Shown: positions 1-59,843 of the stretch, one piece after another
Layout of the letters: every line of letters begins with the position of its first letter
Position numbering within the stretch: the stretch's first letter is position 1
From: a bacterium
Lineage (GTDB): Bacteria; Patescibacteriota; Minisyncoccia; UBA6257; GWB1-50-10
Assembly: GCA_030647415.1 (NCBI GenBank)
Contig: JAUSKB010000016.1
Coordinates: 1 to 59,843, forward strand
Direction of reading: 5' to 3'
DNA: 59,843 nucleotides
Program-made: the position numbers and the translations under genes
The notes under the pieces: generated by a model
Databases searched by the model: none
What the model saw: only the letters and a program-made list of their open reading frames with translations
Told to the model about the DNA's origin: nothing

Positions 1-2
1 CC

Positions 3-134
3 AAAGGTACTGATTTCACTACCATACCAGAGAGGGAGCTCGCGTTTGTCGAGCGCGAGCTGAACACGCGACCCCGGAAACGACTGGGATACAAAACGCC
101 GCTTGAAGCTATGAGTGTTGCACTTCAGGGTTGA
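3..134 (+). mobile_element. IS30-family transposase, C-terminal fragment (5' part outside window)
   Basis: The frame is open from the window edge and reads ...TIPERELAFVERELNTRPRKRLGYKTPLEAMSVALQG*. The LNxRPRKxLGYKTP tail is the conserved C-terminus of IS30 transposases. Confidence 0.7.
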
Positions 135-225
135 ATCTACCTTGACAATACTTGACATTTTTATAGCTATATATTATGATGAAACAAGAATTTACCCGAA
201 TTTTCATTCACAACAGAGGTGGAAA

Positions 226-603
226 ATGGACTATCACAAGTTTTTCTGGGGAATGCTCGTACTCCTCGTTTTCTTCATGGGAAAATATTTCTTCACCCTC
301 AAAGAAAGGGAGAATCTGAGGAATGAGCGGGATTCCGCGAGAGCGCGTTTCACCGTACTCGCCGAAGGGCTGCGTCTAGCAAGTAATTCTACTCCAGAAA
401 CTGGAGTTGAATTGCCGCCAGCAAACGACAGCACGTTCCGGGTACTCCTTCTAAGGGATTGCCCCGGATCCATGACGGACCGGACATACCTTGAAGTAAC
501 AACGGTCCGACTGAAAAATGGATCGTTTGAGGGGCAATTTTGGACCGGTTCTGGATACAGACAAATTGTCGTCCGAAAGGACGACGTGGAAAGATATTTC
601 TGA
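226..603 (+). CDS. hypothetical membrane-anchored protein
   Basis: The ATG at 226 is preceded by agaggtgg. The N-terminus has a hydrophobic helix (FFWGMLVLLVFFMG). A terminator follows at 614-647. The tracked start at 115 lies in AT-rich, non-coding-looking DNA. Confidence 0.5.
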   Translation: MDYHKFFWGMLVLLVFFMGKYFFTLKERENLRNERDSARARFTVLAEGLRLASNSTPETGVELPPANDSTFRVLLLRDCPGSMTDRTYLEVTTVRLKNGSFEGQFWTGSGYRQIVVRKDDVERYF

Positions 604-613
604 AGAAATGCCG

Positions 614-647
614 AGCGAGGGCGCACAACGCCCTCGCTTTTCGTTTT
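614..647 (+). terminator. rho-independent terminator candidate
   Basis: Stem-loop agcgagggcg-cacaa-cgccctcgct, followed by tttcgtttt. Confidence 0.7.
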
Positions 648-666
648 CAGACATAACATTAAAGCG

Positions 667-692
667 AAGCCCCGATATTATTCGGGGCTTTT
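667..692. terminator. bidirectional stem-loop between convergent ORFs
   Basis: Stem-loop aagccccg-atattatt-cggggctt, flanked by A/T runs. It lies between 226..603(+) and 698..889(-). Confidence 0.55.
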
Positions 693-697
693 GATAC

Positions 698-889
698 TCA
701 TCGAAATCCGAGCATCCGCAGACTTTCGCCCGACCGGGCGAGGAAAAGGCAGATAACGAGGAAGACTATGCCTGTGCAGAGCGTGGCAACAACCTTCCAC
801 CTGGGCCAGTATGCAGACTTCGGAATGTCTCTCCGTGCCCACCCGATGCCAAAACAAAGAACTACAAATCCTAAAACTGTCGTAAACAT
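698..889 (-). CDS. small two-helix membrane protein (hypothetical)
   Basis: 63-aa ORF with two hydrophobic segments (FTTVLGFVVLCFGIGW, VATLCTGIVFLVICLFL). A stem-loop lies just downstream. Confidence 0.35.
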   Translation of the reverse strand: MFTTVLGFVVLCFGIGWARRDIPKSAYWPRWKVVATLCTGIVFLVICLFLARSGESLRMLGFR

Positions 890-1030
890 ATTACCTCCTA
901 TGTTGTACTACTTCAGTTCAAGCATATCTGTCGCGCGGCGTCAAGCACACAGGCACCATATGTCGGACATTCGATGTCCGGCTTTTGCCCTCGGGTAGGC
1001 CACACGATTGAGGTCTATGTATGTAATCCG

Positions 1031-1531
1031 CTACAGTCCGCTGCCATTCTTCAGCATCAGCTGAAGCACAAGCCCGATGAGGAGACTCGCCGCATTCGCC
1101 GCGATGACAACACCCGCGACCCAACGCCACCCGACCAGCCGCCGGTTCAGGAAGTAGAGGGTCGAACTTTCAAAAAGAATTGCAAACAGTTCAATGGCTA
1201 CCAGGCTTGCCCAAAAACCGGAGACTGAGAACGCCTCCCAAACCACAAACCAGGCAATGGGAAGCGAAAACACGTTCGCGAGCACATCATGCCATACGAG
1301 ACGGCGCGGAATGTTCCCCCGCTTGCAGAATGCCCTAACGACCATAGCCTCCACGAGCACCGAAATCAGAAAGAGCGGTATCACGATCATAAGAACCCCG
1401 GCCCTGCCATGAATGAGGTAGTTCCATCCGTCGCACTCCTGGTACGGACAGGGAGGATTCGCGCTCGCAAGGAACGGCGTCACGAAGACCAGTAACCCGA
1501 CCACAAACAGCCACAAGGTTGACCGTTTCAC
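1031..1531 (-). CDS. hypothetical polytopic membrane protein
   Basis: 166-aa ORF with a signal-like N-terminus (MKRSTLWLFVVGLLVFVTPFLASA) and three or more further hydrophobic helices. Confidence 0.5.
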   Translation of the reverse strand: MKRSTLWLFVVGLLVFVTPFLASANPPCPYQECDGWNYLIHGRAGVLMIVIPLFLISVLVEAMVVRAFCKRGNIPRRLVWHDVLANVFSLPIAWFVVWEAFSVSGFWASLVAIELFAILFESSTLYFLNRRLVGWRWVAGVVIAANAASLLIGLVLQLMLKNGSGL

Positions 1532-1582
1532 CTCATCAGTATACCACTTGGCGGCGCGCCCTGTATCCGAAATCCAGAAAAC

Positions 1583-2689
1583 CTACATCTCCCCTTCTAG
1601 TTCCTCGAGGAGCCGCTTCGCCTTCGTCGAGAGGTGCTTCGGGGTCCTCACAGAAAGCGAGATGAGGAGGTCCCCGCGATGCTTCGGCGAGCCGAACCGC
1701 GACATCCCCTTCCCCGAGACCCTCACCGGATTCTCCAGCCGATGACCGCCCGGCACCGCGACCTCGAGCATCTCGCCGTCCACGCCCACGATGCGCACCG
1801 GCCGCTCGCGAAGAATGTCTCCCAGTTTCACCTCGACGTTCGTATGCAAATCCTCACCGTGGCGCGCAAAACGACCGTGCGGCGCCACGCGGACCGCAAC
1901 GTAGAGGTCGCCGGACGCCTCGCCGCGCTCGCCCGCCTCGCCCTGACCCACGAGCTTCACCACCTGTCCGTCCTCGATGCCCACAGGAATCGAAACGGTG
2001 ACCTCCCGCATACCGGAAATCCTTCCCGTACCCTTGCAGTGCGTGCAGGGCGCGTTCGGTTTCTCGCCGCTTCCCTCACAATCGGTGCAGGCGACGCGAT
2101 GCGGAATGGAGCCGAATATCGTCCGCACCTCGCGCGCTACCGACCCGGTGCCGTGGCAGACTCCGCACGTGGCAACTCCCCTCGCCTTGTCGTACCCCGC
2201 ACCGCCGCAAGCCATGCAGGAAACGTGCGTCCGGACGCTCGCCTGCCGCCCAACGCCGTGGAACGCCTCCTCGAGCGAGAGCTTCGCCTCGAGCTCGATG
2301 TCCGAACCGCGCGAACGTTTCCGGCGGACCGTGGCGCCACCCGTGAACTGGTCGAAAATGGTCTCGAAGATGTCCCCCATGTCGCCGCCCATGTTCACAT
2401 TCCACCGCGCGCCGCCGGGAAATCCTCCCACGCCGGCAACATCCTCCCAGCGGAATCCTCCAGCTGGCGGACTGCCGCCATCGAACGTTTGTCCAAATTG
2501 GTTATACTGCGCCCGCTTCTCCTTGTTCCCAAGCACCTGGTAGGCCTCGTTCAGCTCTTTGAACTTCGCCTCGTTCCCGCCTGATTTGTCGGGGTGGTGC
2601 TGGTGCGCGAGCTTCCGGAACGCTTTTTTAACCTCCTCGTCGGAGGCGTTTTTATCAATGCCGAGTATCTTGTAGTAGTCTTTGGCCAT
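1583..2689 (-). CDS. dnaJ: molecular chaperone DnaJ
   Basis: J-domain MAKDYYKILGI...HHPDK, a G-rich linker, and four CxxCxGxG repeats (CMACGGAG, CGVCHGTG, CTDCEGSG, CTHCKGTG). Confidence 0.96.
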   Translation of the reverse strand: MAKDYYKILGIDKNASDEEVKKAFRKLAHQHHPDKSGGNEAKFKELNEAYQVLGNKEKRAQYNQFGQTFDGGSPPAGGFRWEDVAGVGGFPGGARWNVNMGGDMGDIFETIFDQFTGGATVRRKRSRGSDIELEAKLSLEEAFHGVGRQASVRTHVSCMACGGAGYDKARGVATCGVCHGTGSVAREVRTIFGSIPHRVACTDCEGSGEKPNAPCTHCKGTGRISGMREVTVSIPVGIEDGQVVKLVGQGEAGERGEASGDLYVAVRVAPHGRFARHGEDLHTNVEVKLGDILRERPVRIVGVDGEMLEVAVPGGHRLENPVRVSGKGMSRFGSPKHRGDLLISLSVRTPKHLSTKAKRLLEELEGEM

Positions 2690-2797
2690 GGGTAGGGATT
2701 AGCCACTAGGGTCGAGCCATTAGGGTAGATGGGGAGGGCTTGATATACCAGGTGCCGAGTGGCTATACCCTAGACCCTAAATCCCAATGGTCATCCC

Positions 2798-3844
2798 CTA
2801 CGGGACGCTCACAAACTCGTGTGAGCGCATCTCGACATTCATCTTCGCAAAACCGGTGAGGAGGAGAAATTTAAATATAAGAAACGCGATGCCCTCCACG
2901 ACCCAGTACGTGAGTGACGCGAAGCTCTTCAGTGTCCCAAAAATAAGGAGCGCACATATAACACCTAAGAGCCACATAGCACTCGTGGGTAGGGTCGCCA
3001 CATACCGCTCAAGCGCCGTTGCGAGCGCATCGCGCATCGGCAGACGCTCGTCGAGCGGACCCGCAAACCGCTCGAACGACTTCTGAATCTGGACCGCGGC
3101 TTCCGCTATAAGCTGCTCCTGCGCCGGGGGCGGCAATGCGAGAAATCCATCCGTGAGCTGCCCAGAGACTTCCCCGGTAATCGTTTTCGGGTACAGATGC
3201 TTAAGCTCTGCCGCCGCCGTGGCGCGGAAAAACTCCGTACCAGTCATCTCGAATGAAACGCCGGGGAACCAGAGCTGGAGCACCGGGTCGGCCGTACTGG
3301 CGGTGGCGCGTACCAGCGTCCCACGGAGCTCCGGCGTAAAGCCGCCCCACACCGTATAGTTCAGATAGACGAGGAGGGAGGCAAAAAGTAGCGCCGCAGT
3401 GGCGAGCCGAGGCAGGACCGTCCGGGCAATCGCGAAGAAGCGGACCCGAACGCTGTTTTTCACCGCTCCCGCCGCGCGAACGAAGGCGCGGAGAACGAGT
3501 GTGGCATACACGATGAACCCAATGACGAGCACCGTGGGAAATTCAGCTCCCGTGAAGCGACTCGCAAACCCGACGACCGGCAAAAGGCACGCCACGAGTG
3601 CCGCCATAGCGAGGACACTCCGGTTCTTTACGAGGAACGGAACGAGGGTACCAATCACCCCAAAACAGACGAGCGCGGCGAGCGCAAGCCACGCGCGGCC
3701 CGCGCTCGGCGCACTCATGAGCGCTTGTGCACGCGTAACGACGAGGAGTCCGCTCGCGGCGAAGAGAATTGCAACCGCGCCTATCTTCCACACGTTCGTG
3801 TCTTCATTCGGGACTCGGGACTCACTGATTATTTGTGGTTCCAT
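2798..3844 (-). CDS. hypothetical polytopic membrane protein embedded in the heat-shock operon
   Basis: 348-aa ORF with many hydrophobic helices. Its ATG overlaps the dnaK stop (TAATG at 3842-3846). Confidence 0.6.
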   Translation of the reverse strand: MEPQIISESRVPNEDTNVWKIGAVAILFAASGLLVVTRAQALMSAPSAGRAWLALAALVCFGVIGTLVPFLVKNRSVLAMAALVACLLPVVGFASRFTGAEFPTVLVIGFIVYATLVLRAFVRAAGAVKNSVRVRFFAIARTVLPRLATAALLFASLLVYLNYTVWGGFTPELRGTLVRATASTADPVLQLWFPGVSFEMTGTEFFRATAAAELKHLYPKTITGEVSGQLTDGFLALPPPAQEQLIAEAAVQIQKSFERFAGPLDERLPMRDALATALERYVATLPTSAMWLLGVICALLIFGTLKSFASLTYWVVEGIAFLIFKFLLLTGFAKMNVEMRSHEFVSVP

Positions 3845-5778
3845 TATGGTTTGGGGTCTGGCGCTCCACCAGCTGGCGGACCCGACGGACTCTGCGTATC
3901 CGTCGGCGGTGTTTCGCCGGCTGGCGGAGCACCGGTCGTCTTCGGTTCTTGATACATCGCGGCGCCAACCTTCTGAAGTTCTCGGGAAAGCTCTTCTGTG
4001 GCAGTCGTGAGCGCTATTCGGTCGGCTCCTTCTTGTGCCTTTTTGACCTTCTCGATAGCGGCCGTCACCGTCGCCTTCGCGTCCACCGGCGCCTTCTCGC
4101 CGGCGTCCCGGAGCGTCTTTTCCGCGAGGTAGACGAGCGATTCAGCCTGGTTCTTCGCCTCGATGGTCGCCCGCTTCTCCGCATCCTCGGCGGCATGCAC
4201 GGTCGCCTCCTGTTTCAGGCGCTCGATCTCCTCCTTCGAGAGCGCGGTCGAAGCTTCGATACGGACCGACTGCGACTTGCCACTCGCCTTATCCTTCGCC
4301 GACACGTTCAAAATGCCGTTTGCGTCGATGTCAAAGGTCACCTCAATTTGCGGGACGCCGCGCGGCGCGGGCGGAATGCCATCCAAAATAAACCGCGCAA
4401 GCGTCTTCACGTCCGCCATGAGCGCCCGCTCCCCCTGGCCGATATGGACCTCCACGGACGTTTGGCTGTCCGCTGCCGTGGAGAAGGTTTGCGTCTTCGA
4501 GGTCGGCACCGTCGTGTTCTTCGAAATCATCGGCGTCGCAACGCCACCGAGGGTCTCGATGGAAAGTGAGAGCGGCGTAACATCCAAGAGGAGAATGTCC
4601 TTCACGTCTCCCTGGAGGATGCCGGCCTGAACGGCCGCCCCGGCGGCCACCACCTCATCCGGGTTGATGCCCTGATGCGGCTCCCTGCCGAAAAGCTGCT
4701 TCACCGCCTCCTGGATCATCGGCATGCGCGTCTGGCCGCCCACCAGCAACACCTCACGGATGTCCGAGAGCGCGAGGCCAGCGCCTTTCGGCGACGCGCC
4801 GGTCACCGCCTCCCGGGTGAGGTCGATGGAGCGCTCAACGAGGTCCCGCACAAGGTCCTCGAGTTTGGCGCGCGTGAGCTTCATTAGGAAGTGTCTGGGT
4901 CCCGAGGCGTCTGAACTGATGTACGGGAGATTCACCTCGGTCTCCATTGCCGTCGAGAGCTCATGCTTTGCGCGCTCCCCCGCCTCCTTGAGGCGCTGGA
5001 GGGCGAGCGGGTCCTTCGAGACGTCGATGCCATCCTGCTTCTTGTACTCGAGGACCAGATACTCGATGATTCGCTTATCGATGTCGTCGCCGCCAAGGTG
5101 CGTGTCGCCGCCCGTCGCTTTGACCTCCACGGTCTGCTCCTTCGTATCCGCATCGTAGCCGATTTCGAGGACCGAGATATCAAAGGTTCCTCCACCGAAG
5201 TCGTAGACGGCCACCTTTTCATTCTTCATCTGGTTCGCGCCGTACGCGAACGCGGCTGCAGTCGGCTCGTTGATGATGCGCCGGACCTTGAATCCTGCGA
5301 TCTCCCCGGCATTCTTCGTCGCCTGCCGCTGACCATCATCGAAGTAAGCGGGAACGGTGATGACCACCTCCTCGATCTTCTCCCCAAGCTTCGCCTCCGC
5401 ATCCGCCTTGAGCTTCTGGAGCACCATGGCCGAGATCTCCTCGGGCGTGTGCCACCGGTCCCCCATCTTTATTTCCACGCCGCCCTGCGAGGACGCGCGG
5501 AGCTCAAATGGCAGCCACGCGCGGTCGTGAGCAACCGCCGCATCGCTGAACTTACGGCCGATGAGCCGCTTCACGGAGAAAATCGTGTTCTTGGGGTTCA
5601 CGACCGCCTGCCGTTTCGCGAGGAGACCGACGAGCCGTTCGCCCGCCTTGCTCTGCGCGACGATTGACGGGGTGGTCCGGTTCCCCTCGCTTGATTCGAG
5701 TATCTTGGGTTCTCCGCCCTCGATGATTGCCATCGCCGAGTTCGTGGTCCCGAGGTCGATTCCGAGTATCTTTGGCAT
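3844..5778 (-). CDS. dnaK: molecular chaperone DnaK (Hsp70)
   Basis: [17 protein letters not shown]..., [10 protein letters not shown], and the full Hsp70 architecture (644 aa). Confidence 0.98.
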
Positions 5779-5808
5779 AAATGTTTGTTGTTTGTTTGTT
5801 GGTTTGAG

Positions 5809-6435
5809 TTAGTTGTCTGCAGTTCGTTGTGGGTCGTCGGTTGTTTGCTCGCCTCGCCCGCCTCGCCGAGACGTCGAGTCGAGGCTGGGCTGAAGCTCTG
5901 GCGAAGCGGGTTGTCGGTCACCCACCAACATCACCCGCGCGGGCCGGAGCACGTTGCCATGGAAGAGGAACCCAGCGCTCACCTCCTCCGCGACCGTCCC
6001 CGGCGGATCTCCGCCGGTTGGCGGACCCGCGGCCTCGCCGACCGCCTCATGCCGCGCGGGATCGAATGGAGTGCCGGGCGGCACCGTGAGGCGTTCGAGC
6101 CCCCGACGGGCGAGTACCGATTCGAGCTGGGACCGCACGAGCACCATCCCCTGCAATGCCCCCGCGTCATCCTTCACCGCCTGGACCCCGAGGTCAAAGC
6201 TGTCGACGACCGAGAGAAGGTCGCGCACCAGGTCCTCCGTCGAAAACTTCGCGAAGCGCTCGAGTCGCTCCGCCTCCTCCCGCTTGTGGTTTACGAGGTC
6301 GGCTTTTGCGCGCTTCCATCCGTCGAGGTACTCATCGCGCTCGGCGCGACACCGGGTGAGGTCGTCTGGCGTGACAGGCTCGCTACCGCCATTCGTAGCC
6401 GGTTCAGGATTCATATTTTGATCATCAGTAGGCAT
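5809..6435 (-). CDS. grpE: nucleotide exchange factor GrpE with an about 35-aa repeat-derived C-terminal tail
   Basis: GrpE core (...DLVRDLLSVVDSFDL...GNVLRPARVMLVG). It sits between hrcA and dnaK. The tail QPASPELQPSLDSTSRRGGRGEQTTDD... is encoded by repeat A1 plus spacer-like DNA. Confidence 0.9.
   Translation of the reverse strand: MPTDDQNMNPEPATNGGSEPVTPDDLTRCRAERDEYLDGWKRAKADLVNHKREEAERLERFAKFSTEDLVRDLLSVVDSFDLGVQAVKDDAGALQGMVLVRSQLESVLARRGLERLTVPPGTPFDPARHEAVGEAAGPPTGGDPPGTVAEEVSAGFLFHGNVLRPARVMLVGDRQPASPELQPSLDSTSRRGGRGEQTTDDPQRTADN
5848..5910. repeat. GC-rich palindromic element family A, truncated copy A1
   Basis: The core cctcgcccgcctcgccgagacgtcgagtcgaggctgggctg.agc...gcgaagcggg is shared with 16461-16519 and 40232-40290. 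Confidence 0.85.
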
Positions 6436-6521
6436 ATGTAATAGGTAATAAGTAACTGGTAAGAGGCAATTGAAAATTCAGTTTACGATATCGTTTCCTA
6501 TTACTGGTTACCAATTACTAA

Positions 6522-7223
6522 CTACCCTTCCTCTATCGACCGCTCGAGCGCACGGAAGAGCGAGAGGGATTTCCGGTAATCCATGCGTTTCGGCCCCACA
6601 GCGATAAGGAGGAATTCACCGGCGGGACCGGCGAGCCGGTCGGCGACCACCGCGAGGTGCCCGCTCGTCGTGAAGGGACTCTCACCGATGAACACCTGCG
6701 GCCACTCGTCTGTCGTTTCCCACCGGTCCCGGCACGCGGCAATTCGGTCCGGCAGTTCCTCAAAATCCCGGACGACCTCAAGGAGGTCGCGCTTCTCCGG
6801 AAGCTCGAGGTGCGTGAGAAGGCTCCCTAAGCCGCTCTCGTACATCGCGCCATGGTCCGTCTCGTAGCCAATGCCCAGGAGGTCGAGGTAGCCCGCGACC
6901 TCGTCCACAAACGACTGCGGGTTACCGCTCGAGAACTCGCCAAGAAACGCCGCGGCACGGCGCGGCACGGTGTCCGCGTCGCCCCGCGAAACGAGCTCGC
7001 GAACAAAGAACCGGTATGCTTTGTCGGTGGGCAATCGGCCGCCCGACGGGTGCATCTGGCGGAGGTAGCCACTGTCAGCAAGTTCCTGCAGCTCCCAGCG
7101 GATCATGGCCGGCTTGATGCCAAAATCGAACGACTCGTAGAGACGCTCGGATGTCACCGGAAGCCCTTCAGCGATGAATCGCGCAACCGATGAAAAAAGG
7201 ATGTTCCGTGTCCGGTCTGTCAT
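6522..7223 (-). CDS. hrcA: heat-inducible transcription repressor HrcA (short form)
   Basis: Winged-helix N-terminus (ILFSSVARFIAEGLPVTSERL...) and the motif GYLRQMHPSGGRLPTDKAYRFF. First gene of hrcA-grpE-dnaK-dnaJ, with a CIRCE-like site upstream. Confidence 0.8.
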   Translation of the reverse strand: MTDRTRNILFSSVARFIAEGLPVTSERLYESFDFGIKPAMIRWELQELADSGYLRQMHPSGGRLPTDKAYRFFVRELVSRGDADTVPRRAAAFLGEFSSGNPQSFVDEVAGYLDLLGIGYETDHGAMYESGLGSLLTHLELPEKRDLLEVVRDFEELPDRIAACRDRWETTDEWPQVFIGESPFTTSGHLAVVADRLAGPAGEFLLIAVGPKRMDYRKSLSLFRALERSIEEG

Positions 7224-7235
7224 AGCTATTCCTTA

Positions 7236-7269
7236 GGCGAAACCTCTGTGGGTTACCGGAGGTTTCGCC
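7236..7269. repeat. hairpin family B, copy B1 (ggcgaaacctc/gaggtttcgcc)
   Basis: Perfect 11-bp stem ggcgaaacctc...gaggtttcgcc. The same arms recur at 27153, 27400, 50584 and 52892. Confidence 0.85.
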
Positions 7270-7280
7270 TCATGATAAGA

Positions 7281-7307
7281 TTAGCACTCAAGGAAGTCAA
7301 GCGCTAA
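7281..7307. promoter_or_regulatory. CIRCE-like HrcA operator (right arm degenerate)
   Basis: ttagcactc-N9-aagcgctaa compared with the consensus TTAGCACTC-N9-GAGTGCTAA. It lies 58 nt upstream of the hrcA ATG. Confidence 0.7.
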
Positions 7308-7428
7308 TCCCTCACCCTTGGACGATTTCTTTCGGAAAATCTCGTTAAATCTGGGTGCACATTTGGTGGCAATCCTGGCGAAACTGCTGAATTTGTCCTG
7401 TTAGAACCAATCGTCCAAGGGTGAGGGA
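7308..7428. repeat. 121-bp element with perfect 20-bp terminal inverted repeats
   Basis: tccctcacccttggacgatt (7308-7327) and aatcgtccaagggtgaggga (7409-7428). It fills the gap between the pilin-like stop and CIRCE. Confidence 0.85.
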
Positions 7429-7434
7429 CTACGA

Positions 7435-8280
7435 CTACCACGAGGCGGGACAGGTGGCCGTCGAGGTGGTAATCGTTCCGGCATTTGAAACGCCGATGCG
7501 GTAACACGTGCCGTTCGGCGATGTGAGCACGATGCCGGCGGCCGAGGTCGTGACGCCGATATCCCCCGCCGAACGGAGTTTCGCGGTACCCGCGGGGGCC
7601 ACGGTGCCGATACCGACACCGCCGTCCGTGGAAATGGTGCCCGAGAGGAAGAGGTCCTGCCATTTGCGGAGTGCGGTGCCGATGCCGCGGTTCGGCCCGA
7701 TGTCGCTCACCGGAAGCAGATTGGAATCAAACGTCGCCGCAGACACTTTCGCGATGGCGCTTTGCCATGACCGCGCGACCTGGGCACCTTGTTTCCCTGA
7801 AGAGCTGACGAGTGTCATATTAACCTCCACGACCGCGGTGCCACCGGGGTTTTGAAATGGCGTCACGAGGAACTGACCAACGGTCACCCTATCATCCGTG
7901 AGCGCCACCGGCGTCCCGGCCGCCTGACCATCCGGAATCTCCTCCACATATATCGCCGTACCCTCGCTGTTTACATATATCTTCACGCGGTCATTCACGG
8001 TGGCGGTGGACATTCGGAGCACTAAGGTGCTTGTGGGAACGCCCAATATGCTTTCCACGGCGCTCGCCGCGCGGACATAGCGCTGAATCGTGTCCGCGAC
8101 GAAGGTAATCTCCCGGGTGACATCGTTCGCTGATGCCTGCCGGACCTGCGTGCGAGTGACCGTCGTCAAGATGGAAATTAGAAATACCGCAGCCATCGAG
8201 AAGATGGCGATGTAGACCAGGAGCTCGACTAGTGTGAACCCTGTTCGAGTTTTGCAAACATTCTGGTTCTCGTGAAACAT
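7435..8280 (-). CDS. type IV pilin-like protein (prepilin N-terminal cleavage/methylation motif)
   Basis: From the ATG at 8280 the protein reads MFHENQNVCKTRTGFTLVELLVYIAIFSMAAVFLI, the classic G/FTLxE plus hydrophobic helix. The tracked ORF extends to 8367, but that part looks like a repeat arm. Confidence 0.75.
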   Translation of the reverse strand: MFHENQNVCKTRTGFTLVELLVYIAIFSMAAVFLISILTTVTRTQVRQASANDVTREITFVADTIQRYVRAASAVESILGVPTSTLVLRMSTATVNDRVKIYVNSEGTAIYVEEIPDGQAAGTPVALTDDRVTVGQFLVTPFQNPGGTAVVEVNMTLVSSSGKQGAQVARSWQSAIAKVSAATFDSNLLPVSDIGPNRGIGTALRKWQDLFLSGTISTDGGVGIGTVAPAGTAKLRSAGDIGVTTSAAGIVLTSPNGTCYRIGVSNAGTITTSTATCPASW

Positions 8281-8402
8281 CGTTGTATCCGGGACCGCCT
8301 GTGTTCGAGGTTCGGATTGCACGAAAAACTCAAACAGGGTAAACCCAGTGCGCGGATTGAGACTCATGAATACGCTATAATCATACCATACTATTTCGCC
8401 CG

Positions 8403-10325
8403 ATGACCCGACACTGGCCGACCATAGTTGCGGTACTGCTTACCGGAGGGGCTACGGTATTCATGGGCTACGCCGCATGGACTGATACGGCGGTCATGGA
8501 TGAGCTGCCACATATCCCCGCAGGATACAGCTACGTGCGGTTCCTCGATTATCGCCTGAACCCGGAACATCCGCCGCTCCTCAAGGCCGCGGCGGCGCTC
8601 CCGCTCCTCGCAGTCCAACCGAAATTTCCGACCGAGAGTAAAAACTGGACGACCGAGGTGAACGGGCAGTGGGAAATCGGCCGCGAGTTCTTCTACCGTG
8701 TGGGGAACAACGGCGCGATACTCGTACAGCTCGCCCGCATCGTGCCCATTCTCCTGACGCTCGTGCTCATCATGCTCATCTTCCGCTGGGGCACGGAGCT
8801 CCTCGGGGCGCGGTGGGCGCTCATCCCCACGGCGCTCGCGGCGCTCTCGCCCACCCTCCTCGCGCACGGCCACTACGTGACCACTGACCTCGGCGCCGCC
8901 TTCGGGGTCTTCCTTGCCACCATGACCTTCGTGCGCTATCTCATGAACCCAACTGGCGGCCGTCTTCTCGCCGCCGGCATCTCGTTCGGCGTCGCCCAAC
9001 TGTTGAAATTTTCGCTTTTTCTCCTCGTCCCCTACTTCGGATTACTCGGCATCATCTGGTGGCTCGGAACAACCATTCGGAACCAGCCGAGCGACCACCG
9101 GATGTGCGCAGCCATCCGAGGCCTTTGGCTCACCGTCCGCCGATACCTCGCAGTGCTCGGTATCGGCTACCTCCTCGTCTATGCAATCTACGCCATTTTC
9201 ACGCTCGGGTACCCGGCGGCGAAACAGCTCGCAGATACGGAGAGTATATTGCGGTCATTTGAATCGTCGCAGTGGGTCGCGCCGTACCTCACCCCGCTCA
9301 TCGGAAACCCCATCACGCGGCCCTTCGCGCAGTACCTCCTCGGGCTCTCCATGGTCTTTGTGCGGGCGGCGGGCGGAAACACCGGGTACCTCTTCGGCAC
9401 CGTGACAAACGCCGGCTGGTGGTTCTACTTCCCGCTCATGTTTCTCATGAAGGAGACACTCGCATCGCTCCTCATACTCGGGGGCGGCGCTGTCGTGGCC
9501 ATCACCGCCTTCCTAAAGGCGCTCCGCGGACGCCGGCCGGTCCGCCGCTTCGCGGAATGGCTCGGGACGCACTTCCCCGAGTTCGCGATGGGCGGATTCG
9601 TCGCGCTCTATTGGACGGCGAGCATCTCGAGCCCCTTGAACATCGGCGTACGCCACCTCCTGCCCGCCATCCCCTTCATGTACCTCCTCGCCGCGGCGGC
9701 ATGGAAGTGGTGGGTGAACCGCCCGCCAACTCCGACCATGGACCTCACGGCGCCCGCATCGCCCGTACCGCCGCTTCTTATGCGGCTTCGCGCCGACCGG
9801 AGCGCACGGTGGACGGCTGTGCTCGTTGCCCTCCTCGTCTGGCTCGGCGCAGAGACCGCGTTCGCCTCGCCATACTTCCTCTCATACTTCAATGAACTTT
9901 CGGGCGGGACGAGGAGCGGCTACCGATACGTCGTGGACTCGAACTACGACTGGGGGCAGGACCTCGGCAGATTGCGTGAATGGCTTGCCACGTACAATCG
10001 GGAACATCCAAACGAGCCCGTGAAGCAAATCGCAATGGACTACTTCGGGGGCGGCGACCCGGGAACCGCGCTCGCCCCACTCGGCGTCACGGTAGTAAAT
10101 TGGTGGCCCGCAAAGGGAGATCCGAGAGGAGAGAACATCGAATGGCTCGCAGTCTCCGTGAACTCCCTCCAGGGGGGCTTGGGCGAACCGGTCCGCGGAT
10201 GGCAACGGCCATCACAAGACAGCTATGCGTGGCTCAAGGATTTGAAGCCCGTGCCATCCGGCGTGGGCCAGGTCCCGACCCCCACTGCCCGCGCTGGTAC
10301 CTCAATATTTATCTACCACCTCTAG
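8403..10325 (+). CDS. GT-C fold glycosyltransferase (PMT/ArnT-like, family 39/83-type)
   Basis: 640 aa with more than 10 TM helices. The first loop carries a DE motif (AVMDELPHIPAGYSY) and then NPEHPPLLK. The C-terminal domain is soluble. Confidence 0.65.
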   Translation: MTRHWPTIVAVLLTGGATVFMGYAAWTDTAVMDELPHIPAGYSYVRFLDYRLNPEHPPLLKAAAALPLLAVQPKFPTESKNWTTEVNGQWEIGREFFYRVGNNGAILVQLARIVPILLTLVLIMLIFRWGTELLGARWALIPTALAALSPTLLAHGHYVTTDLGAAFGVFLATMTFVRYLMNPTGGRLLAAGISFGVAQLLKFSLFLLVPYFGLLGIIWWLGTTIRNQPSDHRMCAAIRGLWLTVRRYLAVLGIGYLLVYAIYAIFTLGYPAAKQLADTESILRSFESSQWVAPYLTPLIGNPITRPFAQYLLGLSMVFVRAAGGNTGYLFGTVTNAGWWFYFPLMFLMKETLASLLILGGGAVVAITAFLKALRGRRPVRRFAEWLGTHFPEFAMGGFVALYWTASISSPLNIGVRHLLPAIPFMYLLAAAAWKWWVNRPPTPTMDLTAPASPVPPLLMRLRADRSARWTAVLVALLVWLGAETAFASPYFLSYFNELSGGTRSGYRYVVDSNYDWGQDLGRLREWLATYNREHPNEPVKQIAMDYFGGGDPGTALAPLGVTVVNWWPAKGDPRGENIEWLAVSVNSLQGGLGEPVRGWQRPSQDSYAWLKDLKPVPSGVGQVPTPTARAGTSIFIYHL

Positions 10326-10375
10326 CGGCTTCGTTCTGCGATAAATATTAGGAGACGAAAATTCATATCTGCATA

Positions 10376-10399
10376 GGTGGTATGACATGTCATACCACC
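10376..10399. repeat. 24-bp perfect palindrome, family P copy 1
   Basis: ggtggtatgacatgtcataccacc. Related copies lie at 31812-31833 and 33895-33915. Confidence 0.85.
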
Positions 10400-10471
10400 A
10401 CCGTACAGCGTGGTGCCGAAGAAAGGCCAAGCCTCCAAGATGAGGTTCTTGCTCCGTAGTTTTTTGGCGAT

Positions 10472-10500
10472 CAAAAAGCCGGCCACGCATGTGGTCGGCT
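10472..10500 (-). terminator. rho-independent terminator of 10507..10950
   Basis: On the minus strand: agccgaccac-atgc-gtggccggct followed by TTTTT, 6 nt after the stop. Confidence 0.7.
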
Positions 10501-10506
10501 CTTGCT

Positions 10507-10950
10507 TTAGAACCAGAAGAGAAGTATCGGCGTGTCGGGCGGCATGCTCTGGACGAACAGGAGCACCGCCCAATCCATGCGGGAGAAACCGCGGGGCGGG
10601 ATAAACGAACTGAAGGCGCCCGAGTACAAGAACCGAATGTGGTTCCCGCAGAGGTCCAGTGGAGCAGCATTGCACTCTCGAAGTAGCGTCTCGGTGCGCT
10701 TCGGAAGCGGCTTCGATTCCAACAATTCAAAAGTGATGTTCGCCGACGAGAAATCGCGCTTTCGAAGCAGTACTTTCACACCCTCTGGTAGCGGCTTCGA
10801 TTCCAACCGCTCGATGCTCCCCGCGAGGTCATCCGAATCAACCTCGGCGGAGAAGCTGACCCGATCGCGACAGAAAAGCACCTCACTTTGCTCGAAGAAA
10901 TCCCTTCCCTCAACGACTGGAATCAGCGCCAAACGACGTCTATTACTCAT
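10507..10950 (-). CDS. hypothetical protein with an internal 28-aa repeat
   Basis: 147-aa ORF with LESKPLPEGVKVLL / LESKPLPKRTETLL repeats (agcggcttcgattccaac at 10706 and 10790). It has its own terminator. Confidence 0.4.
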   Translation of the reverse strand: MSNRRRLALIPVVEGRDFFEQSEVLFCRDRVSFSAEVDSDDLAGSIERLESKPLPEGVKVLLRKRDFSSANITFELLESKPLPKRTETLLRECNAAPLDLCGNHIRFLYSGAFSSFIPPRGFSRMDWAVLLFVQSMPPDTPILLFWF

Positions 10951-11030
10951 ACCATCCTCCTTCTTATTTACTGCCTCAACCCTACGCCCGAGCGATTCGC
11001 GCTGTCAATCGCAAATTATCGAAGCGCAAA

Positions 11031-11053
11031 TTATCGAAGTCCGACTTCGATAA
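11031..11053. repeat. hairpin family H copy 1 (ttatcgaagtc.gacttcgataa)
   Basis: Palindrome just downstream of the stop of 11076..11972. It is preceded by the tandem gcaaattatcgaag x2. Confidence 0.8.
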
Positions 11054-11075
11054 ATTTAGGACTATTCCGCAACAC

Positions 11076-11972
11076 TCACCGGTAATAGAGCCGGCCGGGG
11101 ATACGAAAATCAATGGTAGTGAGCTTCTCGAATAAGACCTCGGTCTTGAGCTTCCGGAGGGTCGCGGCGAGGTCCTGCGGCACGAAATCAAAGCTGAAGA
11201 GCAATGTCGGACCCGAGGTGCCAGTGCTGAGCTTTGTCGAAGCAAGCGTCGCCTCCCATTCGTGGAGCCCCTGCTCACGGATCATGACCCGAAGAACCTG
11301 TTCACCGCTCTCCGTGATTGCCTGGAGCGTTTCGTCCATGCGACCGACCCATGCGGGATTCGGCATAATGCGCTGGCCCAGGACGCGCTGCGTACCGCTC
11401 TCGTCCGTGATGACCAAAATGAGTGACCCTTCGGTGCGCGGCACCTGGGCGAGCAGAATACCCTCTTCATCAAACCCAAAGCAATTGTTGGCCGTACCTG
11501 CACTCGGCGAAGTCGAAGTGCTTGCCGCACACCAAACCCCCGCGATAGTACGGACCGTCGCCGTAATGGTGACCCGCCGGTCCCAGAATAAAAGTTTCGA
11601 TGTCGCCGCAATGAGCATGGTGTCCACGCGGACGCGAACCTCGGCGTTGTCCGCACCCATCCATACGAAGAGGTGGTCGGGACCGAGCACCGCGAGCACC
11701 GGCGACTTCGCCACCGCGAGCGCGGAAAGCGCCGAGATTAACCGCTCGTGCGCCGCGGGCGGCGCGCCAACGACCTCGAATGAGACCCGGAGGAGCGGTG
11801 AGGTCATAACAAACCACGCAACACCGATTACAGCGAGCGTAACCGCGACCCCGAGTATCGCCCACAAGACCCCCGAGCGTTTTTGCGAAGGCCTGACGGT
11901 GCGGCGTCTGCCCAAACCATCGGGCACCGTCGCTTCCGTCTCGGGCGGTCCGTTTGATCTCTTCCGCTTCAT
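11076..11972 (-). CDS. single-pass membrane protein, possibly FtsQ/DivIB-like
   Basis: Basic N-terminus, one TM helix (VLWAILGVAVTLAVIGVAWFV), then a POTRA-like beta-rich region. The assignment is by architecture only. Confidence 0.35.
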   Translation of the reverse strand: MKRKRSNGPPETEATVPDGLGRRRTVRPSQKRSGVLWAILGVAVTLAVIGVAWFVMTSPLLRVSFEVVGAPPAAHERLISALSALAVAKSPVLAVLGPDHLFVWMGADNAEVRVRVDTMLIAATSKLLFWDRRVTITATVRTIAGVWCAASTSTSPSAGTANNCFGFDEEGILLAQVPRTEGSLILVITDESGTQRVLGQRIMPNPAWVGRMDETLQAITESGEQVLRVMIREQGLHEWEATLASTKLSTGTSGPTLLFSFDFVPQDLAATLRKLKTEVLFEKLTTIDFRIPGRLYYR

Positions 11973-11978
11973 TGGTAC

Positions 11979-12608
11979 CTAGTCCGAAAATACTCGAACC
12001 GGGAACGAAATAGATGACGCCGGGGCGTCCGGAATCGTAACGGTGACGTTCACGGTATAGTCGCCCGGTTTTTTCCACGCGTGCCTGACCAGCCGGACCG
12101 CCCCCTGACCGACAGTCCCGCGATCGGCAGCAGCGTCACCCCACTGCACCTCATAGGTGCCGCCGGGCGCGATCGAAAGCACGAGCTCGTTGCCTACGGT
12201 AACCGACAGCGCGGAGAGTGGCGCGGGCACGGTGAACCCGGCGCCGGTCGGGAGCAGCACCGAGGATTGTTCAAGCACCGTGCCCTTTGAAATGGTGCCG
12301 GCGGTGGTCACAATCTTTTCACCAAGCCCAGCGAGCGTCTCGCCCGCCTTCTGCTTCGCGTACCGGACGACGCCGCCCTCTGCCTCTTCCACCACCCGGT
12401 CGGCATACGCCGATACCTCCTGCTTCGCGGTCTCCACGGTCATGCTGGTTACCTTCCGCTTCGCCGCCTCGTACGTTTCCACCGCTTGGTTTTTTGCGTT
12501 CTCCCAGGTGAACGGCCCCTCCCACCAGCTCGTAGCGGCCCAGTACACGCCGTACCCGATTGCGACGACGAACAGGACCCAGAGGAGCTTCCGAAGTATC
12601 ATGCCCAT
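11979..12608 (-). CDS. membrane-anchored protein with a PKD-like C-terminal domain
   Basis: N-terminal TM helix (LLWVLFVVAIGYGVYWA). The C-terminus YEVQWGD...HAWKKPGDYTVNVTVT resembles a PKD fold signature. Confidence 0.45.
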   Translation of the reverse strand: MGMILRKLLWVLFVVAIGYGVYWAATSWWEGPFTWENAKNQAVETYEAAKRKVTSMTVETAKQEVSAYADRVVEEAEGGVVRYAKQKAGETLAGLGEKIVTTAGTISKGTVLEQSSVLLPTGAGFTVPAPLSALSVTVGNELVLSIAPGGTYEVQWGDAAADRGTVGQGAVRLVRHAWKKPGDYTVNVTVTIPDAPASSISFPVRVFSD

Positions 12609-12697
12609 GTATCTATTCTACACCAACAGCAATATCAAATCTAAAAAATCAAATATCAAATATAGGACTCGCGCGGTGAACTCTTGAGATGCACGAT

Positions 12698-13981
12698 TCA
12701 GCTTTGATTTTTGAGGTCTGATTTTTGATTTTCTCCGACGATTTCCTTCTTCCCCACGTATTTTTGGAGCGCCTTCGGCACCCGCACCGTCCCCCTTTTG
12801 GTCTGATAGTTCTCGAGGATGGCGAGGATTGGCCGCTGGGAAAAGGCGGTTGCGTTCAAGAGGTGGAGGTACCCCTTCTCGCCCCCTGCCGTGAATTTCG
12901 CATTGATGCCGCGCGATTGGAAGTCCGTCGTGTTGGAGCACGAGTGTGTCTCGCGGTAGCATCCCTCCGCCGGGAACCAAATATCCACATCGAACTGCCG
13001 AAAGTCGGTCCACCCCATGTCACCCGTGCACATCTCGACGACGCGGTACGGGAGCTCGAGCGCCGCAACGAGCTCCTCCTGCAGTGAGAGGAGAAACCGG
13101 TGTTCTTCTTCAGACTTCTCGGGATGACAGAAGGAGAAAAGCTCCACCTTGTCAAACTGATGGACCCGCAGGATGCCTTTCGTGTCCTTGCCGTACGAAC
13201 CTGCCTCGCGCCGGAATGAGGTCGAGAAACCTACGTAGCGTTTCGGGAGTCTGTTTTCATCGAGCGTTTCCCCAGCGTGGAATGGACCCATGGAATGTTC
13301 GGCGCTCCCCACAAGATAGAGGCCGTCCTTTTCGAGAAAGTAGCGCTCCTCTTTTTGGTCCGCCGCGAGCCGCCCCATCCCCTCGAGCATCTCGGGGCGC
13401 ACCATGACGGGCGGGATGACCGGCACGAACCCGTGCGGCAAAAGCGTGTCGAGCGCGAGACGCTCAAGCGCAAACTCGAGGAGGGCGCCCTCGCGGAGCA
13501 GGTACCCGAACCGGGACCCCGAGACCTTCGCGGCGCGTTTCACATCAATGAGGCCGAGGCGTTCGCCGATTGAGAGGTAGTCCTTGACCGGGAAGTCGAA
13601 CACCGGGCGCTCCCCTACCTCGCGGAGGACACGGTTCGCCGATTCATCGGGACCGACCGGCACGTCGGGTGCCGGCACATTCGGCAGACGGTTCAGAAAA
13701 CCGGTCCGCTTCGCGGCAAGGTCCGCCACCTCCTTTTCGAGCTGTCCGATGCGCGTTTTCAAGAGCGTCGCCTTGCTCACTAAATCGTCTTTCTGACCTC
13801 CCGCGAGCTCCTTCGAGATGACGTTCTGCTCGCGGCGCAGCTCATCGATCGCCGCGACCTTCGCCTTCCACATTTCGTCTGCACGAAGGAACTTGTCGAC
13901 CAACTTCGGGTCGACCTTCTTCTTCTCCACGCCCGCCTTCACGAGGTCGGCGTGCTCACGGATGTATTGGATGTCAAGCAT
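12698..13981 (-). CDS. serS: seryl-tRNA synthetase
   Basis: MLDIQYIREHADLVKAGVEKK coiled-coil arm plus class II motifs (FRREAGSYGKDTKGILRVHQFDKVE; GGEKGYLHLLNATAFS). Confidence 0.96.
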   Translation of the reverse strand: MLDIQYIREHADLVKAGVEKKKVDPKLVDKFLRADEMWKAKVAAIDELRREQNVISKELAGGQKDDLVSKATLLKTRIGQLEKEVADLAAKRTGFLNRLPNVPAPDVPVGPDESANRVLREVGERPVFDFPVKDYLSIGERLGLIDVKRAAKVSGSRFGYLLREGALLEFALERLALDTLLPHGFVPVIPPVMVRPEMLEGMGRLAADQKEERYFLEKDGLYLVGSAEHSMGPFHAGETLDENRLPKRYVGFSTSFRREAGSYGKDTKGILRVHQFDKVELFSFCHPEKSEEEHRFLLSLQEELVAALELPYRVVEMCTGDMGWTDFRQFDVDIWFPAEGCYRETHSCSNTTDFQSRGINAKFTAGGEKGYLHLLNATAFSQRPILAILENYQTKRGTVRVPKALQKYVGKKEIVGENQKSDLKNQS

Positions 13982-13986
13982 GGAAT

Positions 13987-14085
13987 GATACCAATATGCT
14001 AATGGTACGAATGATGCGAATCATACGAATGGAAACGGATTAGTATTATTCGTATCATTCGCATGAATTCGTATATTAGCATCAC
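13987..14085. repeat. spacer-filling palindrome family C (cgaat words), copy C1
   Basis: Arms gataccaatatgctaatggtacgaatgatgcgaatcatacgaatgg / ttagtattattcgtatcattcgcatgaattcgtatattagcatc. It fills the gap between the serS start and the lysS stop. Confidence 0.85.
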
Positions 14086-14086
14086 A

Positions 14087-15529
14087 CTACGCATTCCGCA
14101 TCGGCGGGAAGAAGACCGTCTCGCGGATGGGTTTGTCGGCCATAACGGCGAAGAGCCGCTCGGAAAGCCCGAACCCGGCGGTCGGCGGCATACCGTACTC
14201 CAGGGCCTCGATGAAATCCTCGTCAATGCGTTGTGCCTCCTCGTCCCCCGCCTCGCGGAGCGCCATCTGCTCCTCGAACCGCTTCCGCTGTTCGTCCGGG
14301 TCGTTCAGCTCCGCCCAGCCGTTCCCTACCTCCGTACCTGCCGCGAGCACCTGGAACCGGAGTGCCCGGCCCGGCCGGTCGGGGTCCGCTTTTGCGAGCG
14401 GCGAGATGATGAGCGGGTGGCCGACGAGAAAGCATGGTTCTATAAGCGTCGGTCGGACGGTCTTTTTGTATATCAAATCGATGAGCCGCCCCGTTCCGAG
14501 CGTCGGGTCCACGGGGAGCGCAAGCTTCGCGGCGACCGCGGTAAGCGCCTCGCGGTCCGCAGTCAGGGGGTTGACGCCTGTCGCCGCGGCGAATGCGTCC
14601 ACATAGTCTACCTCACGCCACGTCCCGCCCCACTCGAGGATGACATCGCCGAACGTGGTGACGGTCGAACCCCAGGTCGCCTCGGCCACATGACAATAGA
14701 GGCCGGCGACGAACGCCATCATCTGCTGGTGGTCCCAGTAGGCGGCGTAGCACTCCATCTGCGTGTAGTCCTGTAGATGGTCGCGGTCGATCCCTTCATT
14801 CCGGAAGATGCGCCCGATCTCGAAGACCTTCTCGAACCCTCCCACGAGGAGTTTCTTAAGCGGCAGCTCGAGCGAGATGCGGAGAAAGAAGTCCTGGTCG
14901 AGGGCATTGTGGTGCGTCACGAATGGCGTCGCGTCCGCACCGCCGGGCACTTGCTCGAGCACCGAGGTCTCCACCTCAAGGAACCCCGCATGAACAAGCT
15001 CCTCGCGCATGGCGCGCCAGAACGAACTCTTCTTCCGGAACAGCTCCCGAACACCCGGGTCGGCGATAAGGTCGAGGTACCGCTTCCGGAGCCGGAGTTC
15101 CGTGTCGGAAAGTCCGTACCAGGTCGTCGGCACCGGCCGGAGGCTTTTTGCCGCAATCGTGGCCGCCACCGCCGCGATACTCGGCTCGCCTCGTTTCGTC
15201 GTGAGCGGGTTCCCGGTCACCGAGAGGAAGTCACCAACATCCACCGTCTCCACGAGGTGGGAAAACATTTCCGAGCCCAGCTCATTCGCGTCGAGAATCA
15301 CCTGAAGTTTTCCCGTACCGTCATCAAGGTCCGCGAAGATTATCTTGCCTTGGTCGCGCCAGGAAACGACGCGGCCGGCAACCGACCGCGCGTCATGCTG
15401 CCCGGCGAGGACCGCCGCGCGCGCCGCCGCGAGCGTCTCGGTGCGGGCGACGGTGGCAGGGTACGGATCGGCGCCCGCACGCACTCGTGCGAGCTTTCGA
15501 CGTCGTTCTTCTATGAGCTCGTCAAGCAT
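14087..15529 (-). CDS. lysS: lysyl-tRNA synthetase (class II)
   Basis: OB-fold N-domain (GRVVSWRDQGKIIFADLDDGTGKLQV) and class II core (FRNEGIDRDHLQDYTQMECY; GMPPTAGFGLSERL). Confidence 0.96.
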   Translation of the reverse strand: MLDELIEERRRKLARVRAGADPYPATVARTETLAAARAAVLAGQHDARSVAGRVVSWRDQGKIIFADLDDGTGKLQVILDANELGSEMFSHLVETVDVGDFLSVTGNPLTTKRGEPSIAAVAATIAAKSLRPVPTTWYGLSDTELRLRKRYLDLIADPGVRELFRKKSSFWRAMREELVHAGFLEVETSVLEQVPGGADATPFVTHHNALDQDFFLRISLELPLKKLLVGGFEKVFEIGRIFRNEGIDRDHLQDYTQMECYAAYWDHQQMMAFVAGLYCHVAEATWGSTVTTFGDVILEWGGTWREVDYVDAFAAATGVNPLTADREALTAVAAKLALPVDPTLGTGRLIDLIYKKTVRPTLIEPCFLVGHPLIISPLAKADPDRPGRALRFQVLAAGTEVGNGWAELNDPDEQRKRFEEQMALREAGDEEAQRIDEDFIEALEYGMPPTAGFGLSERLFAVMADKPIRETVFFPPMRNA

Positions 15530-15534
15530 TCTGA

Positions 15535-15608
15535 GATACTAATATACGAATTCATTCGAATGATACGAATAGTACTAATGCACCCCTATTCGTATCATAT
15601 ATTTTATC
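15535..15608. repeat. palindrome family C, copy C2 (right arm truncated)
   Basis: gatactaatatacgaattcattcgaatgatacgaatagtactaatg ... ctattcgtatcatat. It fills the gap between the lysS start and the greA stop. Confidence 0.8.
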
Positions 15609-16068
15609 AGGTGATGGACAGGATCCGGAGCGAGGCGGCGCCGCGCGGCGTCGTCACGTGCACCTCGTCCCCCACCCGCTTGCCGAGCAGGCTCCGCCCA
15701 ATCGGGGACTCGTTCGAAATCAATCCGCGGCCCGGCTGGGCCTCACTCGAGCCGGTGATCGTATAGGTCACCGTATCCCGGTCTCGTTCCGCCGTCACCG
15801 TGGAACCGATCTTCACCATGCCCGCAGCGCTCCCCGCCGACGTTATGATCGAGGAGGTGCGAAGAATGTCATCCAGCTGGCTGATACGCTGTTCCAAATT
15901 CGCCTGTTCGTCCCGCGCGGTCTGGTAATCGAAGTTTTCCGAAAGGTCCCCGAGGTCCTTCGCCTGCTTCAAGCGTTCAGCGATACGTCGCCGACCATCG
16001 GTTTTTAGCTCCCGGACCTCCTTTTCGATCTCCTCGAACCGTTCTTTGGTGAGATATGCGTGTTTCAT
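15607..16068 (-). CDS. greA: transcription elongation factor GreA
   Basis: 153 aa; LTKERFEEIEKEVRELK...DLSENFDYQTARDEQ coiled coil plus a C-terminal globular domain. Confidence 0.93.
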   Translation of the reverse strand: MKHAYLTKERFEEIEKEVRELKTDGRRRIAERLKQAKDLGDLSENFDYQTARDEQANLEQRISQLDDILRTSSIITSAGSAAGMVKIGSTVTAERDRDTVTYTITGSSEAQPGRGLISNESPIGRSLLGKRVGDEVHVTTPRGAASLRILSIT

Positions 16069-16080
16069 CGTGTGTAAAAA

Positions 16081-18036
16081 TCAGGTGCGCGGCTCGGTCG
16101 CCTGAGGCGACCGATCACGCATCCGGTGCTCATAGTACCACAGAAATACGTCGCGTGCTACCGGCGTGGTATTCATACTCCCTTCCCGTGAGTTTTCAAT
16201 GAGAATGAGCAGCGCGAGCTCCGGACGGTCCGACGGCGCGAATCCCACGAAGAACGCGTTGGTTCGCTGATTGTTCTCAATTTGTGCCGTCCCCGTCTTC
16301 CCGGCGACCGGGATCGGCAGGTCGTGGAGCGCGTACGAGGTGCCGTACGGCTGCCGAACGCCGTCCCGCATACCTTGCCGAACGACCTCGAGTGCCGGTC
16401 CCAATGTCGAACTGGAATCCTGTAGGATGATCGGCCCGCCTCGACTCGCTCGCTCGCTCGCCTCGCCCGCCTCGCCGAGACGTCGAGTCGAGGCTGGGCT
16501 GGAGCTCCGGCGAAGCGGGTCGGGCGAGGCGGGCCCGCCGACCGACTGGACGATCCGCGGCTGGTACCATATGCCGCCGTTCGCAACCGCGGCAATGTAG
16601 TTCAAGAGCGCGATGGGCGTGACCCCAAGGTCTCCCTGCCCGATTGAGACGTGATACGTGTCGCCGATGCGCCACGGGCGGTCGAAGGTGCGCTCGAACC
16701 ACTCCGGGTCCGGCAAAAAACCTTTCTCCTCCTCGTCAAGGTCGATGCCGGTCGGCTGGTCGAGACGGAACACCTGCCACCACCGCTTCAATGCCACGAT
16801 GCCCAACCCCCGCTGGGATTCGAATCCCCCGCCGACCTCGTAGAAGTAGACATTCGACGACCGCGCGAGCGCGCTCCGTACATCGACCCAACCGTGCGGT
16901 TTCCAGTCCGGGAATATGCTCGGCTGGTCCGGCACATACGGATTGGGAAGCTCAAGCTTTCCAGAAGAAAATATACTCGTGTCAGGGGTTACGATGCCAT
17001 CGGTCAGGGCTGCAGTCGCCATGAGCGGTTTGATGGTCGAGCCGGGACTGTACACACCGCTAACCGCGCGATTGAACAGGGGTTTCGTCGGGTCCGAGAG
17101 GTAGGAGGCGATCTTCCCGGGGTCGTACCCCGGCACGCTCGCGAGCGCGAGCACCTCGCCGTTCTGGGGATTGAGCGCAATCGCCGCGCCGCTCGTTCGG
17201 CCGAGCTCGGCGAGTCCCTGGCTCAACCGGTCAGAGAGGTACGTCTGAAAATCGGCATCGATGAATGTCCGAAGGTCCCCGCCGGCCGCCGAGTCCTGCG
17301 CCGCGCGTTCGCCGCGGACCTCGCCCCGAGCATCCCGGAGCGTCACCCGTTCGCCGTTCACCCCGCGGAGCACCGAGTCGTAGGAACCCTCGAGCCCTAC
17401 GCGACCGACCACATCGTTCACGATGAGCCGGTCATCAGCGTGGAGGTCGGCGTCGTTCGCAAGCCCCACATACCCGATGAGGTGCGAGAATGCGAGCGGG
17501 TTCGCGACTACACGGTTGAACGACGGGACCACGGAGACGCCGGGGAGCTTCGCGGATGCGACGGCGACCAACACATCCTGCGATGGATTCGTGGTAAGCA
17601 CCAGTTCGTCGGCCACGTTCCAGTTCTTTTTGGCGACGGTGTCGAACAGCGTCTGCTGGTCGCTTCCGAGGGCCTCACCAAGGCGCGTGAGTGTGGCCCG
17701 CCGCTCCTCCGGACTGGTCGGCAGATACCGAGGCGCAAGGATGATGTTGAACGACGGGACATTCTTCACGAGCGGCACGCCATACCGGTCATAGATGACG
17801 CCGCGCGGCGCAAGCTCCACGCGCGAATCGCTCATATTCGCGAGCGCACGCGCCGCAAACGCCTCATGTTCGACGAGTGAAAAATATCCGACTCGAATAC
17901 CGACGCCGACAACGACGAATATGCCGACAAGAAGCAGTCGCCGAAACAGGCGGTCCGTCACCGGAACCTCAAGGAGGTCGTCCTCGACAACTCGGTCGGT
18001 CAGAATATCTTCGAGGTTCAGCGGTTCTCGGGACAT
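16081..18036 (-). CDS. mrdA: penicillin-binding protein 2 (elongasome transpeptidase) carrying an in-frame repeat insert
   Basis: N-terminal TM helix, a PBP dimerisation region, and transpeptidase motifs (SPGSTIKP, SSN, KTGTA). Downstream of mreBCD. The insert ...GGPASPDPLRRSSSPASTRRLGEAGEASERASRGG... is element A2. Confidence 0.9.
   Translation of the reverse strand: MSREPLNLEDILTDRVVEDDLLEVPVTDRLFRRLLLVGIFVVVGVGIRVGYFSLVEHEAFAARALANMSDSRVELAPRGVIYDRYGVPLVKNVPSFNIILAPRYLPTSPEERRATLTRLGEALGSDQQTLFDTVAKKNWNVADELVLTTNPSQDVLVAVASAKLPGVSVVPSFNRVVANPLAFSHLIGYVGLANDADLHADDRLIVNDVVGRVGLEGSYDSVLRGVNGERVTLRDARGEVRGERAAQDSAAGGDLRTFIDADFQTYLSDRLSQGLAELGRTSGAAIALNPQNGEVLALASVPGYDPGKIASYLSDPTKPLFNRAVSGVYSPGSTIKPLMATAALTDGIVTPDTSIFSSGKLELPNPYVPDQPSIFPDWKPHGWVDVRSALARSSNVYFYEVGGGFESQRGLGIVALKRWWQVFRLDQPTGIDLDEEEKGFLPDPEWFERTFDRPWRIGDTYHVSIGQGDLGVTPIALLNYIAAVANGGIWYQPRIVQSVGGPASPDPLRRSSSPASTRRLGEAGEASERASRGGPIILQDSSSTLGPALEVVRQGMRDGVRQPYGTSYALHDLPIPVAGKTGTAQIENNQRTNAFFVGFAPSDRPELALLILIENSREGSMNTTPVARDVFLWYYEHRMRDRSPQATEPRT
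16433..16535. repeat. GC-rich palindromic element family A, full-length copy A2 (inside mrdA)
   Basis: 11-bp perfect termini ggcccgcctcg / cgaggcgggcc. The core is identical to A1/A3 (cctcgcccgcctcgccgagacgtcgagtcgaggctgggctg). Confidence 0.88.
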
Positions 18037-18058
18037 GGTTTCGGAGGCATCGGGGGCA

Positions 18059-18169
18059 GTTTACCCTGTTAGAGATTTACATGCACGCCTTTCAAAATAT
18101 ACCTGTTTGTACTAATACCAGCAGGTATACATCCAAAATGATTCTCTGTAAATCTCTAACAGGGTGAAC
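18059..18169. repeat. 107-bp-class TIR element family F4, copy 1
   Basis: Arms gtttaccctgttagagatttaca / tgtaaatctctaacagggtgaac (1 mismatch). It lies 23 nt upstream of the mrdA ATG. Confidence 0.88.
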
Positions 18170-18237
18170 CCAAACAATTTCCCCCACAAAAGTGGTGCGG
18201 GGTGCACCTCGAGCGCTCGAGCACCGCAATCCGCTCC

Positions 18238-18726
18238 CTACCCTTCGCCGCGAACACGGTGGAGCGCGTACCAGACCGCGAGCACAAGCACAGCGTCGAG
18301 AACAAACCCGATGCCGACGGTGCGAAGCTGTATGAAAAACGGGTCACTAACCCGCCAGGTCGCGAGCCCCCAGAAGACCTCGGTGCTAGCGAGCGTGAGG
18401 TACGTATCGGCGAACGACCGGCCGGTGAAAAATGGTGCGAACACGGCGACGAGGAGCGTGATGCCGACCACGAGTGCCACCGACCCGACATCGAACGGGG
18501 TCCAGAGGAACGAGGCCGCAAGTATGAGGCCGCCGACCACGACGGGCACCCAAAATCGTGGGGCGAGAGCGGCGATGCACACCAACAGCACGAGGATAAG
18601 ATTCGGGTTCACCGAGCCGATTGCAAGCACACGGCTCACCTGGACAAGGTAGAGTGCGACTCCGGCCACGCCGAGCGCGAGCGCGAGCGGCACTGAAACT
18701 GTCCACCGGGGAGGACGCACGCGCAT
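18238..18726 (-). CDS. mreD: rod shape-determining protein MreD (by position and topology)
   Basis: Polytopic small membrane protein. Its ATG at 18724-18726 is 1 nt after the mreC stop. Gene order is mreB-mreC-X-mrdA. Confidence 0.6.
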   Translation of the reverse strand: MRVRPPRWTVSVPLALALGVAGVALYLVQVSRVLAIGSVNPNLILVLLVCIAALAPRFWVPVVVGGLILAASFLWTPFDVGSVALVVGITLLVAVFAPFFTGRSFADTYLTLASTEVFWGLATWRVSDPFFIQLRTVGIGFVLDAVLVLAVWYALHRVRGEG

Positions 18727-18727
18727 A

Positions 18728-19426
18728 TCAGGGAAACTCGGTCGGCAGTAGGACCTGCTCCAATGAATCAATGTGATACCCGACGGCCACGAGCGCCGTT
18801 TGCCAGGCGTTCTGCATCGCCGGCTCCACCGTTGCGATGGTCCCGATGACCGCCCCCAGAGGAAAGCCGGGGTCGATGCTCATCACGATGTCGCCCACCT
18901 CGAGCACGTCTGTTTGTGGAATGAGCTCGAGCCGTGGCGGGTTTCCACCCACGAGGACGGCCTTCACGCGGTGCGTGCCTACGCTCACGCTCGACCGCCA
19001 CCCGGGGTCAAAGATGGTTTGAGCGACCGCTTGGGTGCGGCGAACCTCCCGCACTGCCCCGAGAAGCACGTCCGCGGCGGCAAATATCGGCGTTCCGATC
19101 GCGAGGCCACCAACGCTCCCCCGAGCAATCGTGAGTCGATCGCGGTCATTAAATGGGTACCGAGAATACAGCGCCACCGGCACATAGCCGGCGCGCCAGG
19201 ACGTGTTGCCTGACGGCGTTTCAGAAACCGCACGCGCGAGCGCCGCACGGAGCGTTTCGTTCTCCAGTGTAAGGGTCGTAATCGTCCGATCAGTGGCGTC
19301 TGTCAGGAGTAATCGAAGCGTAGTGAGGATCGGGGCACGAAACACAATGAGGAGCGCAAGTGCAGTGAGCGCCGTGACGCCAAACGCGAATGCGCGGATG
19401 GATCTCATAATAGTCGAATTCCGCAC
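18728..19426 (-). CDS. mreC: rod shape-determining protein MreC
   Basis: N-terminal TM helix, a coiled coil (LENETLRAALARA), and a beta-barrel C-domain. Immediately downstream of mreB. Confidence 0.8.
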   Translation of the reverse strand: MRNSTIMRSIRAFAFGVTALTALALLIVFRAPILTTLRLLLTDATDRTITTLTLENETLRAALARAVSETPSGNTSWRAGYVPVALYSRYPFNDRDRLTIARGSVGGLAIGTPIFAAADVLLGAVREVRRTQAVAQTIFDPGWRSSVSVGTHRVKAVLVGGNPPRLELIPQTDVLEVGDIVMSIDPGFPLGAVIGTIATVEPAMQNAWQTALVAVGYHIDSLEQVLLPTEFP

Positions 19427-19462
19427 GCCGGCCCGTTCTCACCGTGGTCCGTTCGTAGTGAA

Positions 19463-20503
19463 TCACCGGAGATGCAGCCCCGGCATGACGGAAAAGTTGT
19501 TGAGTAGCGACTCGAACTGGTCGAACTGCTCGCACACCATGCCGGTGCCGCGAACCACGCAGGTGAGCGGTTCCTCAACGATGCTCACCGCGACACCAAT
19601 CTCCTTCTCAATGATTGCGTCGATACCGCGCAAGAGGCTCCCCCCGCCGCAGCAGTGCACCCCGTTCTTGTACACGTCGCCGACCAACTCCGGCGGGGTG
19701 CTCTCGATGAGGTCCTTCAGGGCCTCGGTGATGACTTTAAGCGGTCGGACGAGCCAGGTCCGCACCTGCACGTCTCGGACCGGGACCTCGCGGGGAAGCC
19801 CGCTCGTGAGGTCGCGGCCACGAATCACGATCTCGAGGCGCTCGCCCGCGACCGGCGCGGCCGTTCCCACCGCGAGCTTGATCTCCTCTGCGGTCGGCTC
19901 GCCGATGTGGAGCTTCAGCTCGTCCCGCGTCGCCCGGATGATTTCCTGGTTCAGGTAATCCCCGGCGATCTTCAGCCGCCGGGAGATGACGATGCCGTTC
20001 ATGGAAATGACCGCCATGTCGGTGGCACCAGCGCCCAGATCGACAAGGAGGTAGGCGGTCGCCTGCTGGATGTCGAGGTGGCTCCCGAGGGCCCCCGCGA
20101 GCGGCTGTTCGATGAGAAACACCTCGCTTGCCCCCACCTCGCGGAGCAGGTCCTCGACCGATTTCCGCTCCACCTCCGTCAGGTTGGTCGGGACCGACAC
20201 GATGGCGCGCGTGAGCCAGGACCACGGCAGATGCTCGCGCCGAAGGAACCGCTCGAGGAGCTCCCGCGCCATGTCGAAATCGGCGATTACCCCGTGACTT
20301 ATCGGCCGGAGCGCGGTGATGTGGGTCGGCGTCCGCGCGAGCATGCGCTTCGCATCAAGACCGACGGCGATGGTTCGGTTCGTCCGGTTGTTGAAGGCGA
20401 TGATGGACGGCTCGTTCACCACGATGCCGGTGCCCTTCAGGTAGATACGGGTGGTGTCCGTCCCGAGGTCGATGCCGATGGTTTTGCGGAAATTGAAGGC
20501 CAT
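19463..20503 (-). CDS. mreB: rod shape-determining protein MreB
   Basis: Actin-fold motifs IGIDLGTDTTRIY, VDLGAGATDMAVIS, GGGSLLRGID (346 aa). Confidence 0.95.
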   Translation of the reverse strand: MAFNFRKTIGIDLGTDTTRIYLKGTGIVVNEPSIIAFNNRTNRTIAVGLDAKRMLARTPTHITALRPISHGVIADFDMARELLERFLRREHLPWSWLTRAIVSVPTNLTEVERKSVEDLLREVGASEVFLIEQPLAGALGSHLDIQQATAYLLVDLGAGATDMAVISMNGIVISRRLKIAGDYLNQEIIRATRDELKLHIGEPTAEEIKLAVGTAAPVAGERLEIVIRGRDLTSGLPREVPVRDVQVRTWLVRPLKVITEALKDLIESTPPELVGDVYKNGVHCCGGGSLLRGIDAIIEKEIGVAVSIVEEPLTCVVRGTGMVCEQFDQFESLLNNFSVMPGLHLR

Positions 20504-20504
20504 A

Positions 20505-20653
20505 AGAGTAATCGCGAATAATGCTAATTATTGCAAATAATGCGAATGAATGCGCACTCCATTCGCATCAGTATACCTGCTATTCGCATTATTCGCGATT
20601 ACTCTTTTCATTCGAATTATTACCTTTGCTATTCGAATTATTCGCGATTACTC
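20505..20653. repeat. 149-bp complex palindrome family C-prime, copy 1
   Basis: Left arm gagtaatcgcgaataatgc. Two alternative right arms: attcgcattattcgcgattactc and attcgaattattcgcgattactc. It overlaps the last codons of proS. Confidence 0.85.
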
Positions 20654-21897
20654 CCGAGGAGCGCGGGCAGGTCCTTCAGCGCGACGAGCTCAGGCTTCCC
20701 GTTCTTGCGCTCTTTTACCTCCACCTTGTTGTGCGCGAGGGTCTTTTCGGAAACGACGAGGCGTGCGGGGATACCGATGAGGTCGGCGTCCGTGAACTTT
20801 TCCCCTGCCGACATTTCGTGCCGGTCGTCGAAGAGGACCTCCATGCCTTTTTTCGTCAGCGCCTCATACACCTTCTCGGCGTAGGCACGAACCTTTTCAT
20901 CCTCACCGAGCACAACGAGGTGCGCGGCGGCGGGCGCGACACTCCGGGGCCAGACGATGCCCCTATCGTCGTGGTGCACCTCTACGATGGTCCCCACGAG
21001 CCGGTCTACCCCGATACCGTAGGATGCCATGATAACGGGGTGGAGCGCACCCGCCGCATCGCGGTAGCGGAGATTCAGTGGCTCCGAGAACCGCGTGCCG
21101 AGCTTGAAAATATTCCCCACCTCGCTCGTCGCGACGTGCTCCACGACGCCGCCGGGGCATTTGGGGCAGGTGGCGCCGGACTTGAGCTTCGATATCTCCT
21201 TGTTCTCCGCATAGCCGCAGAGCCGGCAAAGCACCGTCTCGTCCTCGCCGGCAGACGTTTCCACCATGAACTCATGCGAGTGCTCCTTAGAGAAGTCGCC
21301 GCCCGATGCCTCCGTGACGAACGCGGTGAGCTCCATGCGCTTGAAAACCTTGAGGTAGGCGTGCTTCACCACTTCGTAAAACTCCGCAAGCGATTGCTCA
21401 TCCGCGTGGAAGCTGTAGAGGTCCTTCATGGAAAACTCCCGCCCGCGCATGAGGCCGGACTTCGCGCGCGCCTCGCTCCGGAACTTCGTCTGTATCTGAT
21501 AGGTCGAAATCGGCAGGTCGGCGTAGGAGAAAATGATATGCGTGCCGATCGCGGCGACAATCTCCTCGTGCGTGGGACCCAGGCCGTACTCCTTCCCTTG
21601 CAGGTCCCTAAACTGGTACATCACGCTCTTCATGCTCTCCCATCGGCCGGTCGCGTCCCATGCGGCGCGGGGATGGAGGGCAGGCATGAGGAGCTCCGAG
21701 GCGCCAAGCGCGTTCATCTCCTCGCGGATGATGCCGATGACCTTCTCGCGGACGCGAAATCCCAAGGGCAGGAAGGTGTGGACGCCCGCCATAAGCTTCG
21801 AGATGAACCCACCCCGCGCAAGGAGCTGCGCGTTCACCGAGACCTCATCCTTCGGGGCCTCTTTGAGCGTGCGGGAGAATAATTTTGACTGCCTCAT
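20638..21897 (-). CDS. proS: prolyl-tRNA synthetase, short form without INS editing domain
   Basis: MRQSKLFSRTLKEAPKDEVSVNAQLLARGGF..., motif 2 FRSEARAKSGLMRGREFSMKDLYSF, motif 3 SYGIGVDRL. Only 419 aa. Confidence 0.92.
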   Translation of the reverse strand: MRQSKLFSRTLKEAPKDEVSVNAQLLARGGFISKLMAGVHTFLPLGFRVREKVIGIIREEMNALGASELLMPALHPRAAWDATGRWESMKSVMYQFRDLQGKEYGLGPTHEEIVAAIGTHIIFSYADLPISTYQIQTKFRSEARAKSGLMRGREFSMKDLYSFHADEQSLAEFYEVVKHAYLKVFKRMELTAFVTEASGGDFSKEHSHEFMVETSAGEDETVLCRLCGYAENKEISKLKSGATCPKCPGGVVEHVATSEVGNIFKLGTRFSEPLNLRYRDAAGALHPVIMASYGIGVDRLVGTIVEVHHDDRGIVWPRSVAPAAAHLVVLGEDEKVRAYAEKVYEALTKKGMEVLFDDRHEMSAGEKFTDADLIGIPARLVVSEKTLAHNKVEVKERKNGKPELVALKDLPALLGSNRE

Positions 21898-22046
21898 GGA
21901 GTAATCGCGAATAATGCTAATTTAACTCAAATAATGCGAATAAATGCGCTCTATTCGCATTATTACCTCTACAATTCGCATTATTAGCGATTACTCTCTT
22001 CATTCGCATTATTATATCTGCAATTCGCATTATTAGCGATTACTCC
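21898..22046. repeat. 149-bp complex palindrome family C-prime, copy 2
   Basis: Same organisation and orientation as 20505-20653, and roughly 80 percent identical by eye. It abuts the proS ATG. Confidence 0.85.
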
Positions 22047-22047
22047 T

Positions 22048-22079
22048 TATAGTACCCAAATTTCCGCATTCGGCAACTT
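22048..22079. repeat. 32-bp direct repeat, left flank of the hicAB cassette
   Basis: tatagtacccaaatttccgcattcggcaactt; matches 22814-22845 at 30/32 positions. Confidence 0.85.
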
Positions 22080-22092
22080 ACCACAAATGGAC

Positions 22093-22338
22093 CTAAAGTT
22101 GCCGCCGGATGTCATCCCATGTCACCCCGCTGTACCGCTCGATTTCCTTGAGCACGTATGAGAGAACCTCCTTCGGGAGCTTCTGCGGTATAGTGACCGA
22201 TTTTTGGGTCGGCGGCCAGGTAGTTTTGTAGTGGCTGCCGTCCCCGCCCCGCTCGTCGATCAAAAACCCAAGACGCCGGAGCGCCTTGATGAGTTTCCTC
22301 CGCTTCAATTCCCCGGGTAATTCGCTATGCGGCGGCAT
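22093..22338 (-). CDS. hicA: HicA/YcfA-like toxin (type II TA)
   Basis: 81 aa from the ATG at 22338: ...KRRKLIKALRRLGFLIDERGGDGSHYKTTW...VTIPQKLPKEVLSYVLKEI. It overlaps the upstream antitoxin ORF by 14 nt. Confidence 0.6.
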   Translation of the reverse strand: MPPHSELPGELKRRKLIKALRRLGFLIDERGGDGSHYKTTWPPTQKSVTIPQKLPKEVLSYVLKEIERYSGVTWDDIRRQL

Positions 22339-22684
22339 ACGCTTCCCCCCGGTCGGTCTCACGGCGAATCGCCGCTTCGGGAGCGTATGCGGACGGCACG
22401 CTGAACGCCGTAAGGATGCCGTCTTTAACACTCCGGTCAAGTTCCTCTGGCGTGCGGCCGTGAGCGACGATGCTGCCGTACGTAAAGTTCGCGCTCACCG
22501 AGACGAGTGTGTCGCCCTCGCGGTGATGTTCGAACCGAATCGGGCCGAAGTTCTTGAAGTACCGGTGCAGGTCGAGCAGACCGCTCGGGACGGTCGAGGT
22601 ACCCAAGATGAACTTCCCAACCCGGTCCTTTGCAACTTTGAAGATGTTCATGGGACTTTTAGATTTATTCTCCTGCCACAGCAT
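22325..22684 (-). CDS. hicB: HicB-like antitoxin (UPF0150-type fold)
   Basis: ...VSANFTYGSIVAHGRTPEELDRSVKDGILTAF resembles the HicB N-domain. It is paired with and overlaps hicA. The start could be 22684 or 22651. Confidence 0.5.
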   Translation of the reverse strand: MLWQENKSKSPMNIFKVAKDRVGKFILGTSTVPSGLLDLHRYFKNFGPIRFEHHREGDTLVSVSANFTYGSIVAHGRTPEELDRSVKDGILTAFSVPSAYAPEAAIRRETDRGEAYAAA

Positions 22685-22698
22685 CCGTCAACACGTTG

Positions 22699-22707
22699 AT
22701 TATACCA
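22699..22707 (-). promoter_or_regulatory. extended -10 box candidate for hicBA
   Basis: The minus strand reads TGGTATAAT about 15 nt upstream of the 22684 ATG. Confidence 0.35.
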
Positions 22708-22758
22708 CATGGTCAGCCGATTTCCTTTCACGCCCATCCACCGCCTACTCACTCGTTA

Positions 22759-22780
22759 TTATCGAAGTCGGACTTCGATA
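22759..22780. repeat. hairpin family H copy 2
   Basis: ttatcgaagtcggacttcgata. With its flanks (ctcgttatt...gattc) it matches 25371-25408. Confidence 0.85.
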
Positions 22781-22813
22781 GATTCAAGAGTTTTGACTGG
22801 CGCATTGCCTCTC

Positions 22814-22845
22814 TATACTACCCAAATTTCCGCGTTCGGCAACTT
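22814..22845. repeat. 32-bp direct repeat, right flank of the hicAB cassette
   Basis: tatactacccaaatttccgcgttcggcaactt. Confidence 0.85.
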
Positions 22846-22953
22846 TCAGGAATCTCCCCGAGTGGGACGAAGTTGGTGATGTGTGCCGGGAAATAGAGAA
22901 GGTTGCCTGAGAATGAAAACACAAAGTCGCCTCATACCGAGGCGACTCCTTAC

Positions 22954-23712
22954 TCACTCTACCCATTCCACATGCTCACCGACAGAGACCCACTTTCTAT
23001 CGGCGCCTTTCTCATAGGAAACAATCCTACCTCCGTAGCCGACTCTGAAGTGAACCTCAACCCTGTCGAACTTCGGGTTGAACACGAAGGTCATCGTCGG
23101 CATCGTCATCAAATGCCAATATCCGCCCCAATGCCCATGGAGAATCGGGAGAAACTTTTTCACGAGCGCCTCGCGCTCGGCGCTCGTGCCTGTGGCCCGT
23201 GAAGGGCGCATGATACCGGGGGAACCGAACTTCGTCGATTTGCTACCGAGAAACCGCTTGAGCAGGGTGTCGTACTTCAAGGTCAGATAGAGGACCCTGA
23301 CCGTGTCTCCAAAGTCGAGCTTCGGCCTGAAGCTTTTGATGACGAACTTCGTGGCTCCATTGCGGTCGTCCCACTTCCCGTTCTCGCTGATGTAGTACAT
23401 GAACGATCCCGGGACCACGACGTTCCGATACCCGTCATTGATCGCACCATCGGAGTTGAACGACACTTTGTCCTTGAGATCGAACGGAGTGAATAATTGC
23501 CGATACAGGCCATAGACCACCCCCGCCGTATCGCTCTCTTTCTTGGTGTCTCTAGGTGCGTATTCTTTTCCCCACCGATCCAGAAATCCCGAGAAATTCC
23601 ACTCGTGATCGCTGGTCGCATAAACTATCTGTTCCAATGATTTCTGGGCCTGCAAGGTTACTGGAAACAGAAGCACAAGCAACACTATAGATATATGAGA
23701 CTTTAACCTCAT
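22954..23712 (-). CDS. secreted hypothetical protein
   Basis: Signal peptide MRLKSHISIVLLVLLFPVTLQAQ, a good SD (aaggaaggag N6 ATG), and lower GC than the surroundings. Confidence 0.6.
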   Translation of the reverse strand: MRLKSHISIVLLVLLFPVTLQAQKSLEQIVYATSDHEWNFSGFLDRWGKEYAPRDTKKESDTAGVVYGLYRQLFTPFDLKDKVSFNSDGAINDGYRNVVVPGSFMYYISENGKWDDRNGATKFVIKSFRPKLDFGDTVRVLYLTLKYDTLLKRFLGSKSTKFGSPGIMRPSRATGTSAEREALVKKFLPILHGHWGGYWHLMTMPTMTFVFNPKFDRVEVHFRVGYGGRIVSYEKGADRKWVSVGEHVEWVE

Positions 23713-23904
23713 AACCGACTCCTTCCTTATTGATTGTGAATACTCTCGAAACTCTGGTTTAGAGATAACACTGATGGCGTTCTCCTGTCAAACCTCGTCG
23801 CTCCCCTTGCTGGACGCGTTGAGCCTCGCCCGTAGGCTACGGCCGAGGGAACGGTGGATTGGCCCCTAGTTAAACAAGAAATGGAGCTTATGCCTATATT
23901 TGTA

Positions 23905-23939
23905 TAAAAAGTTTGAAGCCCTGGGTTCGCCAGGGCTTC
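23905..23939 (-). terminator. rho-independent terminator of 23960..24478
   Basis: Minus strand: gaagccctgg-cgaac-ccagggcttc, then aaacTTTTTat. Confidence 0.6.
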
Positions 23940-23959
23940 GGTTTGCCTCCACCTCCTGT

Positions 23960-24478
23960 CTAAAACTGTTTTTGCAGCTCGATCCACGCTAACTCCCACG
24001 AAGATGATTTGTCCTTCGTCACGTACTCCTCAAGCCGATGACGTTTAGCTTCGTTATTCACAGAAGCTAAAATCCTAAGCCGATGCTCGGCGTCATAATC
24101 ATCTTCCTTTAAACGGAGGGCTTCTTCGCAGATCTCCTTGTTTTCGAGGGTGATGAAGAAGTTGGAGGTGCCGTGATTCGTGAACATCAACCGTGGTATC
24201 CCCATGACGACCGCCTGTGCCAAAAGATCGTATCCATTCCTTTCCAACAGCACCTTGTAGTCATTATCACGCTTAAGGTTCGAATAGCTACCAATGCTGT
24301 CGGTGGAAAGAAACGGCATTGACCGATCAGTCAGGAGGGCGTCCGCCACAGGCAACAGCTCCTGCGCCTCCTTTCTGCTGGTCGCGTACATGAACTCAAA
24401 GCCCTTAACCGTCGAGAAGAAGCTTTTGGCCGCCTGCAGGTTTTCTTTGGTGTCTTCAACTATAAGAATTTTTTTCAT
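23960..24478 (-). CDS. orphan receiver (REC)-like domain protein
   Basis: MKKILIVEDTKENL...ALLTDRSMP resembles a CheY-like acidic pocket and phospho-acceptor Asp. SD gggag N7 ATG. No output domain was recognised. Confidence 0.45.
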   Translation of the reverse strand: MKKILIVEDTKENLQAAKSFFSTVKGFEFMYATSRKEAQELLPVADALLTDRSMPFLSTDSIGSYSNLKRDNDYKVLLERNGYDLLAQAVVMGIPRLMFTNHGTSNFFITLENKEICEEALRLKEDDYDAEHRLRILASVNNEAKRHRLEEYVTKDKSSSWELAWIELQKQF

Positions 24479-24590
24479 TAATTTCTCCCAATATTGGTTT
24501 ATGAATGATTCCTTACTTTTCTATTGAAATTATAGCACTATTGTATGCTTTTTGTCAAATTTATCTGCTCCCCCCAGTTGGACTCAAACC

Positions 24591-24627
24591 CACAGCAATT
24601 TCCCCACATCCTGCACCGTGACGATGG
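24591..24627 (-). pseudogene. relic copy of the rseP 3' end
   Basis: cacagcaatttccccacatcctgcaccgtgacgatgg matches 25421-25457 at 33/37 positions. It would encode ...TIVTVQDVGKLL, compared with rseP ...AIVTVQDVGKLL*. Confidence 0.8.
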
Positions 24628-24643
24628 TACGGCGGCCCCGTGT

Positions 24644-24952
24644 TTACCCTACGAGGCCGACCTGCTTATCAAATACATTCGCAATCTTGTGCAGTGTTGC
24701 GATCGAGAAACTGTGTGTTCCTGACTCAATCCGGGCAATGACCGACTGGGGCATGTCGGCTTTGGCCGCAACCTCCTTTTGGGTCATCTTCCGTTCCTGG
24801 CGCAATGTTTTGATTTCGTGCGCCAATTGTAATCTGCTCATTTCTTCGGAAAATGTTTTGCGAAATCGCTCACTCTTGAGCTTTTCTTTAATAACCGCAT
24901 CGAGAGAAATTGAATTGTATTTTTTGGCGATTTTTTTCATCTTTTTATGCAC
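24644..24952 (-). CDS. higA: XRE-family HTH antitoxin (HigA-like)
   Basis: ...RQERKMTQKEVAAKADMPQSVIARIESGTHSFSIATLHKIANVF, a Cro/C1-type HTH. Located downstream of the toxin gene. Confidence 0.75.
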   Translation of the reverse strand: MHKKMKKIAKKYNSISLDAVIKEKLKSERFRKTFSEEMSRLQLAHEIKTLRQERKMTQKEVAAKADMPQSVIARIESGTHSFSIATLHKIANVFDKQVGLVG

Positions 24953-24963
24953 GCGATAGATAG

Positions 24964-25257
24964 TCAGCGAGTTATGTCTTTATAGATTTTCTCTGCTCGT
25001 TCGATAATTCGCTTGGGTGTTTTCTGGCTCTTTTTCCTGAAGGCATCTACAACATACCCCGTTGATCCCACGAAGAAAAATACGATTCGATACTGTTTCA
25101 CCACCATTTCCCTAATTTTCCCTTTCAGTGGTTTAATAAGCAATCCTTCTGTGCGATTTTCCTGAAGCGACTTAAGGTGAGCAATAATCTTTGCGGTATC
25201 ATCTTCGGGAATCCTTTCGAGAAAATCGGAGGTGTCATCAAGGATCCGTATATTCAT
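24964..25257 (-). CDS. higB: RelE/ParE-superfamily toxin, Gp49/HigB-like
   Basis: ...GKIREMVVKQYRIVFFFVGSTGYVVDAFRKKSQKTPKRIIERAEK, the typical Gp49-like signature. The toxin-first gene order is as in higBA. Confidence 0.75.
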   Translation of the reverse strand: MNIRILDDTSDFLERIPEDDTAKIIAHLKSLQENRTEGLLIKPLKGKIREMVVKQYRIVFFFVGSTGYVVDAFRKKSQKTPKRIIERAEKIYKDITR

Positions 25258-25381
25258 AGCTTGCGCGCGCTATTTTGTCGACCTTTATACACTAACACCA
25301 ACAGTATAGCAATATTGCTATACTTGTAAAGAGGTGTTGTTCCGTCAGTTTTTGTCTCGTGTTTCGTGTCTCGTTATTATA

Positions 25382-25403
25382 TTATCGAAGTCGGACTTCG
25401 ATA
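25382..25403. repeat. hairpin family H copy 3
   Basis: ttatcgaagtcggacttcgata, 17 nt downstream of the rseP stop. Confidence 0.85.
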
Positions 25404-25419
25404 GATTCGATTTCTACTA

Positions 25420-26481
25420 CTACAGCAGTTTCCCCACGTCCTGCACGGTGACGATGGCCATGAGGAGAAGGAGGGCGGCGAACCCGACGCCGTTTATGGC
25501 TATCTGTACTCGGCGCGGGATGGGGCGCCGAATGAGCTTTTCAACAAGCAACACGAGGACCCGGCCGCCGTCCAAGGCCGGAAACGGAATCAGGTTCAGG
25601 ATGACCAGGTTCAGCGAGATGAGGGCGAGGAGCTGGAAAAAGTAGACCGCGCCGAGCTCGCCCGTGCGGACGGCAAAGCTCACAATACCGACCGGCCCGC
25701 TCACCTTCTGGAGCACGCCGGGCTCCGTAAAAACATTTGTGAGGAGGTACCAGAAGCTCGATGCCACCTCCCCGAGCGTCCGGAAGGTCTGGAAGAAGGC
25801 CTCGGCAATCGCCTGGTGAATCGGGAGGGCCGGAAACCCGATGGAGGTGAGCGCAATACCGAGTGAGCCCTCGCCCGGCGGCGGGGTCGCCCGCCCGACG
25901 AGCGTGACGGTGCGCGTCCCGCCCGCACCGGTGAGTTCAAGCGAGAGCGTCTTCCCCGCCGCGGACCTGGCGAGCGCGACGAATGCGTCGGCGTCTATTG
26001 GGTCCGCGAGCGCCGTCTCTCCCCATGTGGCGCGGGCGATGACATCACCCTGCACGATGCGTGCTTCAGCCGCGGGCGAACCGGACGAGACGCCACCCAC
26101 GATGAGATGCTCCGGCGCGCCGGCGGCGAAGACACCCGTCAAAATTACAAATCCGAAGAGGACGTTCATCGCTACACCCGCAAGGAGAATACCGATCCGC
26201 TTCCAGAGTGGTTTCGCTCCAAAGCGCCGTTCCGGCTCATCGCCCACCTCCTCTTCCGACTTCCCAGCCGGCTGTTCCCCGTGGATGCGCACGAACCCGC
26301 CAAACGGCAGGGCGTTCACGCTGTATGTCGTCTCGCCCACCGTCCGGCTCCAGAGCCGCGGCGGGAACCCGATACCAAACTCGTCCACGCGCACTCCGGC
26401 CGCCTTTGCCGCCAAAAAATGGCCCAGCTCATGGACCAGGATGACGAGCGACAAACCGATGATGGATAAAAAAATAATCAT
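25420..26481 (-). CDS. rseP: RIP metalloprotease RseP (site-2 protease, M50)
   Basis: HELGHF zinc motif in the first TM helix, a PDZ-like middle region, and the C-terminal motif LNLIPFPALDGG. Confidence 0.92.
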   Translation of the reverse strand: MIIFLSIIGLSLVILVHELGHFLAAKAAGVRVDEFGIGFPPRLWSRTVGETTYSVNALPFGGFVRIHGEQPAGKSEEEVGDEPERRFGAKPLWKRIGILLAGVAMNVLFGFVILTGVFAAGAPEHLIVGGVSSGSPAAEARIVQGDVIARATWGETALADPIDADAFVALARSAAGKTLSLELTGAGGTRTVTLVGRATPPPGEGSLGIALTSIGFPALPIHQAIAEAFFQTFRTLGEVASSFWYLLTNVFTEPGVLQKVSGPVGIVSFAVRTGELGAVYFFQLLALISLNLVILNLIPFPALDGGRVLVLLVEKLIRRPIPRRVQIAINGVGFAALLLLMAIVTVQDVGKLL

Positions 26482-26482
26482 A

Positions 26483-26572
26483 ATTCCTAATTTCTAATTA
26501 CCAATTTCTAATTACCAATCACAAACCAGAAATCCCCATTGGATATTAGAAATTGGAAATTAGTAATTTTAT
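26483..26572. repeat. spacer-filling imperfect palindrome (ctaat/attag words)
   Basis: ctaatttctaattaccaatttctaattaccaat ... attggatattagaaattggaaattag. The arms are colinear. It fills the gap between the rseP start and the frr stop. Confidence 0.75.
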
Positions 26573-26574
26573 CT

Positions 26575-27123
26575 TTACTCTCTAATCTCCCCTTCCTTCT
26601 TCTCGACCAGCGAGTCAATGAGCTTGTTCGCCGTATCCACCGCCTCCTGGATCTGGTCCTTGAACATGAACTTCCGATCCTCAGGCACCTCGCCATCGGA
26701 GAATCCCTGCTGGACCGACTTATTCGCCTCATCGCGCGCGTGCCGGATCTGGATGCGGTGGTCCTCCGCGAGCCGTTTCGTGTGCTTCACAAGCTCCTCG
26801 CGCCGCTCCTCGGAAAGTTCCGGGAGCCGCACCCGGACGGTAAGCCCATCCGCGGTCGCGCTCACATGGAGTGAGGAGGTTTCGATCGCCTTTATGATGC
26901 CCGGTATCGCTTCTTTATCCCACGCTTGGATGACGATGTCCCGCGGCGGCATGACGCCAACGGAGGCAACCTGCTTCAGGGGCAGGAGCTCCCCGTAGTA
27001 CATGACCCTCAGGTCCTCCACCAGCCCCGGCGAGGGCCGCCCCGTGCGGATTCCGGCAAACTCCTTCGTGAGACTGTCAGTGATGGGCTTCAGTGCGGCT
27101 CGAAAATTTTCGATGCTAAACAT
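26575..27123 (-). CDS. frr: ribosome recycling factor
   Basis: 182 aa; ...EFAGIRTGRPSPGLVEDLRVMYYGELLPLKQVASV... Confidence 0.93.
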   Translation of the reverse strand: MFSIENFRAALKPITDSLTKEFAGIRTGRPSPGLVEDLRVMYYGELLPLKQVASVGVMPPRDIVIQAWDKEAIPGIIKAIETSSLHVSATADGLTVRVRLPELSEERREELVKHTKRLAEDHRIQIRHARDEANKSVQQGFSDGEVPEDRKFMFKDQIQEAVDTANKLIDSLVEKKEGEIRE

Positions 27124-27152
27124 GTGTGTTTATATTACTTCATCCGAGCCCT

Positions 27153-27190
27153 CAAGGCGAAACCTCAGAATTCCCCGAGGTTTCGCCTTG
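27153..27190. repeat. hairpin family B, copy B2 (contains the holB stop codon in its loop)
   Basis: caaggcgaaacctc-agaattcccc-gaggtttcgccttg, a 14-bp perfect stem. Confidence 0.88.
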
Positions 27191-28019
27191 GGAGCCGCCC
27201 CAAACGCTCCCGGATTGCCCGCTCCTGAAGCACCGGATTCACATTGAACCGGCGGACCAGCTCGAGCCGTTCCGCAAGCCACGCAAGTCTGCCCGGCTGG
27301 CCCGCCCGACCGGACGACTGCGGTCGTTCGGGCAGGTACCCCCGAAATCCGTTCGCGTGCGCCTCGACGAGCATCCGCTCGATCTCGGCGCCAGGATCTC
27401 GAGGCGAAACCTCGGAATCTCCTAGAGGTTTCGCCTCCGGCTTCGACAGCTCGAGCGCACAACCGATGCTTCCGAACGACCGCGCGGCGATGCGGGAAGC
27501 TGCCGCGGGTGAACAGCTACGATGCTGAAGTAAAAATCGCTCCACATGAGCCGCAGGTAGCCGCGGCACGTACACGACGGAAAGCCGTGAACGGAGCGGC
27601 GGAGTGAGTAGGTCTGCCTGGCTCGTCACGACAAGGAGCAGCGCATGTGGCGGTGGTTCCTCGACAATCTTCAAGAGCGCGCCCTGCGCCTCGGGGGTGA
27701 GCGCCTCGGCACCGTCGATGACCACAGTCCGGCGCGGAGACCGAAACGGCGTCTGCCAGAGGAACCTACGGATGTCACGGATAGCATCGATACCAATCGT
27801 CCTATTTTCTCCTGGTGCGGTCGTTGTGATATCCATGAGCGCTGCCGCACCGAACTCGAAGCTACCACACTCAAGGTACGCGGCAAACGATGCCGCGAAT
27901 GTTGCCTTCCCGATACCGCGGTCGCCGACAAAACAGTAGGCGTGCGTTAGCGTGCCCTCCCGCGAGAGGCGGGCGAATATCGCAGTAAGTTTATCGTACC
28001 CTACTAGAGTGGATGACAT
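27165..28019 (-). CDS. holB: DNA polymerase III delta-prime subunit (clamp-loader AAA+)
   Basis: HAYCFVGDRGIGKATFA P-loop, VVIDGAEALTPEAQGALLKIVEEPP. The C-terminus runs through two B hairpins. Confidence 0.8.
   Translation of the reverse strand: MSSTLVGYDKLTAIFARLSREGTLTHAYCFVGDRGIGKATFAASFAAYLECGSFEFGAAALMDITTTAPGENRTIGIDAIRDIRRFLWQTPFRSPRRTVVIDGAEALTPEAQGALLKIVEEPPPHALLLVVTSQADLLTPPLRSRLSVVYVPRLPAAHVERFLLQHRSCSPAAASRIAARSFGSIGCALELSKPEAKPLGDSEVSPRDPGAEIERMLVEAHANGFRGYLPERPQSSGRAGQPGRLAWLAERLELVRRFNVNPVLQERAIRERLGRLPRRNLGEF
27400..27436. repeat. hairpin family B, copy B3 (in-frame inside holB)
   Basis: gaggcgaaacctc...gaggtttcgcctc; translated as EAKPLGDSEVSPR. Confidence 0.85.
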
Positions 28020-28020
28020 A

Positions 28021-28150
28021 AAATCCTAAATCCTAATTTCTAAACTCTAAACAAATTCGAAACTCTAAATCTCAAACAATGCGAAGGGCTCTGAATCCGT
28101 TTCGAATTTCGTGCTTGGGATTTGTTTAGAATTTAGGATTTAGTGCTTAG
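28021..28150. repeat. spacer-filling imperfect palindrome (ctaaa/tttag words)
   Basis: aaatcctaaatcctaatttctaaactctaaacaaattcgaaac ... gtttcgaatttcg..gatttgtttagaatttaggattt. It fills the gap between the holB start and the mreB2 stop. Confidence 0.75.
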
Positions 28151-28153
28151 AGT

Positions 28154-29161
28154 TTACCTTTTAGAGAGCAGTGTCCGCTTGTAGACATCGAGGTGGTTTA
28201 AAATGGTGGCCGTCCCCTTCGCCACGCATAAAATCGCGTCTTCCGCCACATAGGCGGCGACGCCGAGCGAGCGCTTGAAGAACTCCTGAAGGTCACGGAG
28301 CTGGGCGCTACCGCCGGACAGGATAATCCCCTTCTCCATGATGTCGGCGGCGAGCTCCGGCGGCGTCACATTGAAGACGGACTGGACCGCGTTCATGATC
28401 TCCACGAGGTGGGGATTGATGGCCTCCGAAACCTCGTTCGACGTGATGGTAAGGTCTTTCGGGAGCCCCGAGGGGAGGTCTCGGCCGCGCACCTTCATCT
28501 CGATCTTCGAGCGGTTCGAAAGCGCCGTCCCCACCCCAATCTTCACGTTCTCCGCCGTCGTGTCCCCGATGGCAAGCCCATATTTCTTCCGGATATAGTC
28601 GCTGATGGACTGGTCGAACCGGTTTCCGGCGACCCGAAGCGAGGACCAGGTCACGATGCCGCCCAGGGAGATGACGGCAACCTCCGTCGTGCCGCCACCC
28701 ATGTTCACAATCATATTCCCCTCCGCCGAGTGGATGGGGATGCCCGCGCCGAGTGCCGCGAGGAGCGGCTCCTTCACGAGGTAAACCTCGCGCGCACCCG
28801 CCTCCTTCGCCGCGTTCATCACGGCGCGGTACTCGGTCGAGGTAATGCCCGCCGGCACCGAGATGACCACCTCGGGCCGGAACAGGTTCAGGGAGCCGAT
28901 GCTCTTCGCAATGAAGTACTTCAGCATCGCCCGCGTGATGTAGTACTCGGCGATGACACCATCTTTCAGGGGCCGGTAGGTCACGATGTTGTCCGGCGTG
29001 CGGCCGACCATCTCCTTCGCCTCGGTGCCCACGGCGAGCACGGTGTTGTCGGGCAGTCGGAGTGCGACGGCCGTCGGCTCGTTGATGACGATACCCTTGT
29101 CCGGCAGGAAGACAATCGTGTTCGTCGTGCCGAGGTCGATGCCAATCTTGCGGATGAACAT
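28154..29161 (-). CDS. MreB/Mbl paralogue (second actin-like rod-shape protein)
   Basis: [18 protein letters not shown]..., NMGGGTTEVAVISLGG, SGGSAQLRDL. Confidence 0.93.
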   Translation of the reverse strand: MFIRKIGIDLGTTNTIVFLPDKGIVINEPTAVALRLPDNTVLAVGTEAKEMVGRTPDNIVTYRPLKDGVIAEYYITRAMLKYFIAKSIGSLNLFRPEVVISVPAGITSTEYRAVMNAAKEAGAREVYLVKEPLLAALGAGIPIHSAEGNMIVNMGGGTTEVAVISLGGIVTWSSLRVAGNRFDQSISDYIRKKYGLAIGDTTAENVKIGVGTALSNRSKIEMKVRGRDLPSGLPKDLTITSNEVSEAINPHLVEIMNAVQSVFNVTPPELAADIMEKGIILSGGSAQLRDLQEFFKRSLGVAAYVAEDAILCVAKGTATILNHLDVYKRTLLSKR

Positions 29162-29318
29162 GAGTGGAGGAGAGTAATCAGTAATTGGTAAAAGGTAATT
29201 GGAGGCTCAAAACCAACATACGCGAGTTCCTATTACCTATTACTTGCTACTTATTACCTGTTACCAAGTACCTATTTCTATCCACCCCACTTTACCGCCA
29301 TAGCGCCGTTTTCGCAAG

Positions 29319-29349
29319 CAAAAAGCCGCCATATACTGAAATGGCGGCT
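29319..29349 (-). terminator. rho-independent terminator of 29372..29584
   Basis: Minus strand: agccgccat-ttcagtat-atggcggct followed by TTTTT. Confidence 0.6.
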
Positions 29350-29371
29350 CCCTCCTTAAAACCCCCCCCAC

Positions 29372-29584
29372 CTATCCAGATACGAAGGTTATATACAGGA
29401 ATGCCTCAACAATGCGCCGGGGAATTCCACAAGAATGCATATTTCGGGCGATGTCCGACGGCTTCTGACCAACGAACGAATGGCAGAACTTTCGAGCGGC
29501 AGTATCAATCTCCGATTGACGAGAAGATCCCGTTGGTCGATACATTCCATTCCAAAGTAATTTCACATCACTCTGATCGATCAT
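29372..29584 (-). CDS. small hypothetical protein (possible HTH)
   Basis: The ATG at 29582-29584 has a perfect AGGAGG 5 nt upstream, and the gene has its own terminator. Sequence MIDQSDVKLL...GQKPSDIARNMHSCGIPRRIVEAF. Low GC. Confidence 0.5.
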   Translation of the reverse strand: MIDQSDVKLLWNGMYRPTGSSRQSEIDTAARKFCHSFVGQKPSDIARNMHSCGIPRRIVEAFLYITFVSG

Positions 29585-29697
29585 ACTTCCTCCTAAGATG
29601 TTTGAAATTCTTAACACTGAGAAACATAATACTTTGTAATCTAATTTTTGTCAATAATGCGCGGCGCGCGGCGAAGTCGTAAACTGAACCCTGACAC

Positions 29698-31125
29698 ATG
29701 CCCCTCCGGCTCCGGAAAACCTTCTTCTACCTCTGCCTCGTCGCCTTCCTCGCCGTCGGCGGCTACCTCGTACTCTTCACGCGGGGGCTCGTCTTCGACC
29801 TGCGGCACTTTGAGCTCGTCCCCACGGGCGCGCTCTACCTGAAATTCACCCCGTCCGACGCGACACTCCTCGTGAACGGCAAGGAGCGGCCGGCCGGCGC
29901 CAACATCCTCTCCCCCGGCACATTCGTGGACAACCTCGCGCCCGGCACATACACAGTCACCGTGACCCGTCCGAATTTTTCGACGTGGACAAAGGCGCTC
30001 ACGGTATCTTCGACAATGGTGACCGCCGCAAGCCACATCCGACTCTGGCCCACTCACGCCCCCGCCACACCCGTCGCCATCGATATCGCGAATTTTTGGC
30101 TCACCGGGGAAGGTGCGGTGCTCCAAGATGCCTCGGGGACGTTGCGGCTCGCGCGTCGAACCATTCGCGGCTCCACAGTCGTTGAAAGCGACCAGGGTTC
30201 ATCACGACTCCTGACTGAGGGGCAGGGCCAGTTCTACCTCATGGATCTCTCGGCGCCGGACACCACAACAAATATTTCGGCACTCTTCGTCTCCCTCCGT
30301 AGCAGGACTATTTCACCAGTTGGTCCTGTTGCAACCGGCACACTGGTACGGTCGGGTTCGACTACCTCAACAAACTTATTGCAAGCAAGCTCGCCGCAAG
30401 CCGAACACGTCCGCGCCGTCCTCCTGCATCCCTTCAGCGGACAGAAGCTTATTGTCGGCACCGATGCTGGCCTCTACGAGCTCGACACAAAAAAGGTTTC
30501 ACTCGAACGGCTCGCGAGCGTGGACCGATTCACCGCGCTCGCAAAGAGCGGCGGTGATGCGTTTATTATGAACGGTTCGAGCACGATGACAGTGGTGAAT
30601 CTTATCCTCCATACCAGCGTCACCTACGCGTTCCCGCTTTCTTCCGGGCTTCGGTCGCTCATCGCTTCGCCAAACGGGAGCTACCTCGCGGCGATTTCCG
30701 ATACCGGCGTCCTGTCGGTGCTGGACCGGACCGCCGGGACATTCACGCCCGTCGCGCACAACGTCGTAACTGCTACCATCGCCCCGGATAACACAGCGCT
30801 CATCTTTCTCTCAACCGACGGGCGCTTGAACCTGTACTACCTCTCGGACGTCGCCGGGGACGAGCTTTTCACTGCGGGGCAGCTCACGGCGAGCGCCGGC
30901 CCGCTGCCGGTGCCGCCGGCGGGAACGCTCACCGCGCTTCCAAGTTTCTCCGGAACGGTGCTGGTACAAGCCAGCGGCACGTTGCTTGCCGCGGAGACCG
31001 ACCTCCGCGGACAGGTCAACAGCACCGCCCTCGCCGCGCACGTCCGTTCGTTTGCGATTCGCGACACCACCCTCTACCTGCTCTCGACCGACGGTACCTT
31101 GAGCTCCATGAACCTCGCGCCGTGA
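29698..31125 (+). CDS. membrane-anchored PEGA-domain / beta-propeller-like protein
   Basis: N-terminal TM helix (FFYLCLVAFLAVGGYLVLF), a PEGA-like segment (ATLLVNGKERPAG...LAPGTYTVTVTRPNFSTW), and repetitive beta-rich sequence downstream. Confidence 0.6.
   Translation: MPLRLRKTFFYLCLVAFLAVGGYLVLFTRGLVFDLRHFELVPTGALYLKFTPSDATLLVNGKERPAGANILSPGTFVDNLAPGTYTVTVTRPNFSTWTKALTVSSTMVTAASHIRLWPTHAPATPVAIDIANFWLTGEGAVLQDASGTLRLARRTIRGSTVVESDQGSSRLLTEGQGQFYLMDLSAPDTTTNISALFVSLRSRTISPVGPVATGTLVRSGSTTSTNLLQASSPQAEHVRAVLLHPFSGQKLIVGTDAGLYELDTKKVSLERLASVDRFTALAKSGGDAFIMNGSSTMTVVNLILHTSVTYAFPLSSGLRSLIASPNGSYLAAISDTGVLSVLDRTAGTFTPVAHNVVTATIAPDNTALIFLSTDGRLNLYYLSDVAGDELFTAGQLTASAGPLPVPPAGTLTALPSFSGTVLVQASGTLLAAETDLRGQVNSTALAAHVRSFAIRDTTLYLLSTDGTLSSMNLAP
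31023..31125. repeat. 103-bp direct repeat, copy 1 (functional 3' end of 29698..31125)
   Basis: caccgccctcgccgcgcacgtccgttcgtttgcgattcgcgacaccaccctctacctgctctcgaccgacggtaccttgag... recurs at 31838-31940. Confidence 0.9.
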
Positions 31126-31151
31126 GCTACGGCCGGGGTACCCATGCATCT

Positions 31152-31745
31152 ATGAAAAACTATCAGAATATAAAAGCGATTGCATTTGATTTCTGGGACG
31201 TCTTTGCAACTATGAATCCCCCCATGAACCATTACCTGGAAGAACGTGGCGTCTCAATTAAAAAATACTTAGACAAAATTCACAATCTTATCGTATCCCA
31301 CGACCTTGGAAAGATAGACGAAAAGCAGTTCCTTCAGGCATGCTCTCGAATAGTGGGGGTGGAAATCCCGTACGACCAGTGCCGGTACATATACCGAGAT
31401 GGGACCTTGAACGCGCCGCTAATTGAGATTATAAAAAAACTGAAGGCGAGATATAAAATCGCGCTTCTCTCGAATAATAATAGAGAATATGTCCAAGAGC
31501 ACATTTACAAGCCCGGCTTGGATAAACTTTTCGACGTAATGGTCGTTTCCTACGAAGCGGGCTACCAAAAACCTGCCCCTGAAATATACAAAAGCCTCAT
31601 TCAGAAGCTGCAAGTAGAACCAAGCGAGATACTGTTTCTTGATGACGACACAGGAAAGTTAGGAGCGGCAGAGGTGCAAGGAATCCAAACGCTTGCTTAC
31701 AAAGGAGAGGAAACAGATAAAATCCTGGAACACTTTTCTAGTTAG
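31152..31745 (+). CDS. HAD-superfamily hydrolase
   Basis: Motif I AFDFWDVF, motif II LLSNNN, motif IV FLDDDTGKLGAAE. Low GC relative to neighbours. Confidence 0.7.
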   Translation: MKNYQNIKAIAFDFWDVFATMNPPMNHYLEERGVSIKKYLDKIHNLIVSHDLGKIDEKQFLQACSRIVGVEIPYDQCRYIYRDGTLNAPLIEIIKKLKARYKIALLSNNNREYVQEHIYKPGLDKLFDVMVVSYEAGYQKPAPEIYKSLIQKLQVEPSEILFLDDDTGKLGAAEVQGIQTLAYKGEETDKILEHFSS

Positions 31746-31811
31746 AAAGTCCTGCCTACCAGTAGGCAGGCTCGGTTCGTTCCACCAACAGGCGGACCTG
31801 TCTTGGGGAGT

Positions 31812-31833
31812 GTGGTATGACATGTACCACCCC
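31812..31833. repeat. family P palindrome, degenerate copy 2
   Basis: gtggtatgacatgtaccacc. Confidence 0.6.
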
Positions 31834-31837
31834 TTTC

Positions 31838-31940
31838 CACCGCCCTCGCCGCGCACGTCCGTTCGTTTGCGGTTCGCGACACCACCCTCTACCTGCTCTC
31901 GACCGACGGTACCTTGAGTTCCCTGGATCTCTCGCCGTAG
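31838..31940 (+). pseudogene. 103-bp direct repeat, copy 2 (orphaned 3' end of 29698..31125)
   Basis: Near-identical over the first approximately 80 bp, diverging in the last approximately 20 bp. It ends in its own in-frame stop (tag at 31938-31940). Confidence 0.85.
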
Positions 31941-32229
31941 ATACGAGCTTGAGCGTCAAAGGGGGGTTATAAAGGAAGCGAGTTGAAAAAACTTGCGTTT
32001 TCTTTATATTTATGTTTCCATGAAAACAGTTAAAATCCCATTCACAAAATAGGAGAGGAAGTTGGAAGAAACCATTGGGCGTGTCTCTGGACTCATCGTA
32101 GTCCTGAGCGTCGTGCCCTATGCCATTCGGACATGGCAAGGGAAGGTACACCCGAACCCCACAAGCTGGTTCCTCTGGACTCTCATAGGGTTCGTGCTTC
32201 TTGTTACCTACCGTGACTCCGGCGCAACG

Positions 32230-33311
32230 GGGTTAAGGAAACTTTCGTGTGGGTAAGGACAGGCAAAAGCGCTTGATGTCGTCGAGCTCTTTTGCCTGTT
32301 TTGACAGCAAGATAGACATACGCAAGTCTATCTTGCATGAAACACCCATACTGCCCAGGCTGTTCGCGTCGCATGGAGCGCCACGGAAAAACAGCGGCGG
32401 GTACCGAACGGTACCGCTGTCCAAAGTGTCGGAAGACCACTGTCATCCACCGAACGGACACCCGGAAGCGGCATCTCCGCGACCACTTTGTCGACTGGCT
32501 CACCGGCACGGACTCAAAGCAAAAGATCGCCGAGAAGCTCGGCGTTTCCCGTCAGGCATTATCTAAGGAGTTCCAGCAGTTCTTCGGCGTTGGCCTCGAG
32601 CCGCCGATTCCCACCGAACTCACGGCGAGGATCCTCATCGTGGACGGCACGTACATTGAGGGGCGGGCACTCTGCGCTCTGGTCGCCGTGACGGAGCGGG
32701 ACCGGATCTTTTGGCGGTTCGCCACAGAAGAGCGCTACGGCACCTGGCTCGCCTTCCTCGAGTCGTTCCCGCCACCGAAGGTTGTTGTGGCCGACGGTCA
32801 GAAAGGCATGCAGCGCTTCGTGAAACATCACTGGCCTCAAACCGCCTTCCAGCGCTGTCACTTCCATCTGGTCATGCTCGTCACCCACTATCTCACCCGG
32901 AATCCCTCGGAAGAGGTGGGGCGAGACATTCTCGACCTCGTGCATCGTCTTAAGTATGTGAAAGCGCCTGCAGAGCGCGACCGGTGGCTCCTACTCCACC
33001 GAATCTGGGAAAAACGGTACGAAAAGGTTTTCGCCGAACGAACCGCAGGAGGAGTATACGCACATCGGAAGCTACGAAGCGTACGGTCGGTGCTCCGCCG
33101 CGCCACACCCCAGCTCTTCACGTATTTGGACTACCCAGGGTGCCCAAACACGACCAACCTCGTTGAGGGATGGGTGAATACCGCGATTGCGGAAGGCATC
33201 GGCAGGCACCGGGGACTCACCCTGGAAAAGAAGAAAACGCTCGTGTCGGTTATCCTCTCGAATTTGAAGCGGCCGACGAGAGAAAAACCCACACGAAAGT
33301 TTCCTTAACCC
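32230..33311 (+). mobile_element. IS1-family insertion sequence (single-ORF type), 1082 bp
   Basis: Perfect 25-bp TIRs gggttaaggaaactttcgtgtgggt (32230-32254 / 33287-33311). 8-bp TSD gcgcaacg (32222-32229 / 33312-33319). Confidence 0.9.
32337..33308 (+). CDS. IS1-family transposase
   Basis: The N-terminal zinc ribbon CPGCSRRMERHGKTAAGTERYRCPKCRKT mirrors IS1 InsA (CPSC..NGKSTAGHQRYLCSHCRKT). DDE-like region ILIVDGTY...VVADGQKG...TNLVEGW. Confidence 0.75.
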   Translation: MKHPYCPGCSRRMERHGKTAAGTERYRCPKCRKTTVIHRTDTRKRHLRDHFVDWLTGTDSKQKIAEKLGVSRQALSKEFQQFFGVGLEPPIPTELTARILIVDGTYIEGRALCALVAVTERDRIFWRFATEERYGTWLAFLESFPPPKVVVADGQKGMQRFVKHHWPQTAFQRCHFHLVMLVTHYLTRNPSEEVGRDILDLVHRLKYVKAPAERDRWLLLHRIWEKRYEKVFAERTAGGVYAHRKLRSVRSVLRRATPQLFTYLDYPGCPNTTNLVEGWVNTAIAEGIGRHRGLTLEKKKTLVSVILSNLKRPTREKPTRKFP

Positions 33312-33763
33312 GCGCAACGTCAAACATATGGCCTGCGGTATTCGGGTTCACAAATCCACTCCTCATCATCATTCTCCTCATAAAGAACGGGGAACGGTGG
33401 AAGAGACTGGAGCGGTTCGAGGTGGTCTGTTTTATCCTCGGTCTTGTATCGCTCGCGGGGTGGCTACAATTCCAAGGTGAGCAACGGCTGATACAGTATG
33501 CGCTCTACACGGCGATCGTCGCGGATTCATGTGCAGCAATTCCCACGATCATGTTTGTCTGGCGCTTTCCCTTGGAGGACAGGCCGTTCGCATGGCTGCT
33601 TTTCTCGGTCGGTTACGGACTAGCGATCTTCTCCATCACAGAGCACCATGTTAGCAACTATATCCTTCCAATCTACATGGCACTTGGCTCATTTTTCGTT
33701 TCACTTCCACTCGTGCTCGAGCGTGTGAAACAGCGAGTTGTTTGGAGAGAGTGGTTGTAAGAG

Positions 33764-33791
33764 AGCCGCGAGAAAAATCTCGCGGCTTTTG
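33764..33791 (+). terminator. rho-independent terminator of the interrupted membrane gene
   Basis: agccgcgag-aaaaat-ctcgcggct followed by TTTT, 4 nt after the stop. Confidence 0.75.
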
Positions 33792-33894
33792 CATTTCCTC
33801 AAACGGTGCAACTTGTCATTCCAGACGGCCGTCTGAAATGACAAGTTATTGCAGGGACGCAATTTAGAAAGTTTTTGGTGTTTCCGCCGTGGGA

Positions 33895-33915
33895 TGGTAT
33901 GACAATGTCATACCA
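33895..33915. repeat. family P palindrome, copy 3
   Basis: tggtatgacaatgtcatacca. Confidence 0.8.
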
Positions 33916-33955
33916 CCACTCCCCATCGCCCCTCCCCCGCAACAGTGGCGCTGCG

Positions 33956-34603
33956 CTACCGCTTGCGCCACTGTTGCGGCCTTCTCGCTTTGCGGGAACC
34001 GAACTTCTTCTGTTCCACCTTCCGAGAGTCACGGGTGAGAAGACCGAGTGCCTTGAGGCGAGGACGCCAAGTTTTCTCTTTTTTGACGAGCGCCCGAGCG
34101 ATCCCCAACGAGAGCGCTTCCGCCTGCGCCTGCACGCCGCCGCCCGCCGCATGCGCCGTCACGCGAACCTCTGCGAGCGAGAGCGACGCGCCCATGAGCG
34201 GTGCGGATGCGATATGCTGGTGACGTTCAATCGGGAAGTATGCGGCAAAGGGGCGGTCGTTCACCGTGATGCCGGTTTTCACGCTCTCCGACCCCTCGTG
34301 CAATCGCACGCGCACCACCGCCGTCTTCCGTCGGCCGACCGCCTCAAAGTACCGGCCAGTGCTTTTTTGAGAAACCGCTTTCACAGCATGTCCGGCGATG
34401 CGCGGACGCCCATCCGTATCGCTGCGCACGGCGTGGTGGGCGGGCGGCGCGGCGGGACGAGCCACGTGCCGCACGGTCGGCTTCGCCGGAACTGCGATCT
34501 TCCCACCTGCCGCGTCCGCCACGCTTCGCAAGTCATGCGGGCGAACCGCGCTGTGCGTAGCACTGCGGGCAGGGTTTTTTGGCGCGGCGGGAGTTGGTGT
34601 CAT
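33956..34603 (-). CDS. rpsI: 30S ribosomal protein S9 with an about 85-aa N-terminal extension
   Basis: C-terminal 130 aa are canonical (YFEAVGRRKTAVVRVRL...SRKARRPQQWRKR). The N-terminus is Ala/Pro/Arg-rich. The ATG is 9 nt after the rplM stop. Confidence 0.9.
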   Translation of the reverse strand: MTPTPAAPKNPARSATHSAVRPHDLRSVADAAGGKIAVPAKPTVRHVARPAAPPAHHAVRSDTDGRPRIAGHAVKAVSQKSTGRYFEAVGRRKTAVVRVRLHEGSESVKTGITVNDRPFAAYFPIERHQHIASAPLMGASLSLAEVRVTAHAAGGGVQAQAEALSLGIARALVKKEKTWRPRLKALGLLTRDSRKVEQKKFGSRKARRPQQWRKR

Positions 34604-34612
34604 AGGGTTTGG

Positions 34613-35002
34613 TTATGCACGGATGAAAAGCTGGCGAAGTCGTTTGGCACGAAGACGATTCTTCGGTAGCATGTTCTGAATCGCGTGGCGGATCACCCAT
34701 CCTGGTTGCTTCCTGAACACGTCTTCAAATTTACGAACCTTGAGGTGACCGAGCTGCCCGGCGTGCTTGTAGTAGCGCTTCTGGGTCGCCTTTCGCCCCG
34801 TCACCACGACCTTCCGGGCATTCTCGATGTGCACTTCAATGGGCGCGAGGAGCCGCGGGTCGTACGTTGCCCGCCGCTTCCCCTGAAGGAGCGTTGCCAC
34901 CTCGGAGGCAATCCTGCCGAGCGGCCTTCCGGCGGCGTCGATGACATGCACTTCAGGATTTGCCGTCGCTTTCGCATTCGGTTTTCGTGGTCGTGGTGAC
35001 AT
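34613..35002 (-). CDS. rplM: 50S ribosomal protein L13
   Basis: ...HVIDAAGRPLGRIASEVATLLQGKRRATYDP...MLPKNRLRAKRLRQL. Confidence 0.93.
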   Translation of the reverse strand: MSPRPRKPNAKATANPEVHVIDAAGRPLGRIASEVATLLQGKRRATYDPRLLAPIEVHIENARKVVVTGRKATQKRYYKHAGQLGHLKVRKFEDVFRKQPGWVIRHAIQNMLPKNRLRAKRLRQLFIRA

Positions 35003-35010
35003 AAGTAGCG

Positions 35011-35361
35011 TTAGACGAATTCAATGACTGCCATTCGGGACGCATCGTGCTGCCGGGGCTTTCCGAGCTTCGTAATTTTCGTGTAGCCGCCCTTCCGGTC
35101 TTTGTATTTCGGGGCGAGGTCGTGGTAGACCGTGTACGCAACGGACTTCGGGAGCGTCTTCATGAGCAGGCGAAGCCCAGCGACGTTCTGTTTCTTGCCG
35201 TGCGTGATGTACCGCTCCACCACATGGCGGATCTCCTTCGCGCGCGCCTCGGTCGTCCGAACACGCTTGCGCGTAATGAGGTTCGCCGCGAGCCCATGCA
35301 GGAACGCACGGCGCTGACCGCGCTTTCTGCCGAATTTCCGACCGGTGGAGAGATGCCGCAT
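35011..35361 (-). CDS. rplQ: 50S ribosomal protein L17
   Basis: MRHLSTGRKFGRKRGQRRAFLHGLAANLI... Confidence 0.95.
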   Translation of the reverse strand: MRHLSTGRKFGRKRGQRRAFLHGLAANLITRKRVRTTEARAKEIRHVVERYITHGKKQNVAGLRLLMKTLPKSVAYTVYHDLAPKYKDRKGGYTKITKLGKPRQHDASRMAVIEFV

Positions 35362-35467
35362 GTTAGTTGGCTAGTTAAATAGTTGGTTAGTTTATTAGTT
35401 ATGATTCGCTTTCGTTGGACGGTACCTGTTTCAAACTACCCAACGAGTAAACGAGTCAACTGATAAA

Positions 35468-36214
35468 CTAGCGTTTCTTCTTCGTCTTCCCGCTTGGCGC
35501 TTCAAGTGAGACGGTGGGCGTCACTTCGACGCCTGCAACCTTCTCGAAATGGTCCTTTAGGATATTGCCTGCCTTATGGAGCGCTTCGGACGGCGTGATG
35601 GAACCATCCGTCTCGATCTCGAGCTGGAGCCGATTGTAGTCCGTCTGGTCGCCCACCCGCATATTCTCCACTATGAACGAGACACGGACGATTGGCGAAA
35701 AGATTGCGTCGAGCACGATGGTGCCGACCGGAAGCCGCTCAAGCCGACGCGCCTCCGCCGGGACGTAGCCGAGCCCCTTCTCGACTGTGAGCTCCACGTC
35801 GAGATCAGCCGATTTCTTGGTGAGCGTCGCGAGATGTAATGGTGTGTTGATGACCCTCGCAAACGTCGTCGATTCAATGTCTTCGGCGGTCACTGCCCGC
35901 TCGCCCTTCGCGTGGAGCGTGAGTACTTGCGGCTCGTCCGCAAAAAAGTGGAATCGAACCTGCTTCAGGTTCAGTATGAACTCGACCACATCTTCCATCA
36001 TGCCTGGAATTGTCGAGAACTCGTGGTCGACCCCCTTGACTTTGATTTGCGTGATGGCGGCGCCGGGCAACGACGAAAGCAGGGTTCGCCGGAGCGCGTT
36101 CCCCAGCGTGGTGCCGTACCCGGTGTACAGTCCTTCGATGTGGAATACGCCGATATTCTGCTCCTCGGAGACCTTTTTGATGACGACGGTGTCACTGACG
36201 TGTGTGTATTTCAT
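35468..36214 (-). CDS. rpoA: DNA-directed RNA polymerase alpha subunit, N-terminal domain only
   Basis: Canonical alpha-NTD (GYGTTLGNALRRTLLSSLPGAAIT...). The ORF ends at 248 aa (...EAPSGKTKKKR*) with no alpha-CTD. Confidence 0.9.
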   Translation of the reverse strand: MKYTHVSDTVVIKKVSEEQNIGVFHIEGLYTGYGTTLGNALRRTLLSSLPGAAITQIKVKGVDHEFSTIPGMMEDVVEFILNLKQVRFHFFADEPQVLTLHAKGERAVTAEDIESTTFARVINTPLHLATLTKKSADLDVELTVEKGLGYVPAEARRLERLPVGTIVLDAIFSPIVRVSFIVENMRVGDQTDYNRLQLEIETDGSITPSEALHKAGNILKDHFEKVAGVEVTPTVSLEAPSGKTKKKR

Positions 36215-36319
36215 CCCGTTAGAAATTTAAACATATTCGTTGATTTTTTGTATACGACTGTTTTTTGGAAACATGATTTTATTGATTCACCAATCCCGCG
36301 TAAATTTCTAACGGGATGA
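36211..36319. repeat. TIR element family F4, copy 2
   Basis: Perfect 19-bp arms tcatcccgttagaaattta / taaatttctaacgggatga. The rpoA ATG (36212-36214) lies inside the left arm. Confidence 0.9.
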
Positions 36320-36321
36320 AT

Positions 36322-36513
36322 GCGAATTTTTACTGAGCGAAGCGAAGGCTAAAAATTCAGCACCCCGCTTGATACGTTTGAAACGGAGGGCACTCCGGAT
36401 ACTCGACTGTATCCTATTTTGAGAAATATTGTCATTGGTTCGGCGATATCTAGCGGGGTAAGGTTTGATGGCTGTATTTTCTGCGCTTTCAGCTTGAAAA
36501 TCCAGACCAAGCC
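36322..36513. repeat. about 195-bp long-armed palindrome family F5, copy 1
   Basis: Left end gcgaatttttactgagcgaagcgaaggctaaaaattcagcaccccgc. Right end gcggggtaaggtttgatggctgtattttctgcgctttcagcttgaaaatccagaccaagccc. It abuts the rpsD stop. Confidence 0.85.
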
Positions 36514-36514
36514 C

Positions 36515-37114
36515 TTATCGGGCATAAAACTGGCTCACAACTGTTATGTCGAAGGGGAAATTCGTGTCGCTGGTGGTCGATGTTGCGAAAACGTTTCCGC
36601 TCATCGTGTCGGTATTGAGCTTGAGCCATGTGGGCGGCGTGAATTCTTTGAGGCGTTCCGAAAGCTCTTCAAACTGCTTCGAGTCGCGGGATTCGGGACG
36701 GATGGACACGGCGTCGCCGGGACGGAGCAGGTGTGATGCCACGCTCGAGCGGCGACCGTTCACCAGGATGTGCCCATGATTCACCAGCTGCCGCGCGATG
36801 CGCGGCGACTTCGCGAGCCCGAGCTGAAACACGACCTGGTCCAACCGATGCTCTAGCGTCTCGCGAATCGCCTGCGGCGACGGCTCGGCGAAAATCCGGC
36901 GCATCTGCCGGTCGGTGAGGCCGAAGTACCACTGAATCTTCTGCTTCTCCATGAGCTGCTTACCGTAGTCGGTTTTCGTCTGCCGCCGCTCGCCGTGCTG
37001 GCCCGGACGCGACGGCCGGCGTACCATGACGCACTTCGGTGAATTGCAACGGTCCGCCTTCACAAAGAGCTTCACGCCCAATGCCCGTTCTTGTTTTTCG
37101 GTGATTCGTTTCAT
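36515..37114 (-). CDS. rpsD: 30S ribosomal protein S4
   Basis: Zinc-knuckle N-terminus (ADRCNSPKCVMVRRPSRPGQHG) and an S4 RNA-binding domain (RLDQVVFQLGLAKSPRIARQLVNHGHILVNG). Confidence 0.95.
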   Translation of the reverse strand: MKRITEKQERALGVKLFVKADRCNSPKCVMVRRPSRPGQHGERRQTKTDYGKQLMEKQKIQWYFGLTDRQMRRIFAEPSPQAIRETLEHRLDQVVFQLGLAKSPRIARQLVNHGHILVNGRRSSVASHLLRPGDAVSIRPESRDSKQFEELSERLKEFTPPTWLKLNTDTMSGNVFATSTTSDTNFPFDITVVSQFYAR

Positions 37115-37310
37115 GCCGATTTTATTTGAGCGGAGCGAAATTTAAAATCGAGCACCCCGCACCACTTTTGCAGCAAGGTAGTGATTCAATGATGGTGTGT
37201 GTGATAGATGTCATATTTTTCAGTAATGATTCGTGAGGCAAAAGTGGTGCGGGGTAAGGTTTGGTGGCTGTATTTTCTGCGCCTTCGGCTTGAAAATCCA
37301 GACCAAGCCC
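37115..37310. repeat. long-armed palindrome family F5, copy 2
   Basis: Inner perfect 18-bp stem accccgcaccacttttgc / gcaaaagtggtgcggggt. The outer right arm is near-identical to 36453-36513. It exactly fills the gap between the rpsK stop and the rpsD start. Confidence 0.88.
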
Positions 37311-37763
37311 TTATACGCGTCGCCGCTTCTTCGGCCGTGGACCGTTGTGCGGGATGGGCGTGCAATCGCGCACCGCAGTGATATTGAAACCTTTAGCTGC
37401 GAGCGTCCGCATCGCGGAATCTCGGCCTTTGCCAATACCCCGCAACACGATTTCCACGTTCGTTGGCCCCGACCGCTTCACTTTCTCCGCAATCGCCTCC
37501 GCAACCTTCGAGGCCGCAAATGGCGTCGCCTTCTTCGGACCGGAAAACCCGAGCGACCCCGCGGACATCCATGCTACCACGCCACCCTTCAAATCGGTCA
37601 CGGTAATCATGGTGTTATTGAACGAAGTGTGGATGTAAATCTTGCCGGCGTCCAAGCGCTGCCTGGTGCTCTGCGCCGACTTGGCAGCCGCGGTTGCTTC
37701 GACCGCCTCGGATTCCTTGATGAGGTCGTCCTGGTTCTTCGTGATGGTCTTTTTCTTTCCCAT
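37311..37763 (-). CDS. rpsK: 30S ribosomal protein S11
   Basis: ...GKIYIHTSFNNTMITVTDLKGGVVAWMSAGSLGFSGPKKATPFAA... Confidence 0.95.
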   Translation of the reverse strand: MGKKKTITKNQDDLIKESEAVEATAAAKSAQSTRQRLDAGKIYIHTSFNNTMITVTDLKGGVVAWMSAGSLGFSGPKKATPFAASKVAEAIAEKVKRSGPTNVEIVLRGIGKGRDSAMRTLAAKGFNITAVRDCTPIPHNGPRPKKRRRV

Positions 37764-37777
37764 ACGTTCGTTCGGCG

Positions 37778-38161
37778 TTACTTTAGGTCGACCTTCCGCT
37801 TGCCGCTACCGGCAGTCTTTCGGACGTTCCCGCGAATTGTGCGTGAATTCGTCTTGGTGCGCTGTCCGCGAACGGGCAGTCGGCGGGCGTGTCGGGTTCC
37901 CCGGTAACACTTAATATCCTTCAAGCGGGCGACATTCTGACGGACCTGCGACCGCAACTCCCCCTCCACGGTAAGGTGCTTCTCGAGGAACGTCTGAATA
38001 CGGTTCACCTCTTCGGGCGTGAGATCCTTCGTCCGCTTCTCCGGGGCGATACCGGTTCCCACAAGAATCTCCTCGGCGCGCGTGGCGCCGATGCCGTAGA
38101 CGGAGCGGAGACTCACGGCAATCTTCTTGGTATCAGGGATGTTGATGCCGACGATTCTCAT
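37778..38161 (-). CDS. rpsM: 30S ribosomal protein S13
   Basis: MRIVGINIPDTKKIAVSLRSVYGIGATRAEEIL... Confidence 0.95.
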   Translation of the reverse strand: MRIVGINIPDTKKIAVSLRSVYGIGATRAEEILVGTGIAPEKRTKDLTPEEVNRIQTFLEKHLTVEGELRSQVRQNVARLKDIKCYRGTRHARRLPVRGQRTKTNSRTIRGNVRKTAGSGKRKVDLK

Positions 38162-38163
38162 AA

Positions 38164-38274
38164 TGATACAAATATACTAATGGTACGAATGATACTAATC
38201 ATACGAATGGGAATTCGTTGGTGTTATTAGTATTATTCGTATCATTCGCATGAATTCGTATATTGGTATCGCAC
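38164..38274. repeat. palindrome family C, copy C3
   Basis: gatacaaatatactaatggtacgaatgatactaatcatacgaatggg ... ttagtattattcgtatcattcgcatgaattcgtatattggtatc. It fills the gap between the rpsM start and the rpmJ stop. Confidence 0.88.
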
Positions 38275-38387
38275 TAGCCCTGCCTCTGCTTATGCTTCTT
38301 GTTCACACAAATAACGAAGACACGACCACGGCGTCTGACCGTTTTGCATTTCATGCAGATTTTCTTTACTGATGAGCGTACCTTCAT
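38274..38387 (-). CDS. rpmJ: 50S ribosomal protein L36
   Basis: Not in the ORF track (too short). The minus strand encodes [37 protein letters not shown], canonical L36 in its usual place between infA and rpsM. Confidence 0.9.
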
Positions 38388-38490
38388 CCTGTTAGAGTTT
38401 TACACGCAATCCAACTGCGTGTAAAAAGTTTTTCGTTTGGCAAACAAGTTTCCATAGGATTCGTGGGTTTGTAAAACTCTAACAGGATGA
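38384..38490. repeat. TIR element family F4, copy 3
   Basis: Perfect 21-bp arms tcatcctgttagagttttaca / tgtaaaactctaacaggatga. The rpmJ ATG (38385-38387) lies inside the left arm. Confidence 0.9.
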
Positions 38491-38502
38491 ATGGAACCCT
38501 TT

Positions 38503-38727
38503 CTAGAACCTGCGGACGATTCTGCCACGACGGTCGTCGTACGGGGTCATCTCGACCATGACACGGTCGCCAGGTATGACGCGAATGCGGTGCAACTTCA
38601 TCTTCCCGGCAAGGTGTGCGAGGACCTCCTTTCCGGTCTTGTCCTCGGTAATGCGAAAGAGAAGCCCAGGTAATGCTTCCTGGACAGTTCCTTCAATCCG
38701 TACTATCTGTCCTTCGTCTTTTGGCAT
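38503..38727 (-). CDS. infA: translation initiation factor IF-1
   Basis: MPKDEGQIVRIEGTVQEALPGLLFRI...KMKLHRIRVIPGDRVMVEMTPYDDRRGRIVRRF. The tracked 38760 start is probably too long. Confidence 0.92.
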   Translation of the reverse strand: MPKDEGQIVRIEGTVQEALPGLLFRITEDKTGKEVLAHLAGKMKLHRIRVIPGDRVMVEMTPYDDRRGRIVRRF

Positions 38728-38898
38728 CCTGAAGCCTCGCACCGAATACGCAATACACAATACACATAGCTAAGTATACAAATGAGGCGGGAGATGTCAA
38801 GCACAACTGCAAGTAATAGGCAAAAGGTAATTGGTACTAGGGGAACCCAGCGCTTTTCTTATTACCTATTACTCATTACCTATTTCTCTCCATGAGCG

Positions 38899-40611
38899 CT
38901 ACTCCACCACGACCGTGATTTTCCGGGAATCGTTCGGCGCCCGGCGGACCCAGAACGGCCACAGATGCACGGTTGCCTTCGAGATGCCGGGAATGTCTGA
39001 AAGCATTGAGTTGAGCTTCGTTTCATCCTTGCCCAGTATGAGCGTGGTAAGTGCAGTGCTATCGAGCACATACCGGAGCGCTACCGTGCCGGATGCCGCG
39101 ACCGTGAGTGTACCACGATCGAAGTCGACTGTTGGCACCTCGAACGACGCATCGATCGAGTCCACGGTGAGCGACGAGGACTGCTGCGCCGCCGCACGCA
39201 CCGCCCGTGCGCCAACCGCCTCCTTGAACATGCGGTCATCAAAGACAATCTGCTTGAGCGACGCCTCACCGAACAACCGAAACGTACCGGAATCGTCCCC
39301 CGACGAGCGGAGGCGGCGCAGAACGACGAACCGCGTTGCGTCACGGAGCTCCGTAAAATGCTCATTTGCGGTGAGGAGCACCAGCTCGCTCACGAGCGCA
39401 TCACGGAGCGACGCATCGAGCGACTGCACCGCCCTCGCCTCCTCTTCCTTCGTGGGCGCTGCCCGTTCGCCCATGAAACCGCCCCGGAGTGCGTCCGGCG
39501 CCGCCGCGGTGAACGTATCATATTTCGGCGTACCCTGGAATCCCGGAATCCGCCATCCGTCGCTCGCAGGGACATTATGCGCCTCCCCGGCCGCATCAGC
39601 CGTCACCGAAACAGTCGTCGTGGACGATTGGATGGTTCCCCCAGAAACCCGTGCACCGGGAATGACCGATCGCTGGTTTAAGCGGAACACCGTGCCCTCC
39701 GGCGAGACAAACCGGGTCGTTGCGACCAGCACTTGCGGTTCCGAACTGAACGCGTTCGTCACCACGAGTGTTCCCGACGCCTTCGTGGCCACACGTTCCG
39801 TCCCTGCCGTCGGGAAGGTGAGCTCCAACGTGCGCCGTGCGTCGAACGACTGTGCAGGCAGCACGATGCGCGTGCCGGTACTCTCGGGCGCAGTGACACG
39901 GACCGAGGCGTCGATCAATTCCATGAACGGGATGGGAATCCGTGCGGCGCGAATCGTGACGGTCGCGCGCGGCACCACCGCGGTCGCCACCCACCAGCCT
40001 CCCCCGAGTACCGCGGCGGCGCATACGGAAATCACCAGGACGCGGAACCAGTGCGGTGACCGCTTGGGACGCTCCGGCTCCGGCTCTGGAACCGCGGCAG
40101 GTTGTGTGTCCTTCGTCGAACGTTCGCTGTTTTCAATTTCGAGTTTTGACTCTTCGCGCTCAACTTCTTGACGTTCGATATCAGACGTTAGACGATCTGC
40201 GGCAGATTCCACCGCTTGCGCATTCAATCCACCTCGCCCGCCTCGCCGAGACGTCGAGTCGAGGCTGGGCTGGAGCCGCGACGAAGCGGACCCGACGAGT
40301 GGGCGAGTCGAGGCGGGCCGTGCGATGATATCGGAAACAGCCCGCTCCTTCGAGTGGAAGAATGCGTTGCGGGATGGGATCCCGGCGAGCGACGCGAGTT
40401 CGAGGATATGGTCGTCCGCCGACTCGATCATGAGCTCCTTCCCCGCGTGCTCGGCTTCCCGGCGCAAGAGGTGGAAATTCTGCACCGAAACGCCAATGTC
40501 GGCTCCGGACGGGATGGTAAGCATAATCCTCGTGGAATCCTCGGTAAGGATCTTTTCCACGATTGCCGGGAGGCTATCCCCGCGCGCAATGAGTATTTTT
40601 TTCTCGGTCAT
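38899..40611 (-). CDS. hypothetical bitopic envelope protein carrying an in-frame family A element
   Basis: 570 aa: a cytoplasmic N-domain, one TM helix (VLVISVCAAAVLGGGWWV), and a large beta-rich C-domain. The insert ...SASSRLQPSLDSTSRRGGRGG... is element A3. Confidence 0.65.
   Translation of the reverse strand: MTEKKILIARGDSLPAIVEKILTEDSTRIMLTIPSGADIGVSVQNFHLLRREAEHAGKELMIESADDHILELASLAGIPSRNAFFHSKERAVSDIIARPASTRPLVGSASSRLQPSLDSTSRRGGRGGLNAQAVESAADRLTSDIERQEVEREESKLEIENSERSTKDTQPAAVPEPEPERPKRSPHWFRVLVISVCAAAVLGGGWWVATAVVPRATVTIRAARIPIPFMELIDASVRVTAPESTGTRIVLPAQSFDARRTLELTFPTAGTERVATKASGTLVVTNAFSSEPQVLVATTRFVSPEGTVFRLNQRSVIPGARVSGGTIQSSTTTVSVTADAAGEAHNVPASDGWRIPGFQGTPKYDTFTAAAPDALRGGFMGERAAPTKEEEARAVQSLDASLRDALVSELVLLTANEHFTELRDATRFVVLRRLRSSGDDSGTFRLFGEASLKQIVFDDRMFKEAVGARAVRAAAQQSSSLTVDSIDASFEVPTVDFDRGTLTVAASGTVALRYVLDSTALTTLILGKDETKLNSMLSDIPGISKATVHLWPFWVRRAPNDSRKITVVVE
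40232..40319. repeat. GC-rich palindromic element family A, copy A3
   Basis: Core identical to A1/A2. The right end gggcgagtcgaggcgggcc is the reverse complement of the A2 left end. Confidence 0.88.
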
Positions 40612-40612
40612 T

Positions 40613-40717
40613 TACCCTGTTAGAGTTTTACAGACACACAAATATCTCACAAAGTTTTGTTCGCGCAATAACAAATTTTTATATGCAATGGATTATGTGT
40701 AAAACTCTAACAGGGTA
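40613..40717. repeat. TIR element family F4, copy 4
   Basis: Perfect 20-bp arms taccctgttagagttttaca / tgtaaaactctaacagggta. The left arm starts 2 nt from the ATG of 38899..40611. Confidence 0.9.
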
Positions 40718-40734
40718 GACCCTTCTGTTTTGTA

Positions 40735-40756
40735 TGTAAACTTCTAACAGGGTGAA
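40735..40756. repeat. solo F4 arm
   Basis: tgtaaacttctaacagggtgaa, an extra right-type arm 18 nt after copy 4. Confidence 0.75.
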
Positions 40757-40773
40757 TGTTCTTTATAATACAA

Positions 40774-42063
40774 CTATGGTTGCGCGATAAGCCACCGGGC
40801 GCGGCGGCGCAGAAGCTGGTTTAAGATACCATACTCGCGGCGGGCATACGGGTACATCACCGCGGCAAACGTCTCCGCAGAAAACGTAGTGCTCGCCTCG
40901 CTCCGCCATGGAGGGGCGGGGCGGGGCGGGCCTTCGCCCCGCCAAAGCGGGCTCCGGCACCGCGAAGGCGGGGCGTTCCCGACGACGGTAAACCCCCGTG
41001 CGGAACAGACCTGATCCGCCGAGATGCAGGAGATGGGCGCATGAGACAGGAGCGTCTGAAACCGCGGCACCGAGGCTCGAAAATGGACCAAGCGGTCACC
41101 CGCGGACCTATCCACCGCTGCATCATGGGCAGGTTTGCTGCCAGAAACTTTTATTGAGGTGAGCTTCCGCTTCCCGGAAAGTCCGTCAATGTACTCCAGT
41201 AGTTGCGTAGCTTTCAGCCGAAGCACCCGGTCGACCGCACGCGCAAATCGCTCTGATGTCCTGCCATGGGCGACCGCGGTGAGTAGTTCCCGTGCCACCA
41301 GCGGGGAGCTCATGAAATGTTCCGCAACCGCAGTAATGACCGAGGCGGCACCCCAGTCAAATTCGCGCAGAAACGCCAGATCTTCATCGCGCCGGATAAA
41401 CACGGTCGTTCGCTGTTCGCCGACATCGAGCAGGTACCCTCCCGAACCCTTGAGGAGGGTGCTCGCGAGGAGGCTCCCCCGCTCGGCGACGGTAAGTTCG
41501 CCGACCCAGCCGTGGAATCGATTGAACGCTTCCGCGAGCGTTCGGGGCACGAACGTACCGCGGAACCCCACCGCGAGCACACCGCCCCGGAACCCGATCG
41601 GATTCAAGAGCCGATGCCCATCAAGGGAGACGTTAATCACCTCGATTGCGGCGAGCGTGAGATCGAGGTCGGCGATGTCCATTTTTTTCGCCGCCCAGGA
41701 CCGGTACCGATTCAGGAACTCCCACAGCGCCTTAAAGACGAGCGTGTCGAGCTCCCCCTCGTCGATGGGACGCTCGATGACCTCACGCCGCACGCGCGCG
41801 ATACTCTCGACGGTCGTTGCGCGACGGCCGTCGAGCACCACGACACCTCGGTCGAATGGAAATAGTCGCCGGCGAACGCTCCGAAAGTCATTCGCGTGGT
41901 ACGGCGTCCCAAGCGCAACCCGTTGCTCCACATGGTCAACGGTCGCCGGCGTGACCGTGAATCCGCGCCCCGCCTCGTCGGAGTCCGCCTCCTCAATGAC
42001 GATAAAATGCTCCCGAGCGCGTTTCAGGATGGTCCCAATCCGTTCTCCAAGTGTCGCCATCAC
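40774..42063 (-). CDS. actin-fold FtsA/PilM-like protein
   Basis: ...GGYLLDVGEQRTTVFIRRDEDLAFLREFDWGAASVITAVAEHF... is the typical phosphate-2/adenosine region of FtsA/PilM. The C-terminus has a basic amphipathic tail. Confidence 0.55.
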   Translation of the reverse strand: MMATLGERIGTILKRAREHFIVIEEADSDEAGRGFTVTPATVDHVEQRVALGTPYHANDFRSVRRRLFPFDRGVVVLDGRRATTVESIARVRREVIERPIDEGELDTLVFKALWEFLNRYRSWAAKKMDIADLDLTLAAIEVINVSLDGHRLLNPIGFRGGVLAVGFRGTFVPRTLAEAFNRFHGWVGELTVAERGSLLASTLLKGSGGYLLDVGEQRTTVFIRRDEDLAFLREFDWGAASVITAVAEHFMSSPLVARELLTAVAHGRTSERFARAVDRVLRLKATQLLEYIDGLSGKRKLTSIKVSGSKPAHDAAVDRSAGDRLVHFRASVPRFQTLLSHAPISCISADQVCSARGFTVVGNAPPSRCRSPLWRGEGPPRPAPPWRSEASTTFSAETFAAVMYPYARREYGILNQLLRRRARWLIAQP

Positions 42064-42073
42064 CGTGCTTCTA

Positions 42074-42182
42074 GTTTACCCTGTTAGGGTTTTACACACA
42101 AATTTTTCCGGATAAAAACCTATGTTCTGACACAAAAAAAACACCAGGACGCGGATTGCTCGTAAAACCCTAACGGGGTATA
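42074..42182. repeat. TIR element family F4, copy 5
   Basis: Arms gtttaccctgttagggttttaca / cgtaaaaccctaacggggtatac. It lies 11 nt upstream of the ATG at 42063. Confidence 0.85.
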
Positions 42183-42250
42183 CCGTAGACAGTAACGCGT
42201 ATACAGTCACCATCTTCCTGTGTCTCTCGTTTCTTCTCTCTTGTCGCTGT

Positions 42251-43609
42251 CTACGCTTCCTCCGCCGCGATGAGCCGCTTTGCGGCGTCCGCGGGGATCG
42301 AGTACCGCTCCCGCGACGCATTGATGATCTCTTGCCTGAACGAGCGGTGCGGCGGCGGCAGGACTCGTAGTGTCTCCGCCGAAAACGGGTCGTAGGTGTC
42401 GCCGTCGATGGTCATCTTCACATAGAACTGCTGCATGCCGAGATTGATCATGTCCTTTGCCTTAAAGACCGGCGTCATTTCCGCCTCGAGCTCTGCGGCA
42501 TCCTGCCCGCCGACACGAAAAATGATCATAGAACCGACGTTCCCCAGAACCGCGCTCCGGACCCCCGCGATGAGTTGACCCATGTACTGGTGCGCCATCG
42601 TGAGGCACAGCCCATACTTCCGTGCCTCGGAAAGAAGGTTCTCGAACGTCTCCGTGACCAAGTTGTGGAACTCGTCCATATAGAGGTAGAAGTCGCGCCG
42701 GTCGCGCTCCGCGAGCGCGGCGCGCGCCATACCTGCCTGCTTGATCTTCGTGATGAACATAGAACCGAAGAAGCTCGCGTTTTCCTCGCCGAGCTTCCCC
42801 TTCGAAAGGTTGATGAGGATGATCTTCCTCTCGTTCATAAGTTGCTCCAGGTTCACCTTGTTCTCCTTCTGGCCAAAGATGTTCCGAAGAAGCGGGTTCG
42901 AGAGAAACTGGCCGAGTTTGTTCACCAGCGGGATGATGGCATCAGTGTCAAACTTCTCGGACCAATCAGCGAACTCGATGGCCCAGAAGCGCTTCACCAT
43001 GTCATCCTCGATGTACTCTACCACCTTCTGCCGGTAGTTCCGGTCCTTCAGGAGCATGATCATCCCCCGCATCGTCGCGTGCGGGTAGTCGAGGAGCGCG
43101 AGGCAGGCGAACCGGAAGACGTGCTCGAGCCGCGGCGTCCAGTTCGCGCCGAACTGCTTCTCCATGACCTCGATGAGCCCTTGCGTCAGCTGGTGTTTGA
43201 ATGAGGGGTCGACGTTTGCGAGCGGATTGAATGAGGCGGGGAACTCAGTGTCCGCGGGGTTAATGATGCAAACATCCCGCATGCGCTCCTCGGGAATGAA
43301 GTCGAGCATCGCGTCGATGACGTCGCCGTGCGGGTCCATAAGACAGAACCCGTGACTGTACGCAACGTCCTGCCGCATCATGAGTTCCAGGAGCTTTGAC
43401 TTCCCCACGCCGCTCTTCCCGATGACGTAGAGGTGCCGCTGCCGATCCGTGCGCTTGATACCGAAGATGAATTTCTTCTCCTCGAGCGCGGCGACGTAGT
43501 TCGTGCGCCCGATGAACGAGACCTCGGCCGGCGGCACGCGGCCGTAGACCGGCAATTCCGGTGGCGGCGGCGCGTACTTGATGAGTTGGATCTTGGAGCT
43601 ATTGGCCAT
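42251..43609 (-). CDS. VirD4/TraG/TraD-like P-loop ATPase (T4SS coupling-protein-like)
   Basis: Walker A YVIGKSGVGKSKLL, Walker B FYLYMDEFHN, and the C-terminal motif GNVGSMIIFRVGGQDA. No TM segment. Confidence 0.65.
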   Translation of the reverse strand: MANSSKIQLIKYAPPPPELPVYGRVPPAEVSFIGRTNYVAALEEKKFIFGIKRTDRQRHLYVIGKSGVGKSKLLELMMRQDVAYSHGFCLMDPHGDVIDAMLDFIPEERMRDVCIINPADTEFPASFNPLANVDPSFKHQLTQGLIEVMEKQFGANWTPRLEHVFRFACLALLDYPHATMRGMIMLLKDRNYRQKVVEYIEDDMVKRFWAIEFADWSEKFDTDAIIPLVNKLGQFLSNPLLRNIFGQKENKVNLEQLMNERKIILINLSKGKLGEENASFFGSMFITKIKQAGMARAALAERDRRDFYLYMDEFHNLVTETFENLLSEARKYGLCLTMAHQYMGQLIAGVRSAVLGNVGSMIIFRVGGQDAAELEAEMTPVFKAKDMINLGMQQFYVKMTIDGDTYDPFSAETLRVLPPPHRSFRQEIINASRERYSIPADAAKRLIAAEEA

Positions 43610-43617
43610 GCAACTAT

Positions 43618-43720
43618 GATACTAATATACGAATGGTACGAATGATACTAATGGATACGAATGGGAATCTATTGGTAGTATTCGTATCATTCGAATGCAT
43701 TCGTATATTGGTATCACGCT
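43618..43720. repeat. palindrome family C, copy C4
   Basis: gatactaatatacgaatggtacgaatgatactaatggatacgaatggg ... gtagtattcgtatcattcgaatgcattcgtatattggtatc. It fills the gap between the ATPase start and the upstream stop. Confidence 0.88.
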
Positions 43721-44224
43721 TCATTCGAGAACCCCGAGCTCCGTGAGGAACTTTTGGTACGAACGAAGCGCGTGCTTCGTGTCATGCTCAGATACATCGA
43801 AGTCCGGCGTGTGCACCAGCTCGTTCCGGAGCCGGTGCGCGCGCCACAAATTATCGAGTGTGGCGAGCTCCGCGCCGTTCAATGACTCCAGCCGATCGGC
43901 CATATGCTCGCCCGGGTACCCGATGCGCTGGAGAATGCTGTCGGTGAACTTATCTGCCTCAATGATCGCGAGCGCGTATGACTGTGGCGGATTCCGGTCC
44001 GCTTGCTCGAGTATATGAAGCCACTGCTCGCGAACCTTTGGATCACCGAGTACCGGCCGCTTCCTCGCCGCCTGCAAATTTCGGACAAACGTCGGCCGAT
44101 ACTCGAGCTCCTTCAAAAATGAGTATACGAACACCGCAAAGAGCACGAGGTCCAAAAAAATGATTACGCCCCGAATGGTGAAAATGGCGCGTCCCCAGTT
44201 GATGCTGCCGATAAATTCAAACAT
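43721..44224 (-). CDS. hypothetical single-pass membrane protein
   Basis: The ATG at 44222-44224 overlaps the upstream stop by 8 nt. MFEFIGSINWGRAIFTIRGVIIFLDLVLFAVFVYSF... Confidence 0.55.
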   Translation of the reverse strand: MFEFIGSINWGRAIFTIRGVIIFLDLVLFAVFVYSFLKELEYRPTFVRNLQAARKRPVLGDPKVREQWLHILEQADRNPPQSYALAIIEADKFTDSILQRIGYPGEHMADRLESLNGAELATLDNLWRAHRLRNELVHTPDFDVSEHDTKHALRSYQKFLTELGVLE

Positions 44225-45626
44225 AGTGTTCGATTTCCCCCTCCTCGCCGAAGATTGCGAGTCCCGACGGCGGACCAGCTTTCTTGCTCTCCACACGCTT
44301 GATGTGTGGTGCGGTGAGCACGCCCGCGGTCGGCGGATGGAAGAGTGTCGCAACACACTTCGTCGTCAAGAGAAACCGCTTCGACGCAAAGTTAAGGTTG
44401 AGGGGGGAAGACGTAACGAGTTTCCCCCACCACGTCGCTGGCGGAACCTCGCGCTGCAGGAAATTCCAAAAAAACCGCTGCCGCCGGTAACTGGTTCGCC
44501 GTCGCGCGCGCACGTGCGGCCACTTCCACGGGTTTGCCTTCACCCCCGCATTCGAGTTCGATTTGAATCCATTTAAATCGGACGCGGTGTACTGATTGAA
44601 CGCGCCAACGATGCCGCTCTTCACCACCGCGTCGTTGAATAGGCTGACGGGGGCGGCATAGAAGCAACGAATCAGGGTATCGAACGCCGGTTTCGAGAGA
44701 TTCCCCTCAACCGCCTCAAGCACTTCGAGCTGGCGCGGCGATCGAGCAACTGGCGCCTGACGCTTACTTTCGTCATCGCTGGCAACCTCGATGGTTGCCG
44801 GTTTCCGAAGGTTCGCGAGGAATGGTTCCCACCGCGTACCCCATTCTGGATCCGCCGGCGCAACGAGCAACTGCACCGCCGCAACCTCCTCACCCTTGAG
44901 TGACCCGAACACCTCGAGGAGCACCGAGATGGGGTCGAACTGCTCCTCCTCTGCCTCGCGCGCGAATGCATCATACGTCTTAATGGGGTACGCCTCCTCC
45001 CGAAGTAGGATGAGTTCGGTCCCCCAGAAGTCCCACCCCCGCGCTACCATGTCGGCATCTGATGTGGGGAGTCGGCCGAGATAGTCCTCTGTTTCGCGGA
45101 CCTCAACGTCGGTGTAGTATGAAAACAGTGCGATTTTCACCATGTGCTGCTGTTTTTTCTGGCACCGGATATAGAAATGGACCTCTCCTCCAAAACTCAC
45201 CACCTCAAGAGAGATGGGAATGACAAATTTCCCATCCCAGAATTCCTCCACGATATTGTCAGGGTCGCCACGAACTGACTGAAAGGTCTGGAGCACCTGC
45301 TCCATCGCCTGCGGACTCTTCGTAACCTCGCGCGGCATGTGAAGCTCGAGGAGCACGAATTCAAGCGAGTGCTTGAATAGCTCCTGCCGCCAATGCTTCC
45401 AGGCTCCGGCGGTAAGCGGCACGAGTAGAAAAAACGCCCATAACCACCACGTACGCAAAAGGAACCGAAACACTTCGAGGAGTACCGGCATGAGAAAAAC
45501 GTCGGGAAGCACGAACGCGCTCCCCGCCCCGGTGAGGGCAAGGAGGGCGACGAGCCACCATGCCTCCGGCTTCTGGAAAAACTCGGCAATCAGACCGAAT
45601 ATGTCGTGGAAAACACCCTTGATCAT
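44217..45626 (-). CDS. hypothetical membrane protein co-operonic with the VirD4-like ATPase
   Basis: 469 aa: three N-terminal TM helices, then a large soluble domain. No family was recognised. Confidence 0.6.
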   Translation of the reverse strand: MIKGVFHDIFGLIAEFFQKPEAWWLVALLALTGAGSAFVLPDVFLMPVLLEVFRFLLRTWWLWAFFLLVPLTAGAWKHWRQELFKHSLEFVLLELHMPREVTKSPQAMEQVLQTFQSVRGDPDNIVEEFWDGKFVIPISLEVVSFGGEVHFYIRCQKKQQHMVKIALFSYYTDVEVRETEDYLGRLPTSDADMVARGWDFWGTELILLREEAYPIKTYDAFAREAEEEQFDPISVLLEVFGSLKGEEVAAVQLLVAPADPEWGTRWEPFLANLRKPATIEVASDDESKRQAPVARSPRQLEVLEAVEGNLSKPAFDTLIRCFYAAPVSLFNDAVVKSGIVGAFNQYTASDLNGFKSNSNAGVKANPWKWPHVRARRRTSYRRQRFFWNFLQREVPPATWWGKLVTSSPLNLNFASKRFLLTTKCVATLFHPPTAGVLTAPHIKRVESKKAGPPSGLAIFGEEGEIEHYV

Positions 45627-45733
45627 GCGTGTAACGGCTGTGTACCCATTATAGACTCATTGCCCATGAAACGGAAAACTCCCTGTGGGGAGTCTTCTCG
45701 TGTTTTCCTATTACTTTTTACCTCTTACTATCC

Positions 45734-46759
45734 TTACGCCTCCTTCGTGTGGTAGCGGCCGTCCTCGAGGCGCTTGAAAAACTTCCGGTTCTGGAGCGCC
45801 AGAAGAATGGTATTTTCCTTCAGGAACCGTTCCTGGTTCACCCGCGTCACTACCTCGTGCGCCTGAAGCGGCCCGTTCTTCTTCAAGAGCCGGGCAACCA
45901 CCTCGCGGACCGTACCGGGCTGGTACCCCTGCTCGCGAAGTCCGTAGATGCCGCGACCCACCAGCACGAACCGGTCGTCCTTAATGAGCTCGTTGTGCAC
46001 CGTCTGCACGTGCGCAGTCTTCTTATCGATGCCGAGCTTCGAAATGTTTTTCGAAATGTCCTCGAAGTGAAGCGGCGAGGAACTCTTTCGGAGCACCAGG
46101 TACGCCTTGTCGCGGACCGTCTTCGGAGCGATTTCGGGCCACTCGACAAGCCCGACATCGCCGAACACGTTCACACCGAAGTGCTTGGGGATGGAGAGGA
46201 GGTGCGCCGACGCGGGGTCCTTCGCCACCGCGAGGTACACCTTCCGGTCGAAGAACTCCTGCCGGTCGGTGGTCTTGAAAACGCTCGTCGCGTGCTTCAC
46301 AAACTCCGTGAACTTCTTGTGCGCCGCATCGTCCGCATACCAGTACGCGTTCGTTGTGTCGTCCTCTTTTCGGTACGACGGCGCACCGGCCGCGAACAGT
46401 ACGAACCGAATCTTTTGGTCGAGGTGCTTCGTATTCGAGCCGGCGAAAAACTTCTGCCGGATGTCCTTGATGAATTCCACATCGCTCCGGACCCCGCCGA
46501 CCGCGGCGAGGTGCGCCACGACCAACTGCACGAACGGTCCCTCCGACACCTTCAGTGCGCCACCGAGCTTTTTCATCGCCTGCTCCTGGATCTGGCGGAC
46601 GCGCTCGCGCGTGATGCCGAGTTCGTCCCCGACGGCCTGCAGCGTCGCCGCCTTCCCGGTCTTCAGACCGAAGCGCGACAAAAGAACCTTCCGCTGGTTC
46701 TGCGTGAAGTCCGTGAAGACCGTTTCGAGAAATTGATCGACGTTCTTAATCATAGGCAT
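45734..46759 (-). CDS. sigma-70 region-4-like HTH plus HARE-HTH domain protein
   Basis: N-terminus RKVLLSRFGLKTGKAATLQAVGDELGITRERVRQIQEQAMKKL (sigma r4). C-terminus ...IKDDRFVLVGRGIYGLRE (HARE-HTH-type motif). Confidence 0.6.
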   Translation of the reverse strand: MPMIKNVDQFLETVFTDFTQNQRKVLLSRFGLKTGKAATLQAVGDELGITRERVRQIQEQAMKKLGGALKVSEGPFVQLVVAHLAAVGGVRSDVEFIKDIRQKFFAGSNTKHLDQKIRFVLFAAGAPSYRKEDDTTNAYWYADDAAHKKFTEFVKHATSVFKTTDRQEFFDRKVYLAVAKDPASAHLLSIPKHFGVNVFGDVGLVEWPEIAPKTVRDKAYLVLRKSSSPLHFEDISKNISKLGIDKKTAHVQTVHNELIKDDRFVLVGRGIYGLREQGYQPGTVREVVARLLKKNGPLQAHEVVTRVNQERFLKENTILLALQNRKFFKRLEDGRYHTKEA

Positions 46760-46977
46760 ACTGGTACGGTACTACAGATACCATATCTCCGTCAAGTAAA
46801 ACCACCGCTGTGGAAAACTATGGCCGGTTCTCGGTCCATCGTTTGCGAGAATATTACCATACATAGCACAAATGTGTCAAGTACTTGCCTCAAACAACGC
46901 CTCGGCGGCCCCCCCCGATTGTCGAATATACCGCTCATGACGCTACTTTTTGCCTTTTCAGTGCAGGTTGTAGCACG

Positions 46978-47006
46978 AAAAACAGCCGCCTCAGGCGCCT
47001 GTTTTT
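46978..47006. terminator. bidirectional terminator-like stem-loop
   Basis: aaaaacagccgcc-tca-ggcgcctgttttt (one mismatch in the stem). Confidence 0.5.
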
Positions 47007-47383
47007 CGATCCCGCTTTCCGATAATCCCGGTTAGAAACCAGGTGGGTCCCCGCAGTCCGGCACGTATGAAAACAATTGGAAAGAGTTCTCAATGATGTC
47101 GGGCAATTGGTAAGGGTCCCTATGGAAATTGCTTGATCCGGAATCAGAGAAGCGGGACATCCATACTATACACCAGGAATTTTGCCGCCAGCTCATTCGG
47201 AGGTGCATAACTCCATTGACGGAACATCCTCGATGTTGTCCTATCGATACCTGAAAACCTTTGTCTCCACCGCCGCGTTTTCCGGATCCCGTTGACAGAA
47301 ATCGGCGGAATGGATGGGAATCCGCCGTGGTGTCAACTGCATGCCGCATCCCGGCACTTGACCGATTTCGGGGAGCTCCGAAA

Positions 47384-47881
47384 TTATTTTCCGTTCACGA
47401 TGCAATCCACAGCGCGAATCTCATCCAGGATGCCGGGGATGAGTTCGTAGTTCTTCCCCTCGTCGGGCGTGATCCATGCGGAATCCGTCATGTCCTTCCC
47501 TAGCTTCACCTCGCCGCCTGCATACCGGCACCAGTAGGAGAGCACAAGCACCGGAACGTCATCCGGCCGGATGAATGTCATGTCCGTAAGGTATGAAAAA
47601 TCTTTCACGGTGAGCCCGCACTCCTCCGCAATCTCCTTCGCGAGCGTCGCGGGAACAATGTCGTACCAATGGTGCGTGCCCTCGGTCTTCGGCAGGTGCT
47701 CATACTCGTGCCGCACGAGTTTCCCGCCGGGCACCGTCCACGCGCCGGGGTACGCCACCTCGCGCTCCGAGCGCTTCAGGATGAGATATTTCCCCTCCCG
47801 TTCGATGATACCCGTCACCGTGACGATATGAAGCCGTGGGTCAGGTTTACCCTGAGCAACGTCGAAGGGTTTGTTTTCCAT
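47384..47881 (-). CDS. NUDIX hydrolase
   Basis: Nudix-box-like GGKLV...LAKEIAEECGL with an unusually long insert inside the box. Confidence 0.65.
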   Translation of the reverse strand: MENKPFDVAQGKPDPRLHIVTVTGIIEREGKYLILKRSEREVAYPGAWTVPGGKLVRHEYEHLPKTEGTHHWYDIVPATLAKEIAEECGLTVKDFSYLTDMTFIRPDDVPVLVLSYWCRYAGGEVKLGKDMTDSAWITPDEGKNYELIPGILDEIRAVDCIVNGK

Positions 47882-47884
47882 GAG

Positions 47885-48475
47885 TTATTCGTCAACTCCG
47901 AACCGCTTGTACTCGAACTTCACGAGCTTCCCGAACCAGTGCTCAATCTCGTGTCTCGCCTCCTCCGGCGTCTCCGACGCGTGCATTAGGTTCATCACCG
48001 CCCGTTTTTCCTTGTTCGCCAGCGCCGGCGAATCAATGGAATAATCGCCGCGAATCGTCCCCATGTCTGCGTTCACCGGCAATGTCACGCCGGCAATCTT
48101 CCGCACCATATCTACCGCGTGGACACCCTGCACAACCATGCGGACCAGAGGCGCCGAGTCCATGTAGTCGAGGAGCCACCCGCGCACTTTTTTCCCGATT
48201 GCGAGCGCGTCCGTCGTGCCAACCTCCGTCATGGGGTCGTACCCATACTTTTCGTACGTCGCGAGCGTCTTCCCGCCGAGACGCGCAATCCATGCCTCGT
48301 CCTTCGGGTAGTGGTCGTCGAGCTGCGAGCGGGTCGGCTTGAACATCTCGATTGCCACAACTTTCAGGTCCCGCTGCTCGATGCGGCGGATAATCTCGCC
48401 CACGAGCCCCTTCCGGACCCCGTCGGGCTTCACCATCACGAATGTGAGTTCTTCTTTCGGATGTCTTGTGTGCAT
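47885..48475 (-). CDS. ndk: nucleoside-diphosphate kinase (with an about 45-aa insertion)
   Basis: ELTFVMVKPDGVRKGLVGEIIRRIE..., NLMHASETPEEARHEIEHWF. 196 aa, longer than the usual approximately 140-150. Confidence 0.85.
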   Translation of the reverse strand: MHTRHPKEELTFVMVKPDGVRKGLVGEIIRRIEQRDLKVVAIEMFKPTRSQLDDHYPKDEAWIARLGGKTLATYEKYGYDPMTEVGTTDALAIGKKVRGWLLDYMDSAPLVRMVVQGVHAVDMVRKIAGVTLPVNADMGTIRGDYSIDSPALANKEKRAVMNLMHASETPEEARHEIEHWFGKLVKFEYKRFGVDE

Positions 48476-48506
48476 CTGTTGTTGGTCGTCGGTTGTTTGT
48501 TGTCGG

Positions 48507-49928
48507 TTATTCTTCTCCCGTCTCCACCTTGATGGAGAGTTCGTGAAGCTGAGTAAGCGTTGCCTCCGAAGGTGCGTCCATCACCGCAATCTGGCCGCTC
48601 GAGGTCGCCGGAAAGGCCATCACCTCGCGGATACTCGATTCTCCCAGGAGCACCATCATGAGCCGGTCGATGCCTGGCGCGATGCCGCCGTGGGGCGGGA
48701 CGCCGTGGCGGAACGCCGTAAGCATGTGGTCGAACTGCGCTTTTTGTGTCGCGTTGAAGCCGATGAGGTCAAATACTTTCTCCTGCACCTCCGGGCGGTG
48801 GATACGGATGCTTCCCCCGCCGACCTCGTAGCCGTTCAGGACCATGTCGTGCTGGAGGCCGCGGACCTTCGTGGGATCGGTATCGAGAAGTGGTACGTCG
48901 TCGGGGTGCGGCGCCGTGAACATGTGGTGCGACGGGGCGAACTTCGCCGCCCCCGAGCCATGAAAGAAATCCTCCTTCGACTGCTCGGTGAAGAGCGGAA
49001 AATCAATGGTCCAGGAAAATGCGAGCTCGTTCGGGTCTTTTTTGTCCTTCCGAAGGTCCGGTTTGTCCGTACCGTACGTCGCTACCGCCTCCGTATGGGA
49101 GAGCCGCGGCCACGGCTTCTTCGTGATGTGCTTCTCGGGGAAGATGGATTCGGCGAGCTTCGTGAACAGGTCTTCGGCGAGCCGGAGAATATCCTCCTGC
49201 GTCACGAACGACATCTCGAGGTCGAGCTGGGTGAACTCCCCGTACGCCCGGTCCGCGCGTGGGTCCTCGTCGCGGAAACAGCGCGCAATCTGGAAGTACC
49301 GCTCGAATCCCGCAACCATGAGGAGCTGTTTGTACTGCTGGGGCGACTGTGGGAGGGCATAAAACTTGCCGGGCTGGAGGCGGGAGGGCACGAGGAAATC
49401 GCGCGCGCCCTCGGGTGTGGTCTTCGTAAGAATGGGCGTCTCTATCTCGGTGAATCCCTCGTTCGAGAGATACTCCCGGATGAACCGGACCGCCGCATGC
49501 CGAAGCTTCAGGTTTTTCTGCATCCGCGGCCGGCGGAGGTCAAGGTAGCGGTACTTGAGGCGAAGCTGCTCGTCCACATCGTGGCCGTCGGTGTCGAGCG
49601 GGAAGGGCGGGGTTTTCGCCTCATTCAAAACCTCGATCGCGGTGACCGAAACCTCGTACGCGCCGTTCGGGAGATTCGGATTCTCCATGCCCGCCGGGCG
49701 TTTCTTCACCATACCGGTGAGCCGCACCACCCACTCGCTCCGGAGCGTCTGGCCCACCTCATGCGCCGCGACCTCCTTGGGCGTGAAGACAACCTGCGCG
49801 ATGCCGCTTCGGTCCCGGAGGTCTATAAAAACAAGCTTCCCGTGGTCGCGCCGGACATCCACCCATCCCTCGAGCGTGACCTGCTCGCTCTCATGGGCGC
49901 CGATGTCCTTTGTGAGGGTTCGTTTCAT
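48507..49928 (-). CDS. aspS: aspartyl-tRNA synthetase (short, no GAD insertion)
   Basis: OB domain (VTLEGWVDVRRDHGKLVFIDLRDRSG) and class II motifs (FRDEDPRADRAYGEFTQLDLEMSF; GGIAPGIDRL). The likely start is MKRTLTKD at 49928. Confidence 0.93.
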   Translation of the reverse strand: MKRTLTKDIGAHESEQVTLEGWVDVRRDHGKLVFIDLRDRSGIAQVVFTPKEVAAHEVGQTLRSEWVVRLTGMVKKRPAGMENPNLPNGAYEVSVTAIEVLNEAKTPPFPLDTDGHDVDEQLRLKYRYLDLRRPRMQKNLKLRHAAVRFIREYLSNEGFTEIETPILTKTTPEGARDFLVPSRLQPGKFYALPQSPQQYKQLLMVAGFERYFQIARCFRDEDPRADRAYGEFTQLDLEMSFVTQEDILRLAEDLFTKLAESIFPEKHITKKPWPRLSHTEAVATYGTDKPDLRKDKKDPNELAFSWTIDFPLFTEQSKEDFFHGSGAAKFAPSHHMFTAPHPDDVPLLDTDPTKVRGLQHDMVLNGYEVGGGSIRIHRPEVQEKVFDLIGFNATQKAQFDHMLTAFRHGVPPHGGIAPGIDRLMMVLLGESSIREVMAFPATSSGQIAVMDAPSEATLTQLHELSIKVETGEE

Positions 49929-50046
49929 TCCTTCATAGTAATATCGGAGACGTCCGACGTCCAATGGACATCGGGCGTCCGAATATTAGGTTCCATGAGT
50001 TTCTGACCACAACAAAAAAGGAGCGGTTTCCCGCTCCTTGCAACCA

Positions 50047-50283
50047 TCATCTTTGTAAAATCTCGACTTCCGGATACCTTGCGGGATCGAATCCGCGGAG
50101 CTTGATCTCCTTGAGGATTAAATCATTCACAAAAGAAGTGAAACTGTTATTTTTCGTCTTAAGGTTCTGCTGGCTAACAAAAATTTTCACATATTGCGAC
50201 AGGTTCTTAGGGAGAAAAATGGTGGTCCTTTTCTTCTCTCCATACAACATGAACACTTCCGCTTCCGGTCTGCCCCTTTTCAT
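50047..50283 (-). CDS. small ribbon-helix-helix-like protein (cassette gene)
   Basis: The ATG at 50281-50283 is preceded by GGAGG. MKRGRPEAEVFMLYGEKKRTTIFLPKNLSQYVKIF... has a beta-strand then helices, typical of CopG/RHH. Low GC. Confidence 0.45.
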   Translation of the reverse strand: MKRGRPEAEVFMLYGEKKRTTIFLPKNLSQYVKIFVSQQNLKTKNNSFTSFVNDLILKEIKLRGFDPARYPEVEILQR

Positions 50284-50420
50284 ATTTTCCTCCATTGTTA
50301 ATGTCCCATTGAAAAATGTATTTTATTGTTATCACTCTTTTATTCTCGTGTCAACCATGTTTTATTACAACATATTCGAATTTACAGAGGCGAAGCCTCT
50401 GTGTGCAAGCCTCTGTGTGC

Positions 50421-50519
50421 AACGAGTTTGCCGTGGTCGCGGCGGACATCCACCCAGCCCTCGAGCGTTATGGTCTGACCTTCGTGCGCGGTGATGTCTT
50501 TCGCGAGGGTGCGTTCCAT
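50421..50519 (-). pseudogene. orphan copy of the aspS 5' end
   Basis: Encodes MERTLAKDITAHEGQTITLEGWVDVRRDHGKLV, compared with aspS MKRTLTKDIGAHESEQVTLEGWVDVRRDHGKLV. The 89-bp DNA match is 50431-50519 against 49840-49928. Confidence 0.85.
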
Positions 50520-50583
50520 ATACAAACACATACTACCACGGCGTCGCCGAATGTAAAAAAGGGTCAGGAGCCTCGGATTCACA

Positions 50584-50618
50584 AGGCGAGACCTTAAAAG
50601 AATCCCAAGGTCTCGCCT
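50584..50618. repeat. hairpin family B, copy B4
   Basis: aggcgagacctt-aaaagaatccc-aaggtctcgcct, downstream of the 50644 stop. Confidence 0.85.
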
Positions 50619-50643
50619 CGGGGAACCGGGTTCCTAATCTTTC

Positions 50644-51522
50644 TTAACGCGCGGTGAAAACCTGCAACCCCAACCCGCCCAACCGCACCTCAATTGTCCC
50701 CCGCTCGTCCGTGCGAAAAATGGCGGCGCCCGCGGCGCGGAGCCGCGCGAGCGTTTCGGACGTCGGGTGGCCGTAGCTATTCTTCCCGACTTCAATGACG
50801 GCGACCGCGGGGCGGAGCGCGCGGAGAAACTCTTCTGATGAGGAAAACTTCGACCCGTGGTGGCCGACTTTCAGAATATCCACGGGACTTACGCCCGCGC
50901 GGACGAGTGTCCGCTCGACCGGCGCCCCAGCGTCGCCGGTGAAGAGGGCGGAAACGCCGCCGCTCTCGACGCGCGCGACGAGCGTCGTATCGTTCAGGTC
51001 ATCCGAGCGAAGCAGGTCTGGCGTCGGCGAAAGTATGCGAACCGTACCGCCGCTCGTCCGAATACGGTCGCCCGCTCCGAGCTCGACCATACGGATGCCA
51101 CGCTCCTCGATGACCCGGATGAGCTCGCGGTACGCATCGGTATCCCGCGACCGCCCCGAAGAGAGGAAGGCGCCGACATCATACTGCCGGAGTACCTCGA
51201 TAAGCCCGCCAAAGTGGTCCTCTTGCGGATGGGTCATGAGCACCAGGTCGATATAGCGGTCGGTCGGGGCGAGCGCGCGTCCCAGTTCCCGGAGCACCGC
51301 GCCGGTCGGCGGCCCGCCGTCAATGAGGAGCTGTACGCCGCCGGCCTGCCCGCCTCCGGCGGGGAATTCCACGAGTTCGCTATCCCCCTGCCCCACGTCG
51401 AGAAAGAGAAATCTCGTTTCGGCGGATGACGCAAGCACTCCCCGCCACACAACGATATCGAGCGCGAGGAGGGCGAGCGCGAGTATGAGGATTTTTTCTT
51501 TATGTTTCTCAAGTATGCGCAT
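50644..51522 (-). CDS. ComEC-type metallo-beta-lactamase domain protein (separate ORF)
   Basis: FLDVGQGDSELVEF, LVLMTHPQEDHFGGL, KVGHHGS. It overlaps the upstream comEC channel ORF by 14 nt. Confidence 0.85.
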   Translation of the reverse strand: MRILEKHKEKILILALALLALDIVVWRGVLASSAETRFLFLDVGQGDSELVEFPAGGGQAGGVQLLIDGGPPTGAVLRELGRALAPTDRYIDLVLMTHPQEDHFGGLIEVLRQYDVGAFLSSGRSRDTDAYRELIRVIEERGIRMVELGAGDRIRTSGGTVRILSPTPDLLRSDDLNDTTLVARVESGGVSALFTGDAGAPVERTLVRAGVSPVDILKVGHHGSKFSSSEEFLRALRPAVAVIEVGKNSYGHPTSETLARLRAAGAAIFRTDERGTIEVRLGGLGLQVFTAR

Positions 51523-53098
51523 TTTTGAGATGGGTTCTCGTCATCCAGACCACGAATCCGATAAGCACGGCATAGTACGCGAACGCGCCAGCCCACGAAA
51601 TGGCGGGGGCGACGGGCACGGAAATCAAGCTGAATAGCCGGATAACGCCCAACTCATACTGCGTGAGCGCCCATGCGACGAGACCGACGACTTGCGCAAG
51701 GAGAATCGACGCGGCACCGACTGCGGCGGTTAAGAACCCCACACCCATTGTAATCGGCACCGCGGCAAGGATGAGCAGGTTCGCCGCGAGCGAGGTCACA
51801 GACACCATCCCAAACTGCGCAATCAAGATGGGTGCAACCGCGAGCTGGGCTGCGGCAGTCGTGGATAGTGTGGTACGCCAGTCGAGGAAACCTTTGTTCC
51901 CCCGGGACGCCGTAAATCGCCGGAGCACGGGCTCAAGGTAGACGATGCCGAGAAGGGCGACGAAGGAGAGCTGGAACCCCACGTCGAACGCGAGCACCTT
52001 CGGGTTCACGAGAACCATCGCGAGGCCGGCGAGGACGACGGCCTGCCGAACGTCGAAGAGTCGTCCAGTCTCCTTCGCGGCGAGGGCGAGTGACCCCATG
52101 ATTGCGGCTCGAACCACCGATGCCTCCGCCCCTGCCATACACACAAACCCGAGTATCACCGCAAGCGTGACGAGGAACGCTGCTCGACGCCGTCGAGATA
52201 TGAGCCAGAGCGCCGCACCCATGACCGCCTCGCCAAGAATGGTGATGTTATACCCGGAGAGCGCGACAAGGTGCGTCGTGCCGGAGCGCTGCATGGAGTT
52301 CTTTAGCTCATCCGAAAACGCACCGCGCTCCCCCACCGTGAGGCCGGAGAGAAACGAGGCGTCCTCCGCCGGCAGGACGCGCGCGAAGACGCCGGTCACC
52401 GCATGCTTCAGGGAGAAGAGCGCGGACTGAATCGGCGAGCCCTGCCCACGCGCGACGACGGTAACCGTCGGCCGGTTCATCACGCCCGACACACGCTCCT
52501 TCGCAAGGTACCGGGCGTACCCCTCGGGCTCCGGTTGCTTCACGACGCCGGCGAGTGAAACCTCGTCCCCGTACCGGACCGCCGGGTACGGCGGGAGGTT
52601 CGCGATGACCCGCCCGACCGGACGCCAGCCCGACAAAGCCGTTCTGGCGGGGTCGTTCGGGCGGGCCCGCCCTGCTGCGGCTCCGTGAGCTGGCGGATCG
52701 AGCCGGATGAATGCTGAACGGTACCCATCCCGAAGCACCGGATCATTCACCACAACGCCGCGCAACGTCTGGGTTCCCAGTGACACCGCAGAGGCACGGA
52801 ATCGCATGTCGTCGAAGTGGTAGTACACCGACCCCGCGATGATGAGCGGCGCGAGCGCCGCAAGCACAAAGCACCGGCGTCGCATCGCGCCCCAAGGCGA
52901 GACCTCAAGAATCCCCGAGGTCTCGCCTTGGGGCGCGAGTACTGAAATGAAACGTGGCGCAAAGAATCCAACAATAAGCAACACCGCGGCGAGCGCGGCG
53001 ACTATAAGAAGCACCTGATAGGTCAACCCAAGACTCGCGAGGAGGACCCCGAGGAGGAATGTGAGCGCTCCGTAGAACAGCACGCTCGGTGCAGGCAC
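51509..53098 (-). CDS. comEC: DNA internalisation competence protein ComEC/Rec2, channel part
   Basis: N-terminal OB/DUF4131-like region and a polytopic competence domain (...SGTTHLVALSGYNITIL...). It contains in-frame hairpin B5. Confidence 0.85.
   Translation of the reverse strand: MPAPSVLFYGALTFLLGVLLASLGLTYQVLLIVAALAAVLLIVGFFAPRFISVLAPQGETSGILEVSPWGAMRRRCFVLAALAPLIIAGSVYYHFDDMRFRASAVSLGTQTLRGVVVNDPVLRDGYRSAFIRLDPPAHGAAAGRARPNDPARTALSGWRPVGRVIANLPPYPAVRYGDEVSLAGVVKQPEPEGYARYLAKERVSGVMNRPTVTVVARGQGSPIQSALFSLKHAVTGVFARVLPAEDASFLSGLTVGERGAFSDELKNSMQRSGTTHLVALSGYNITILGEAVMGAALWLISRRRRAAFLVTLAVILGFVCMAGAEASVVRAAIMGSLALAAKETGRLFDVRQAVVLAGLAMVLVNPKVLAFDVGFQLSFVALLGIVYLEPVLRRFTASRGNKGFLDWRTTLSTTAAAQLAVAPILIAQFGMVSVTSLAANLLILAAVPITMGVGFLTAAVGAASILLAQVVGLVAWALTQYELGVIRLFSLISVPVAPAISWAGAFAYYAVLIGFVVWMTRTHLKNAHT
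52892..52931. repeat. hairpin family B, copy B5 (in-frame inside comEC)
   Basis: ccaaggcgagacctc-aagaatcccc-gaggtctcgccttgg, a 15-bp perfect stem translated as QGETSGILEVSPW. Confidence 0.88.
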
Positions 53099-53160
53099 TA
53101 TTTAGTTATAGCACAACTATATCTCCGAACGGATCCAGATTAATCGCGCAACAACTTTAC

Positions 53161-53475
53161 TTATTTGTTTGCTACAAGTCTGTGGAGCTTGCGAGATAAT
53201 ATACATGCCGCCAACTCGGGAATAACACTCATCATAAGTTGCTTTGTTTCATCGTCAAAATTGTCCCAATAATCAACAATCTTATCCAACTCTGCGGGTT
53301 TCTGCCATATTTCTCCACTCTCATTGCTGTATTTTTTTTCAATCAAACAGAAAATTCGGTGGGCAACAACCACCACGTCTTCATGAATCCCATCGACGGA
53401 AATGAATTCTCTTACCACCCCCTCCGCCCTATTGGATCCCTCCGGCCCGGGCTGGTAGCCAGGTTCGCTTTTCAT
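53161..53475 (-). CDS. hypothetical protein
   Basis: 104-aa ORF, AT-richer than its neighbours. No family was recognised. Confidence 0.4.
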   Translation of the reverse strand: MKSEPGYQPGPEGSNRAEGVVREFISVDGIHEDVVVVAHRIFCLIEKKYSNESGEIWQKPAELDKIVDYWDNFDDETKQLMMSVIPELAACILSRKLHRLVANK

Positions 53476-53547
53476 ATCCCCATCCTACCCCCCCCGCAGG
53501 GGCGTCAAGCCCGCACGGCGGGTTGTCCACAACTATGCAGCACATGA

Positions 53548-53886
53548 TTATTGCGACGAAAAGGCGCGTGCCGCGAGGGCGAACTGGTCAAAGTACTTCT
53601 GGATTCCCGCGAGCGAGCTCCCGTACAAGCGTCCCCCGTACACGGCATCGCAGAACACCTCGCGCGCACGGGCAATCTCCCACCGCCTTCCCGCCCACCG
53701 AGGGTCCGCGAGCGTCAAGTCAAAGAGATCGAGCGCGCGGTCGACGGCGCCACGGAAACGCGCCTCGTCCCGCTCCTGCCACCGGGCGGCGCGGGAAACC
53801 TCGCTGCCGATATTCCCCAGTTGGGATTTGAGCGAGAGCGCATACCACGCGCCGCCCGCGAGTTCAGCGTGTAACGGGCGCATCAT
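53548..53886 (-). CDS. hypothetical helical protein, downstream partner of a 2-gene module
   Basis: 112 aa. The start overlaps the upstream stop (ATGA at 53883-53886). No family was recognised. Confidence 0.5.
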   Translation of the reverse strand: MMRPLHAELAGGAWYALSLKSQLGNIGSEVSRAARWQERDEARFRGAVDRALDLFDLTLADPRWAGRRWEIARAREVFCDAVYGGRLYGSSLAGIQKYFDQFALAARAFSSQ

Positions 53887-54230
53887 GAAAGAATGAGTCG
53901 CTCGATGACCGCGAGAATCTTCCCGCGAATTTCAGCGTTCTCAACACCTCGGGACCGGTTACCGAGCGAGGGCTTCAAGTTAATCATGGAATCGAACTCA
54001 ACCCAATCCTCCTCCTGCTGGGGATACAGGTTTATTCCCCAGGTGTCTTCCCGCACCGACCCCGCCTCCTCGGTCAGCAACACCTCTTCGTCCGCGTGGA
54101 GCTCGCCGCCGACTGCCATGATGCCCTGCCGCACGTCTACGACCACTTTCACCACATCACCGAACTCTTCGGAGGCAATTTCTGCAAGCTCCGATCGTGT
54201 GATGGGTGTTCGAATGATTCGAATGGCCAT
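53883..54230 (-). CDS. small conserved protein (recalls the DUF5674-type sequence pattern)
   Basis: MAIRIIRTPITRSELAEIA...GGELHADEE...TWGINLYP...FDSMINLKPSLGNRSRGVENAEIR. The family assignment is from memory and needs an HMM check. Confidence 0.5.
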   Translation of the reverse strand: MAIRIIRTPITRSELAEIASEEFGDVVKVVVDVRQGIMAVGGELHADEEVLLTEEAGSVREDTWGINLYPQQEEDWVEFDSMINLKPSLGNRSRGVENAEIRGKILAVIERLILS

Positions 54231-54409
54231 TGCGATACAAGTGTAGCTTGAATCTACTCATATCGCCACCGCGCTGGGTACCGCTACACAATCACCCCCC
54301 TACCGTCGCTCGTATTCACTCGCTCCCACAACACCCCCGGTTTTGTGTCCGCTTCACTCATTCCAACTCGGTCCGACCTAGGTCGAACCGATCCCCTTTA
54401 GCGGCGTGG

Positions 54410-55783
54410 TCATGTGATAATGCCCCCGCCGAGCATTTCCCCGTCCTCGGAATACCAGACCGCGGACTGGCCGGGGGCGATGAATTTGACAGGAGCAGTA
54501 AAAAGTAAGCAGTAATTGTCCCGACTTTGTCGTGGACTCACGACTCTGTCGGAGGTAATAGGTAATGAACTCCCAGTTACCTCTTGCGTATTACTTATTA
54601 CCAGCTCTCCCCTCACCAACGGCTGCCGGTACCGCACCCGGGCGAGGACGGACATGCTAACATTCTGCAGAATGTTAGCATGTTGCAGCGTGTCATTGCC
54701 ATCGCTTGGCAAATCCGTCATTCTAACATTCTTAAGAATGTTAGAATGACTTCCGTTGATAAAATTTACATTTGCAAGCGTCACCTCCGTGCGGAAGAGC
54801 GCGGGATTGTCAGTGCCCTCGGCGACCATGACGACATTCTTCTCCACATCGATTGCCGAGATGTAGTATGGCGGCGTTTCTGCGTTTCCTTTTTCTTTTG
54901 TCTTTTTTCCTAAGTTGAGCCCATGCCGCTGCCCGATGGTGTACAGATGCGTGCCGCGGTGCTCCCCTACTTTAGTACCATTAGTCGCAATGACGTCCCC
55001 CGGACGGTCAGGGATGTGCCTCGCGACGAAGTCGGCGAGCGCGACGTCGCCCAGGAAGCAGATGCCCTGCGAGTCTTTTTTGTCTGCCGTAGGCAGACCA
55101 GCTTTCCGCGCGATGTCCCGTACTTCGGATTTCAGGAGGTCGCCGACAGGGAAGAGCGCGTGCGCGAGCTGTTTCTGCGTGAGCGTCCACAGGAAATAGC
55201 TCTGATCTTTGTTCTTATCCTTCGCCTCAAATAACGAAAAAGAGGGTGCGGCACCGCGCTTTTGTGAGGGGTAAGACTTGGGCGTCGCCCCGGAGACACC
55301 CCGAACGGAAGCGCGGTGCCGCACCCGTGCATAATGCCCCGTCGCCACATACTCCGCCCCGAGCGAGAGCGCCTTTTCCATGAACAGCCCGAACTTTATT
55401 TCGCGATTACAGACCACGTCCGGATTCGGCGTGATGCCGCGCCGGTACCCGTCAATGAGGTACTCCACCACACGCTGCCGGTACTCCTCCTCGAAGTCGA
55501 ACACGTAGAACGGGATGCCGAGGTGGTTCGCGACGCGCCGCGCGTCCTCCGCGTCTTTTTCCGATGGGCACTCGCCAGCCACGCCGAGCTCGTCAAGCCG
55601 CGCCTGGCTCCAGCACTTTAAGTACACCCCCGTCACGTCGTAGCCCCTAAACCCCTCCGGGGTCGGGCGACCAAACAATTTTTCGAAATTGTTTGGTGTA
55701 GCCCGCTTGAGCAACAACGCCGCAACGGAGCTATCTACCCCGCCCGACATACCTACGAACACTTTTTGTCGTTTGATTGACAT
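54410..55783 (-). CDS. mnmA: tRNA 2-thiouridine(34) synthase MnmA, about 95 aa longer than usual
   Basis: PP-loop VFVGMSGGVDSSVAALLL, DKNKDQSYFLW, and the C-terminal FIAPGQSAVWY. The extra length maps to palindromic DNA inserts. Confidence 0.9.
   Translation of the reverse strand: MSIKRQKVFVGMSGGVDSSVAALLLKRATPNNFEKLFGRPTPEGFRGYDVTGVYLKCWSQARLDELGVAGECPSEKDAEDARRVANHLGIPFYVFDFEEEYRQRVVEYLIDGYRRGITPNPDVVCNREIKFGLFMEKALSLGAEYVATGHYARVRHRASVRGVSGATPKSYPSQKRGAAPSFSLFEAKDKNKDQSYFLWTLTQKQLAHALFPVGDLLKSEVRDIARKAGLPTADKKDSQGICFLGDVALADFVARHIPDRPGDVIATNGTKVGEHRGTHLYTIGQRHGLNLGKKTKEKGNAETPPYYISAIDVEKNVVMVAEGTDNPALFRTEVTLANVNFINGSHSNILKNVRMTDLPSDGNDTLQHANILQNVSMSVLARVRYRQPLVRGELVISNTQEVTGSSLPITSDRVVSPRQSRDNYCLLFTAPVKFIAPGQSAVWYSEDGEMLGGGIIT
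54497..54602. repeat. word-type (taat/ggta) palindromic insert inside mnmA
   Basis: agtaaaaagtaagcagtaattg ... ggtaataggtaatgaactcccagttacctcttgcgtattacttattacc. The same vocabulary occurs in intergenic spacers at 6437-6522, 29172-29272 and 38810-38886. Confidence 0.7.
54654..54749. repeat. two perfect AT-rich palindromes inside mnmA (28 bp and 32 bp)
   Basis: atgctaacattctgcagaatgttagcat (54654-54681) and tcattctaacattcttaagaatgttagaatga (54718-54749). The 96-bp block equals 32 codons. Confidence 0.9.
55243..55325. repeat. GC-rich inverted-repeat insert inside mnmA
   Basis: Perfect 18-bp arms gggtgcggcaccgcgctt / aagcgcggtgccgcaccc, separated by 47 nt. Confidence 0.85.
55670..55697. repeat. 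12-bp-stem hairpin insert inside mnmA
   Basis: accaaacaattt-ttcg-aaattgtttggt; translated as TPNNFEKLFG between the PP-loop and the next conserved block. Confidence 0.8.
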
Positions 55784-55832
55784 GATGTATGTTTAGTAGT
55801 AATACGATACTAGGTTCATTTCACAACCACAA

Positions 55833-56222
55833 ATGGAGATTTTTATGAGAAACCATGGCTTTACCCTGGCCGCTGTACTGGGCTTCGTCCTGCTTGTCGT
55901 CACGCTCGTCTGGAGGATCGTAGGAACAGGCCCATCGCCAGTCGAGATCTTTGCGGGCGCCATCGTCAGCCCCACGCTGATCTGCATCGGTCTCGCGGGT
56001 GGCGGCATCGTGCCGACCCCCAGAGTGCGGACATGGATGTTCATTATGCTCATGGTGGCAGGTCTGGGTATCATTGGGCTGGCGACGGCGGTAAGGGTCG
56101 GGTATCCCGCCGGGATGCACGAGCGGGAGATTGCTGACCTTCTGGCACTACTCGGCGCGAGCTTTATAATCACCGCATTGACGACCGTGGCGGTCGCAAA
56201 AACGCCCGCCCAAAAACAGTGA
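55833..56222 (+). CDS. small four-helix membrane protein (hypothetical)
   Basis: 129 aa with four hydrophobic helices. Preferred over the overlapping minus-strand ORF 55793..56413. Confidence 0.45.
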   Translation: MEIFMRNHGFTLAAVLGFVLLVVTLVWRIVGTGPSPVEIFAGAIVSPTLICIGLAGGGIVPTPRVRTWMFIMLMVAGLGIIGLATAVRVGYPAGMHEREIADLLALLGASFIITALTTVAVAKTPAQKQ

Positions 56223-56306
56223 GAAGCAGCGCGCCATCCGTCAATCGACGGAGGCACGCTTCGTTTTTTCGCATGCACCTTTTGTACCGATTCAGAGCGC
56301 CGACGT

Positions 56307-56348
56307 CGAATATACCATAATCGACGGCCGTCGATTATGGTATATTCG
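56307..56348. repeat. 42-bp perfect palindrome between convergent genes
   Basis: cgaatataccataatcgacgg|ccgtcgattatggtatattcg. Confidence 0.9.
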
Positions 56349-56433
56349 GTGAATAGCCAGATTGTACGCTGGAAAAAGAGGGAGCTACTGTGAGGTGCGG
56401 CCTTCCTTCGCACGAGCCTGCCGACAAGCGGAG

Positions 56434-57789
56434 CTACGGGCGGGCGCGGAGCAGGTCGAAGACGCGGTACGCCTCCCCTGCCCCCATCGTGATGACCACA
56501 TCCTTCGGACGGAGCGAACGGCGAAGTTCGCTAGCGATTTTTTTGAAACTTCCAACGTACGAAGCATCGGTCTGTACAGCCATTGCAACGGCAAGGTCAC
56601 GCGCATGCACTGTGCCGTCGTCCCGCTCCCGTGCCGCGTAGATATCTGCGAGGAGCACGTGGTCGGCATCGTTGAAGGCGGTCGCGAACTCACTCATGAG
56701 GAGTTTCGTCCGTGAGTAGAGGTGGGGCTGGAAAACGACCCAGATGCGCCGACGGGAACCAAAGTGTTCCCGCGCGGCCTTGAGCGCCGCGCGAATCTCC
56801 GTCGGGTGATGGGAGTAGTCGTCGTAGAAGCGGACGCTGTTCCAAGTTCCCTTGTACTCGAACCGGCGACCGACACCACGAAATGAACGAAGCGACTTTC
56901 GGATTATGGTGTCCGGGATGCCGAGAAATTTCCCGACCGCATACGCCGCCTGCGCGTTCCGGATATTGTGGTCGCCAATAACATTTAAATCTTTCAATCT
57001 TGGTGACTTTGAATAGTCCACGACCTTCGACCCGCGGATGACTTCGCGAATGTGCGGCGCCTTCGGGTCACAAATTACCGCCCCATTTCTCCCGAGTTTC
57101 GCCACAAACTCACGGAAGGCGCGTTTGATGTTCCCGATGTTCTTGTAGTAATCGAGGTGGTCGTTGTCGATGTTGGTGATGACAATGACGCTCGGGTGGA
57201 TATCGAGGAAGGACTTTTTGTACTCGCACGCCTCAGCGACGAGGTAAGGCCCTGTACCGCCAATAAAATTAGTCGCCATCCCGTTAGAAGCCACCCTGCC
57301 CGCAACACGGCTACGGCTGCCACGGGGCGGCCTGCTTCTAACGGGACTCATCATGCCGCCGACGATGACGGTGGGATCGAGTTTCGCATCTCGCAGGAGC
57401 TTCCCTACCATCGCCGTCGTGGTCGTCTTCCCGTGCGCACCTGCAACCGCGATGGTGAACTTCTCGCGCGAAATGATGCCGAGCATCTCGGCGTAAGAAA
57501 GACATGGGATTCTCTTTTGGCGTGCGGCAACAAGCTCGGGATTCGTGTCCGACACCGCCTTCGTGTACACCACCAAGTCCGGCTTCCCAATATCGGACAT
57601 CCGATGTCCGACATGGACGCGGATTCCCTCGCGGATGAGCGCGTCTGTTATGGACGACCGACCGGAGTCCGACCCGGTCACCCGCTTCCCCATGCGTGCG
57701 AGCATCCGTGCGATGGCGGATACCCCCACGCCACCAATGCCGACGCAGTGCACGCTTCGGACCTCCTCAAGTTTTATCCGCTTTAGCAT
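56434..57789 (-). CDS. murC: UDP-N-acetylmuramate--L-alanine ligase with an in-frame palindromic insert
   Basis: VHCVGIGGVGVSAIARMLARMGKRVTGSD, GAHGKTTTT, EACEYKKSF, DDYSHHPTE. The insert is ...SPVRSRPPRGSRSRVAGRVASNG.... Confidence 0.93.
   Translation of the reverse strand: MLKRIKLEEVRSVHCVGIGGVGVSAIARMLARMGKRVTGSDSGRSSITDALIREGIRVHVGHRMSDIGKPDLVVYTKAVSDTNPELVAARQKRIPCLSYAEMLGIISREKFTIAVAGAHGKTTTTAMVGKLLRDAKLDPTVIVGGMMSPVRSRPPRGSRSRVAGRVASNGMATNFIGGTGPYLVAEACEYKKSFLDIHPSVIVITNIDNDHLDYYKNIGNIKRAFREFVAKLGRNGAVICDPKAPHIREVIRGSKVVDYSKSPRLKDLNVIGDHNIRNAQAAYAVGKFLGIPDTIIRKSLRSFRGVGRRFEYKGTWNSVRFYDDYSHHPTEIRAALKAAREHFGSRRRIWVVFQPHLYSRTKLLMSEFATAFNDADHVLLADIYAARERDDGTVHARDLAVAMAVQTDASYVGSFKKIASELRRSLRPKDVVITMGAGEAYRVFDLLRARP
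57279..57346. repeat. F4-type arms flanking a GC-rich centre, inside murC
   Basis: Perfect 13-bp arms tcccgttagaagc / gcttctaacggga (compare the F4 copy 2 arm tcatcccgttagaaattta). Confidence 0.85.
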
Positions 57790-57924
57790 ATTGTACTATA
57801 GTGTACACGAACCCCGCTGTAGCACTACTGGCGCTTGCTAGAGAGCTCCGCTTTTGATATCCTCCTGAACGCATAGTGTTTTACTTGTTACCTGTTACTT
57901 TTTACCCGTTACCTCTTACCACCC

Positions 57925-58500
57925 ATGCTCGACTACAACGAACTGAAAATCGGCACCATTTTCACGAAGAACGACGACCCGGACCCGTACGTCGTCCTCG
58001 AGTACGCCTTCATCCGCATGCAGCAGCGGAAACCGGTGACGCAACTGAAGATCAAAAACCTCCTCTCCGGCAAGGTGCAGGATTATGCCGCGCACCAGAA
58101 CGAGTCGTTTTACGAGGCGGAGATCGAGAAGCAACCAGTCACCTTTATCTACCACCGAAGCGACGAGTACTGGTTCCATGAGGTCGGGAAGCCCGGCAAC
58201 CGATTCAAGCTGCCCGATAGCATCGTGGGAGACGCCGGAGAGTACCTAAAGAGCGGCACCGAGGTAAAGGCGTTCCGCTTCGATGATAAGGTCATTAACA
58301 TCGAGCTCCCCGTGAAGGTGGACCTGAGAGTCGCAGAGGCGCCGCCGGGCGTGAAAGGCGACACGGCGACCGGCGGCACAAAGGTGGCGGTCACGGAGAC
58401 CGGCGCGAAGGTGAACGTTCCCCTCTTCATTAATGAGGGCGACATCATTAAAGTCAGTACGGCTACCGGCCAGTACGTGGAGCGTGTCGAAAAAGCATAA
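57925..58500 (+). CDS. efp: elongation factor P
   Basis: 191 aa with three-domain EF-P layout: ...KIKNLLSGKVQDY..., ...VAEAPPGVKGDTATGGTKVAVTETGAKVNVPLFINEGD... Confidence 0.9.
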   Translation: MLDYNELKIGTIFTKNDDPDPYVVLEYAFIRMQQRKPVTQLKIKNLLSGKVQDYAAHQNESFYEAEIEKQPVTFIYHRSDEYWFHEVGKPGNRFKLPDSIVGDAGEYLKSGTEVKAFRFDDKVINIELPVKVDLRVAEAPPGVKGDTATGGTKVAVTETGAKVNVPLFINEGDIIKVSTATGQYVERVEKA

Positions 58501-58517
58501 GAATGGCCACTAGACAC

Positions 58518-58552
58518 ACCAATCTCACGACGTTCCACGTCGTGAGATTGGT
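58518..58552. terminator. bidirectional stem-loop between convergent efp and 58560..
   Basis: Perfect 15-bp stem accaatctcacgacg-ttcca-cgtcgtgagattggt. Confidence 0.75.
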
Positions 58553-58559
58553 TCTGTTA

Positions 58560-59843
58560 TTACTCCACAAACCTCTGAAGCGATGCACGGAGCGCGGCTC
58601 GAAGGTCTTCGATGCTCGGTTCCTCCTTCTCCGTCGCGAACTGCTTTTGCCGATGGTGCTCTTCCTTTGCACGGTCCTCGTCAACTTTCGCGGCCAATGC
58701 CGAAAGGCCGAGCTCCTCACCGGGCGGCACATCGGACGCCGCAAAGCCCGCTCCCTCGAGTATCAAACGGCGACGGGGCGCGGCAGAAGATGATTCGCCG
58801 GCTGGCGAAGGCTGTGGGACGGATGATTGTGTGCGTTGCCCCGACACAGGCGCCGGCTCGGAAACGGTTGCGCGCGACGGAATGGGGGCCTGTGCTTTCG
58901 GTTGCTGACCGACCGCCGCGCTGTGCGCCGCCCGGACGAGCTGGGTCACCTTCGCGATGATAGGCTTCAGCGGCCGCGCGATGAATGGCCGGCCCACCAG
59001 CTGGCTTGAAGGTGTCGCCGGGACGGGCGCAGTCATTGGTACGCGCGAAGGGGTAGATTTTACTGGGGCTAGTCCCGCAGCTGGCGGATGCGGCACAGGA
59101 ACTTGTCGGGCCGATGCGCCGGCTGGCGGAGGAGTCGGACTGGATGGACGCGCTGACTCGCTCCCCGACCGAGTAACTGACGCCGGTGCTGGGCGGGGAG
59201 ACCGAGGGGCATACCCGCCACTCTCCTCGAATTCGATGCCGAGACCCGCGAGATCGTCCGTGCTCCCCCGGCGCGGCCCTCCTTCGCCAGAGGCTTCGGA
59301 CAGGCGCGGCAGTTCATCCACCGTCGGGCCTTGCGGCATGCCGCGAACTGGCTGGAGCTCGCCGGACTTAATCTTGTTCAGACAGTCGAGGCAGTACACC
59401 GGGCGGCCGGGCATCGGCTCGAACGGTACCGTCGTATCCTTGCCGCAGGATGAGCAAACCGCCGGGAACTTTCCGGAAGCTGACGCGCGTGAAGAGCTCG
59501 TCCCCATAGAGCTCGCGCCCGCCCAATTTTGGATTTCGTCCTCGACAACAGCACGAGACCGCGCGTACCGTTTCCGGGAAGATTCAATAACCTCCTTCGC
59601 GGTGTGCTTCGACTCCTGCACCTTGAAGGGAGGAAGTGTCGAGGCGGAGAATGGGCGCGAGGTCATGCCGTTCACCATGAGTTTGAGGTAGATGTTGGCG
59701 TTCGGGAGCCCCACCATATCCGCGATGGTGAGCTCCGGTTCAAACTCGTTTTCCAGGAACTCAGCGTCTGCGGCCCCCACCCGAAACACAATCATGGTGC
59801 CGACGTTCCCGAACACGGCGTCGCGGACCTTCGTTGAGGTGTC
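58560..59843 (-). CDS. VirD4/TraG-like ATPase paralogue, C-terminal part (N-terminus outside window), with a CxxC-x17-CxxC tail
   Basis: ...VFGNVGTMIVFRVGAADAEFLE... parallels GNVGSMIIFRVGGQDAAELE of 42251..43609. Then CSSCGKDTTVPFEPMPGRPVYCLDC and a long Pro/Ala/Ser-rich tail. The frame stays open to the window edge. Confidence 0.65.
   Translation of the reverse strand, partial: DTSTKVRDAVFGNVGTMIVFRVGAADAEFLENEFEPELTIADMVGLPNANIYLKLMVNGMTSRPFSASTLPPFKVQESKHTAKEVIESSRKRYARSRAVVEDEIQNWAGASSMGTSSSRASASGKFPAVCSSCGKDTTVPFEPMPGRPVYCLDCLNKIKSGELQPVRGMPQGPTVDELPRLSEASGEGGPRRGSTDDLAGLGIEFEESGGYAPRSPRPAPASVTRSGSESARPSSPTPPPAGASARQVPVPHPPAAGLAPVKSTPSRVPMTAPVPATPSSQLVGRPFIARPLKPIIAKVTQLVRAAHSAAVGQQPKAQAPIPSRATVSEPAPVSGQRTQSSVPQPSPAGESSSAAPRRRLILEGAGFAASDVPPGEELGLSALAAKVDEDRAKEEHHRQKQFATEKEEPSIEDLRAALRASLQRFVE

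What the first reader, a model, noticed from the sequence alone, without database searches (positions are those of the whole stretch)
40232..40319. Family A element copy in the 570-aa envelope protein, read in a different frame from the PBP2 copy
This copy has the same core, and its right end gggcgagtcgaggcgggcc is the reverse complement of the left end of the PBP2 copy. It is translated as SASSRLQPSLDSTSRRGGRGGLNAQ in the cytoplasmic linker preceding the TM helix.

Three copies in 60 kb, all inside ORFs, suggests either tolerance of or selection for ORF insertion.
Basis: seen in the sequence. Interest (0 to 1): 0.7.

Follow-up and report, generated by a model that had tools for sequence, protein, structure and literature searches.

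The report
Translated palindromic DNA repeat inside genes
A short GC-rich hairpin-forming DNA repeat sits in frame inside at least three unrelated genes of this ultra-small (Patescibacteria) bacterium, is read as extra disordered protein in two different reading frames, and has a 38-base core identical to a copy in a gene of an unrelated Melainabacterium; it looks like the "selfish DNA in genes" known from Rickettsia, here in new hosts.

Summary
Window 40232-40319 is one of three copies of a GC-rich repeat (also ~5848-5912 and 16433-16535). They share an invariant 40-nt imperfect palindrome. All lie inside minus-strand ORFs and are read in two frames (LQPSLDSTSRRGGRG in GrpE and the 570-aa protein; SSSPASTRRLGEAGE in PBP2). 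The conservation is therefore in the DNA, not the protein.

Homologues lack the segment, and AlphaFold models it as disordered: a PBP2 loop, and the linker before the TM helix of the 570-aa protein. Two further copies exist elsewhere. One is in the C-terminal tail of a NYN protein in a groundwater genome of unknown identity. The other is in an SDR gene of a 35%-GC Melainabacterium, with a 38-nt identical core forming a 76%-GC island.

All five copies have the same orientation relative to the host gene. Substitutions avoid the core. No consistent target duplication and no partner transposase were found.

Best reading (0.68): a non-autonomous MITE/REP-type palindromic repeat, translated in frame where tolerated, working like Rickettsia palindromic elements. 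It is a new member of a known kind. The surprising part is the cross-phylum identity. "Selection for ORF insertion" is unnecessary, because about 90% of the window is ORF.

The parts
40232..40319 (+). Family A copy 3, the finding: 88 nt, 76% GC, inside the 570-aa ORF, encoding residues 98-127. The element is written on the + strand; the host gene is on the - strand.
40233..40272 (+). Invariant 40-nt core (imperfect palindrome GCCCGCCTCG...CGAGGCTGGGC around GACGTC) of copy 3
   Evidence: (hairpin -13.2 kcal/mol as ssDNA, z = -2.9)
40303..40319 (+). Right terminal arm of copy 3 (GCGAGTCGAGGCGGGCC), the inverted partner of the left end of copy 2. It is itself an inverted partial copy of the core motif.
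16433..16535 (+). Family A copy 2: 103 nt, 79% GC, 11-nt perfect terminal inverted repeat GGCCCGCCTCG/CGAGGCGGGCC. It lies in PBP2 (MrdA) residues 501-535. GGCCCGCC recurs at 16433 and 16532, 99 nt (33 codons) apart.
   Evidence: (I8)
5848..5912 (+). Family A copy 1: core-only form, about 65 nt. It encodes GrpE residues 175-196 in a C-terminal extension that runs on through former spacer DNA to a stop about 30 nt before dnaK.
38899..40611 (-). Host gene of copy 3: 570-aa Patescibacteria-specific membrane protein (N-terminal alpha/beta domain, disordered linker, TM helix, beta-rich C-terminal part). It is syntenic with a TrwB/VirD4-like ATPase gene.
16081..18036 (-). Host gene of copy 2: PBP2/MrdA transpeptidase, 651 aa
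5809..6435 (-). Host gene of copy 1: GrpE, 208 aa; the Pfam domain ends at residue 170

Best explanation
Window 40232-40319 is one copy of a small (about 60-105 nt), GC-rich, hairpin-forming, non-coding-by-origin repeat. It is a non-autonomous mobile or 'selfish' element of the MITE/REP type that has landed inside protein-coding DNA and is translated as part of the host protein. The part kept unchanged is a 38-40-nt imperfect palindrome. The variable arms are partial inverted copies of the same motif (GCCCGCCTCG[A/C]C), giving nested hairpins. I infer that the core is the cis-acting site recognised by a trans-acting enzyme encoded elsewhere, possibly a single-strand-specific one, given the hairpins and the strand bias. 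New copies would then persist only where they do no harm. They must add a multiple of three bases, carry no stop codon (no frame of the 57-nt core has one in copies 2 and 3), and fall in segments that tolerate extra hydrophilic, disordered residues. Which of the three frames is read depends on the codon phase of the insertion point, which would explain the two peptides observed. Shown: DNA-level identity in two frames, absence from homologues, predicted disorder, presence in independent assemblies and in three genomes of two phyla, and substitutions confined to outside the core. Inferred: that it moves, how it moves, what moves it, and that it was transferred horizontally.
For: 1. Three copies share 40 identical bases, with none expected by chance. 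2. The same strand is read in two frames, giving unrelated peptides in GrpE and the 570-aa protein versus PBP2, NYN and SDR. 3. The PBP2 alignments to 15 nearest representatives leave 23-35 residues unmatched exactly at residues 501-535, and most HMMER hits split at about residue 499. PDB MrdA shows the same. 4. AlphaFold gives PBP2 a mean pLDDT of 84.7, with the only internal low-confidence stretch at 503-525. In the 570-aa protein the element lies in the disordered linker 87-185. 5. In GrpE and NYN the element lies beyond the complete Pfam domain. In the SDR the PDB alignments break at 209-211 and resume at about 261, a gap that holds the 25-residue island. 6. The fifth copy is a 74-nt island of 76% GC in a gene that is otherwise 37% GC, in a Melainabacterium. 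Its core is identical over 38 nt, it is identical in the four loci read (L014-L017, from ENA, NCBI and JGI assemblies), and it is the only GC-rich island in about 40.7 kb. 7. All five variable sites among the four 57-nt copies (window copies 1-3 and the NYN copy) lie at positions 41-49 (P about 0.0015, with a post-hoc boundary). The Melainabacterial copy diverges only outside the 38-nt core. 8. The core folds as an imperfect hairpin (z about -2.9). 9. All three interior copies preserve the downstream frame. This has a 1-in-27 chance if length were unconstrained, which argues that the element is translated rather than removed from the RNA. 10. Independent assemblies (Logan, ENA, JGI, NCBI) carry the copies.
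Against: 1. No consistent target-site duplication was found. Copy 2 has an 8-nt direct repeat that overlaps its own inverted repeat, copy 1 has a 6-nt repeat, and copy 3 and the Melainabacterial copy have none. 2. No partner transposase was found. The only transposase in the window is an IS256/MULE-type IS with unrelated ends. 3. No empty-site allele or presence/absence polymorphism was seen: all assemblies of each population carry the copy. 4. Only five copies are known, and the Melainabacterium has one in about 40 kb, which is not the picture of a proliferating element. 5. Terminal inverted repeats are clear only in copy 2 and partly in copy 3. 6. Whole-element folding energies are not better than shuffles.
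Confidence: 0.68

Rival explanations
1. It is a host-used nucleic-acid signal rather than selfish DNA. The conserved hairpin would act in the mRNA (ribosome pausing, RNase processing, stability) or in DNA (for example a recognition sequence for DNA uptake or recombination), and is kept for that reason.
For: All five copies have the same orientation relative to the host gene's coding strand (1 in 16 by chance). The core is invariant while its flanks vary. The hairpin is more stable than shuffles. The window encodes ComEC DNA-uptake machinery.
Against: The copies sit at unrelated positions in unrelated genes (chaperone cofactor, transpeptidase, membrane protein, NYN, SDR), which argues against a common regulatory role. 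There is no terminator- or promoter-like context and no Rfam family. Density (3 per 60 kb; 1 per more than 40 kb) is far below that of known uptake sequences, and 38 nt is much longer than those (own knowledge of DUS/USS). Most genes of the window are on the same strand, so part of the orientation bias may simply reflect replication strand. Sharing one regulatory signal between Patescibacteria and Melainabacteria is hard to motivate.
Confidence: 0.12
2. It is not transposed. The same abundant foreign or episomal hairpin DNA is occasionally captured as filler during break repair or by illegitimate recombination, and copies are homogenised by gene conversion.
For: There is no consistent target duplication. 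Arms differ at every site and look like locally generated inverted extensions. There is a single isolated copy in the Melainabacterium. The element contains the GCGAAGC/GCCGAAGGC mini-hairpin motifs, known from the literature (own knowledge) to be unusually stable in single-stranded DNA.
Against: Five independent captures of the same 38-nt core in three genomes require a common, persistent source, and none was found in virus, phage or plasmid collections. Gene conversion cannot explain identity between phyla. Substitutions avoiding the core point to constraint on the element itself.
Confidence: 0.12
3. It is a protein-level module: a shared low-complexity linker peptide selected for a function in the proteins.
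For: The encoded peptides are hydrophilic and sit in linkers, loops and tails.
Against: The same DNA is read in two frames, giving unrelated peptides, while the DNA stays identical over 38-40 nt. Homologues lack it. Synonymous sites would have drifted if selection were on the peptide.
Confidence: 0.03
4. It is an assembly or sequencing artefact (chimeric joins at a contaminant or adapter-like sequence).
For: The repeat breaks the Logan contig. The identical core in unrelated MAGs could suggest a technical sequence.
Against: Reading frames are preserved across every copy. The same junctions occur in independent assemblies from Logan, ENA, JGI and NCBI. The flanks on both sides belong to the same host gene.
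Confidence: 0.02

Closest known systems
Rickettsia palindromic elements (RPEs; Ogata et al. 2000, as summarised in PMC10969869)
   Same: Both are short palindromic repeats found inside unrelated housekeeping genes. They are in frame, translated as extra peptide, and lie at positions compatible with the protein fold. No transposase is encoded in the element.
   Different: The sequences are unrelated. This element is shorter (about 60-105 nt against about 100-150 bp). It is GC-rich where Rickettsia is AT-rich. It is read in at least two frames. The hosts are Patescibacteria, a groundwater genome of unknown identity and a Melainabacterium, with an identical core across phyla. Only five copies are known so far, against dozens per genome for RPEs.
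REP / REPIN (BIME) elements mobilised by RAYT (Y1, IS200-like) transposases
   Same: The unit is a 20-40-nt imperfect palindrome. Larger forms are built from inverted pairs of the unit (copy 2 = motif, core, motif). Orientation is strand-biased. There are no classical target duplications.
   Different: REPs are by definition extragenic and typically number in the hundreds. They usually carry a conserved 5' GTAG-type tetranucleotide. A RAYT gene flanked by REPs is expected, and none was seen in the window.
Bacterial MITEs found intragenically (ERIC, Correia, Anabaena MITEs; reviewed in PMC10969869)
   Same: Small size, inverted ends, several copies, no coding capacity of their own, and occasional in-frame fusions with host ORFs.
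   Different: Those families have defined TIRs, target-site duplications and a cognate IS. Here the TIRs are clear in one copy only, target-site duplications are inconsistent, and no cognate IS is known.
Mobile GC clusters and 'byp' elements of yeast mitochondria (own knowledge: Lang et al. 2014 and earlier GC-cluster work)
   Same: Both are short GC-rich palindromic insertions standing out in AT-rich coding DNA, as in the Melainabacterial SDR gene.
   Different: Those are in organelle genomes, and byps are skipped by the ribosome. Here the frame is preserved and there is no stop codon, so read-through translation suffices.

Membership tests
MITE (miniature inverted-repeat transposable element) | Small size (under about 300 bp) and no coding capacity of its own | tested here: met
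   The copies are 65-103 nt. They are open in the host's frame but have no start or own ORF.
MITE (miniature inverted-repeat transposable element) | Terminal inverted repeats | tested here: inconclusive
   Copy 2 has an 11-nt perfect TIR. In copy 3 the inner motif pairs with the right arm. Copy 1, the NYN copy and the Melainabacterial copy have only the internal palindrome.
MITE (miniature inverted-repeat transposable element) | Target-site duplication of fixed length | tested here: inconclusive
   There is an 8-nt repeat at copy 2 (overlapping the TIR), a 6-nt repeat at copy 1, and none at copy 3 or in L010.
MITE (miniature inverted-repeat transposable element) | Multiple dispersed copies in a genome | tested here: met
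   There are three copies in 60 kb of one genome. Whole-genome copy number is unknown.
MITE (miniature inverted-repeat transposable element) | Cognate autonomous IS with the same ends | tested here: not met
   The only IS in the window (32230-33311) has unrelated 25-bp TIRs. Nothing was found in virus, phage or plasmid collections. The rest of the genomes could not be searched.
REP/REPIN | Imperfect palindrome of 20-40 nt as the repeated unit, also occurring as inverted doublets | tested here: met
   There is a 38-40-nt core hairpin, with inverted partial copies of its motif in copies 2 and 3 and in L010.
REP/REPIN | Extragenic location | tested here: not met
   All five copies lie inside ORFs.
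REP/REPIN | Associated RAYT (Y1 transposase) gene | tested here: inconclusive
   None was found among about 55 window ORFs scanned with Pfam. The remainder of the genome is not available.
Rickettsia palindromic elements | Sequence membership in one of the RPE families | not tested
   No RPE sequences were available to compare. The GC-rich core and the non-rickettsial hosts make sequence homology implausible. The likeness claimed is functional only.
Rickettsia palindromic elements | In-frame insertion in unrelated genes at structurally tolerant sites | tested here: met
Structured RNA families (Rfam) | Match to a curated covariance model | tested here: not met
   There were no hits at gathering thresholds in the window. 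Around copy 2 only sub-threshold miRNA-hairpin noise appeared.

The most novel reading that the evidence does not exclude
The element is an actively exchanged, cross-phylum mobile hairpin. A single trans-acting (perhaps single-strand DNA, HUH/Y1-type) enzyme carried by an unseen mobile element would recognise the invariant 38-nt core and paste it into coding DNA of co-resident aquifer bacteria as different as Patescibacteria and a 35%-GC Melainabacterium. Shared copies would then mark physical DNA traffic between ultra-small epibionts and their neighbours or hosts.
Probability: 0.2. Interest if true: 0.8.

Novelty: new member of a known kind. Interest (0 to 1): 0.52.

Why it matters
Patescibacteria have tiny, streamlined genomes and are usually thought to be poor in repeats. 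My literature search found no paper that combines MITEs with this group. Here a housekeeping region carries a repeat that lengthens essential proteins (PBP2, GrpE). This matters in three ways. First, it warns annotators and structure predictors that odd low-complexity loops in these proteins can be selfish DNA. Second, it gives a concrete case of protein-sequence innovation by repeat insertion outside Rickettsia. Third, because the same 38-nt core lies in a Melainabacterial gene, it offers a sequence tag for tracing recent DNA exchange between unrelated bacteria. The Melainabacterial and NYN copies come from neighbouring JGI and ENA record series, and one NYN-organism assembly is labelled groundwater (PRJNA268031). 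That they share an environment with each other, or with the window organism, is my inference and was not checked.

Tried and rejected
1. Peptide searches for more host proteins failed. A concatenated six-frame translation returned nothing, although a local phmmer test showed that PBP2 should have scored E about 1e-9, so the word index was swamped. A sharpened two-frame profile returned 'no candidate shares three 5-residue words'.

2. DNA scans gave little. The 28-mer found 0 hits in GTDB representative genomes and one metagenome contig. The 24-mer left half found six genome hits, of which five are chance matches in high-GC genomes encoding LARLAETS with no extension. Two virus scans, one plasmid and one phage BLAST, and a literature search for the sequence string all gave nothing.

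3. No DNA-level empty site was found. The closest relative of the 570-aa protein is only 43% identical. Its locus (L003/L004) is syntenic but too distant, and the two assemblies are 99.99% identical. All assemblies of the NYN organism and of the Melainabacterium carry the copy.

4. Walking about 40.7 kb along the Melainabacterial contig found no second copy and no candidate transposase.

5. An nhmmer profile of the 57-nt core found no degenerate copies in the window or in the fetched loci.

6. Whole-element folding is not better than shuffles; only the core is.

7. The following were rejected: intein or intron (far too short; frame preserved), DGR template/variable repeat (copies identical, no A-specific changes), integron attC (no RYYYAAC/GTTRRRY ends), CRISPR (no array), and terminator or promoter.

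Full report
**The observation**

The stretch at 40232-40319 belongs to a three-copy repeat family in the window.
- A 38-mer taken from it matches at 5859, 16468 and 40239, all on the + strand, with at most one mismatch. There were no matches in 100 dinucleotide-preserving shuffles.
- The repeat finder groups 5837-5911, 16446-16520 and 40217-40291 as family D5.
- Alignment shows an invariant 40-nt core, CTCGCCCGCCTCGCCGAGACGTCGAGTCGAGGCTGGGCTG, at 5853-5892, 16462-16501 and 40233-40272. It is followed by a 17-nt tail (GRAGCYNYGRCGAAGCGG) that holds every difference between copies.
- The right end of the finding (40301-40319), reverse-complemented, matches the left end of the PBP2 copy (16433-16451) at 18 of 19 bases.

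All three copies lie in minus-strand ORFs:
- GrpE, 5809-6435;
- PBP2/MrdA, 16081-18036;
- a 570-aa Patescibacteria-type membrane protein, 38899-40611.

GrpE and the 570-aa protein read the element as ...LQPSLDSTSRRGGRG.... PBP2 reads the same strand one base out of phase, as ...SSSPASTRRLGEAGE.... The 57-nt core has no stop codon in any of the six frames in copies 2 and 3. A G-to-A change gives copy 1 a TGA in one non-coding (+ strand) frame.

A Logan assembly of run SRR13727527 reproduces window 38235-40261 exactly and ends inside the core. This is what a real repeat does to a k-mer assembler.

**The organism**

Homologues of the 570-aa protein carry the names Candidatus Jorgensenbacteria, Parcubacteria or Patescibacteria. 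The best is only 43% identical. The window is a 58% GC stretch of housekeeping genes (DnaJ/DnaK/GrpE, MreBCD-PBP2, ribosomal proteins, RpoA, ComEC, MurC-like, MnmA). About 90% of it is covered by ORFs.

**An insertion, not an ancestral sequence**

- PBP2. The 15 nearest representatives (41-52% identity) all have a gap of 23-35 residues exactly where the element lies (residues 501-535), and most HMMER hits split at about residue 499. PDB MrdA structures align the same way. The residues left once the element is removed (PRIVQSVG | GPIILQDSSSTLGPALEVV) resemble the short-loop homologues. That implies an insert of 33-34 codons, which equals the 99-nt spacing of the GGCCCGCC repeat at 16433 and 16532.
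- AlphaFold, PBP2. The mean pLDDT is 84.7, with a single internal low-confidence stretch at 503-525.
- The 570-aa protein. AlphaFold gives a confident N-terminal domain (1-86), a disordered linker (87-185, pLDDT below 50) holding element residues 98-127, a helix at 187-212, and then a confident beta-rich part. The linker is hypervariable among homologues, most of which have gaps opposite the element.
- GrpE. The Pfam domain is complete at residue 170. The element encodes residues 175-196 of a tail that reads on through AT-rich, spacer-like DNA to a stop about 30 nt before dnaK.

**Copies elsewhere**

- NYN protein. A metagenome scan with a 28-mer found one contig (L001). There the same 57-nt element lies in the C-terminal tail of a NYN-domain protein, in the PBP2 frame, just upstream of the PNPase gene. 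The same population occurs at 99.9% identity in three ENA assemblies, one of them labelled groundwater, PRJNA268031. Its taxonomy is unknown.
- Melainabacterium. A 24-mer scan of GTDB representative genomes gave six hits, five of them chance matches in high-GC genomes. The sixth is a Candidatus Melainabacteria MAG with 35% GC. Its SDR/FabG-like gene contains a 74-nt island of 76% GC in a gene that is otherwise 37% GC. The island has 38 bases identical to the core, is read in the PBP2 frame, and sits in the loop where PDB homologues are about 35 residues shorter. Past the core this copy differs by a 5-nt gap and several mismatches. It is identical in the four loci read (ENA, NCBI and JGI assemblies) and is the only GC-rich island in about 40.7 kb.

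**Anatomy**

- The core is an imperfect hairpin, GCCCGCCTCG-(loop around GACGTC)-CGAGGCTGGGC. As single-stranded DNA it folds at -13.2 kcal/mol, z = -2.9.
- The motif GCCCGCCTCG[A/C]C recurs in inverted orientation in the arms of copies 2 and 3 (12 matches in the window against 2.3 expected), so the long copies are nested hairpins. The Melainabacterial copy has its own small hairpins on each side.
- Whole elements do not fold better than shuffles of the same composition.
- Among the four 57-nt copies (window copies 1-3 and the NYN copy), all five variable sites lie at positions 41-49 (P about 0.0015, with a boundary chosen after the fact).
- Together with the divergence pattern of the Melainabacterial copy, this indicates constraint on the core itself. 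The constraint cannot come from the host proteins, because the frames differ.
- All five copies have the same orientation relative to the host coding strand (1 in 16 by chance). Most genes of the window share that strand, so I cannot separate transcription from replication as the cause.
- All three interior copies keep the downstream frame (1 in 27 by chance). This argues that the element is translated rather than removed from the RNA.

**Interpretation**

The best-supported reading is a non-autonomous palindromic repeat of the MITE/REP kind that persists inside genes where an in-frame, stop-free, hydrophilic addition is tolerated. That is how Rickettsia palindromic elements behave (review PMC10969869).

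What is missing for a firm 'mobile element' call:
- a regular target duplication;
- a partner transposase. The only one in the window belongs to an unrelated complete IS;
- a polymorphic empty site.

The rivals are given in their own section. The main two are a host-used hairpin signal (supported mainly by the orientation bias) and repeated capture of a hairpin DNA without transposition (supported by the irregular ends and by the lone Melainabacterial copy). A protein-level motif and an artefact are excluded by the frame difference and by the independent assemblies.

With about 90% ORF coverage, three of three copies in ORFs is the expected outcome.

**Novelty and score**

In-frame palindromic repeats are a known kind. 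This is a new sequence family in new hosts. I found no paper linking MITEs with Patescibacteria and none containing the core sequence. The unexpected element is the 38-nt identity between phyla with very different base composition. This points to recent horizontal spread, or to strong constraint by a shared trans-acting factor. I rate it as a new member of a known kind, interest about 0.5, with a more novel reading (an actively exchanged cross-phylum hairpin element) at about 20% probability.

Noticed in passing
window 32230-33311: A complete insertion sequence: 25-bp perfect terminal inverted repeats (GGGTTAAGGAAACTTTCGTGTGGGT), an 8-bp target duplication (GCGCAACG), and a 323-aa MULE/Mutator (IS256-like) transposase with an N-terminal zinc ribbon (32337-33308, +). 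Its ends are unrelated to family A.
   Followed up: yes
window 8235-8346, 18060-18171, 38383-38494, 40611-40722, 42075-42185 (plus a solo arm at 40736-40753): An AT-rich intergenic palindromic module of about 110 nt: two inverted copies of ACCCTGTTAGAGTTTTAC spaced 85 nt apart (11 matches against 0.04 expected). At least three of the five sites lie directly upstream of minus-strand gene starts (PBP2, the 570-aa gene, the 429-aa gene). It could be a promoter or leader module, or a second MITE family. The 18-mer had no exact match in any of the 17 loci fetched by then.
   Followed up: partly
window 54410-55783 (-), insert at 55244-55326: MnmA carries another in-frame palindromic insert of unrelated sequence: 18-nt perfect inverted arms GGGTGCGGCACCGCGCTT / AAGCGCGGTGCCGCACCC around about 47 nt. 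It adds about 20 residues absent from PDB MnmA structures (I20, 109, 110). This suggests the genome holds several families of hairpin inserts in genes.
   Followed up: partly
window 40774-42063 (-), patch at ~40890-40965: A second GC-rich, hairpin-prone in-frame patch (GGGGCGGGGCGGGGCGGGCCTTCGCCCCGCC...) in the 429-aa conserved hypothetical protein. About 25 residues (…APPSRCRSPLWRGEGPPRPAPPWR…) are absent from the 49%-identical sister orthologue L003:9042-10004.
   Followed up: partly
window 6437-6531, 26480-26570, 29171-29284, 38812-38892, 45700-45734, 54497-54602, 57881-57925: Intergenic AT-rich arrays built on a 7-nt period (TTACCNN / GGTAANN), often as inverted pairs around gene boundaries (repeat finder D1, D2, D10, I9, I12, I14, I15).
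   Followed up: no
window 13984-14088, 15532-15598 (inverted), 38162-38275, 43616-43720: Another AT-rich intergenic repeat family (ATGATACNAATATACTAATGGTACGAATGATAC...), 83-95% identical between sites. The Logan contig L002 ends inside the copy at 38235.
   Followed up: no
window 31023-31123 / 31838-31938; 20554-20654 / 21946-22046; 36453-36518 / 37249-37314: Pairs of 66-101-nt direct repeats (82-95% identical) spaced 0.8-1.4 kb apart, flanking short genes near the lower-GC stretch at 22-26 kb. They were not examined.
   Followed up: no
window 38899-43609 and L003 7435-11671: The 570-aa protein is part of a conserved gene trio: a TrwB/VirD4-like coupling ATPase (42251-43609), the 429-aa hypothetical, and the 570-aa protein, followed by infA. 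The order is the same in the sister genome. This may relate to the Patescibacterial type IV secretion or competence apparatus.
   Followed up: partly
window 56307-56348: A perfect 42-nt palindrome (CGAATATACCATAATCGACGGCCGTCGATTATGGTATATTCG; the repeat finder I17, two overlapping 26-nt arms) near the 5' end of the ORF at 55793-56413.
   Followed up: no

What the first reader, a model, noticed from the sequence alone, without database searches (positions are those of the whole stretch)
40613..40756. 107-bp MITE-like family (TIR TTTACCCTGTTAGAGTTTTACA): five intergenic copies, each abutting a start codon, with compensatory arm changes
**Copies:** 18059-18169, 36211-36319, 38384-38490, 40613-40717 (plus a solo arm at 40735-40756) and 42074-42182. 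All are 105-111 bp with 19-23-bp arms that are perfect or have 1 mismatch within a copy.

**Covariation:** the arms differ between copies but change together within a copy. Examples are cccGttagaAAttta on both arms at 36211, ccctgttagGGtttta on both arms at 42074, and gagAtttaca on both arms at 18059. This argues that pairing is maintained.

**Position:** the centres are AT-rich and unique. The arm proximal to the downstream minus-strand gene lies 0-25 nt from the ATG of mrdA, rpoA, rpmJ, the 570-aa gene and the ftsA-like gene, and it contains the ATG for rpoA and rpmJ.

The family could be a mobile MITE, a promoter or 5'-UTR module, or a small-RNA gene family.
Basis: seen in the sequence. Interest (0 to 1): 0.8.

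Follow-up and report, generated by a model that had tools for sequence, protein, structure and literature searches.

The report
Start-codon-seeking miniature transposon family
The repeats are real and belong to a widespread, apparently undescribed family of about 100-bp hairpin-forming mobile elements in Parcubacteria (candidate-phyla-radiation bacteria) that sit exactly on gene start codons and rebuild the start codon with their own last base.

Summary
The window holds 7 paired copies plus one solo arm, not 5. Two of the copies are translated in frame, one inside murC and one in a pilin leader.

The same element (YCCCGTTAGA … TCTAACGGGR, core-to-core about 98 nt) occurs in many Parcubacteria/Paceibacterota MAGs with 35-62% GC. 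I collected 90 non-redundant copies.

- **Pairing.** The arms covary strongly: 88% of cells paired, 129 double-sided changes against 55±6 in shuffles.
- **Start codons.** 60 of 88 copies have ATG or GTG immediately after …CGGG. A random position does so 1% of the time.
- **Direct repeats.** Outside the window, 55 of 83 copies are flanked by a 4-nt direct repeat, mostly TGAA.
- **Empty and filled sites.** Orthologous sites show that the element lies between nt 1 and 2 of the native ATG, so its terminal A or G plus the duplicated TG forms the new start codon.
- **Patchy occupancy.** Presence at the rpoA, rpmJ, ftsA-like and 570-aa gene starts is patchy among relatives. At rpmJ the copies have at least four different arm types.

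Verdict: a MITE-like mobile family with an unusual start-codon target.

Unresolved points:
- The mobilising enzyme was not found.
- The effect on expression is unknown.
- The window's own copies show no direct repeats; their flanks are inverted, and they look old.

The parts
8235..8346 (-). Degenerate copy (E1) lying in the 5' end of the pilin-like ORF 7435..8367. It is read through in frame: MSLNPRTG[FTLFEFF…KTRTG]FTLVELLV.
   Evidence: (N_methyl motif).
18059..18169 (-). Copy E2, upstream of mrdA (PBP2, 16081..18036). The proximal arm core ends 28 nt before the ATG.
36211..36319 (-). Copy E3, between rpsD and rpoA. The rpoA ATG (36214) follows directly after …CGGG. Arm subtype AGAAATTTA.
38384..38490 (-). 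Copy E4, upstream of rpmJ. The ATG (38387) follows directly after …CAGG.
40613..40717 (-). Copy E5 (the finding's coordinates), between the 429-aa gene and the 570-aa gene. Proximal arm 40613-40634, distal arm 40696-40717. The ATG lies 4 nt after …CAGG.
40735..40756 (-). Solo extra distal-type arm 15 nt upstream of E5, probably a relic of an earlier or nested copy. Similar tandem distal arms occur in L077 and L091.
42074..42182 (-). Copy E6, upstream of the 429-aa 'ftsA-like' gene (40774..42063). Arm subtype AGGGTTTTAC, mirrored in both arms.
57276..57349 (-). Short GC-rich member (E7; CCCGTTAGAAGC…GCTTCTAACGGG) inserted in frame inside murC (56434..57789). It adds about 20 residues that are absent from solved MurC structures.

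Best explanation
The repeats are copies of a non-autonomous, hairpin-forming mobile element (MITE-like) that is widespread in Parcubacteria/Paceibacterota.

**Anatomy (shown).**
- The termini are 5'-Y CCCGTTAGA … TCTAACGGG R-3'.
- A stem of about 16 bp is kept by compensatory changes.
- The centre is A/T-rich, free in sequence but constrained in length; in the window copies the core-to-core distance is 98-101 nt.
- The element is polar. The gene-distal arm keeps GAGTTTTACA, while the inner part of the gene-proximal arm is A-rich.

**Insertion (shown from flanks and from empty/filled orthologous sites; the chemistry is inferred).**
- It lands on A|TGAA-like sites and duplicates about 4 nt (range 3-5).
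- For a gene starting ATGAA, the native ATGAA therefore stays at the distal end.
- The element's last base (A or G) plus the duplicated TG makes a new ATG or GTG for the intact ORF.

**Why copies pile up on start codons (inferred).** In very compact genomes such hits are among the few that do not destroy a gene. The same gene starts are hit repeatedly in different lineages.

**Consequences (inferred).** The gene receives a new upstream region. On any transcript that contains both arms, a stem of about 20 bp pairs the A and U of the start codon. Expression then has to come from a promoter in the centre, from processing of the stem, or from melting of the stem by ribosomes.

**The window's copies.** They are old members. 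They have diverged centres, no direct repeats and palindromised flanks. Two are tolerated in frame inside ORFs.
For: **Copy number and enrichment in the window.**

**Distribution.** The same termini occur in 17 + 28 + 42 loci from Parcubacteria-type MAGs with 35-62% GC. One MAG, WY3.bin113, has at least 13 copies, all on start codons.

**Covariation.**
- 88.4% of cells are paired.
- 129 cells changed on both sides, against 55.4±5.6 in shuffles (0 of 500 reach it).
- Slid controls give 28-50% paired.

**Start-codon association.** 60 of 88 copies have ATG or GTG at offset 0 with an ORF of at least 35 aa. The rate for a random position is 1.0%.

**Direct repeats.** The flanking 4-mers are identical in 55 of 83 copies outside the window, against a mean of 10.8 and a maximum of 19 when partners are shuffled. 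TGAA/TTCA accounts for 36; the rest include TGGA, TGAG, TGCA, TGTA and TCAA.

**C…G-ended copies.** The distal end reads ATGAA-C and the proximal end G-TGAA (L071, L088). This places the first base of the new start codon inside the element.

**Empty versus filled orthologous sites.**
- L038 (empty) against L032 (filled) at the ftsA-like gene.
- L030 and L028 (empty) against L020 (filled) at the 570-aa gene.
- Most rpoA relatives are empty. Only the window, L025, L031 and L045 are filled, and these four are scattered in the rpoA tree.
- The rpmJ start carries copies with at least four different arm types, in the window, L061, L042, L040 and L023.

**Polarity.** The ACA is kept on the distal arm only in 27 copies and on the proximal arm only in 1.

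**In-frame murC copy.** It adds about 20 residues relative to MurC structures in the PDB.
Against: - **No mobilising enzyme.** No element with the same ends and a transposase gene was found. Every partner arm lies 75-85 nt away. No paralogous or element-linked recombinase-like ORF turned up in the held loci. The window genes scanned encode no transposase or integrase.
- **No direct repeat in the window.** None of the 7 window copies has one; their flanks are inverted (TTCA|T…A|TGAA).
- **Variable repeat length.** It ranges from 3 to 5 nt, and the terminal base often equals the native base. A 5-6-nt duplication or a core-homology recombination model therefore fits most copies equally well.
- **Sub-type shared at one site.** The AGAAA arm sub-type is shared at the rpoA site in three of the four lineages that carry an element there. 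This could mean ancient orthology with repeated precise loss rather than repeated insertion.
- **No close relative.** Nothing above about 78% nt identity to the window exists in the collections, so strain-level polymorphism of these very copies could not be tested.
- **Selection bias.** The element set was chosen by requiring at least 13 of 20 arm identities, which inflates the fraction of paired cells.
Confidence: 0.75

Rival explanations
1. The element is not moved by a cut/copy-and-paste transposase. Instead it is a mini integrative element moved by site-specific recombination. In an excised circle the abutted ends, …TCTAACGGGR-TGAA-YCCCGTTAGA…, would form a lox/dif-like site: inverted arms of about 11 bp around a short asymmetric core. 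This site would recombine, in one orientation, with genomic sites that share the core, such as ATGAA at gene starts.
For: - Orientation relative to the gene is strongly fixed, 27 to 1.
- The base next to the distal repeat belongs to the element, not to the gene: ATGAA-T against ATGAA-N.
- Arm-6 nt-arm junctions exist where copies abut (L039 14348-14371; L011 2651-2680).
- The stem covaries while only the outer 11 nt or so are fixed. This is typical of sites recognised partly by shape.
- No transposase-bearing parent was found.
Against: - Empty target sites show no arm-like sequences for a recombinase to bind.
- A core of 3-5 nt is shorter than the 6-8 nt overlaps of tyrosine recombinases and longer than the 2 nt of serine recombinases (established knowledge of those families).
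- No recombinase gene was found near the copies.
Confidence: 0.2
2. The family is retained mainly because it works as a portable promoter or 5'-leader cassette (a 'mobile promoter') that drives or tunes the downstream gene. Mobility would be only the means of spread.
For: - Polarity towards the gene.
- The gene-proximal inner arm is A-rich.
- The Zambryskibacteria sub-family has a conserved TGnTATTAT block, like an extended -10, in the centre in gene orientation.
- Copies precede essential genes, which must still be expressed: rpoA, rpmJ, ychF, scpB and GAPDH.
- E3 has TTTACG-17 nt-TAAAAT.
Against: - There is no enrichment of -10-like hexamers 16-18 nt after the conserved distal TTTACA: 0, 3 and 1 of 34.
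- Centres are not conserved between sub-families or between the window copies.
- In 16 of 52 copies a native -10-like box still sits 6-8 nt upstream of the distal ATG. There the native promoter, not the element, probably fires.
- There are no transcript data.
Confidence: 0.25
3. It is a host-selected cis-regulatory RNA hairpin that occludes the start codon and is not mobile. Examples would be a translational operator, an RNase III processing site or an insulator between cistrons. It would spread only by vertical descent and local duplication.
For: - The stem is kept by compensatory changes.
- The stem includes the A and U of the start codon.
- Folding energies are far below those of shuffles, z from -5 to -7.
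- Length is conserved although the centres have diverged.
Against: - Occupancy is patchy among close relatives, and clean empty sites exist.
- Direct repeats flank the copies.
- The downstream genes share no functional theme.
- Some copies lie inside ORFs.
- One MAG carries many near-identical copies.
- There is no Rfam match.
Confidence: 0.1
4. The two arms are paired operator sites for a DNA-binding regulator that loops about 80 bp of promoter DNA.
For: The arm spacing is very constant, about 82 bp centre to centre. The outer 11 nt are highly conserved.
Against: - A protein site would conserve sequence, not covary between arms.
- An arm is not itself a palindrome.
- Copies occur inside ORFs, with direct repeats and empty orthologous sites.
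Confidence: 0.03

Closest known systems
Correia elements (CREE/NEMIS) of Neisseria
   Same: (Properties of Correia elements are from my own knowledge, not tested here.)
- Non-coding and about 100-155 bp long.
- Terminal inverted repeats of about 26 bp that fold into a long hairpin.
- Dozens to hundreds of copies next to genes.
- Short target duplication.
- Co-transcribed with neighbouring genes, where the hairpin is an RNase III substrate.
- Can supply outward promoters.
   Different: - Unrelated sequence, with TIR starting TATAGTGGATTA…
- The target and duplication is TA.
- There is no association with the start codon itself and no rebuilding of a codon.
- The centre holds an IHF site.
- Restricted to Neisseria.
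Rickettsia palindromic elements (RPE)
   Same: Palindromic elements of about 100-150 bp that are tolerated in frame inside essential protein-coding genes. Here this applies to murC and the pilin leader in the window.
   Different: - Only 2 of 90 copies are in-ORF here; the norm is the start codon.
- The sequence is different.
- RPEs show no start-codon targeting.
REP/REPIN elements mobilised by RAYT (Y1/HUH) transposases
   Same: - Hairpin doublets of about 100 nt, made of two inverted units of about 20-25 nt with a variable spacer.
- Compensatory evolution of the arms.
- Long-term persistence.
- Mobilised in trans by a single-copy host-like gene, which would explain why no parent IS is seen.
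   Different: - Each REP unit is itself a palindrome with a 5' GTAG, whereas the arm here is not a palindrome.
- REPINs make no target duplication, whereas these do.
- REPINs lie mostly downstream of genes.
- No RAYT-like gene was found next to the copies.
RUP / BOX / ERIC-type bacterial MITEs
   Same: Similar size (RUP is 107 bp), terminal inverted repeats, intergenic location, and effects on mRNA folding and stability.
   Different: - Their target duplication is TA (IS630-like for RUP).
- They show no positional tie to start codons.
- They occur in Firmicutes and Enterobacteria, not in CPR bacteria.
Integron attC sites
   Same: - Imperfect inverted repeats of 57-141 bp between ORFs.
- Conserved outer cores resembling GTTRRRY/RYYYAAC; the arms here contain GTTAGAG and CTCTAAC.
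- The structure rather than the sequence is conserved in the middle.
   Different: - The order of the cores is reversed: here 5'-GTTAGAG…CTCTAAC-3', in attC 5'-RYYYAAC…GTTRRRY-3' (read directly).
- There is no integrase and there are no cassette arrays.

Membership tests
MITE (miniature inverted-repeat transposable element) | Small (under about 300-500 bp) and non-coding | tested here: met
   The core-to-core length is 92-168 nt, with a mode near 98 nt. The intergenic window copies have stops in all frames.
MITE (miniature inverted-repeat transposable element) | Terminal inverted repeats | tested here: met
   A stem of 15-22 nt is present, 88% paired over 66 distinct arm pairs.
MITE (miniature inverted-repeat transposable element) | Target-site duplication flanking the copies | tested here: met
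   Outside the window 55 of 83 copies have identical flanking 4-mers, against 10.8 expected from shuffled partners. This is NOT met for the 7 window copies, whose flanks are inverted.
MITE (miniature inverted-repeat transposable element) | Many dispersed copies per genome | tested here: met
   There are 7 copies in 59.8 kb of the window and at least 13 in the sampled loci of MAG WY3.bin113.
MITE (miniature inverted-repeat transposable element) | Presence/absence polymorphism at orthologous sites | tested here: met
   It is seen at the rpoA, rpmJ, ftsA-like and 570-aa gene starts among related MAGs. Only species-level relatives were available; no strain-level data exist.
MITE (miniature inverted-repeat transposable element) | A cognate autonomous IS with the same ends that encodes a transposase | tested here: inconclusive
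   A single-arm scan of 185,579 species genomes found only partner arms 75-85 nt away. No candidate gene was found. Only one arm subtype and 8-kb neighbourhoods were examined.
REP/REPIN-RAYT system | The unit is itself an imperfect palindrome with a conserved 5' GTAG. There is no target duplication, and a RAYT gene is flanked by units. | tested here: not met
   The arm is not self-complementary. Direct repeats are present. No conserved gene neighbours the copies.
Integron attC site | 5'-RYYYAAC … GTTRRRY-3' core order, next to cassette ORFs, with an IntI integrase | tested here: not met
   The core order is the reverse, GTTAGAG…CTCTAAC. The window genes scanned include no integrase.
Described structured RNA family (Rfam) | A match to a curated covariance model | tested here: not met
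   There are no hits at gathering score in the window. The only hit is a chance match to a miRNA hairpin at E = 0.93.
Correia element family | The characteristic TIR sequence, TA duplication, and a Neisseria host | tested here: not met
   The ends are YCCCGTTAGA and the duplication is mostly TGAA. The hosts are Parcubacteria MAGs.

The most novel reading that the evidence does not exclude
This is a phylum-wide superfamily of start-codon-homing mini-elements in CPR bacteria, moved by a still unidentified and possibly host-encoded enzyme.

- It inserts in a fixed orientation between the first and second nucleotide of ORFs, which are often leaderless.
- It donates the first base of the new start codon.
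- It converts the gene's 5' end into a hairpin-led one.
- It would thus be both a way for selfish DNA to survive in ultra-compact genomes and a generator of new 5' regulatory structures on essential genes.
Probability: 0.4. Interest if true: 0.8.

Novelty: new variant of a known kind. Interest (0 to 1): 0.65.

Why it matters
- **A new class of repeat for CPR bacteria.** CPR/Parcubacteria genomes are tiny and gene-dense and are usually considered poor in mobile DNA. I found no description of MITEs in them.
- **A new tolerance mechanism.** A family that survives by landing on start codons and rebuilding them shows how selfish DNA can persist where almost every other insertion is lethal.
- **Effects on essential genes.** It places a 20-bp stem over the start codons of genes such as rpoA, rpmJ, scpB, ychF and the GAPDH gene. 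This is likely to affect their expression.
- **Annotation.** Duplicated ATGAA boxes and in-frame copies can mislead gene callers about start sites and protein lengths.
- **Use as markers.** The patchy occupancy gives ready-made markers for strain tracking in metagenomes.
- **An unknown enzyme.** The conserved 11-nt termini point to an unknown enzyme conserved across Paceibacterota that would be worth finding.

Tried and rejected
1. **Arm as an extended -10 promoter, or distal TTTACA as a -35 box.** TANNNT is not enriched 16-18 nt after TTTACA. The spacing from the arm to the ATG (8-9 nt) differs from the N6 spacing seen at the window's own leaderless-type genes. This is not supported as a general rule.
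2. **Translational coupling through a uORF that starts at the distal ATG.** 20 of 51 such uORFs reach the proximal arm, 11 of them stopping at the TAA 7 nt before the gene. However, stop-free centres are about as common in the other two frames: 13 against 9 and 7. The result is inconclusive.
3. **Autonomous partner.**
   - Long-range arm pairs in the held loci are only neighbouring copies.
   - The single-arm genome scan found none.
   - Paralogue clustering found none.
   - No gene family recurs next to the copies.
   - Pfam scans of the larger window ORFs found no transposase or integrase.
4. **Known RNA family.** None matched. There are no tRNA or tmRNA genes.
5. **Phage carriage.** There were 0 hits in viral contigs.
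6. **attC-like site.** The core order is reversed.
7. **Strain-level polymorphism of the window's own copies.** No close relative exists in any collection; the best nucleotide identity is about 78%.
8. **Pilin reading.** A reading in which the arms encode the prepilin motif GFTLLE is a by-product of the sequence. Only copy E1 is actually in a pilin gene.
9. **Literature.** Searches for CPR MITEs, palindromic elements and start-codon-targeting MITEs found nothing relevant.

Full report
**Observation.**
- The five reported copies are at the stated coordinates.
- The arm core CCCTGTTAGAGTTTTACA matches 11 times with at most 3 mismatches, where 0.03 is expected.
- A profile of arms finds 15 arms in the window: seven pairs and the solo arm at 40735-40756.
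- The two extra pairs are a degenerate copy at 8235-8346 and a short GC-rich copy at about 57276-57349.
- All nearby genes lie on the minus strand. Read on that strand, each copy is: distal arm …YCCYGTTAGAG(T/A)TTTAC…, then a 64-67-nt centre of 31-42% GC in a 58% GC window, then proximal arm …GTAAA(A/T)CTCTAACRGGR.
- The six long copies measure 98-101 nt core to core, although their centres are not alignable (46-58% identity).
- The ATG of rpoA and of rpmJ follows …C(G/A)GG directly. The starts of the 570-aa gene, the 429-aa gene and mrdA lie 4, 16-22 and 28 nt downstream.
- The copies fold into long stems with z-scores of -5 to -7.

**Source organism.** The gene content is that of a Parcubacteria-type CPR bacterium. 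It includes a short rpoA, pilin-like and TrwB-like proteins, dnaK/dnaJ, mreBCD-mrdA and aminoacyl-tRNA synthetases. The nearest rpoA relatives (73-81% identity) are Jorgensenbacteria, Brennerbacteria and Paceibacterota MAGs. No close relative is in the collections: nucleotide identity is at most about 78%.

**The family is phylum-wide.**
- A degenerate two-arm pattern found 17 loci among 185,579 species genomes and 28 loci in metagenomes. All are from Parcubacteria-like contigs with 32-62% GC.
- A single-arm scan added 42 loci.
- Relaxing the inner arm shows a superfamily that shares only the outer YCCCGTTAGA/TCTAACGGGR. The inner stems differ: AGAGTTTTACA, AGAAATTTA, AGAAACCGCGATC, AGAAGC and others.
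- Altogether I collected 90 non-redundant copies.

**Pairing is maintained.**
- On 66 distinct arm pairs, 88.4% of cells are standard pairs.
- 129 cells have changes on both sides, against 55.4±5.6 when partners are shuffled (0 of 500 shuffles reach it). Sliding the partner by 1-3 columns drops pairing to 28-50%.
- The covarying positions are 2 (U-A to C-G, 18 cells), 5, 12, 13, 14 and 16. Positions 3-11 are nearly invariant. Beyond position 16 pairing fades.
- Caveat: copies were selected for at least 13 of 20 arm identities.
- The data do not say what maintains the stem. It could be selection on a DNA hairpin, selection on an RNA hairpin, or intramolecular correction.

**The tie to start codons is extreme.**
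- 60 of 88 copies have ATG or GTG immediately after …CGGG on one side, opening an ORF of at least 35 codons. A random position does so 1.0% of the time.
- In MAG WY3.bin113 all 13 sampled copies do.
- Copies ending …CGGGG give GTG starts.
- The downstream genes have no common theme: rpoA, rpmJ, the GAPDH gene, ychF, scpB, mrdA and many others.

**Mobility: patchy occupancy.** In 53 rpoA-centred loci the rpsD-rpoA spacer is usually 4-40 nt and empty. Only the window, L025, L031 and L045 carry an element, exactly at the rpoA ATG, and these four are scattered in an rpoA tree.

**Mobility: empty and filled sites.**
- At the window's E5 site, L030 reads …aaagaattaatATGAAAAACG. L020 reads …aaagaattaatATGAtaaat[CCCG…CGGG]ATGAAAAACG.
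- At the E6 site, L038 reads …TGATATAATggttgtaATGAAGG. Its sister L032 reads …TGATATAATagtggtaATGAAT[CCCG…TGGG]ATGAAGG.
- At the rpmJ start, copies with at least four different arm types sit at the same nucleotide in the window, L061, L042, L040 and L023. This argues for repeated independent hits.

**Mobility: flanking repeats.**
- With termini defined as Y…R, the 4 nt outside are identical in 55 of 83 copies outside the window. Shuffled partners give a mean of 10.8 and a maximum of 19.
- TGAA or its complement accounts for 36. The others include TGGA, TGAG, TGCA, TGTA, TCAA and CACG, and each tracks the local gene sequence.

**Insertion model.**
- In C…G-ended copies the distal relic is ATGAA-C while the gene now starts G-TGAA (L071, L088).
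- So the duplication is TGAA, and the first base of the new start codon is the element's last base.
- The native A|TGAA|N becomes A-TGAA-[Y…R]-TGAA-N.
- The repeat length varies: 3 nt in L079 and 5 nt at rpoA in L025 and L031. A 5-6-nt or a core-homology model fits many copies as well.

**Why start codons?** This part is inference. ATGAA is a very common gene start in these A/T-rich genomes. Insertion there is harmless because the codon is rebuilt, and spacers are too short to offer many other neutral sites. In addition, 16 of 52 copies keep a -10-like TANNNT 6-8 nt upstream of the distal ATG. Many genes in the window and in relatives have TANNNT-N6/7-ATG and no Shine-Dalgarno sequence. Many targets are therefore probably leaderless genes, and active targeting of transcription starts cannot be excluded.

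**Polarity.** The element is not symmetrical. The distal arm keeps GAGTTTTACA, while the proximal inner arm is T(G/T)(A/T)AAAAC. The ACA is kept on the distal arm only in 27 copies, on the proximal arm only in 1, on both in 7 and on neither in 8. This points to orientation-specific insertion or to orientation-dependent survival.

**Function: tests that did not give support.**
- The distal TTTACA is not followed by a -10 at 16-18 nt.
- One sub-family has a conserved TGnTATTAT block in the centre, and E3 has TTTACG-17-TAAAAT. Centres are otherwise unconserved.
- uORFs from the distal ATG reach the proximal arm in 20 of 51 copies, but not significantly more often than the other frames allow.
- On any transcript that spans both arms, the stem pairs the A and U of the start codon. 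How the genes stay expressed is open. It could be a centre promoter, stem processing or ribosome melting.

**The window's copies.** They have no direct repeats. Their flanks are inverted (TTCA|T…A|TGAA at rpoA and rpmJ; GTTTAC…GTGAAC elsewhere), so the palindrome extends 4-5 nt further. Together with the diverged centres and the solo arm, this suggests old, possibly immobile copies. Two are read through in frame:
- In murC the copy adds about 20 residues that are absent from solved MurC structures.
- In the pilin-like ORF the copy sits between MSLNPRTG and FTLVELLV.

**What was not found.**
- No transposase-bearing parent.
- No recurrent neighbouring gene.
- No recombinase in the window genes scanned.
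- No Rfam family.
- No viral copies.
- No literature.

**Comparison with known elements.** It works like bacterial MITEs such as Correia, RUP and ERIC, shares in-frame tolerance with Rickettsia RPEs, and shares hairpin covariation with REPINs. It is a member of none of these by sequence, duplication or target. The attC resemblance fails because the core order is reversed.

**Verdict.** This is a real, widespread, apparently undescribed MITE-like family whose distinguishing trait is insertion into, and regeneration of, start codons.

Noticed in passing
window 5837-5911, 16446-16520, 40217-40291: A second repeat family: a GC-rich, partly palindromic unit of about 75 nt (…CTCGCCCGCCTCGCCGAGACGTCGAGTCGAGGCTGGGCTG…), 76-92% identical between copies. 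One copy lies just upstream of dnaK. The other two are read through in frame inside mrdA and the 570-aa gene.
   Followed up: partly
window 13984-14088, 15532-15598, 38162-38275, 43616-43720: A periodic ACGAAT/ATGATAC inverted-repeat family sits directly upstream of the start codons of serS, a class II aaRS gene and the TrwB-like ATPase gene, and downstream of rpmJ. Similar ACGAAT-rich spacers precede rpmJ in L031 and L045.
   Followed up: no
window 26468-26575 and 28021-28155: Two further unrelated low-complexity palindromes (TAATTAC/GAAATT and TTTAGGA/TCTAAAC periods) fill whole intergenic spacers. They end 7 nt and 1 nt before the ATGs of the M50 peptidase gene and the holB-like gene. Palindromes abutting start codons therefore seem general in this genome.
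   Followed up: no
window 36453-36518 and 37249-37314: A 66-nt repeat, 95% identical, lies at the stop codons of rpsD and of the neighbouring upstream ORF (37311..37763).
   Followed up: no
window 54653-54748 and 55244-55326 (inside mnmA, 54410..55783): mnmA is 457 aa long. It contains two palindromic DNA segments translated in frame (aa 346-377 and 153-180), in stretches that lie partly or wholly outside the Pfam domain matches. They look like further in-frame palindromic insertions.
   Followed up: partly
window-wide gene starts, e.g. 12608, 15529, 43609, 53098, 57789: Many genes have a -10-like TANNNT 5-7 nt upstream of the start codon and no Shine-Dalgarno sequence, which suggests widespread leaderless mRNAs. 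Relatives show TGnTATAAT-N7-ATG at the ftsA-like gene.
   Followed up: partly
window about 22000-25300: A lower-GC island (50-53% against 58-62%). Its genes do have Shine-Dalgarno-like sequences (AAGGAAGGAG, GGGAGA) and mostly no Pfam match. It may be foreign DNA.
   Followed up: no
window 35468-36214: rpoA is only 248 aa long and has no matched C-terminal domain. All 40-odd relatives are also 245-271 aa.
   Followed up: no
L039 14263-14478; L011 2651-2850; L077 467-591; L091 342-464: Tandem or nested copies, and duplicated distal arms, recur in other genomes. This is the same architecture as the window's solo arm plus E5. It suggests repeated insertion into the start codon created by an earlier copy.
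   Followed up: partly

Follow-up and report, generated by a model that had tools for sequence, protein, structure and literature searches.

Codons 1–33 of aspS left over just 5' of a tiny accessory gene in a groundwater CPR bacterium

Why should a groundwater CPR bacterium carry the first 33 codons of aspS a second time, just 5' of a tiny accessory gene that is itself followed by the complete aspS? The question arises in a 59,843-nt stretch of DNA (the window) from a metagenome-assembled genome of the Patescibacteria. All genes at the locus lie on the minus strand, in the order ComEC-MBL gene (hereafter MBL gene), orphan aspS start, a 492-bp insert (49929–50420) and intact aspS, whose product has the OB anticodon-binding domain and class II core of an aspartyl-tRNA synthetase (AspRS) (Table 1). 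The most plausible reading of the locus is as a scar left when related lineages exchanged DNA, i.e., a known kind of scar and not a new kind of system.

Table 1. Features of the MBL-aspS region, in window coordinates
Feature	Position	Strand	Basis
aspS, 473-aa aspartyl-tRNA synthetase	48507..49928	-	Pfam PF01336 4e-17, PF00152 1e-113
Codons 1–33 of intact aspS, second repeat copy	49830..49928	-	repeat search and codon alignment
-10-like hexamer TACTAT, 6 nt 5' of the aspS ATG	49935..49940	-	read from the sequence
48-nt imperfect palindrome in the new aspS leader	49940..49987		fold z -3.0; unique in the window
Predicted intrinsic terminator of the small ORF, 9-bp stem then T run	50018..50039	-	terminator scan and fold
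Small ORF, 78 aa, predicted beta-alpha-alpha	50047..50283	-	GGAGGA SD 4 nt 5' of the ATG
Predicted small-ORF promoter, TTGACA-18-AACAAT	50325..50354	-	promoter scan, 10/12 matches
Putative illegitimate junction	50382..50422	-	tandem 14-mers, 8-bp hairpin and end of the orphan ORF
Orphan aspS fragment, codons 1–33, in frame	50421..50519	-	no stop codon or indel in 33 codons
Promoter-like site TTTACA-16-TG-n-TAGTAT, ending 10 nt 5' of the orphan ATG	50530..50557	-	promoter scan
REP-like palindrome, 18-bp stem, just 3' of the MBL gene stop	50574..50628		inverted repeat; RNA fold -43.6 kcal/mol, z -6.5

The repeated start of aspS

A repeat search identified a single pair of direct repeats, 99 nt long, ungapped and spaced by 591 nt, and the same pair was returned by self-BLAST of the window with an E-value of 8e-14; the 23-nt core pattern of the repeat occurs at only two places in the window, and none of 100 shuffles matched it. 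The preliminary description had recognized an in-frame repeat of about 30 codons beginning at 49840 and 50431, with 22 of 30 amino acids identical. That repeat is real, but it is 10 nt longer, starting at 49830 and 50421, and covers 33 codons, with 23 of 30 residues identical over the span first noted and 26 of 33 over the whole; the nucleotide identity of 77% agrees with the earlier estimate of three quarters to 80%. Both copies begin with ATG, and the frame is kept through all 33 codons (MKRTLTKDIGAHESEQVTLEGWVDVRRDHGKLV in one, MERTLAKDITAHEGQTITLEGWVDVRRDHGKLV in the other).

The mismatches between the copies fall 7/2/14 by codon position, with the third position dominant, and pS is 0.59 against a pN of 0.125 (dN/dS about 0.12). 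Because this bias and ratio are accompanied by an intact frame, both copies must have diverged as functional aspS starts, which is the pattern of alleles from different lineages rather than of a fresh target duplication. The copies thus appear to have diverged in separate lineages as working aspS genes, their joining by recombination having come later. The substitutions had earlier been called conservative and allele-like, and those of the orphan do bear the signature of purifying selection in another lineage. By score, the orphan is a good CPR AspRS N-terminus with its top matches in the same clade; it is a genuine aspS 5' fragment, as first described, and bears a promoter. A transposon target-site duplication was rejected, since fresh copies would be identical and would then decay without favoring silent sites, as was a diversity-generating retroelement, since the mismatches are not adenine-specific (C/G, T/C and G/C at silent sites) and the insert holds no reverse transcriptase.

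As a metagenome-assembled genome, the source derives from a community with related lineages, and a divergent repeat could also come from an assembly chimera of two co-occurring strains, but this is extremely improbable. The Logan assembly of sequencing run SRR13727527 (L089) is 100% identical over 5.6 kb (window positions 47046–52685), so the structure is not the product of a single assembler; moreover, the longest identical runs between the copies are 14, 11 and 11 nt, leaving no shared sequence of more than 14 nt at which an assembler could switch strains, and at codon 33 the junction shares no homology with the cassette side.

Upstream of the orphan, the promoter-like site has counterparts in related genomes: a TGnTAnnAT element lies 8–13 nt 5' of the aspS ATG in three relatives (L081, L084 and L085), directly past the cassette terminator in a fourth (L086), and also in L009, a member of the Doudnabacteria. 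Judged by this likeness, the site at the orphan appears to be the clade-typical aspS promoter with an extended -10. The position of the orphan is that of the aspS start in L084, where the MBL gene is followed by a short spacer, the extended -10 and the ATG. The REP-like palindrome is one of a small family of repeats in this genome, with further copies at 27154–27189 and 52894–52929, and one copy is also found in L086.

An intact, in-frame orphan behind a good promoter-like site could alternatively be an old in-genome duplication whose upstream copy was kept as a leader peptide or uORF regulating the small ORF or aspS. We find this scarcely credible. None of the four relatives has the orphan, which speaks against a conserved leader ORF despite the promoter-like site; a strong terminator lies between orphan and aspS; a pS of 0.59 would need very long retention; and the amino-acid conservation follows the AspRS OB fold, the Asp codons (3 of 45) being neither clustered nor in excess as they would be in a leader peptide that senses Asp. 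Rfam returned no leader or T-box on the locus, only chance matches of miRNA models to the REP hairpin, and ARAGORN found no tRNA in the window; a known RNA leader, a T-box and a tRNA integration site were ruled out on these grounds.

The orphan ORF is 45 codons long, its 33 aspS codons being followed by 12 unrelated codons and a stop. Of the junction features described earlier, the tandem gcctctgtgtgcaa is present as two copies (50395–50408 and 50409–50422) that occur nowhere else in the window, and the 8-bp hairpin acagaggc-gaa-gcctctgt also exists, although at 50384–50402, about 2 nt from the position first given (50386–50404); the fold z-score of the junction is only -1.8. Direct reading shows that codon 33 shares its TT with the first 14-mer, i.e., a microhomology of at most 2 nt at the illegitimate joint. 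Of the two junctions, that in the aspS reading frame is seamless, and the other, after codon 33, combines this overlap with a 14-nt tandem duplication, compared with the 3–10 bp of microhomology in the single-crossover/homology-facilitated illegitimate recombination (HFIR) model. The insertion had been placed at the aspS start itself, but the break falls after codon 33, within the conserved stretch that codes for GWVDVRRDHGKLV. A hairpin-bounded element of the IS200/IS605 type was rejected because the hairpins on either side of the orphan block do not resemble each other in sequence.

The small-ORF cassette and the new aspS leader

The GC content is 42% in the insert and 62–65% in aspS and the MBL gene; the window has many AT-rich stretches between genes. 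Within the insert, coding support is confined to the 78-aa gene, the SD-bearing ORF already pointed out in the AT-rich segment, for which an alternative start at 50295 would give 82 aa. Its family has only four known members, all located between the MBL gene and aspS in related CPR genomes, and in all four the cassette consists of one gene flanked by a promoter and a terminator of its own, with the TTGACA of the promoter aligned throughout. A near-identical terminator hairpin lies 3' of the cassettes in L085 and L086, and the hairpin in L081 does not match that of the window. We take the ORF to be a genuine gene under selection, equipped with a promoter, an SD and a terminator of its own. It is not peculiar to this genome, as three related genomes without the orphan have homologous cassettes at this position between MBL gene and aspS.

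An RHH fold is plausible for the product, which may be an RHH-type DNA-binding protein. It resembles RHH regulators and antitoxins (Arc, CopG, VapB-type) in size, in an N-terminal RTTIFLP segment followed by two predicted helices, in having its own promoter and in a marginal Arc-like PHROG match (E 0.1), but it lacks any significant sequence, profile or structure match: none of the four members had an RHH match in Pfam, PDB sequences contained none, and hhalign against Arc gave a probability of 0.4%. The AlphaFold2 (AF2) monomer places a strand at residues 19–25 and helices at 26–40 and 48–62 with low confidence (pLDDT 61), the model from the four-sequence alignment has helices only, again with low confidence (pLDDT 55), and Foldseek found nothing below E 0.3 for these models. 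The RHH homology raised in the preliminary description thus drew no support from Pfam, PDB, hhalign or Foldseek. We know of no conserved tail like that at the C-terminus of this family (RGFDPxRYP) in Arc-, CopG- or VapB-type families. Unlike RHH antitoxins, the cassette has no adjacent co-transcribed toxin gene in any of the four genomes. An antitoxin that had lost its toxin, or a defence gene, was rejected as PADLOC and NCBIfam gave no significant match. A phage or plasmid origin was likewise rejected because tblastn against 50,697 phage and 72,556 plasmid records, and a search of IMG/VR, returned no match; no relatives were found in scans of JGI metagenomes.

Between the cassette and aspS, the palindrome of the new leader contains GACGTCnGACGTC at 49949–49961. 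The extended motif GACGTCnGACGTC(CAA) adjoins an incoming-type aspS start in the window and in L009, where it lies within the rearranged aspS upstream region, and occurs nowhere else in 930 kb of loci. For GACGTCnGACGTCCAA, IMG/VR viral contigs held five exact matches, which is no enrichment and was roughly estimated to be at or below chance. The TACTAT hexamer, with a weak -35 (TTGGAC, 49959–49964), is below the threshold of the promoter scan; it is a candidate for the present-day aspS promoter and would imply a leaderless mRNA. Transcription is predicted to start near 50523 for the orphan, at about 50318 for the small ORF and at 49928 for a leaderless aspS.

Related genomes and the origin of the duplication

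The empty site that the preliminary description proposed to look for exists in L084, in which the MBL gene is followed by aspS with neither cassette nor orphan. The contigs of the relatives derive from metagenomes of groundwater, one of the samples being Hain_H51. In L081, L085 and L086 the cassette lies between the two genes without orphan or repeat and abuts the MBL stop codon without a scar, including in the closest relative by aspS (L081). An apparent mirror-image orphan of the MBL 3' end in L086, on a contig with a coverage of 1, proved to be an MBL gene interrupted by a REP-like palindrome and a frame change. Between the window and L081, pS of the small ORF (0.89) is above that of the flanking genes (0.41–0.60) and above the maximum of 2000 resamples of 73 flank codons (0.77); taken with a terminator like those of L085 and L086 but not L081, this indicates that the cassette has been exchanged independently of its flanks. 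Codons about 199–264 of aspS are 94–98% identical to L081, compared with 86% overall, so homologous exchange within aspS occurs in the clade. Protein searches for a donor or pre-insertion genome returned only relatives at ≤91% identity, and no orphan-type allele was found in JGI metagenomes, where the single match to an orphan-peptide pattern was a chance one in an unrelated gene.

We favor, with about even confidence, the reading that the locus is a recombination scar in a Patescibacteria genome, in which the cassette and a surrogate aspS start were acquired within the conserved 5' stretch. DNA from another lineage of the same clade would have entered the cell carrying the small-ORF cassette (promoter, 78-aa gene and terminator), an aspS leader and at least 33 codons of its own aspS. 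Homologous joining would have used the strongly conserved 5' coding stretch (GWVDVRRDHGKLV), and the other end would have been joined illegitimately right after resident codon 33. The route would have been a Campbell-type single crossover, if the fragment was circularised, or else homologous recombination on one side combined with end joining. We infer which way the DNA moved, the intermediate (circular or one-sided) and the enzymes, which would be host recombination functions acting after DNA uptake with no integrase. The outcome would be a chimeric aspS whose start and leader arrived with the cassette, while the resident start and promoter were pushed upstream as the 33-codon orphan ending in 12 unrelated codons. 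This fragment is probably a pseudogene remnant that is still transcribed but has no function, and the small ORF would be an independently expressed accessory gene, possibly a DNA-binding regulator. The preliminary description had considered the orphan the foreign allele; an allele from another lineage is indeed present, but if the cassette is the incoming DNA, it is the orphan that represents the resident start, and the intact aspS has the foreign allele as its 5' end.

Patescibacteria have natural competence, and their gene exchange is mostly with one another (PMC10633639, PMC12455944). When a circular molecule integrates by a single crossover, the experimentally observed signature is a duplicated homologous segment, of 109–950 bp in the study concerned; canonical HFIR produces deletions (PMC3240628). 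The locus is similar to these events in having one junction in homology and the other illegitimate, but they were laboratory events between near-identical sequences, whereas the present event is read from sequence, with copies of 77% identity, at most 14 nt uninterrupted, and ≤2 nt of microhomology at the illegitimate joint.

Several observations count against the favored reading. L081, L085 and L086 already have the cassette in its canonical place without a scar; all four relatives are closer to the intact copy than to the orphan, with no visible divergence step at codon 33/34 of intact aspS; identical runs of ≤14 nt are short for a RecA-type crossover inside the repeat; and the protein and JGI searches found no donor or pre-insertion genome of the lineage. 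By parsimony, the scar-free cassettes mean that the ancestor of the window lineage may already have had the cassette, which favors the mirror direction: cassette and intact aspS would be resident, and the REP palindrome, the aspS promoter and 33 codons would have been copied from an empty-site donor by repair or transformation that was anchored in the MBL gene, overshot and was end-joined 5' of the resident cassette. The orphan is indeed the longest branch, with about 9 unique changes against about 4 in the intact copy, mostly synonymous, and its nucleotide identity to the four relatives is 67–78%, compared with 74–83% for the intact copy, a difference within about 1.5 SD over 93 comparable nt. 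In addition, the intact copy is 82% identical to L081, in line with the adjacent codons 34–99 (78–81%). We nonetheless regard the mirror direction as unlikely, because it does not explain why just one cassette should lie between the copies, yet this arrangement recurs in L009 and around a HAD-hydrolase cassette; furthermore, the MBL gene has no clear divergence break towards its 3' end, and the REP palindrome beside the orphan belongs to a family found elsewhere in this genome.

Recurrence and relation to integrative elements

The anatomy of gene end, single accessory cassette and second copy of the gene end is found in two other places. L009 has two stacked orphan aspS starts and a small-ORF/PIN-toxin cassette; its second orphan differs from the intact aspS by 6/3/17 changes by codon position, again biased to third positions, and its duplications end at about codons 13 and 40, compared with codon 33 in the window. 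Within the window, 109 nt of the 3' end of the gene at 29698–31125 flank an AT-rich HAD-hydrolase ORF. A 66-nt repeat (36453/37249) was rejected as another case, being an element that lies between genes, behind the stop codons of rpsD and rpsK, as were weak second aspS N-terminus matches in other loci, which were asnS/lysS-type paralogues or chance.

Direct repeats of a gene end, here 99 nt in both copies, are also a mark of integrative elements. Phage 21 and e14 at E. coli icd, and integrative islands, carry a surrogate end of the target gene, and CIMEs are non-autonomous integrative elements flanked by att sites. The repeats could accordingly be attL and attR of a site-specific element at the aspS 5' end, either a decayed 0.5-kb remnant or CIME-like with its integrase elsewhere. 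As with phage 21/e14 at icd and tRNA-gene islands, gene-end repeats flank the insert, the target is reconstituted as an intact chimera, the displaced end survives as an orphan, and the copies differ mainly silently; as with CIMEs, a small recombinase-free element lies between gene-end repeats, and the stacked orphans of L009 resemble tandem accretion. The L009 cargo, a toxin-antitoxin-like pair, is typical of mobile-element remnants, and GACGTCnGACGTC(CAA) sits by the incoming-type aspS start in the window and L009 only. The identical runs would fit an att core and are equally expected from the conserved GWVDVRRDHG coding sequence. We nevertheless judge an att element decidedly unlikely. What is duplicated here is the 5' end and promoter of an essential aminoacyl-tRNA synthetase gene, and the insert, about 0.5 kb long, holds a single 78-aa gene and no integrase; no recombinase was found in the insert or among the 23 window ORFs scanned with Pfam, and no cognate integrase or parent element was found. 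The 3' limits of the duplications differ, leaving no fixed core or boundary across cases, and L084 has an empty site but three relatives carry the same cassette without att-like repeats. The motif is not enriched in viral contigs. A Mutator/IS256-type transposase gene at a distance of 18 kb was the only gene of recombinase type to be found.

A bolder proposal is that integrase-less CPR mini-cassettes home to the aspS 5' stretch, each bringing a surrogate start and a GACGTCnGACGTC-palindrome promoter/leader, so that aspS control is swapped and old starts are stacked, with RHH-like or toxin-antitoxin cargo acting on the new control region or stabilising the insertion; we consider this very unlikely. 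The four-member protein family always 5' of aspS and the short motif common to two rearranged aspS leaders are flagged here as cheap to test. The aspS locus reveals no new kind of molecular system. It provides a base-resolved example of how streamlined, competent CPR bacteria can gain accessory genes beside an essential gene without breaking it. In the favored reading, the incoming DNA would supply a replacement gene start and leave the old one behind as a datable scar, and the recurrence in Doudnabacteria and at a second gene in the window suggests that gene-end duplications may serve as markers of recent gene exchange in CPR bacteria.

Divergence of two aspS starts

Every gene around the finding lies on the minus strand, in a window from a Patescibacteria (CPR) genome with 58% GC. 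The repeat of the aspS start claimed in the preliminary description was borne out and proved slightly longer: 49830-49928 and 50421-50519 align ungapped over 99 nt with 77% identity, at a spacing of 591 nt. Both copies begin with ATG and keep the frame for 33 codons, with 26 of 33 residues identical. Because no shuffle (0) reproduced the core pattern and the self-BLAST E-value was 8e-14, chance does not account for the repeat. The features said to lie between the copies are also present, namely a 78-aa ORF with its SD, a hairpin, two tandem 14-mers and an AT-rich segment (GC 42% versus 62–65% in the flanks). An assembly chimera is very improbable: a Logan assembly made from run SRR13727527 matches the window without a difference across 5.6 kb, and there is no run of identity exceeding 14 nt at which an assembler could switch strains, so we treat the structure as real.

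Features of the aspS region, in transcription order, and of the other duplications
Feature	Position	Strand	Remarks
ComEC	51509-53098	minus	
MBL, separate ComEC-type metallo-beta-lactamase gene	50644-51522	minus	followed by the region of interest
REP-like palindrome	50574-50628		18-bp stem, after MBL stop; fold z -6.5
Promoter-like site TTTACA-16-TG-n-TAGTAT	50557 to 50530		promoter scan; ends 10 nt before orphan ATG
Tandem 14-mers, x2	50395-50422		
Hairpin	50384-50402		
Small-ORF promoter TTGACA-18-AACAAT	upstream of small ORF	minus	promoter scan
Small ORF, 78 aa	50047-50283	minus	GGAGGA SD
Strong terminator of small ORF	50039 to 50018	minus	
Imperfect palindrome in aspS leader	49940-49987		48 nt; fold z -3.0; unique in window
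aspS, 473 aa	48507-49928	minus	PF01336 + PF00152
ndk and NUDIX gene	after aspS, in this order	minus	
475-aa gene	29698-31125		
3'-end copies of 475-aa gene	31023-31131, 31838-31945		
HAD cassette	31152-31745		
Mutator/IS256-type transposase ORF	32337-33308		N-terminal zinc ribbon
L009 first orphan	5025 (L009)		13 codons; canonical TGGTATAAT promoter
L009 second orphan	5193 (L009)		28–40 codons; 69% nt identical across 28 codons compared

The 23 differences between the copies fall at third codon positions in 14 cases and at second positions in only 2 (chi-square ∼9.5, p ∼0.009, our own calculation), and Nei-Gojobori comparison of the upstream copy (the orphan) with the intact one gives pS 0.59, pN 0.125 and dN/dS ∼0.12. 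Five silent changes in the conserved core TLEGWVDVRRDHGKLV leave the protein unaltered, and the orphan is free of indels and stops. The third-position bias, low dN/dS, and intact core and frame are not those of a copy decaying in place; the two diverged mostly while each served as a functional aspS start in its own lineage, and were joined later. Scored as a CPR AspRS N-terminus, the orphan looks normal, and its best matches are from the window's own clade. The earlier view of the orphan as a foreign allele stands insofar as it is a true aspS fragment that diverged as an allele under purifying selection in another lineage than the intact copy, but if the cassette is the incoming DNA, the foreign allele would be the 5' end of intact aspS. 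After codon 33 homology ends sharply at the tandem 14-mers, the first of which shares the TT of that codon, and the ORF of the orphan stops 12 unrelated codons further on; that this ORF is a selected leader is hardly credible to us.

Regulatory signals, repeats and the small ORF

The extended -10 motif TGnTAnnAT lies 8–13 nt before the aspS ATG in the related loci L081, L084 and L085. In L086 it directly follows the cassette terminator, and L009, which is more distant, has it as well. No SD precedes aspS in this group. Given the extended -10 near the ATG and the absence of an SD, the aspS mRNA of these CPR genomes appears to have little or no leader, and the orphan retains what is, by its motifs, a typical aspS promoter. 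In the window, 89 nt separate the small-ORF terminator from the aspS ATG; a -10-like TACTAT 6 nt from this ATG is a weak candidate promoter below the scan threshold. CAATGG occurs twice in the small-ORF 5' UTR (50297-50316), and once, as CCATTGG, at the center of the aspS leader palindrome (49961-49967), ∼12 times chance expectation, as was noted after the fact; it is a possible operator half-site.

The REP-like palindrome belongs to a family with members at 27154-27189, 50583-50619 and 52894-52929 (pattern CAAGGCGAGACCT...AGGTCTCGCCTTG). The copy at 52.9 kb is in frame within the ComEC ORF and encodes APQGETSGILEVSPWGA in a loop differing from L081. In L086 the 3' end of MBL is broken by a related palindrome with a frame change, as seen on a coverage-1 contig, and an orphan MBL 3' end considered there was rejected. 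Families of MITE-like palindromic intergenic repeats of ∼100–150 nt occur at 13984-14089, 15532-15598, 38162-38276 and 43616-43720, and also at 20504-20654 and 21899-22046, the latter pair bracketing a class II aaRS gene (20638-21897). A 66-nt element, 95% identical between 36453-36518 and 37249-37314, begins at the rpsD and rpsK stop codons, possibly serving both genes as a terminator or processing site.

The small ORF is a real gene. Four lineages have it uninterrupted and with an SD, 21 columns are invariant, and pN lies below pS in every pair of the family, with dN/dS of 0.12–0.42 where computable. The family is tiny: when 1.84 billion representatives were searched exhaustively with HMMER, only these lineages matched, apart from a marginal repeat match in one 1301-aa protein; a 5.8-billion-sequence collection held no further members, and JGI metagenomes, IMG/VR, and phage and plasmid records held no relatives. 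The large helicase-like protein P0124 (1301 aa) has four tandem repeats resembling the small-ORF C-terminal EEIxxRGFDPxxLP (E 5e-4). The preliminary description had called the product ribbon-helix-helix (RHH)-like. Its RTTIFLP-helix pattern and predicted secondary structure (strand 19–25, helices 26–40 and 48–62) fit such a protein, but a significant homologue was not found: there was no match among Pfam and PDB sequences or by Foldseek with the model (AF2 models, pLDDT 55–61), and neither PHROG Arc-like (E 0.1) nor hhalign against Arc (0.4% probability) reached significance. An RHH fold is a reasonable guess for the predicted protein, and no toxin partner was found.

Related loci and formation of the scar

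The closest aspS relatives in one-genome-per-species GTDB share only ∼70% identity and are CPR throughout; a large protein collection added two nearer lineages (91% and 89%). An empty site, which the first reading had proposed to seek, exists in L084 (aspS 89% aa, 78% nt identical), where 39 bp separate MBL from aspS. L081–L083 (91% aa, 86% nt) have 50 bp, a 77-aa small-ORF homologue, a terminator and a typical leader, with no orphan. L085 and L086, short contigs from samples named Hain_H51 that hold only the aspS 5' end, are arranged as L081, with a terminator hairpin almost identical to the window's. The -35 TTGACA aligns across all four cassettes, overlapping the MBL stop codon in L081 and L086. 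A 191-aa gene between aspS and ndk in L081 (8473-9048), without a Pfam match and absent from the window and L084, is another indel at this locus.

Silent-site difference between the window and L081 is 0.41 for aspS, 0.47 for MBL, 0.60 for ndk and 0.89 for the small ORF, the last value, which AT-rich composition may inflate, being higher than in any of 2000 resamples of 73 codons from the flanks (at most 0.77). This comparison indicates that the cassette and its flanks have different histories. Within aspS, codons ∼199–264 (∼49137-49334) are 94–98% nt identical to L081 versus 86% overall, with third-position identity of 0.82–0.94, and the longest identical run is 65 nt (permutation p 0.004). 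The stretch resembles a tract recently exchanged between lineages; aspS is a mosaic, and homologous exchange among them is therefore visible at this locus.

Under the best reading, the orphan was formerly the start of the resident aspS, and the present gene is a chimera whose start and leader were imported. A related lineage would have supplied DNA with the cassette, an aspS leader and 33 or more aspS codons. This DNA would have recombined with the chromosome within the conserved aspS 5' coding stretch, and an illegitimate join after codon 33 of the resident gene would have closed its other end. The same product would come from a break in aspS that was repaired on a foreign template and then sealed by end joining. 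In experiments, duplication of a homologous segment marks single-crossover integration of a circular molecule, and classical HFIR leads to deletions (PMC3240628); natural competence and mainly within-phylum exchange are documented in Patescibacteria (PMC10633639, PMC12455944). Conversely, the orphan block may have been imported upstream of a resident cassette and aspS. In favor of this, three relatives, the closest included, have the cassette without the scar, the orphan diverges further than the other five 5' ends (67–78% versus 74–83% for the intact copy, over 93 nt with little power), and there is no divergence step at codon 33/34. Import of the orphan would leave the recurrent bracketing described below unexplained, and we consider it unlikely, though not negligible; the identities could also be reconciled with the best reading if aspS starts linked to a cassette move along with it and hence resemble one another.

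Recurrence and relation to known elements

A scan of 80 aspS loci, each queried by its own N-terminus, found one more clear case, L009 (Candidatus Doudnabacteria, JACPFQ010000003.1, 5025-6001), with three aspS starts in direct orientation. Differences in its second orphan fall at codon positions 6/3/17, with some indels further on, and an 89-aa small ORF and a PIN_3 toxin gene separate it from intact aspS. Within the window, the final 34 codons of the 475-aa gene, together with its stop, recur at 31838-31940 (109-nt repeat, 93% identical) on the other side of an AT-rich HAD-hydrolase ORF (PF00702, 4e-17), an anatomy matching the aspS case, but at the gene's 3' end. The transposase ORF lies ∼400 nt downstream of the orphan of this cassette. 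Gene-end copies bracket an accessory cassette in the window aspS, L009 and HAD cases, except for the first and second L009 orphans, only 136 nt apart. Such regularity is expected if cassette and second copy arrive together, not if a stray fragment lands accidentally.

Were the repeats attL and attR of an integrase-mediated element, the stacked orphans of L009 would be accounted for, as would GACGTCnGACGTC, found in the window's new leader (49949-49961) and in L009 at 5118-5130, 63 nt upstream of the second orphan (16/17 nt identical with flanking CCAA), and absent from the rest of the 930 kb of loci compared. However, no recombinase gene occurs in the insert or among the 23 window ORFs tested, the transposase being the only recombinase-type gene found; duplication limits vary from case to case, and the motif is not enriched in IMG/VR. 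An integrase origin is decidedly unlikely.

Among the closest analogues are phage 21 and e14 at icd and the tRNA-gene islands, which bring surrogate gene ends with them. The aspS locus works like these and like integrase-less CIME-type elements, but the integrase test that defines both was negative here; it also works like single-crossover/HFIR integration, the third close analogue, but no donor was found. The finding is a recombination scar, the original observation being confirmed and its interpretation supported in part. Cheap leads are the protein family of four members linked to aspS and the GACGTC motif that the window and L009 share. This kind of scar is already known, and its particulars are new as far as could be found: an essential aaRS gene is affected at its 5' end and promoter, the insert has a single gene in 0.5 kb, the host is a CPR bacterium, and two distant CPR groups show the anatomy at aspS.
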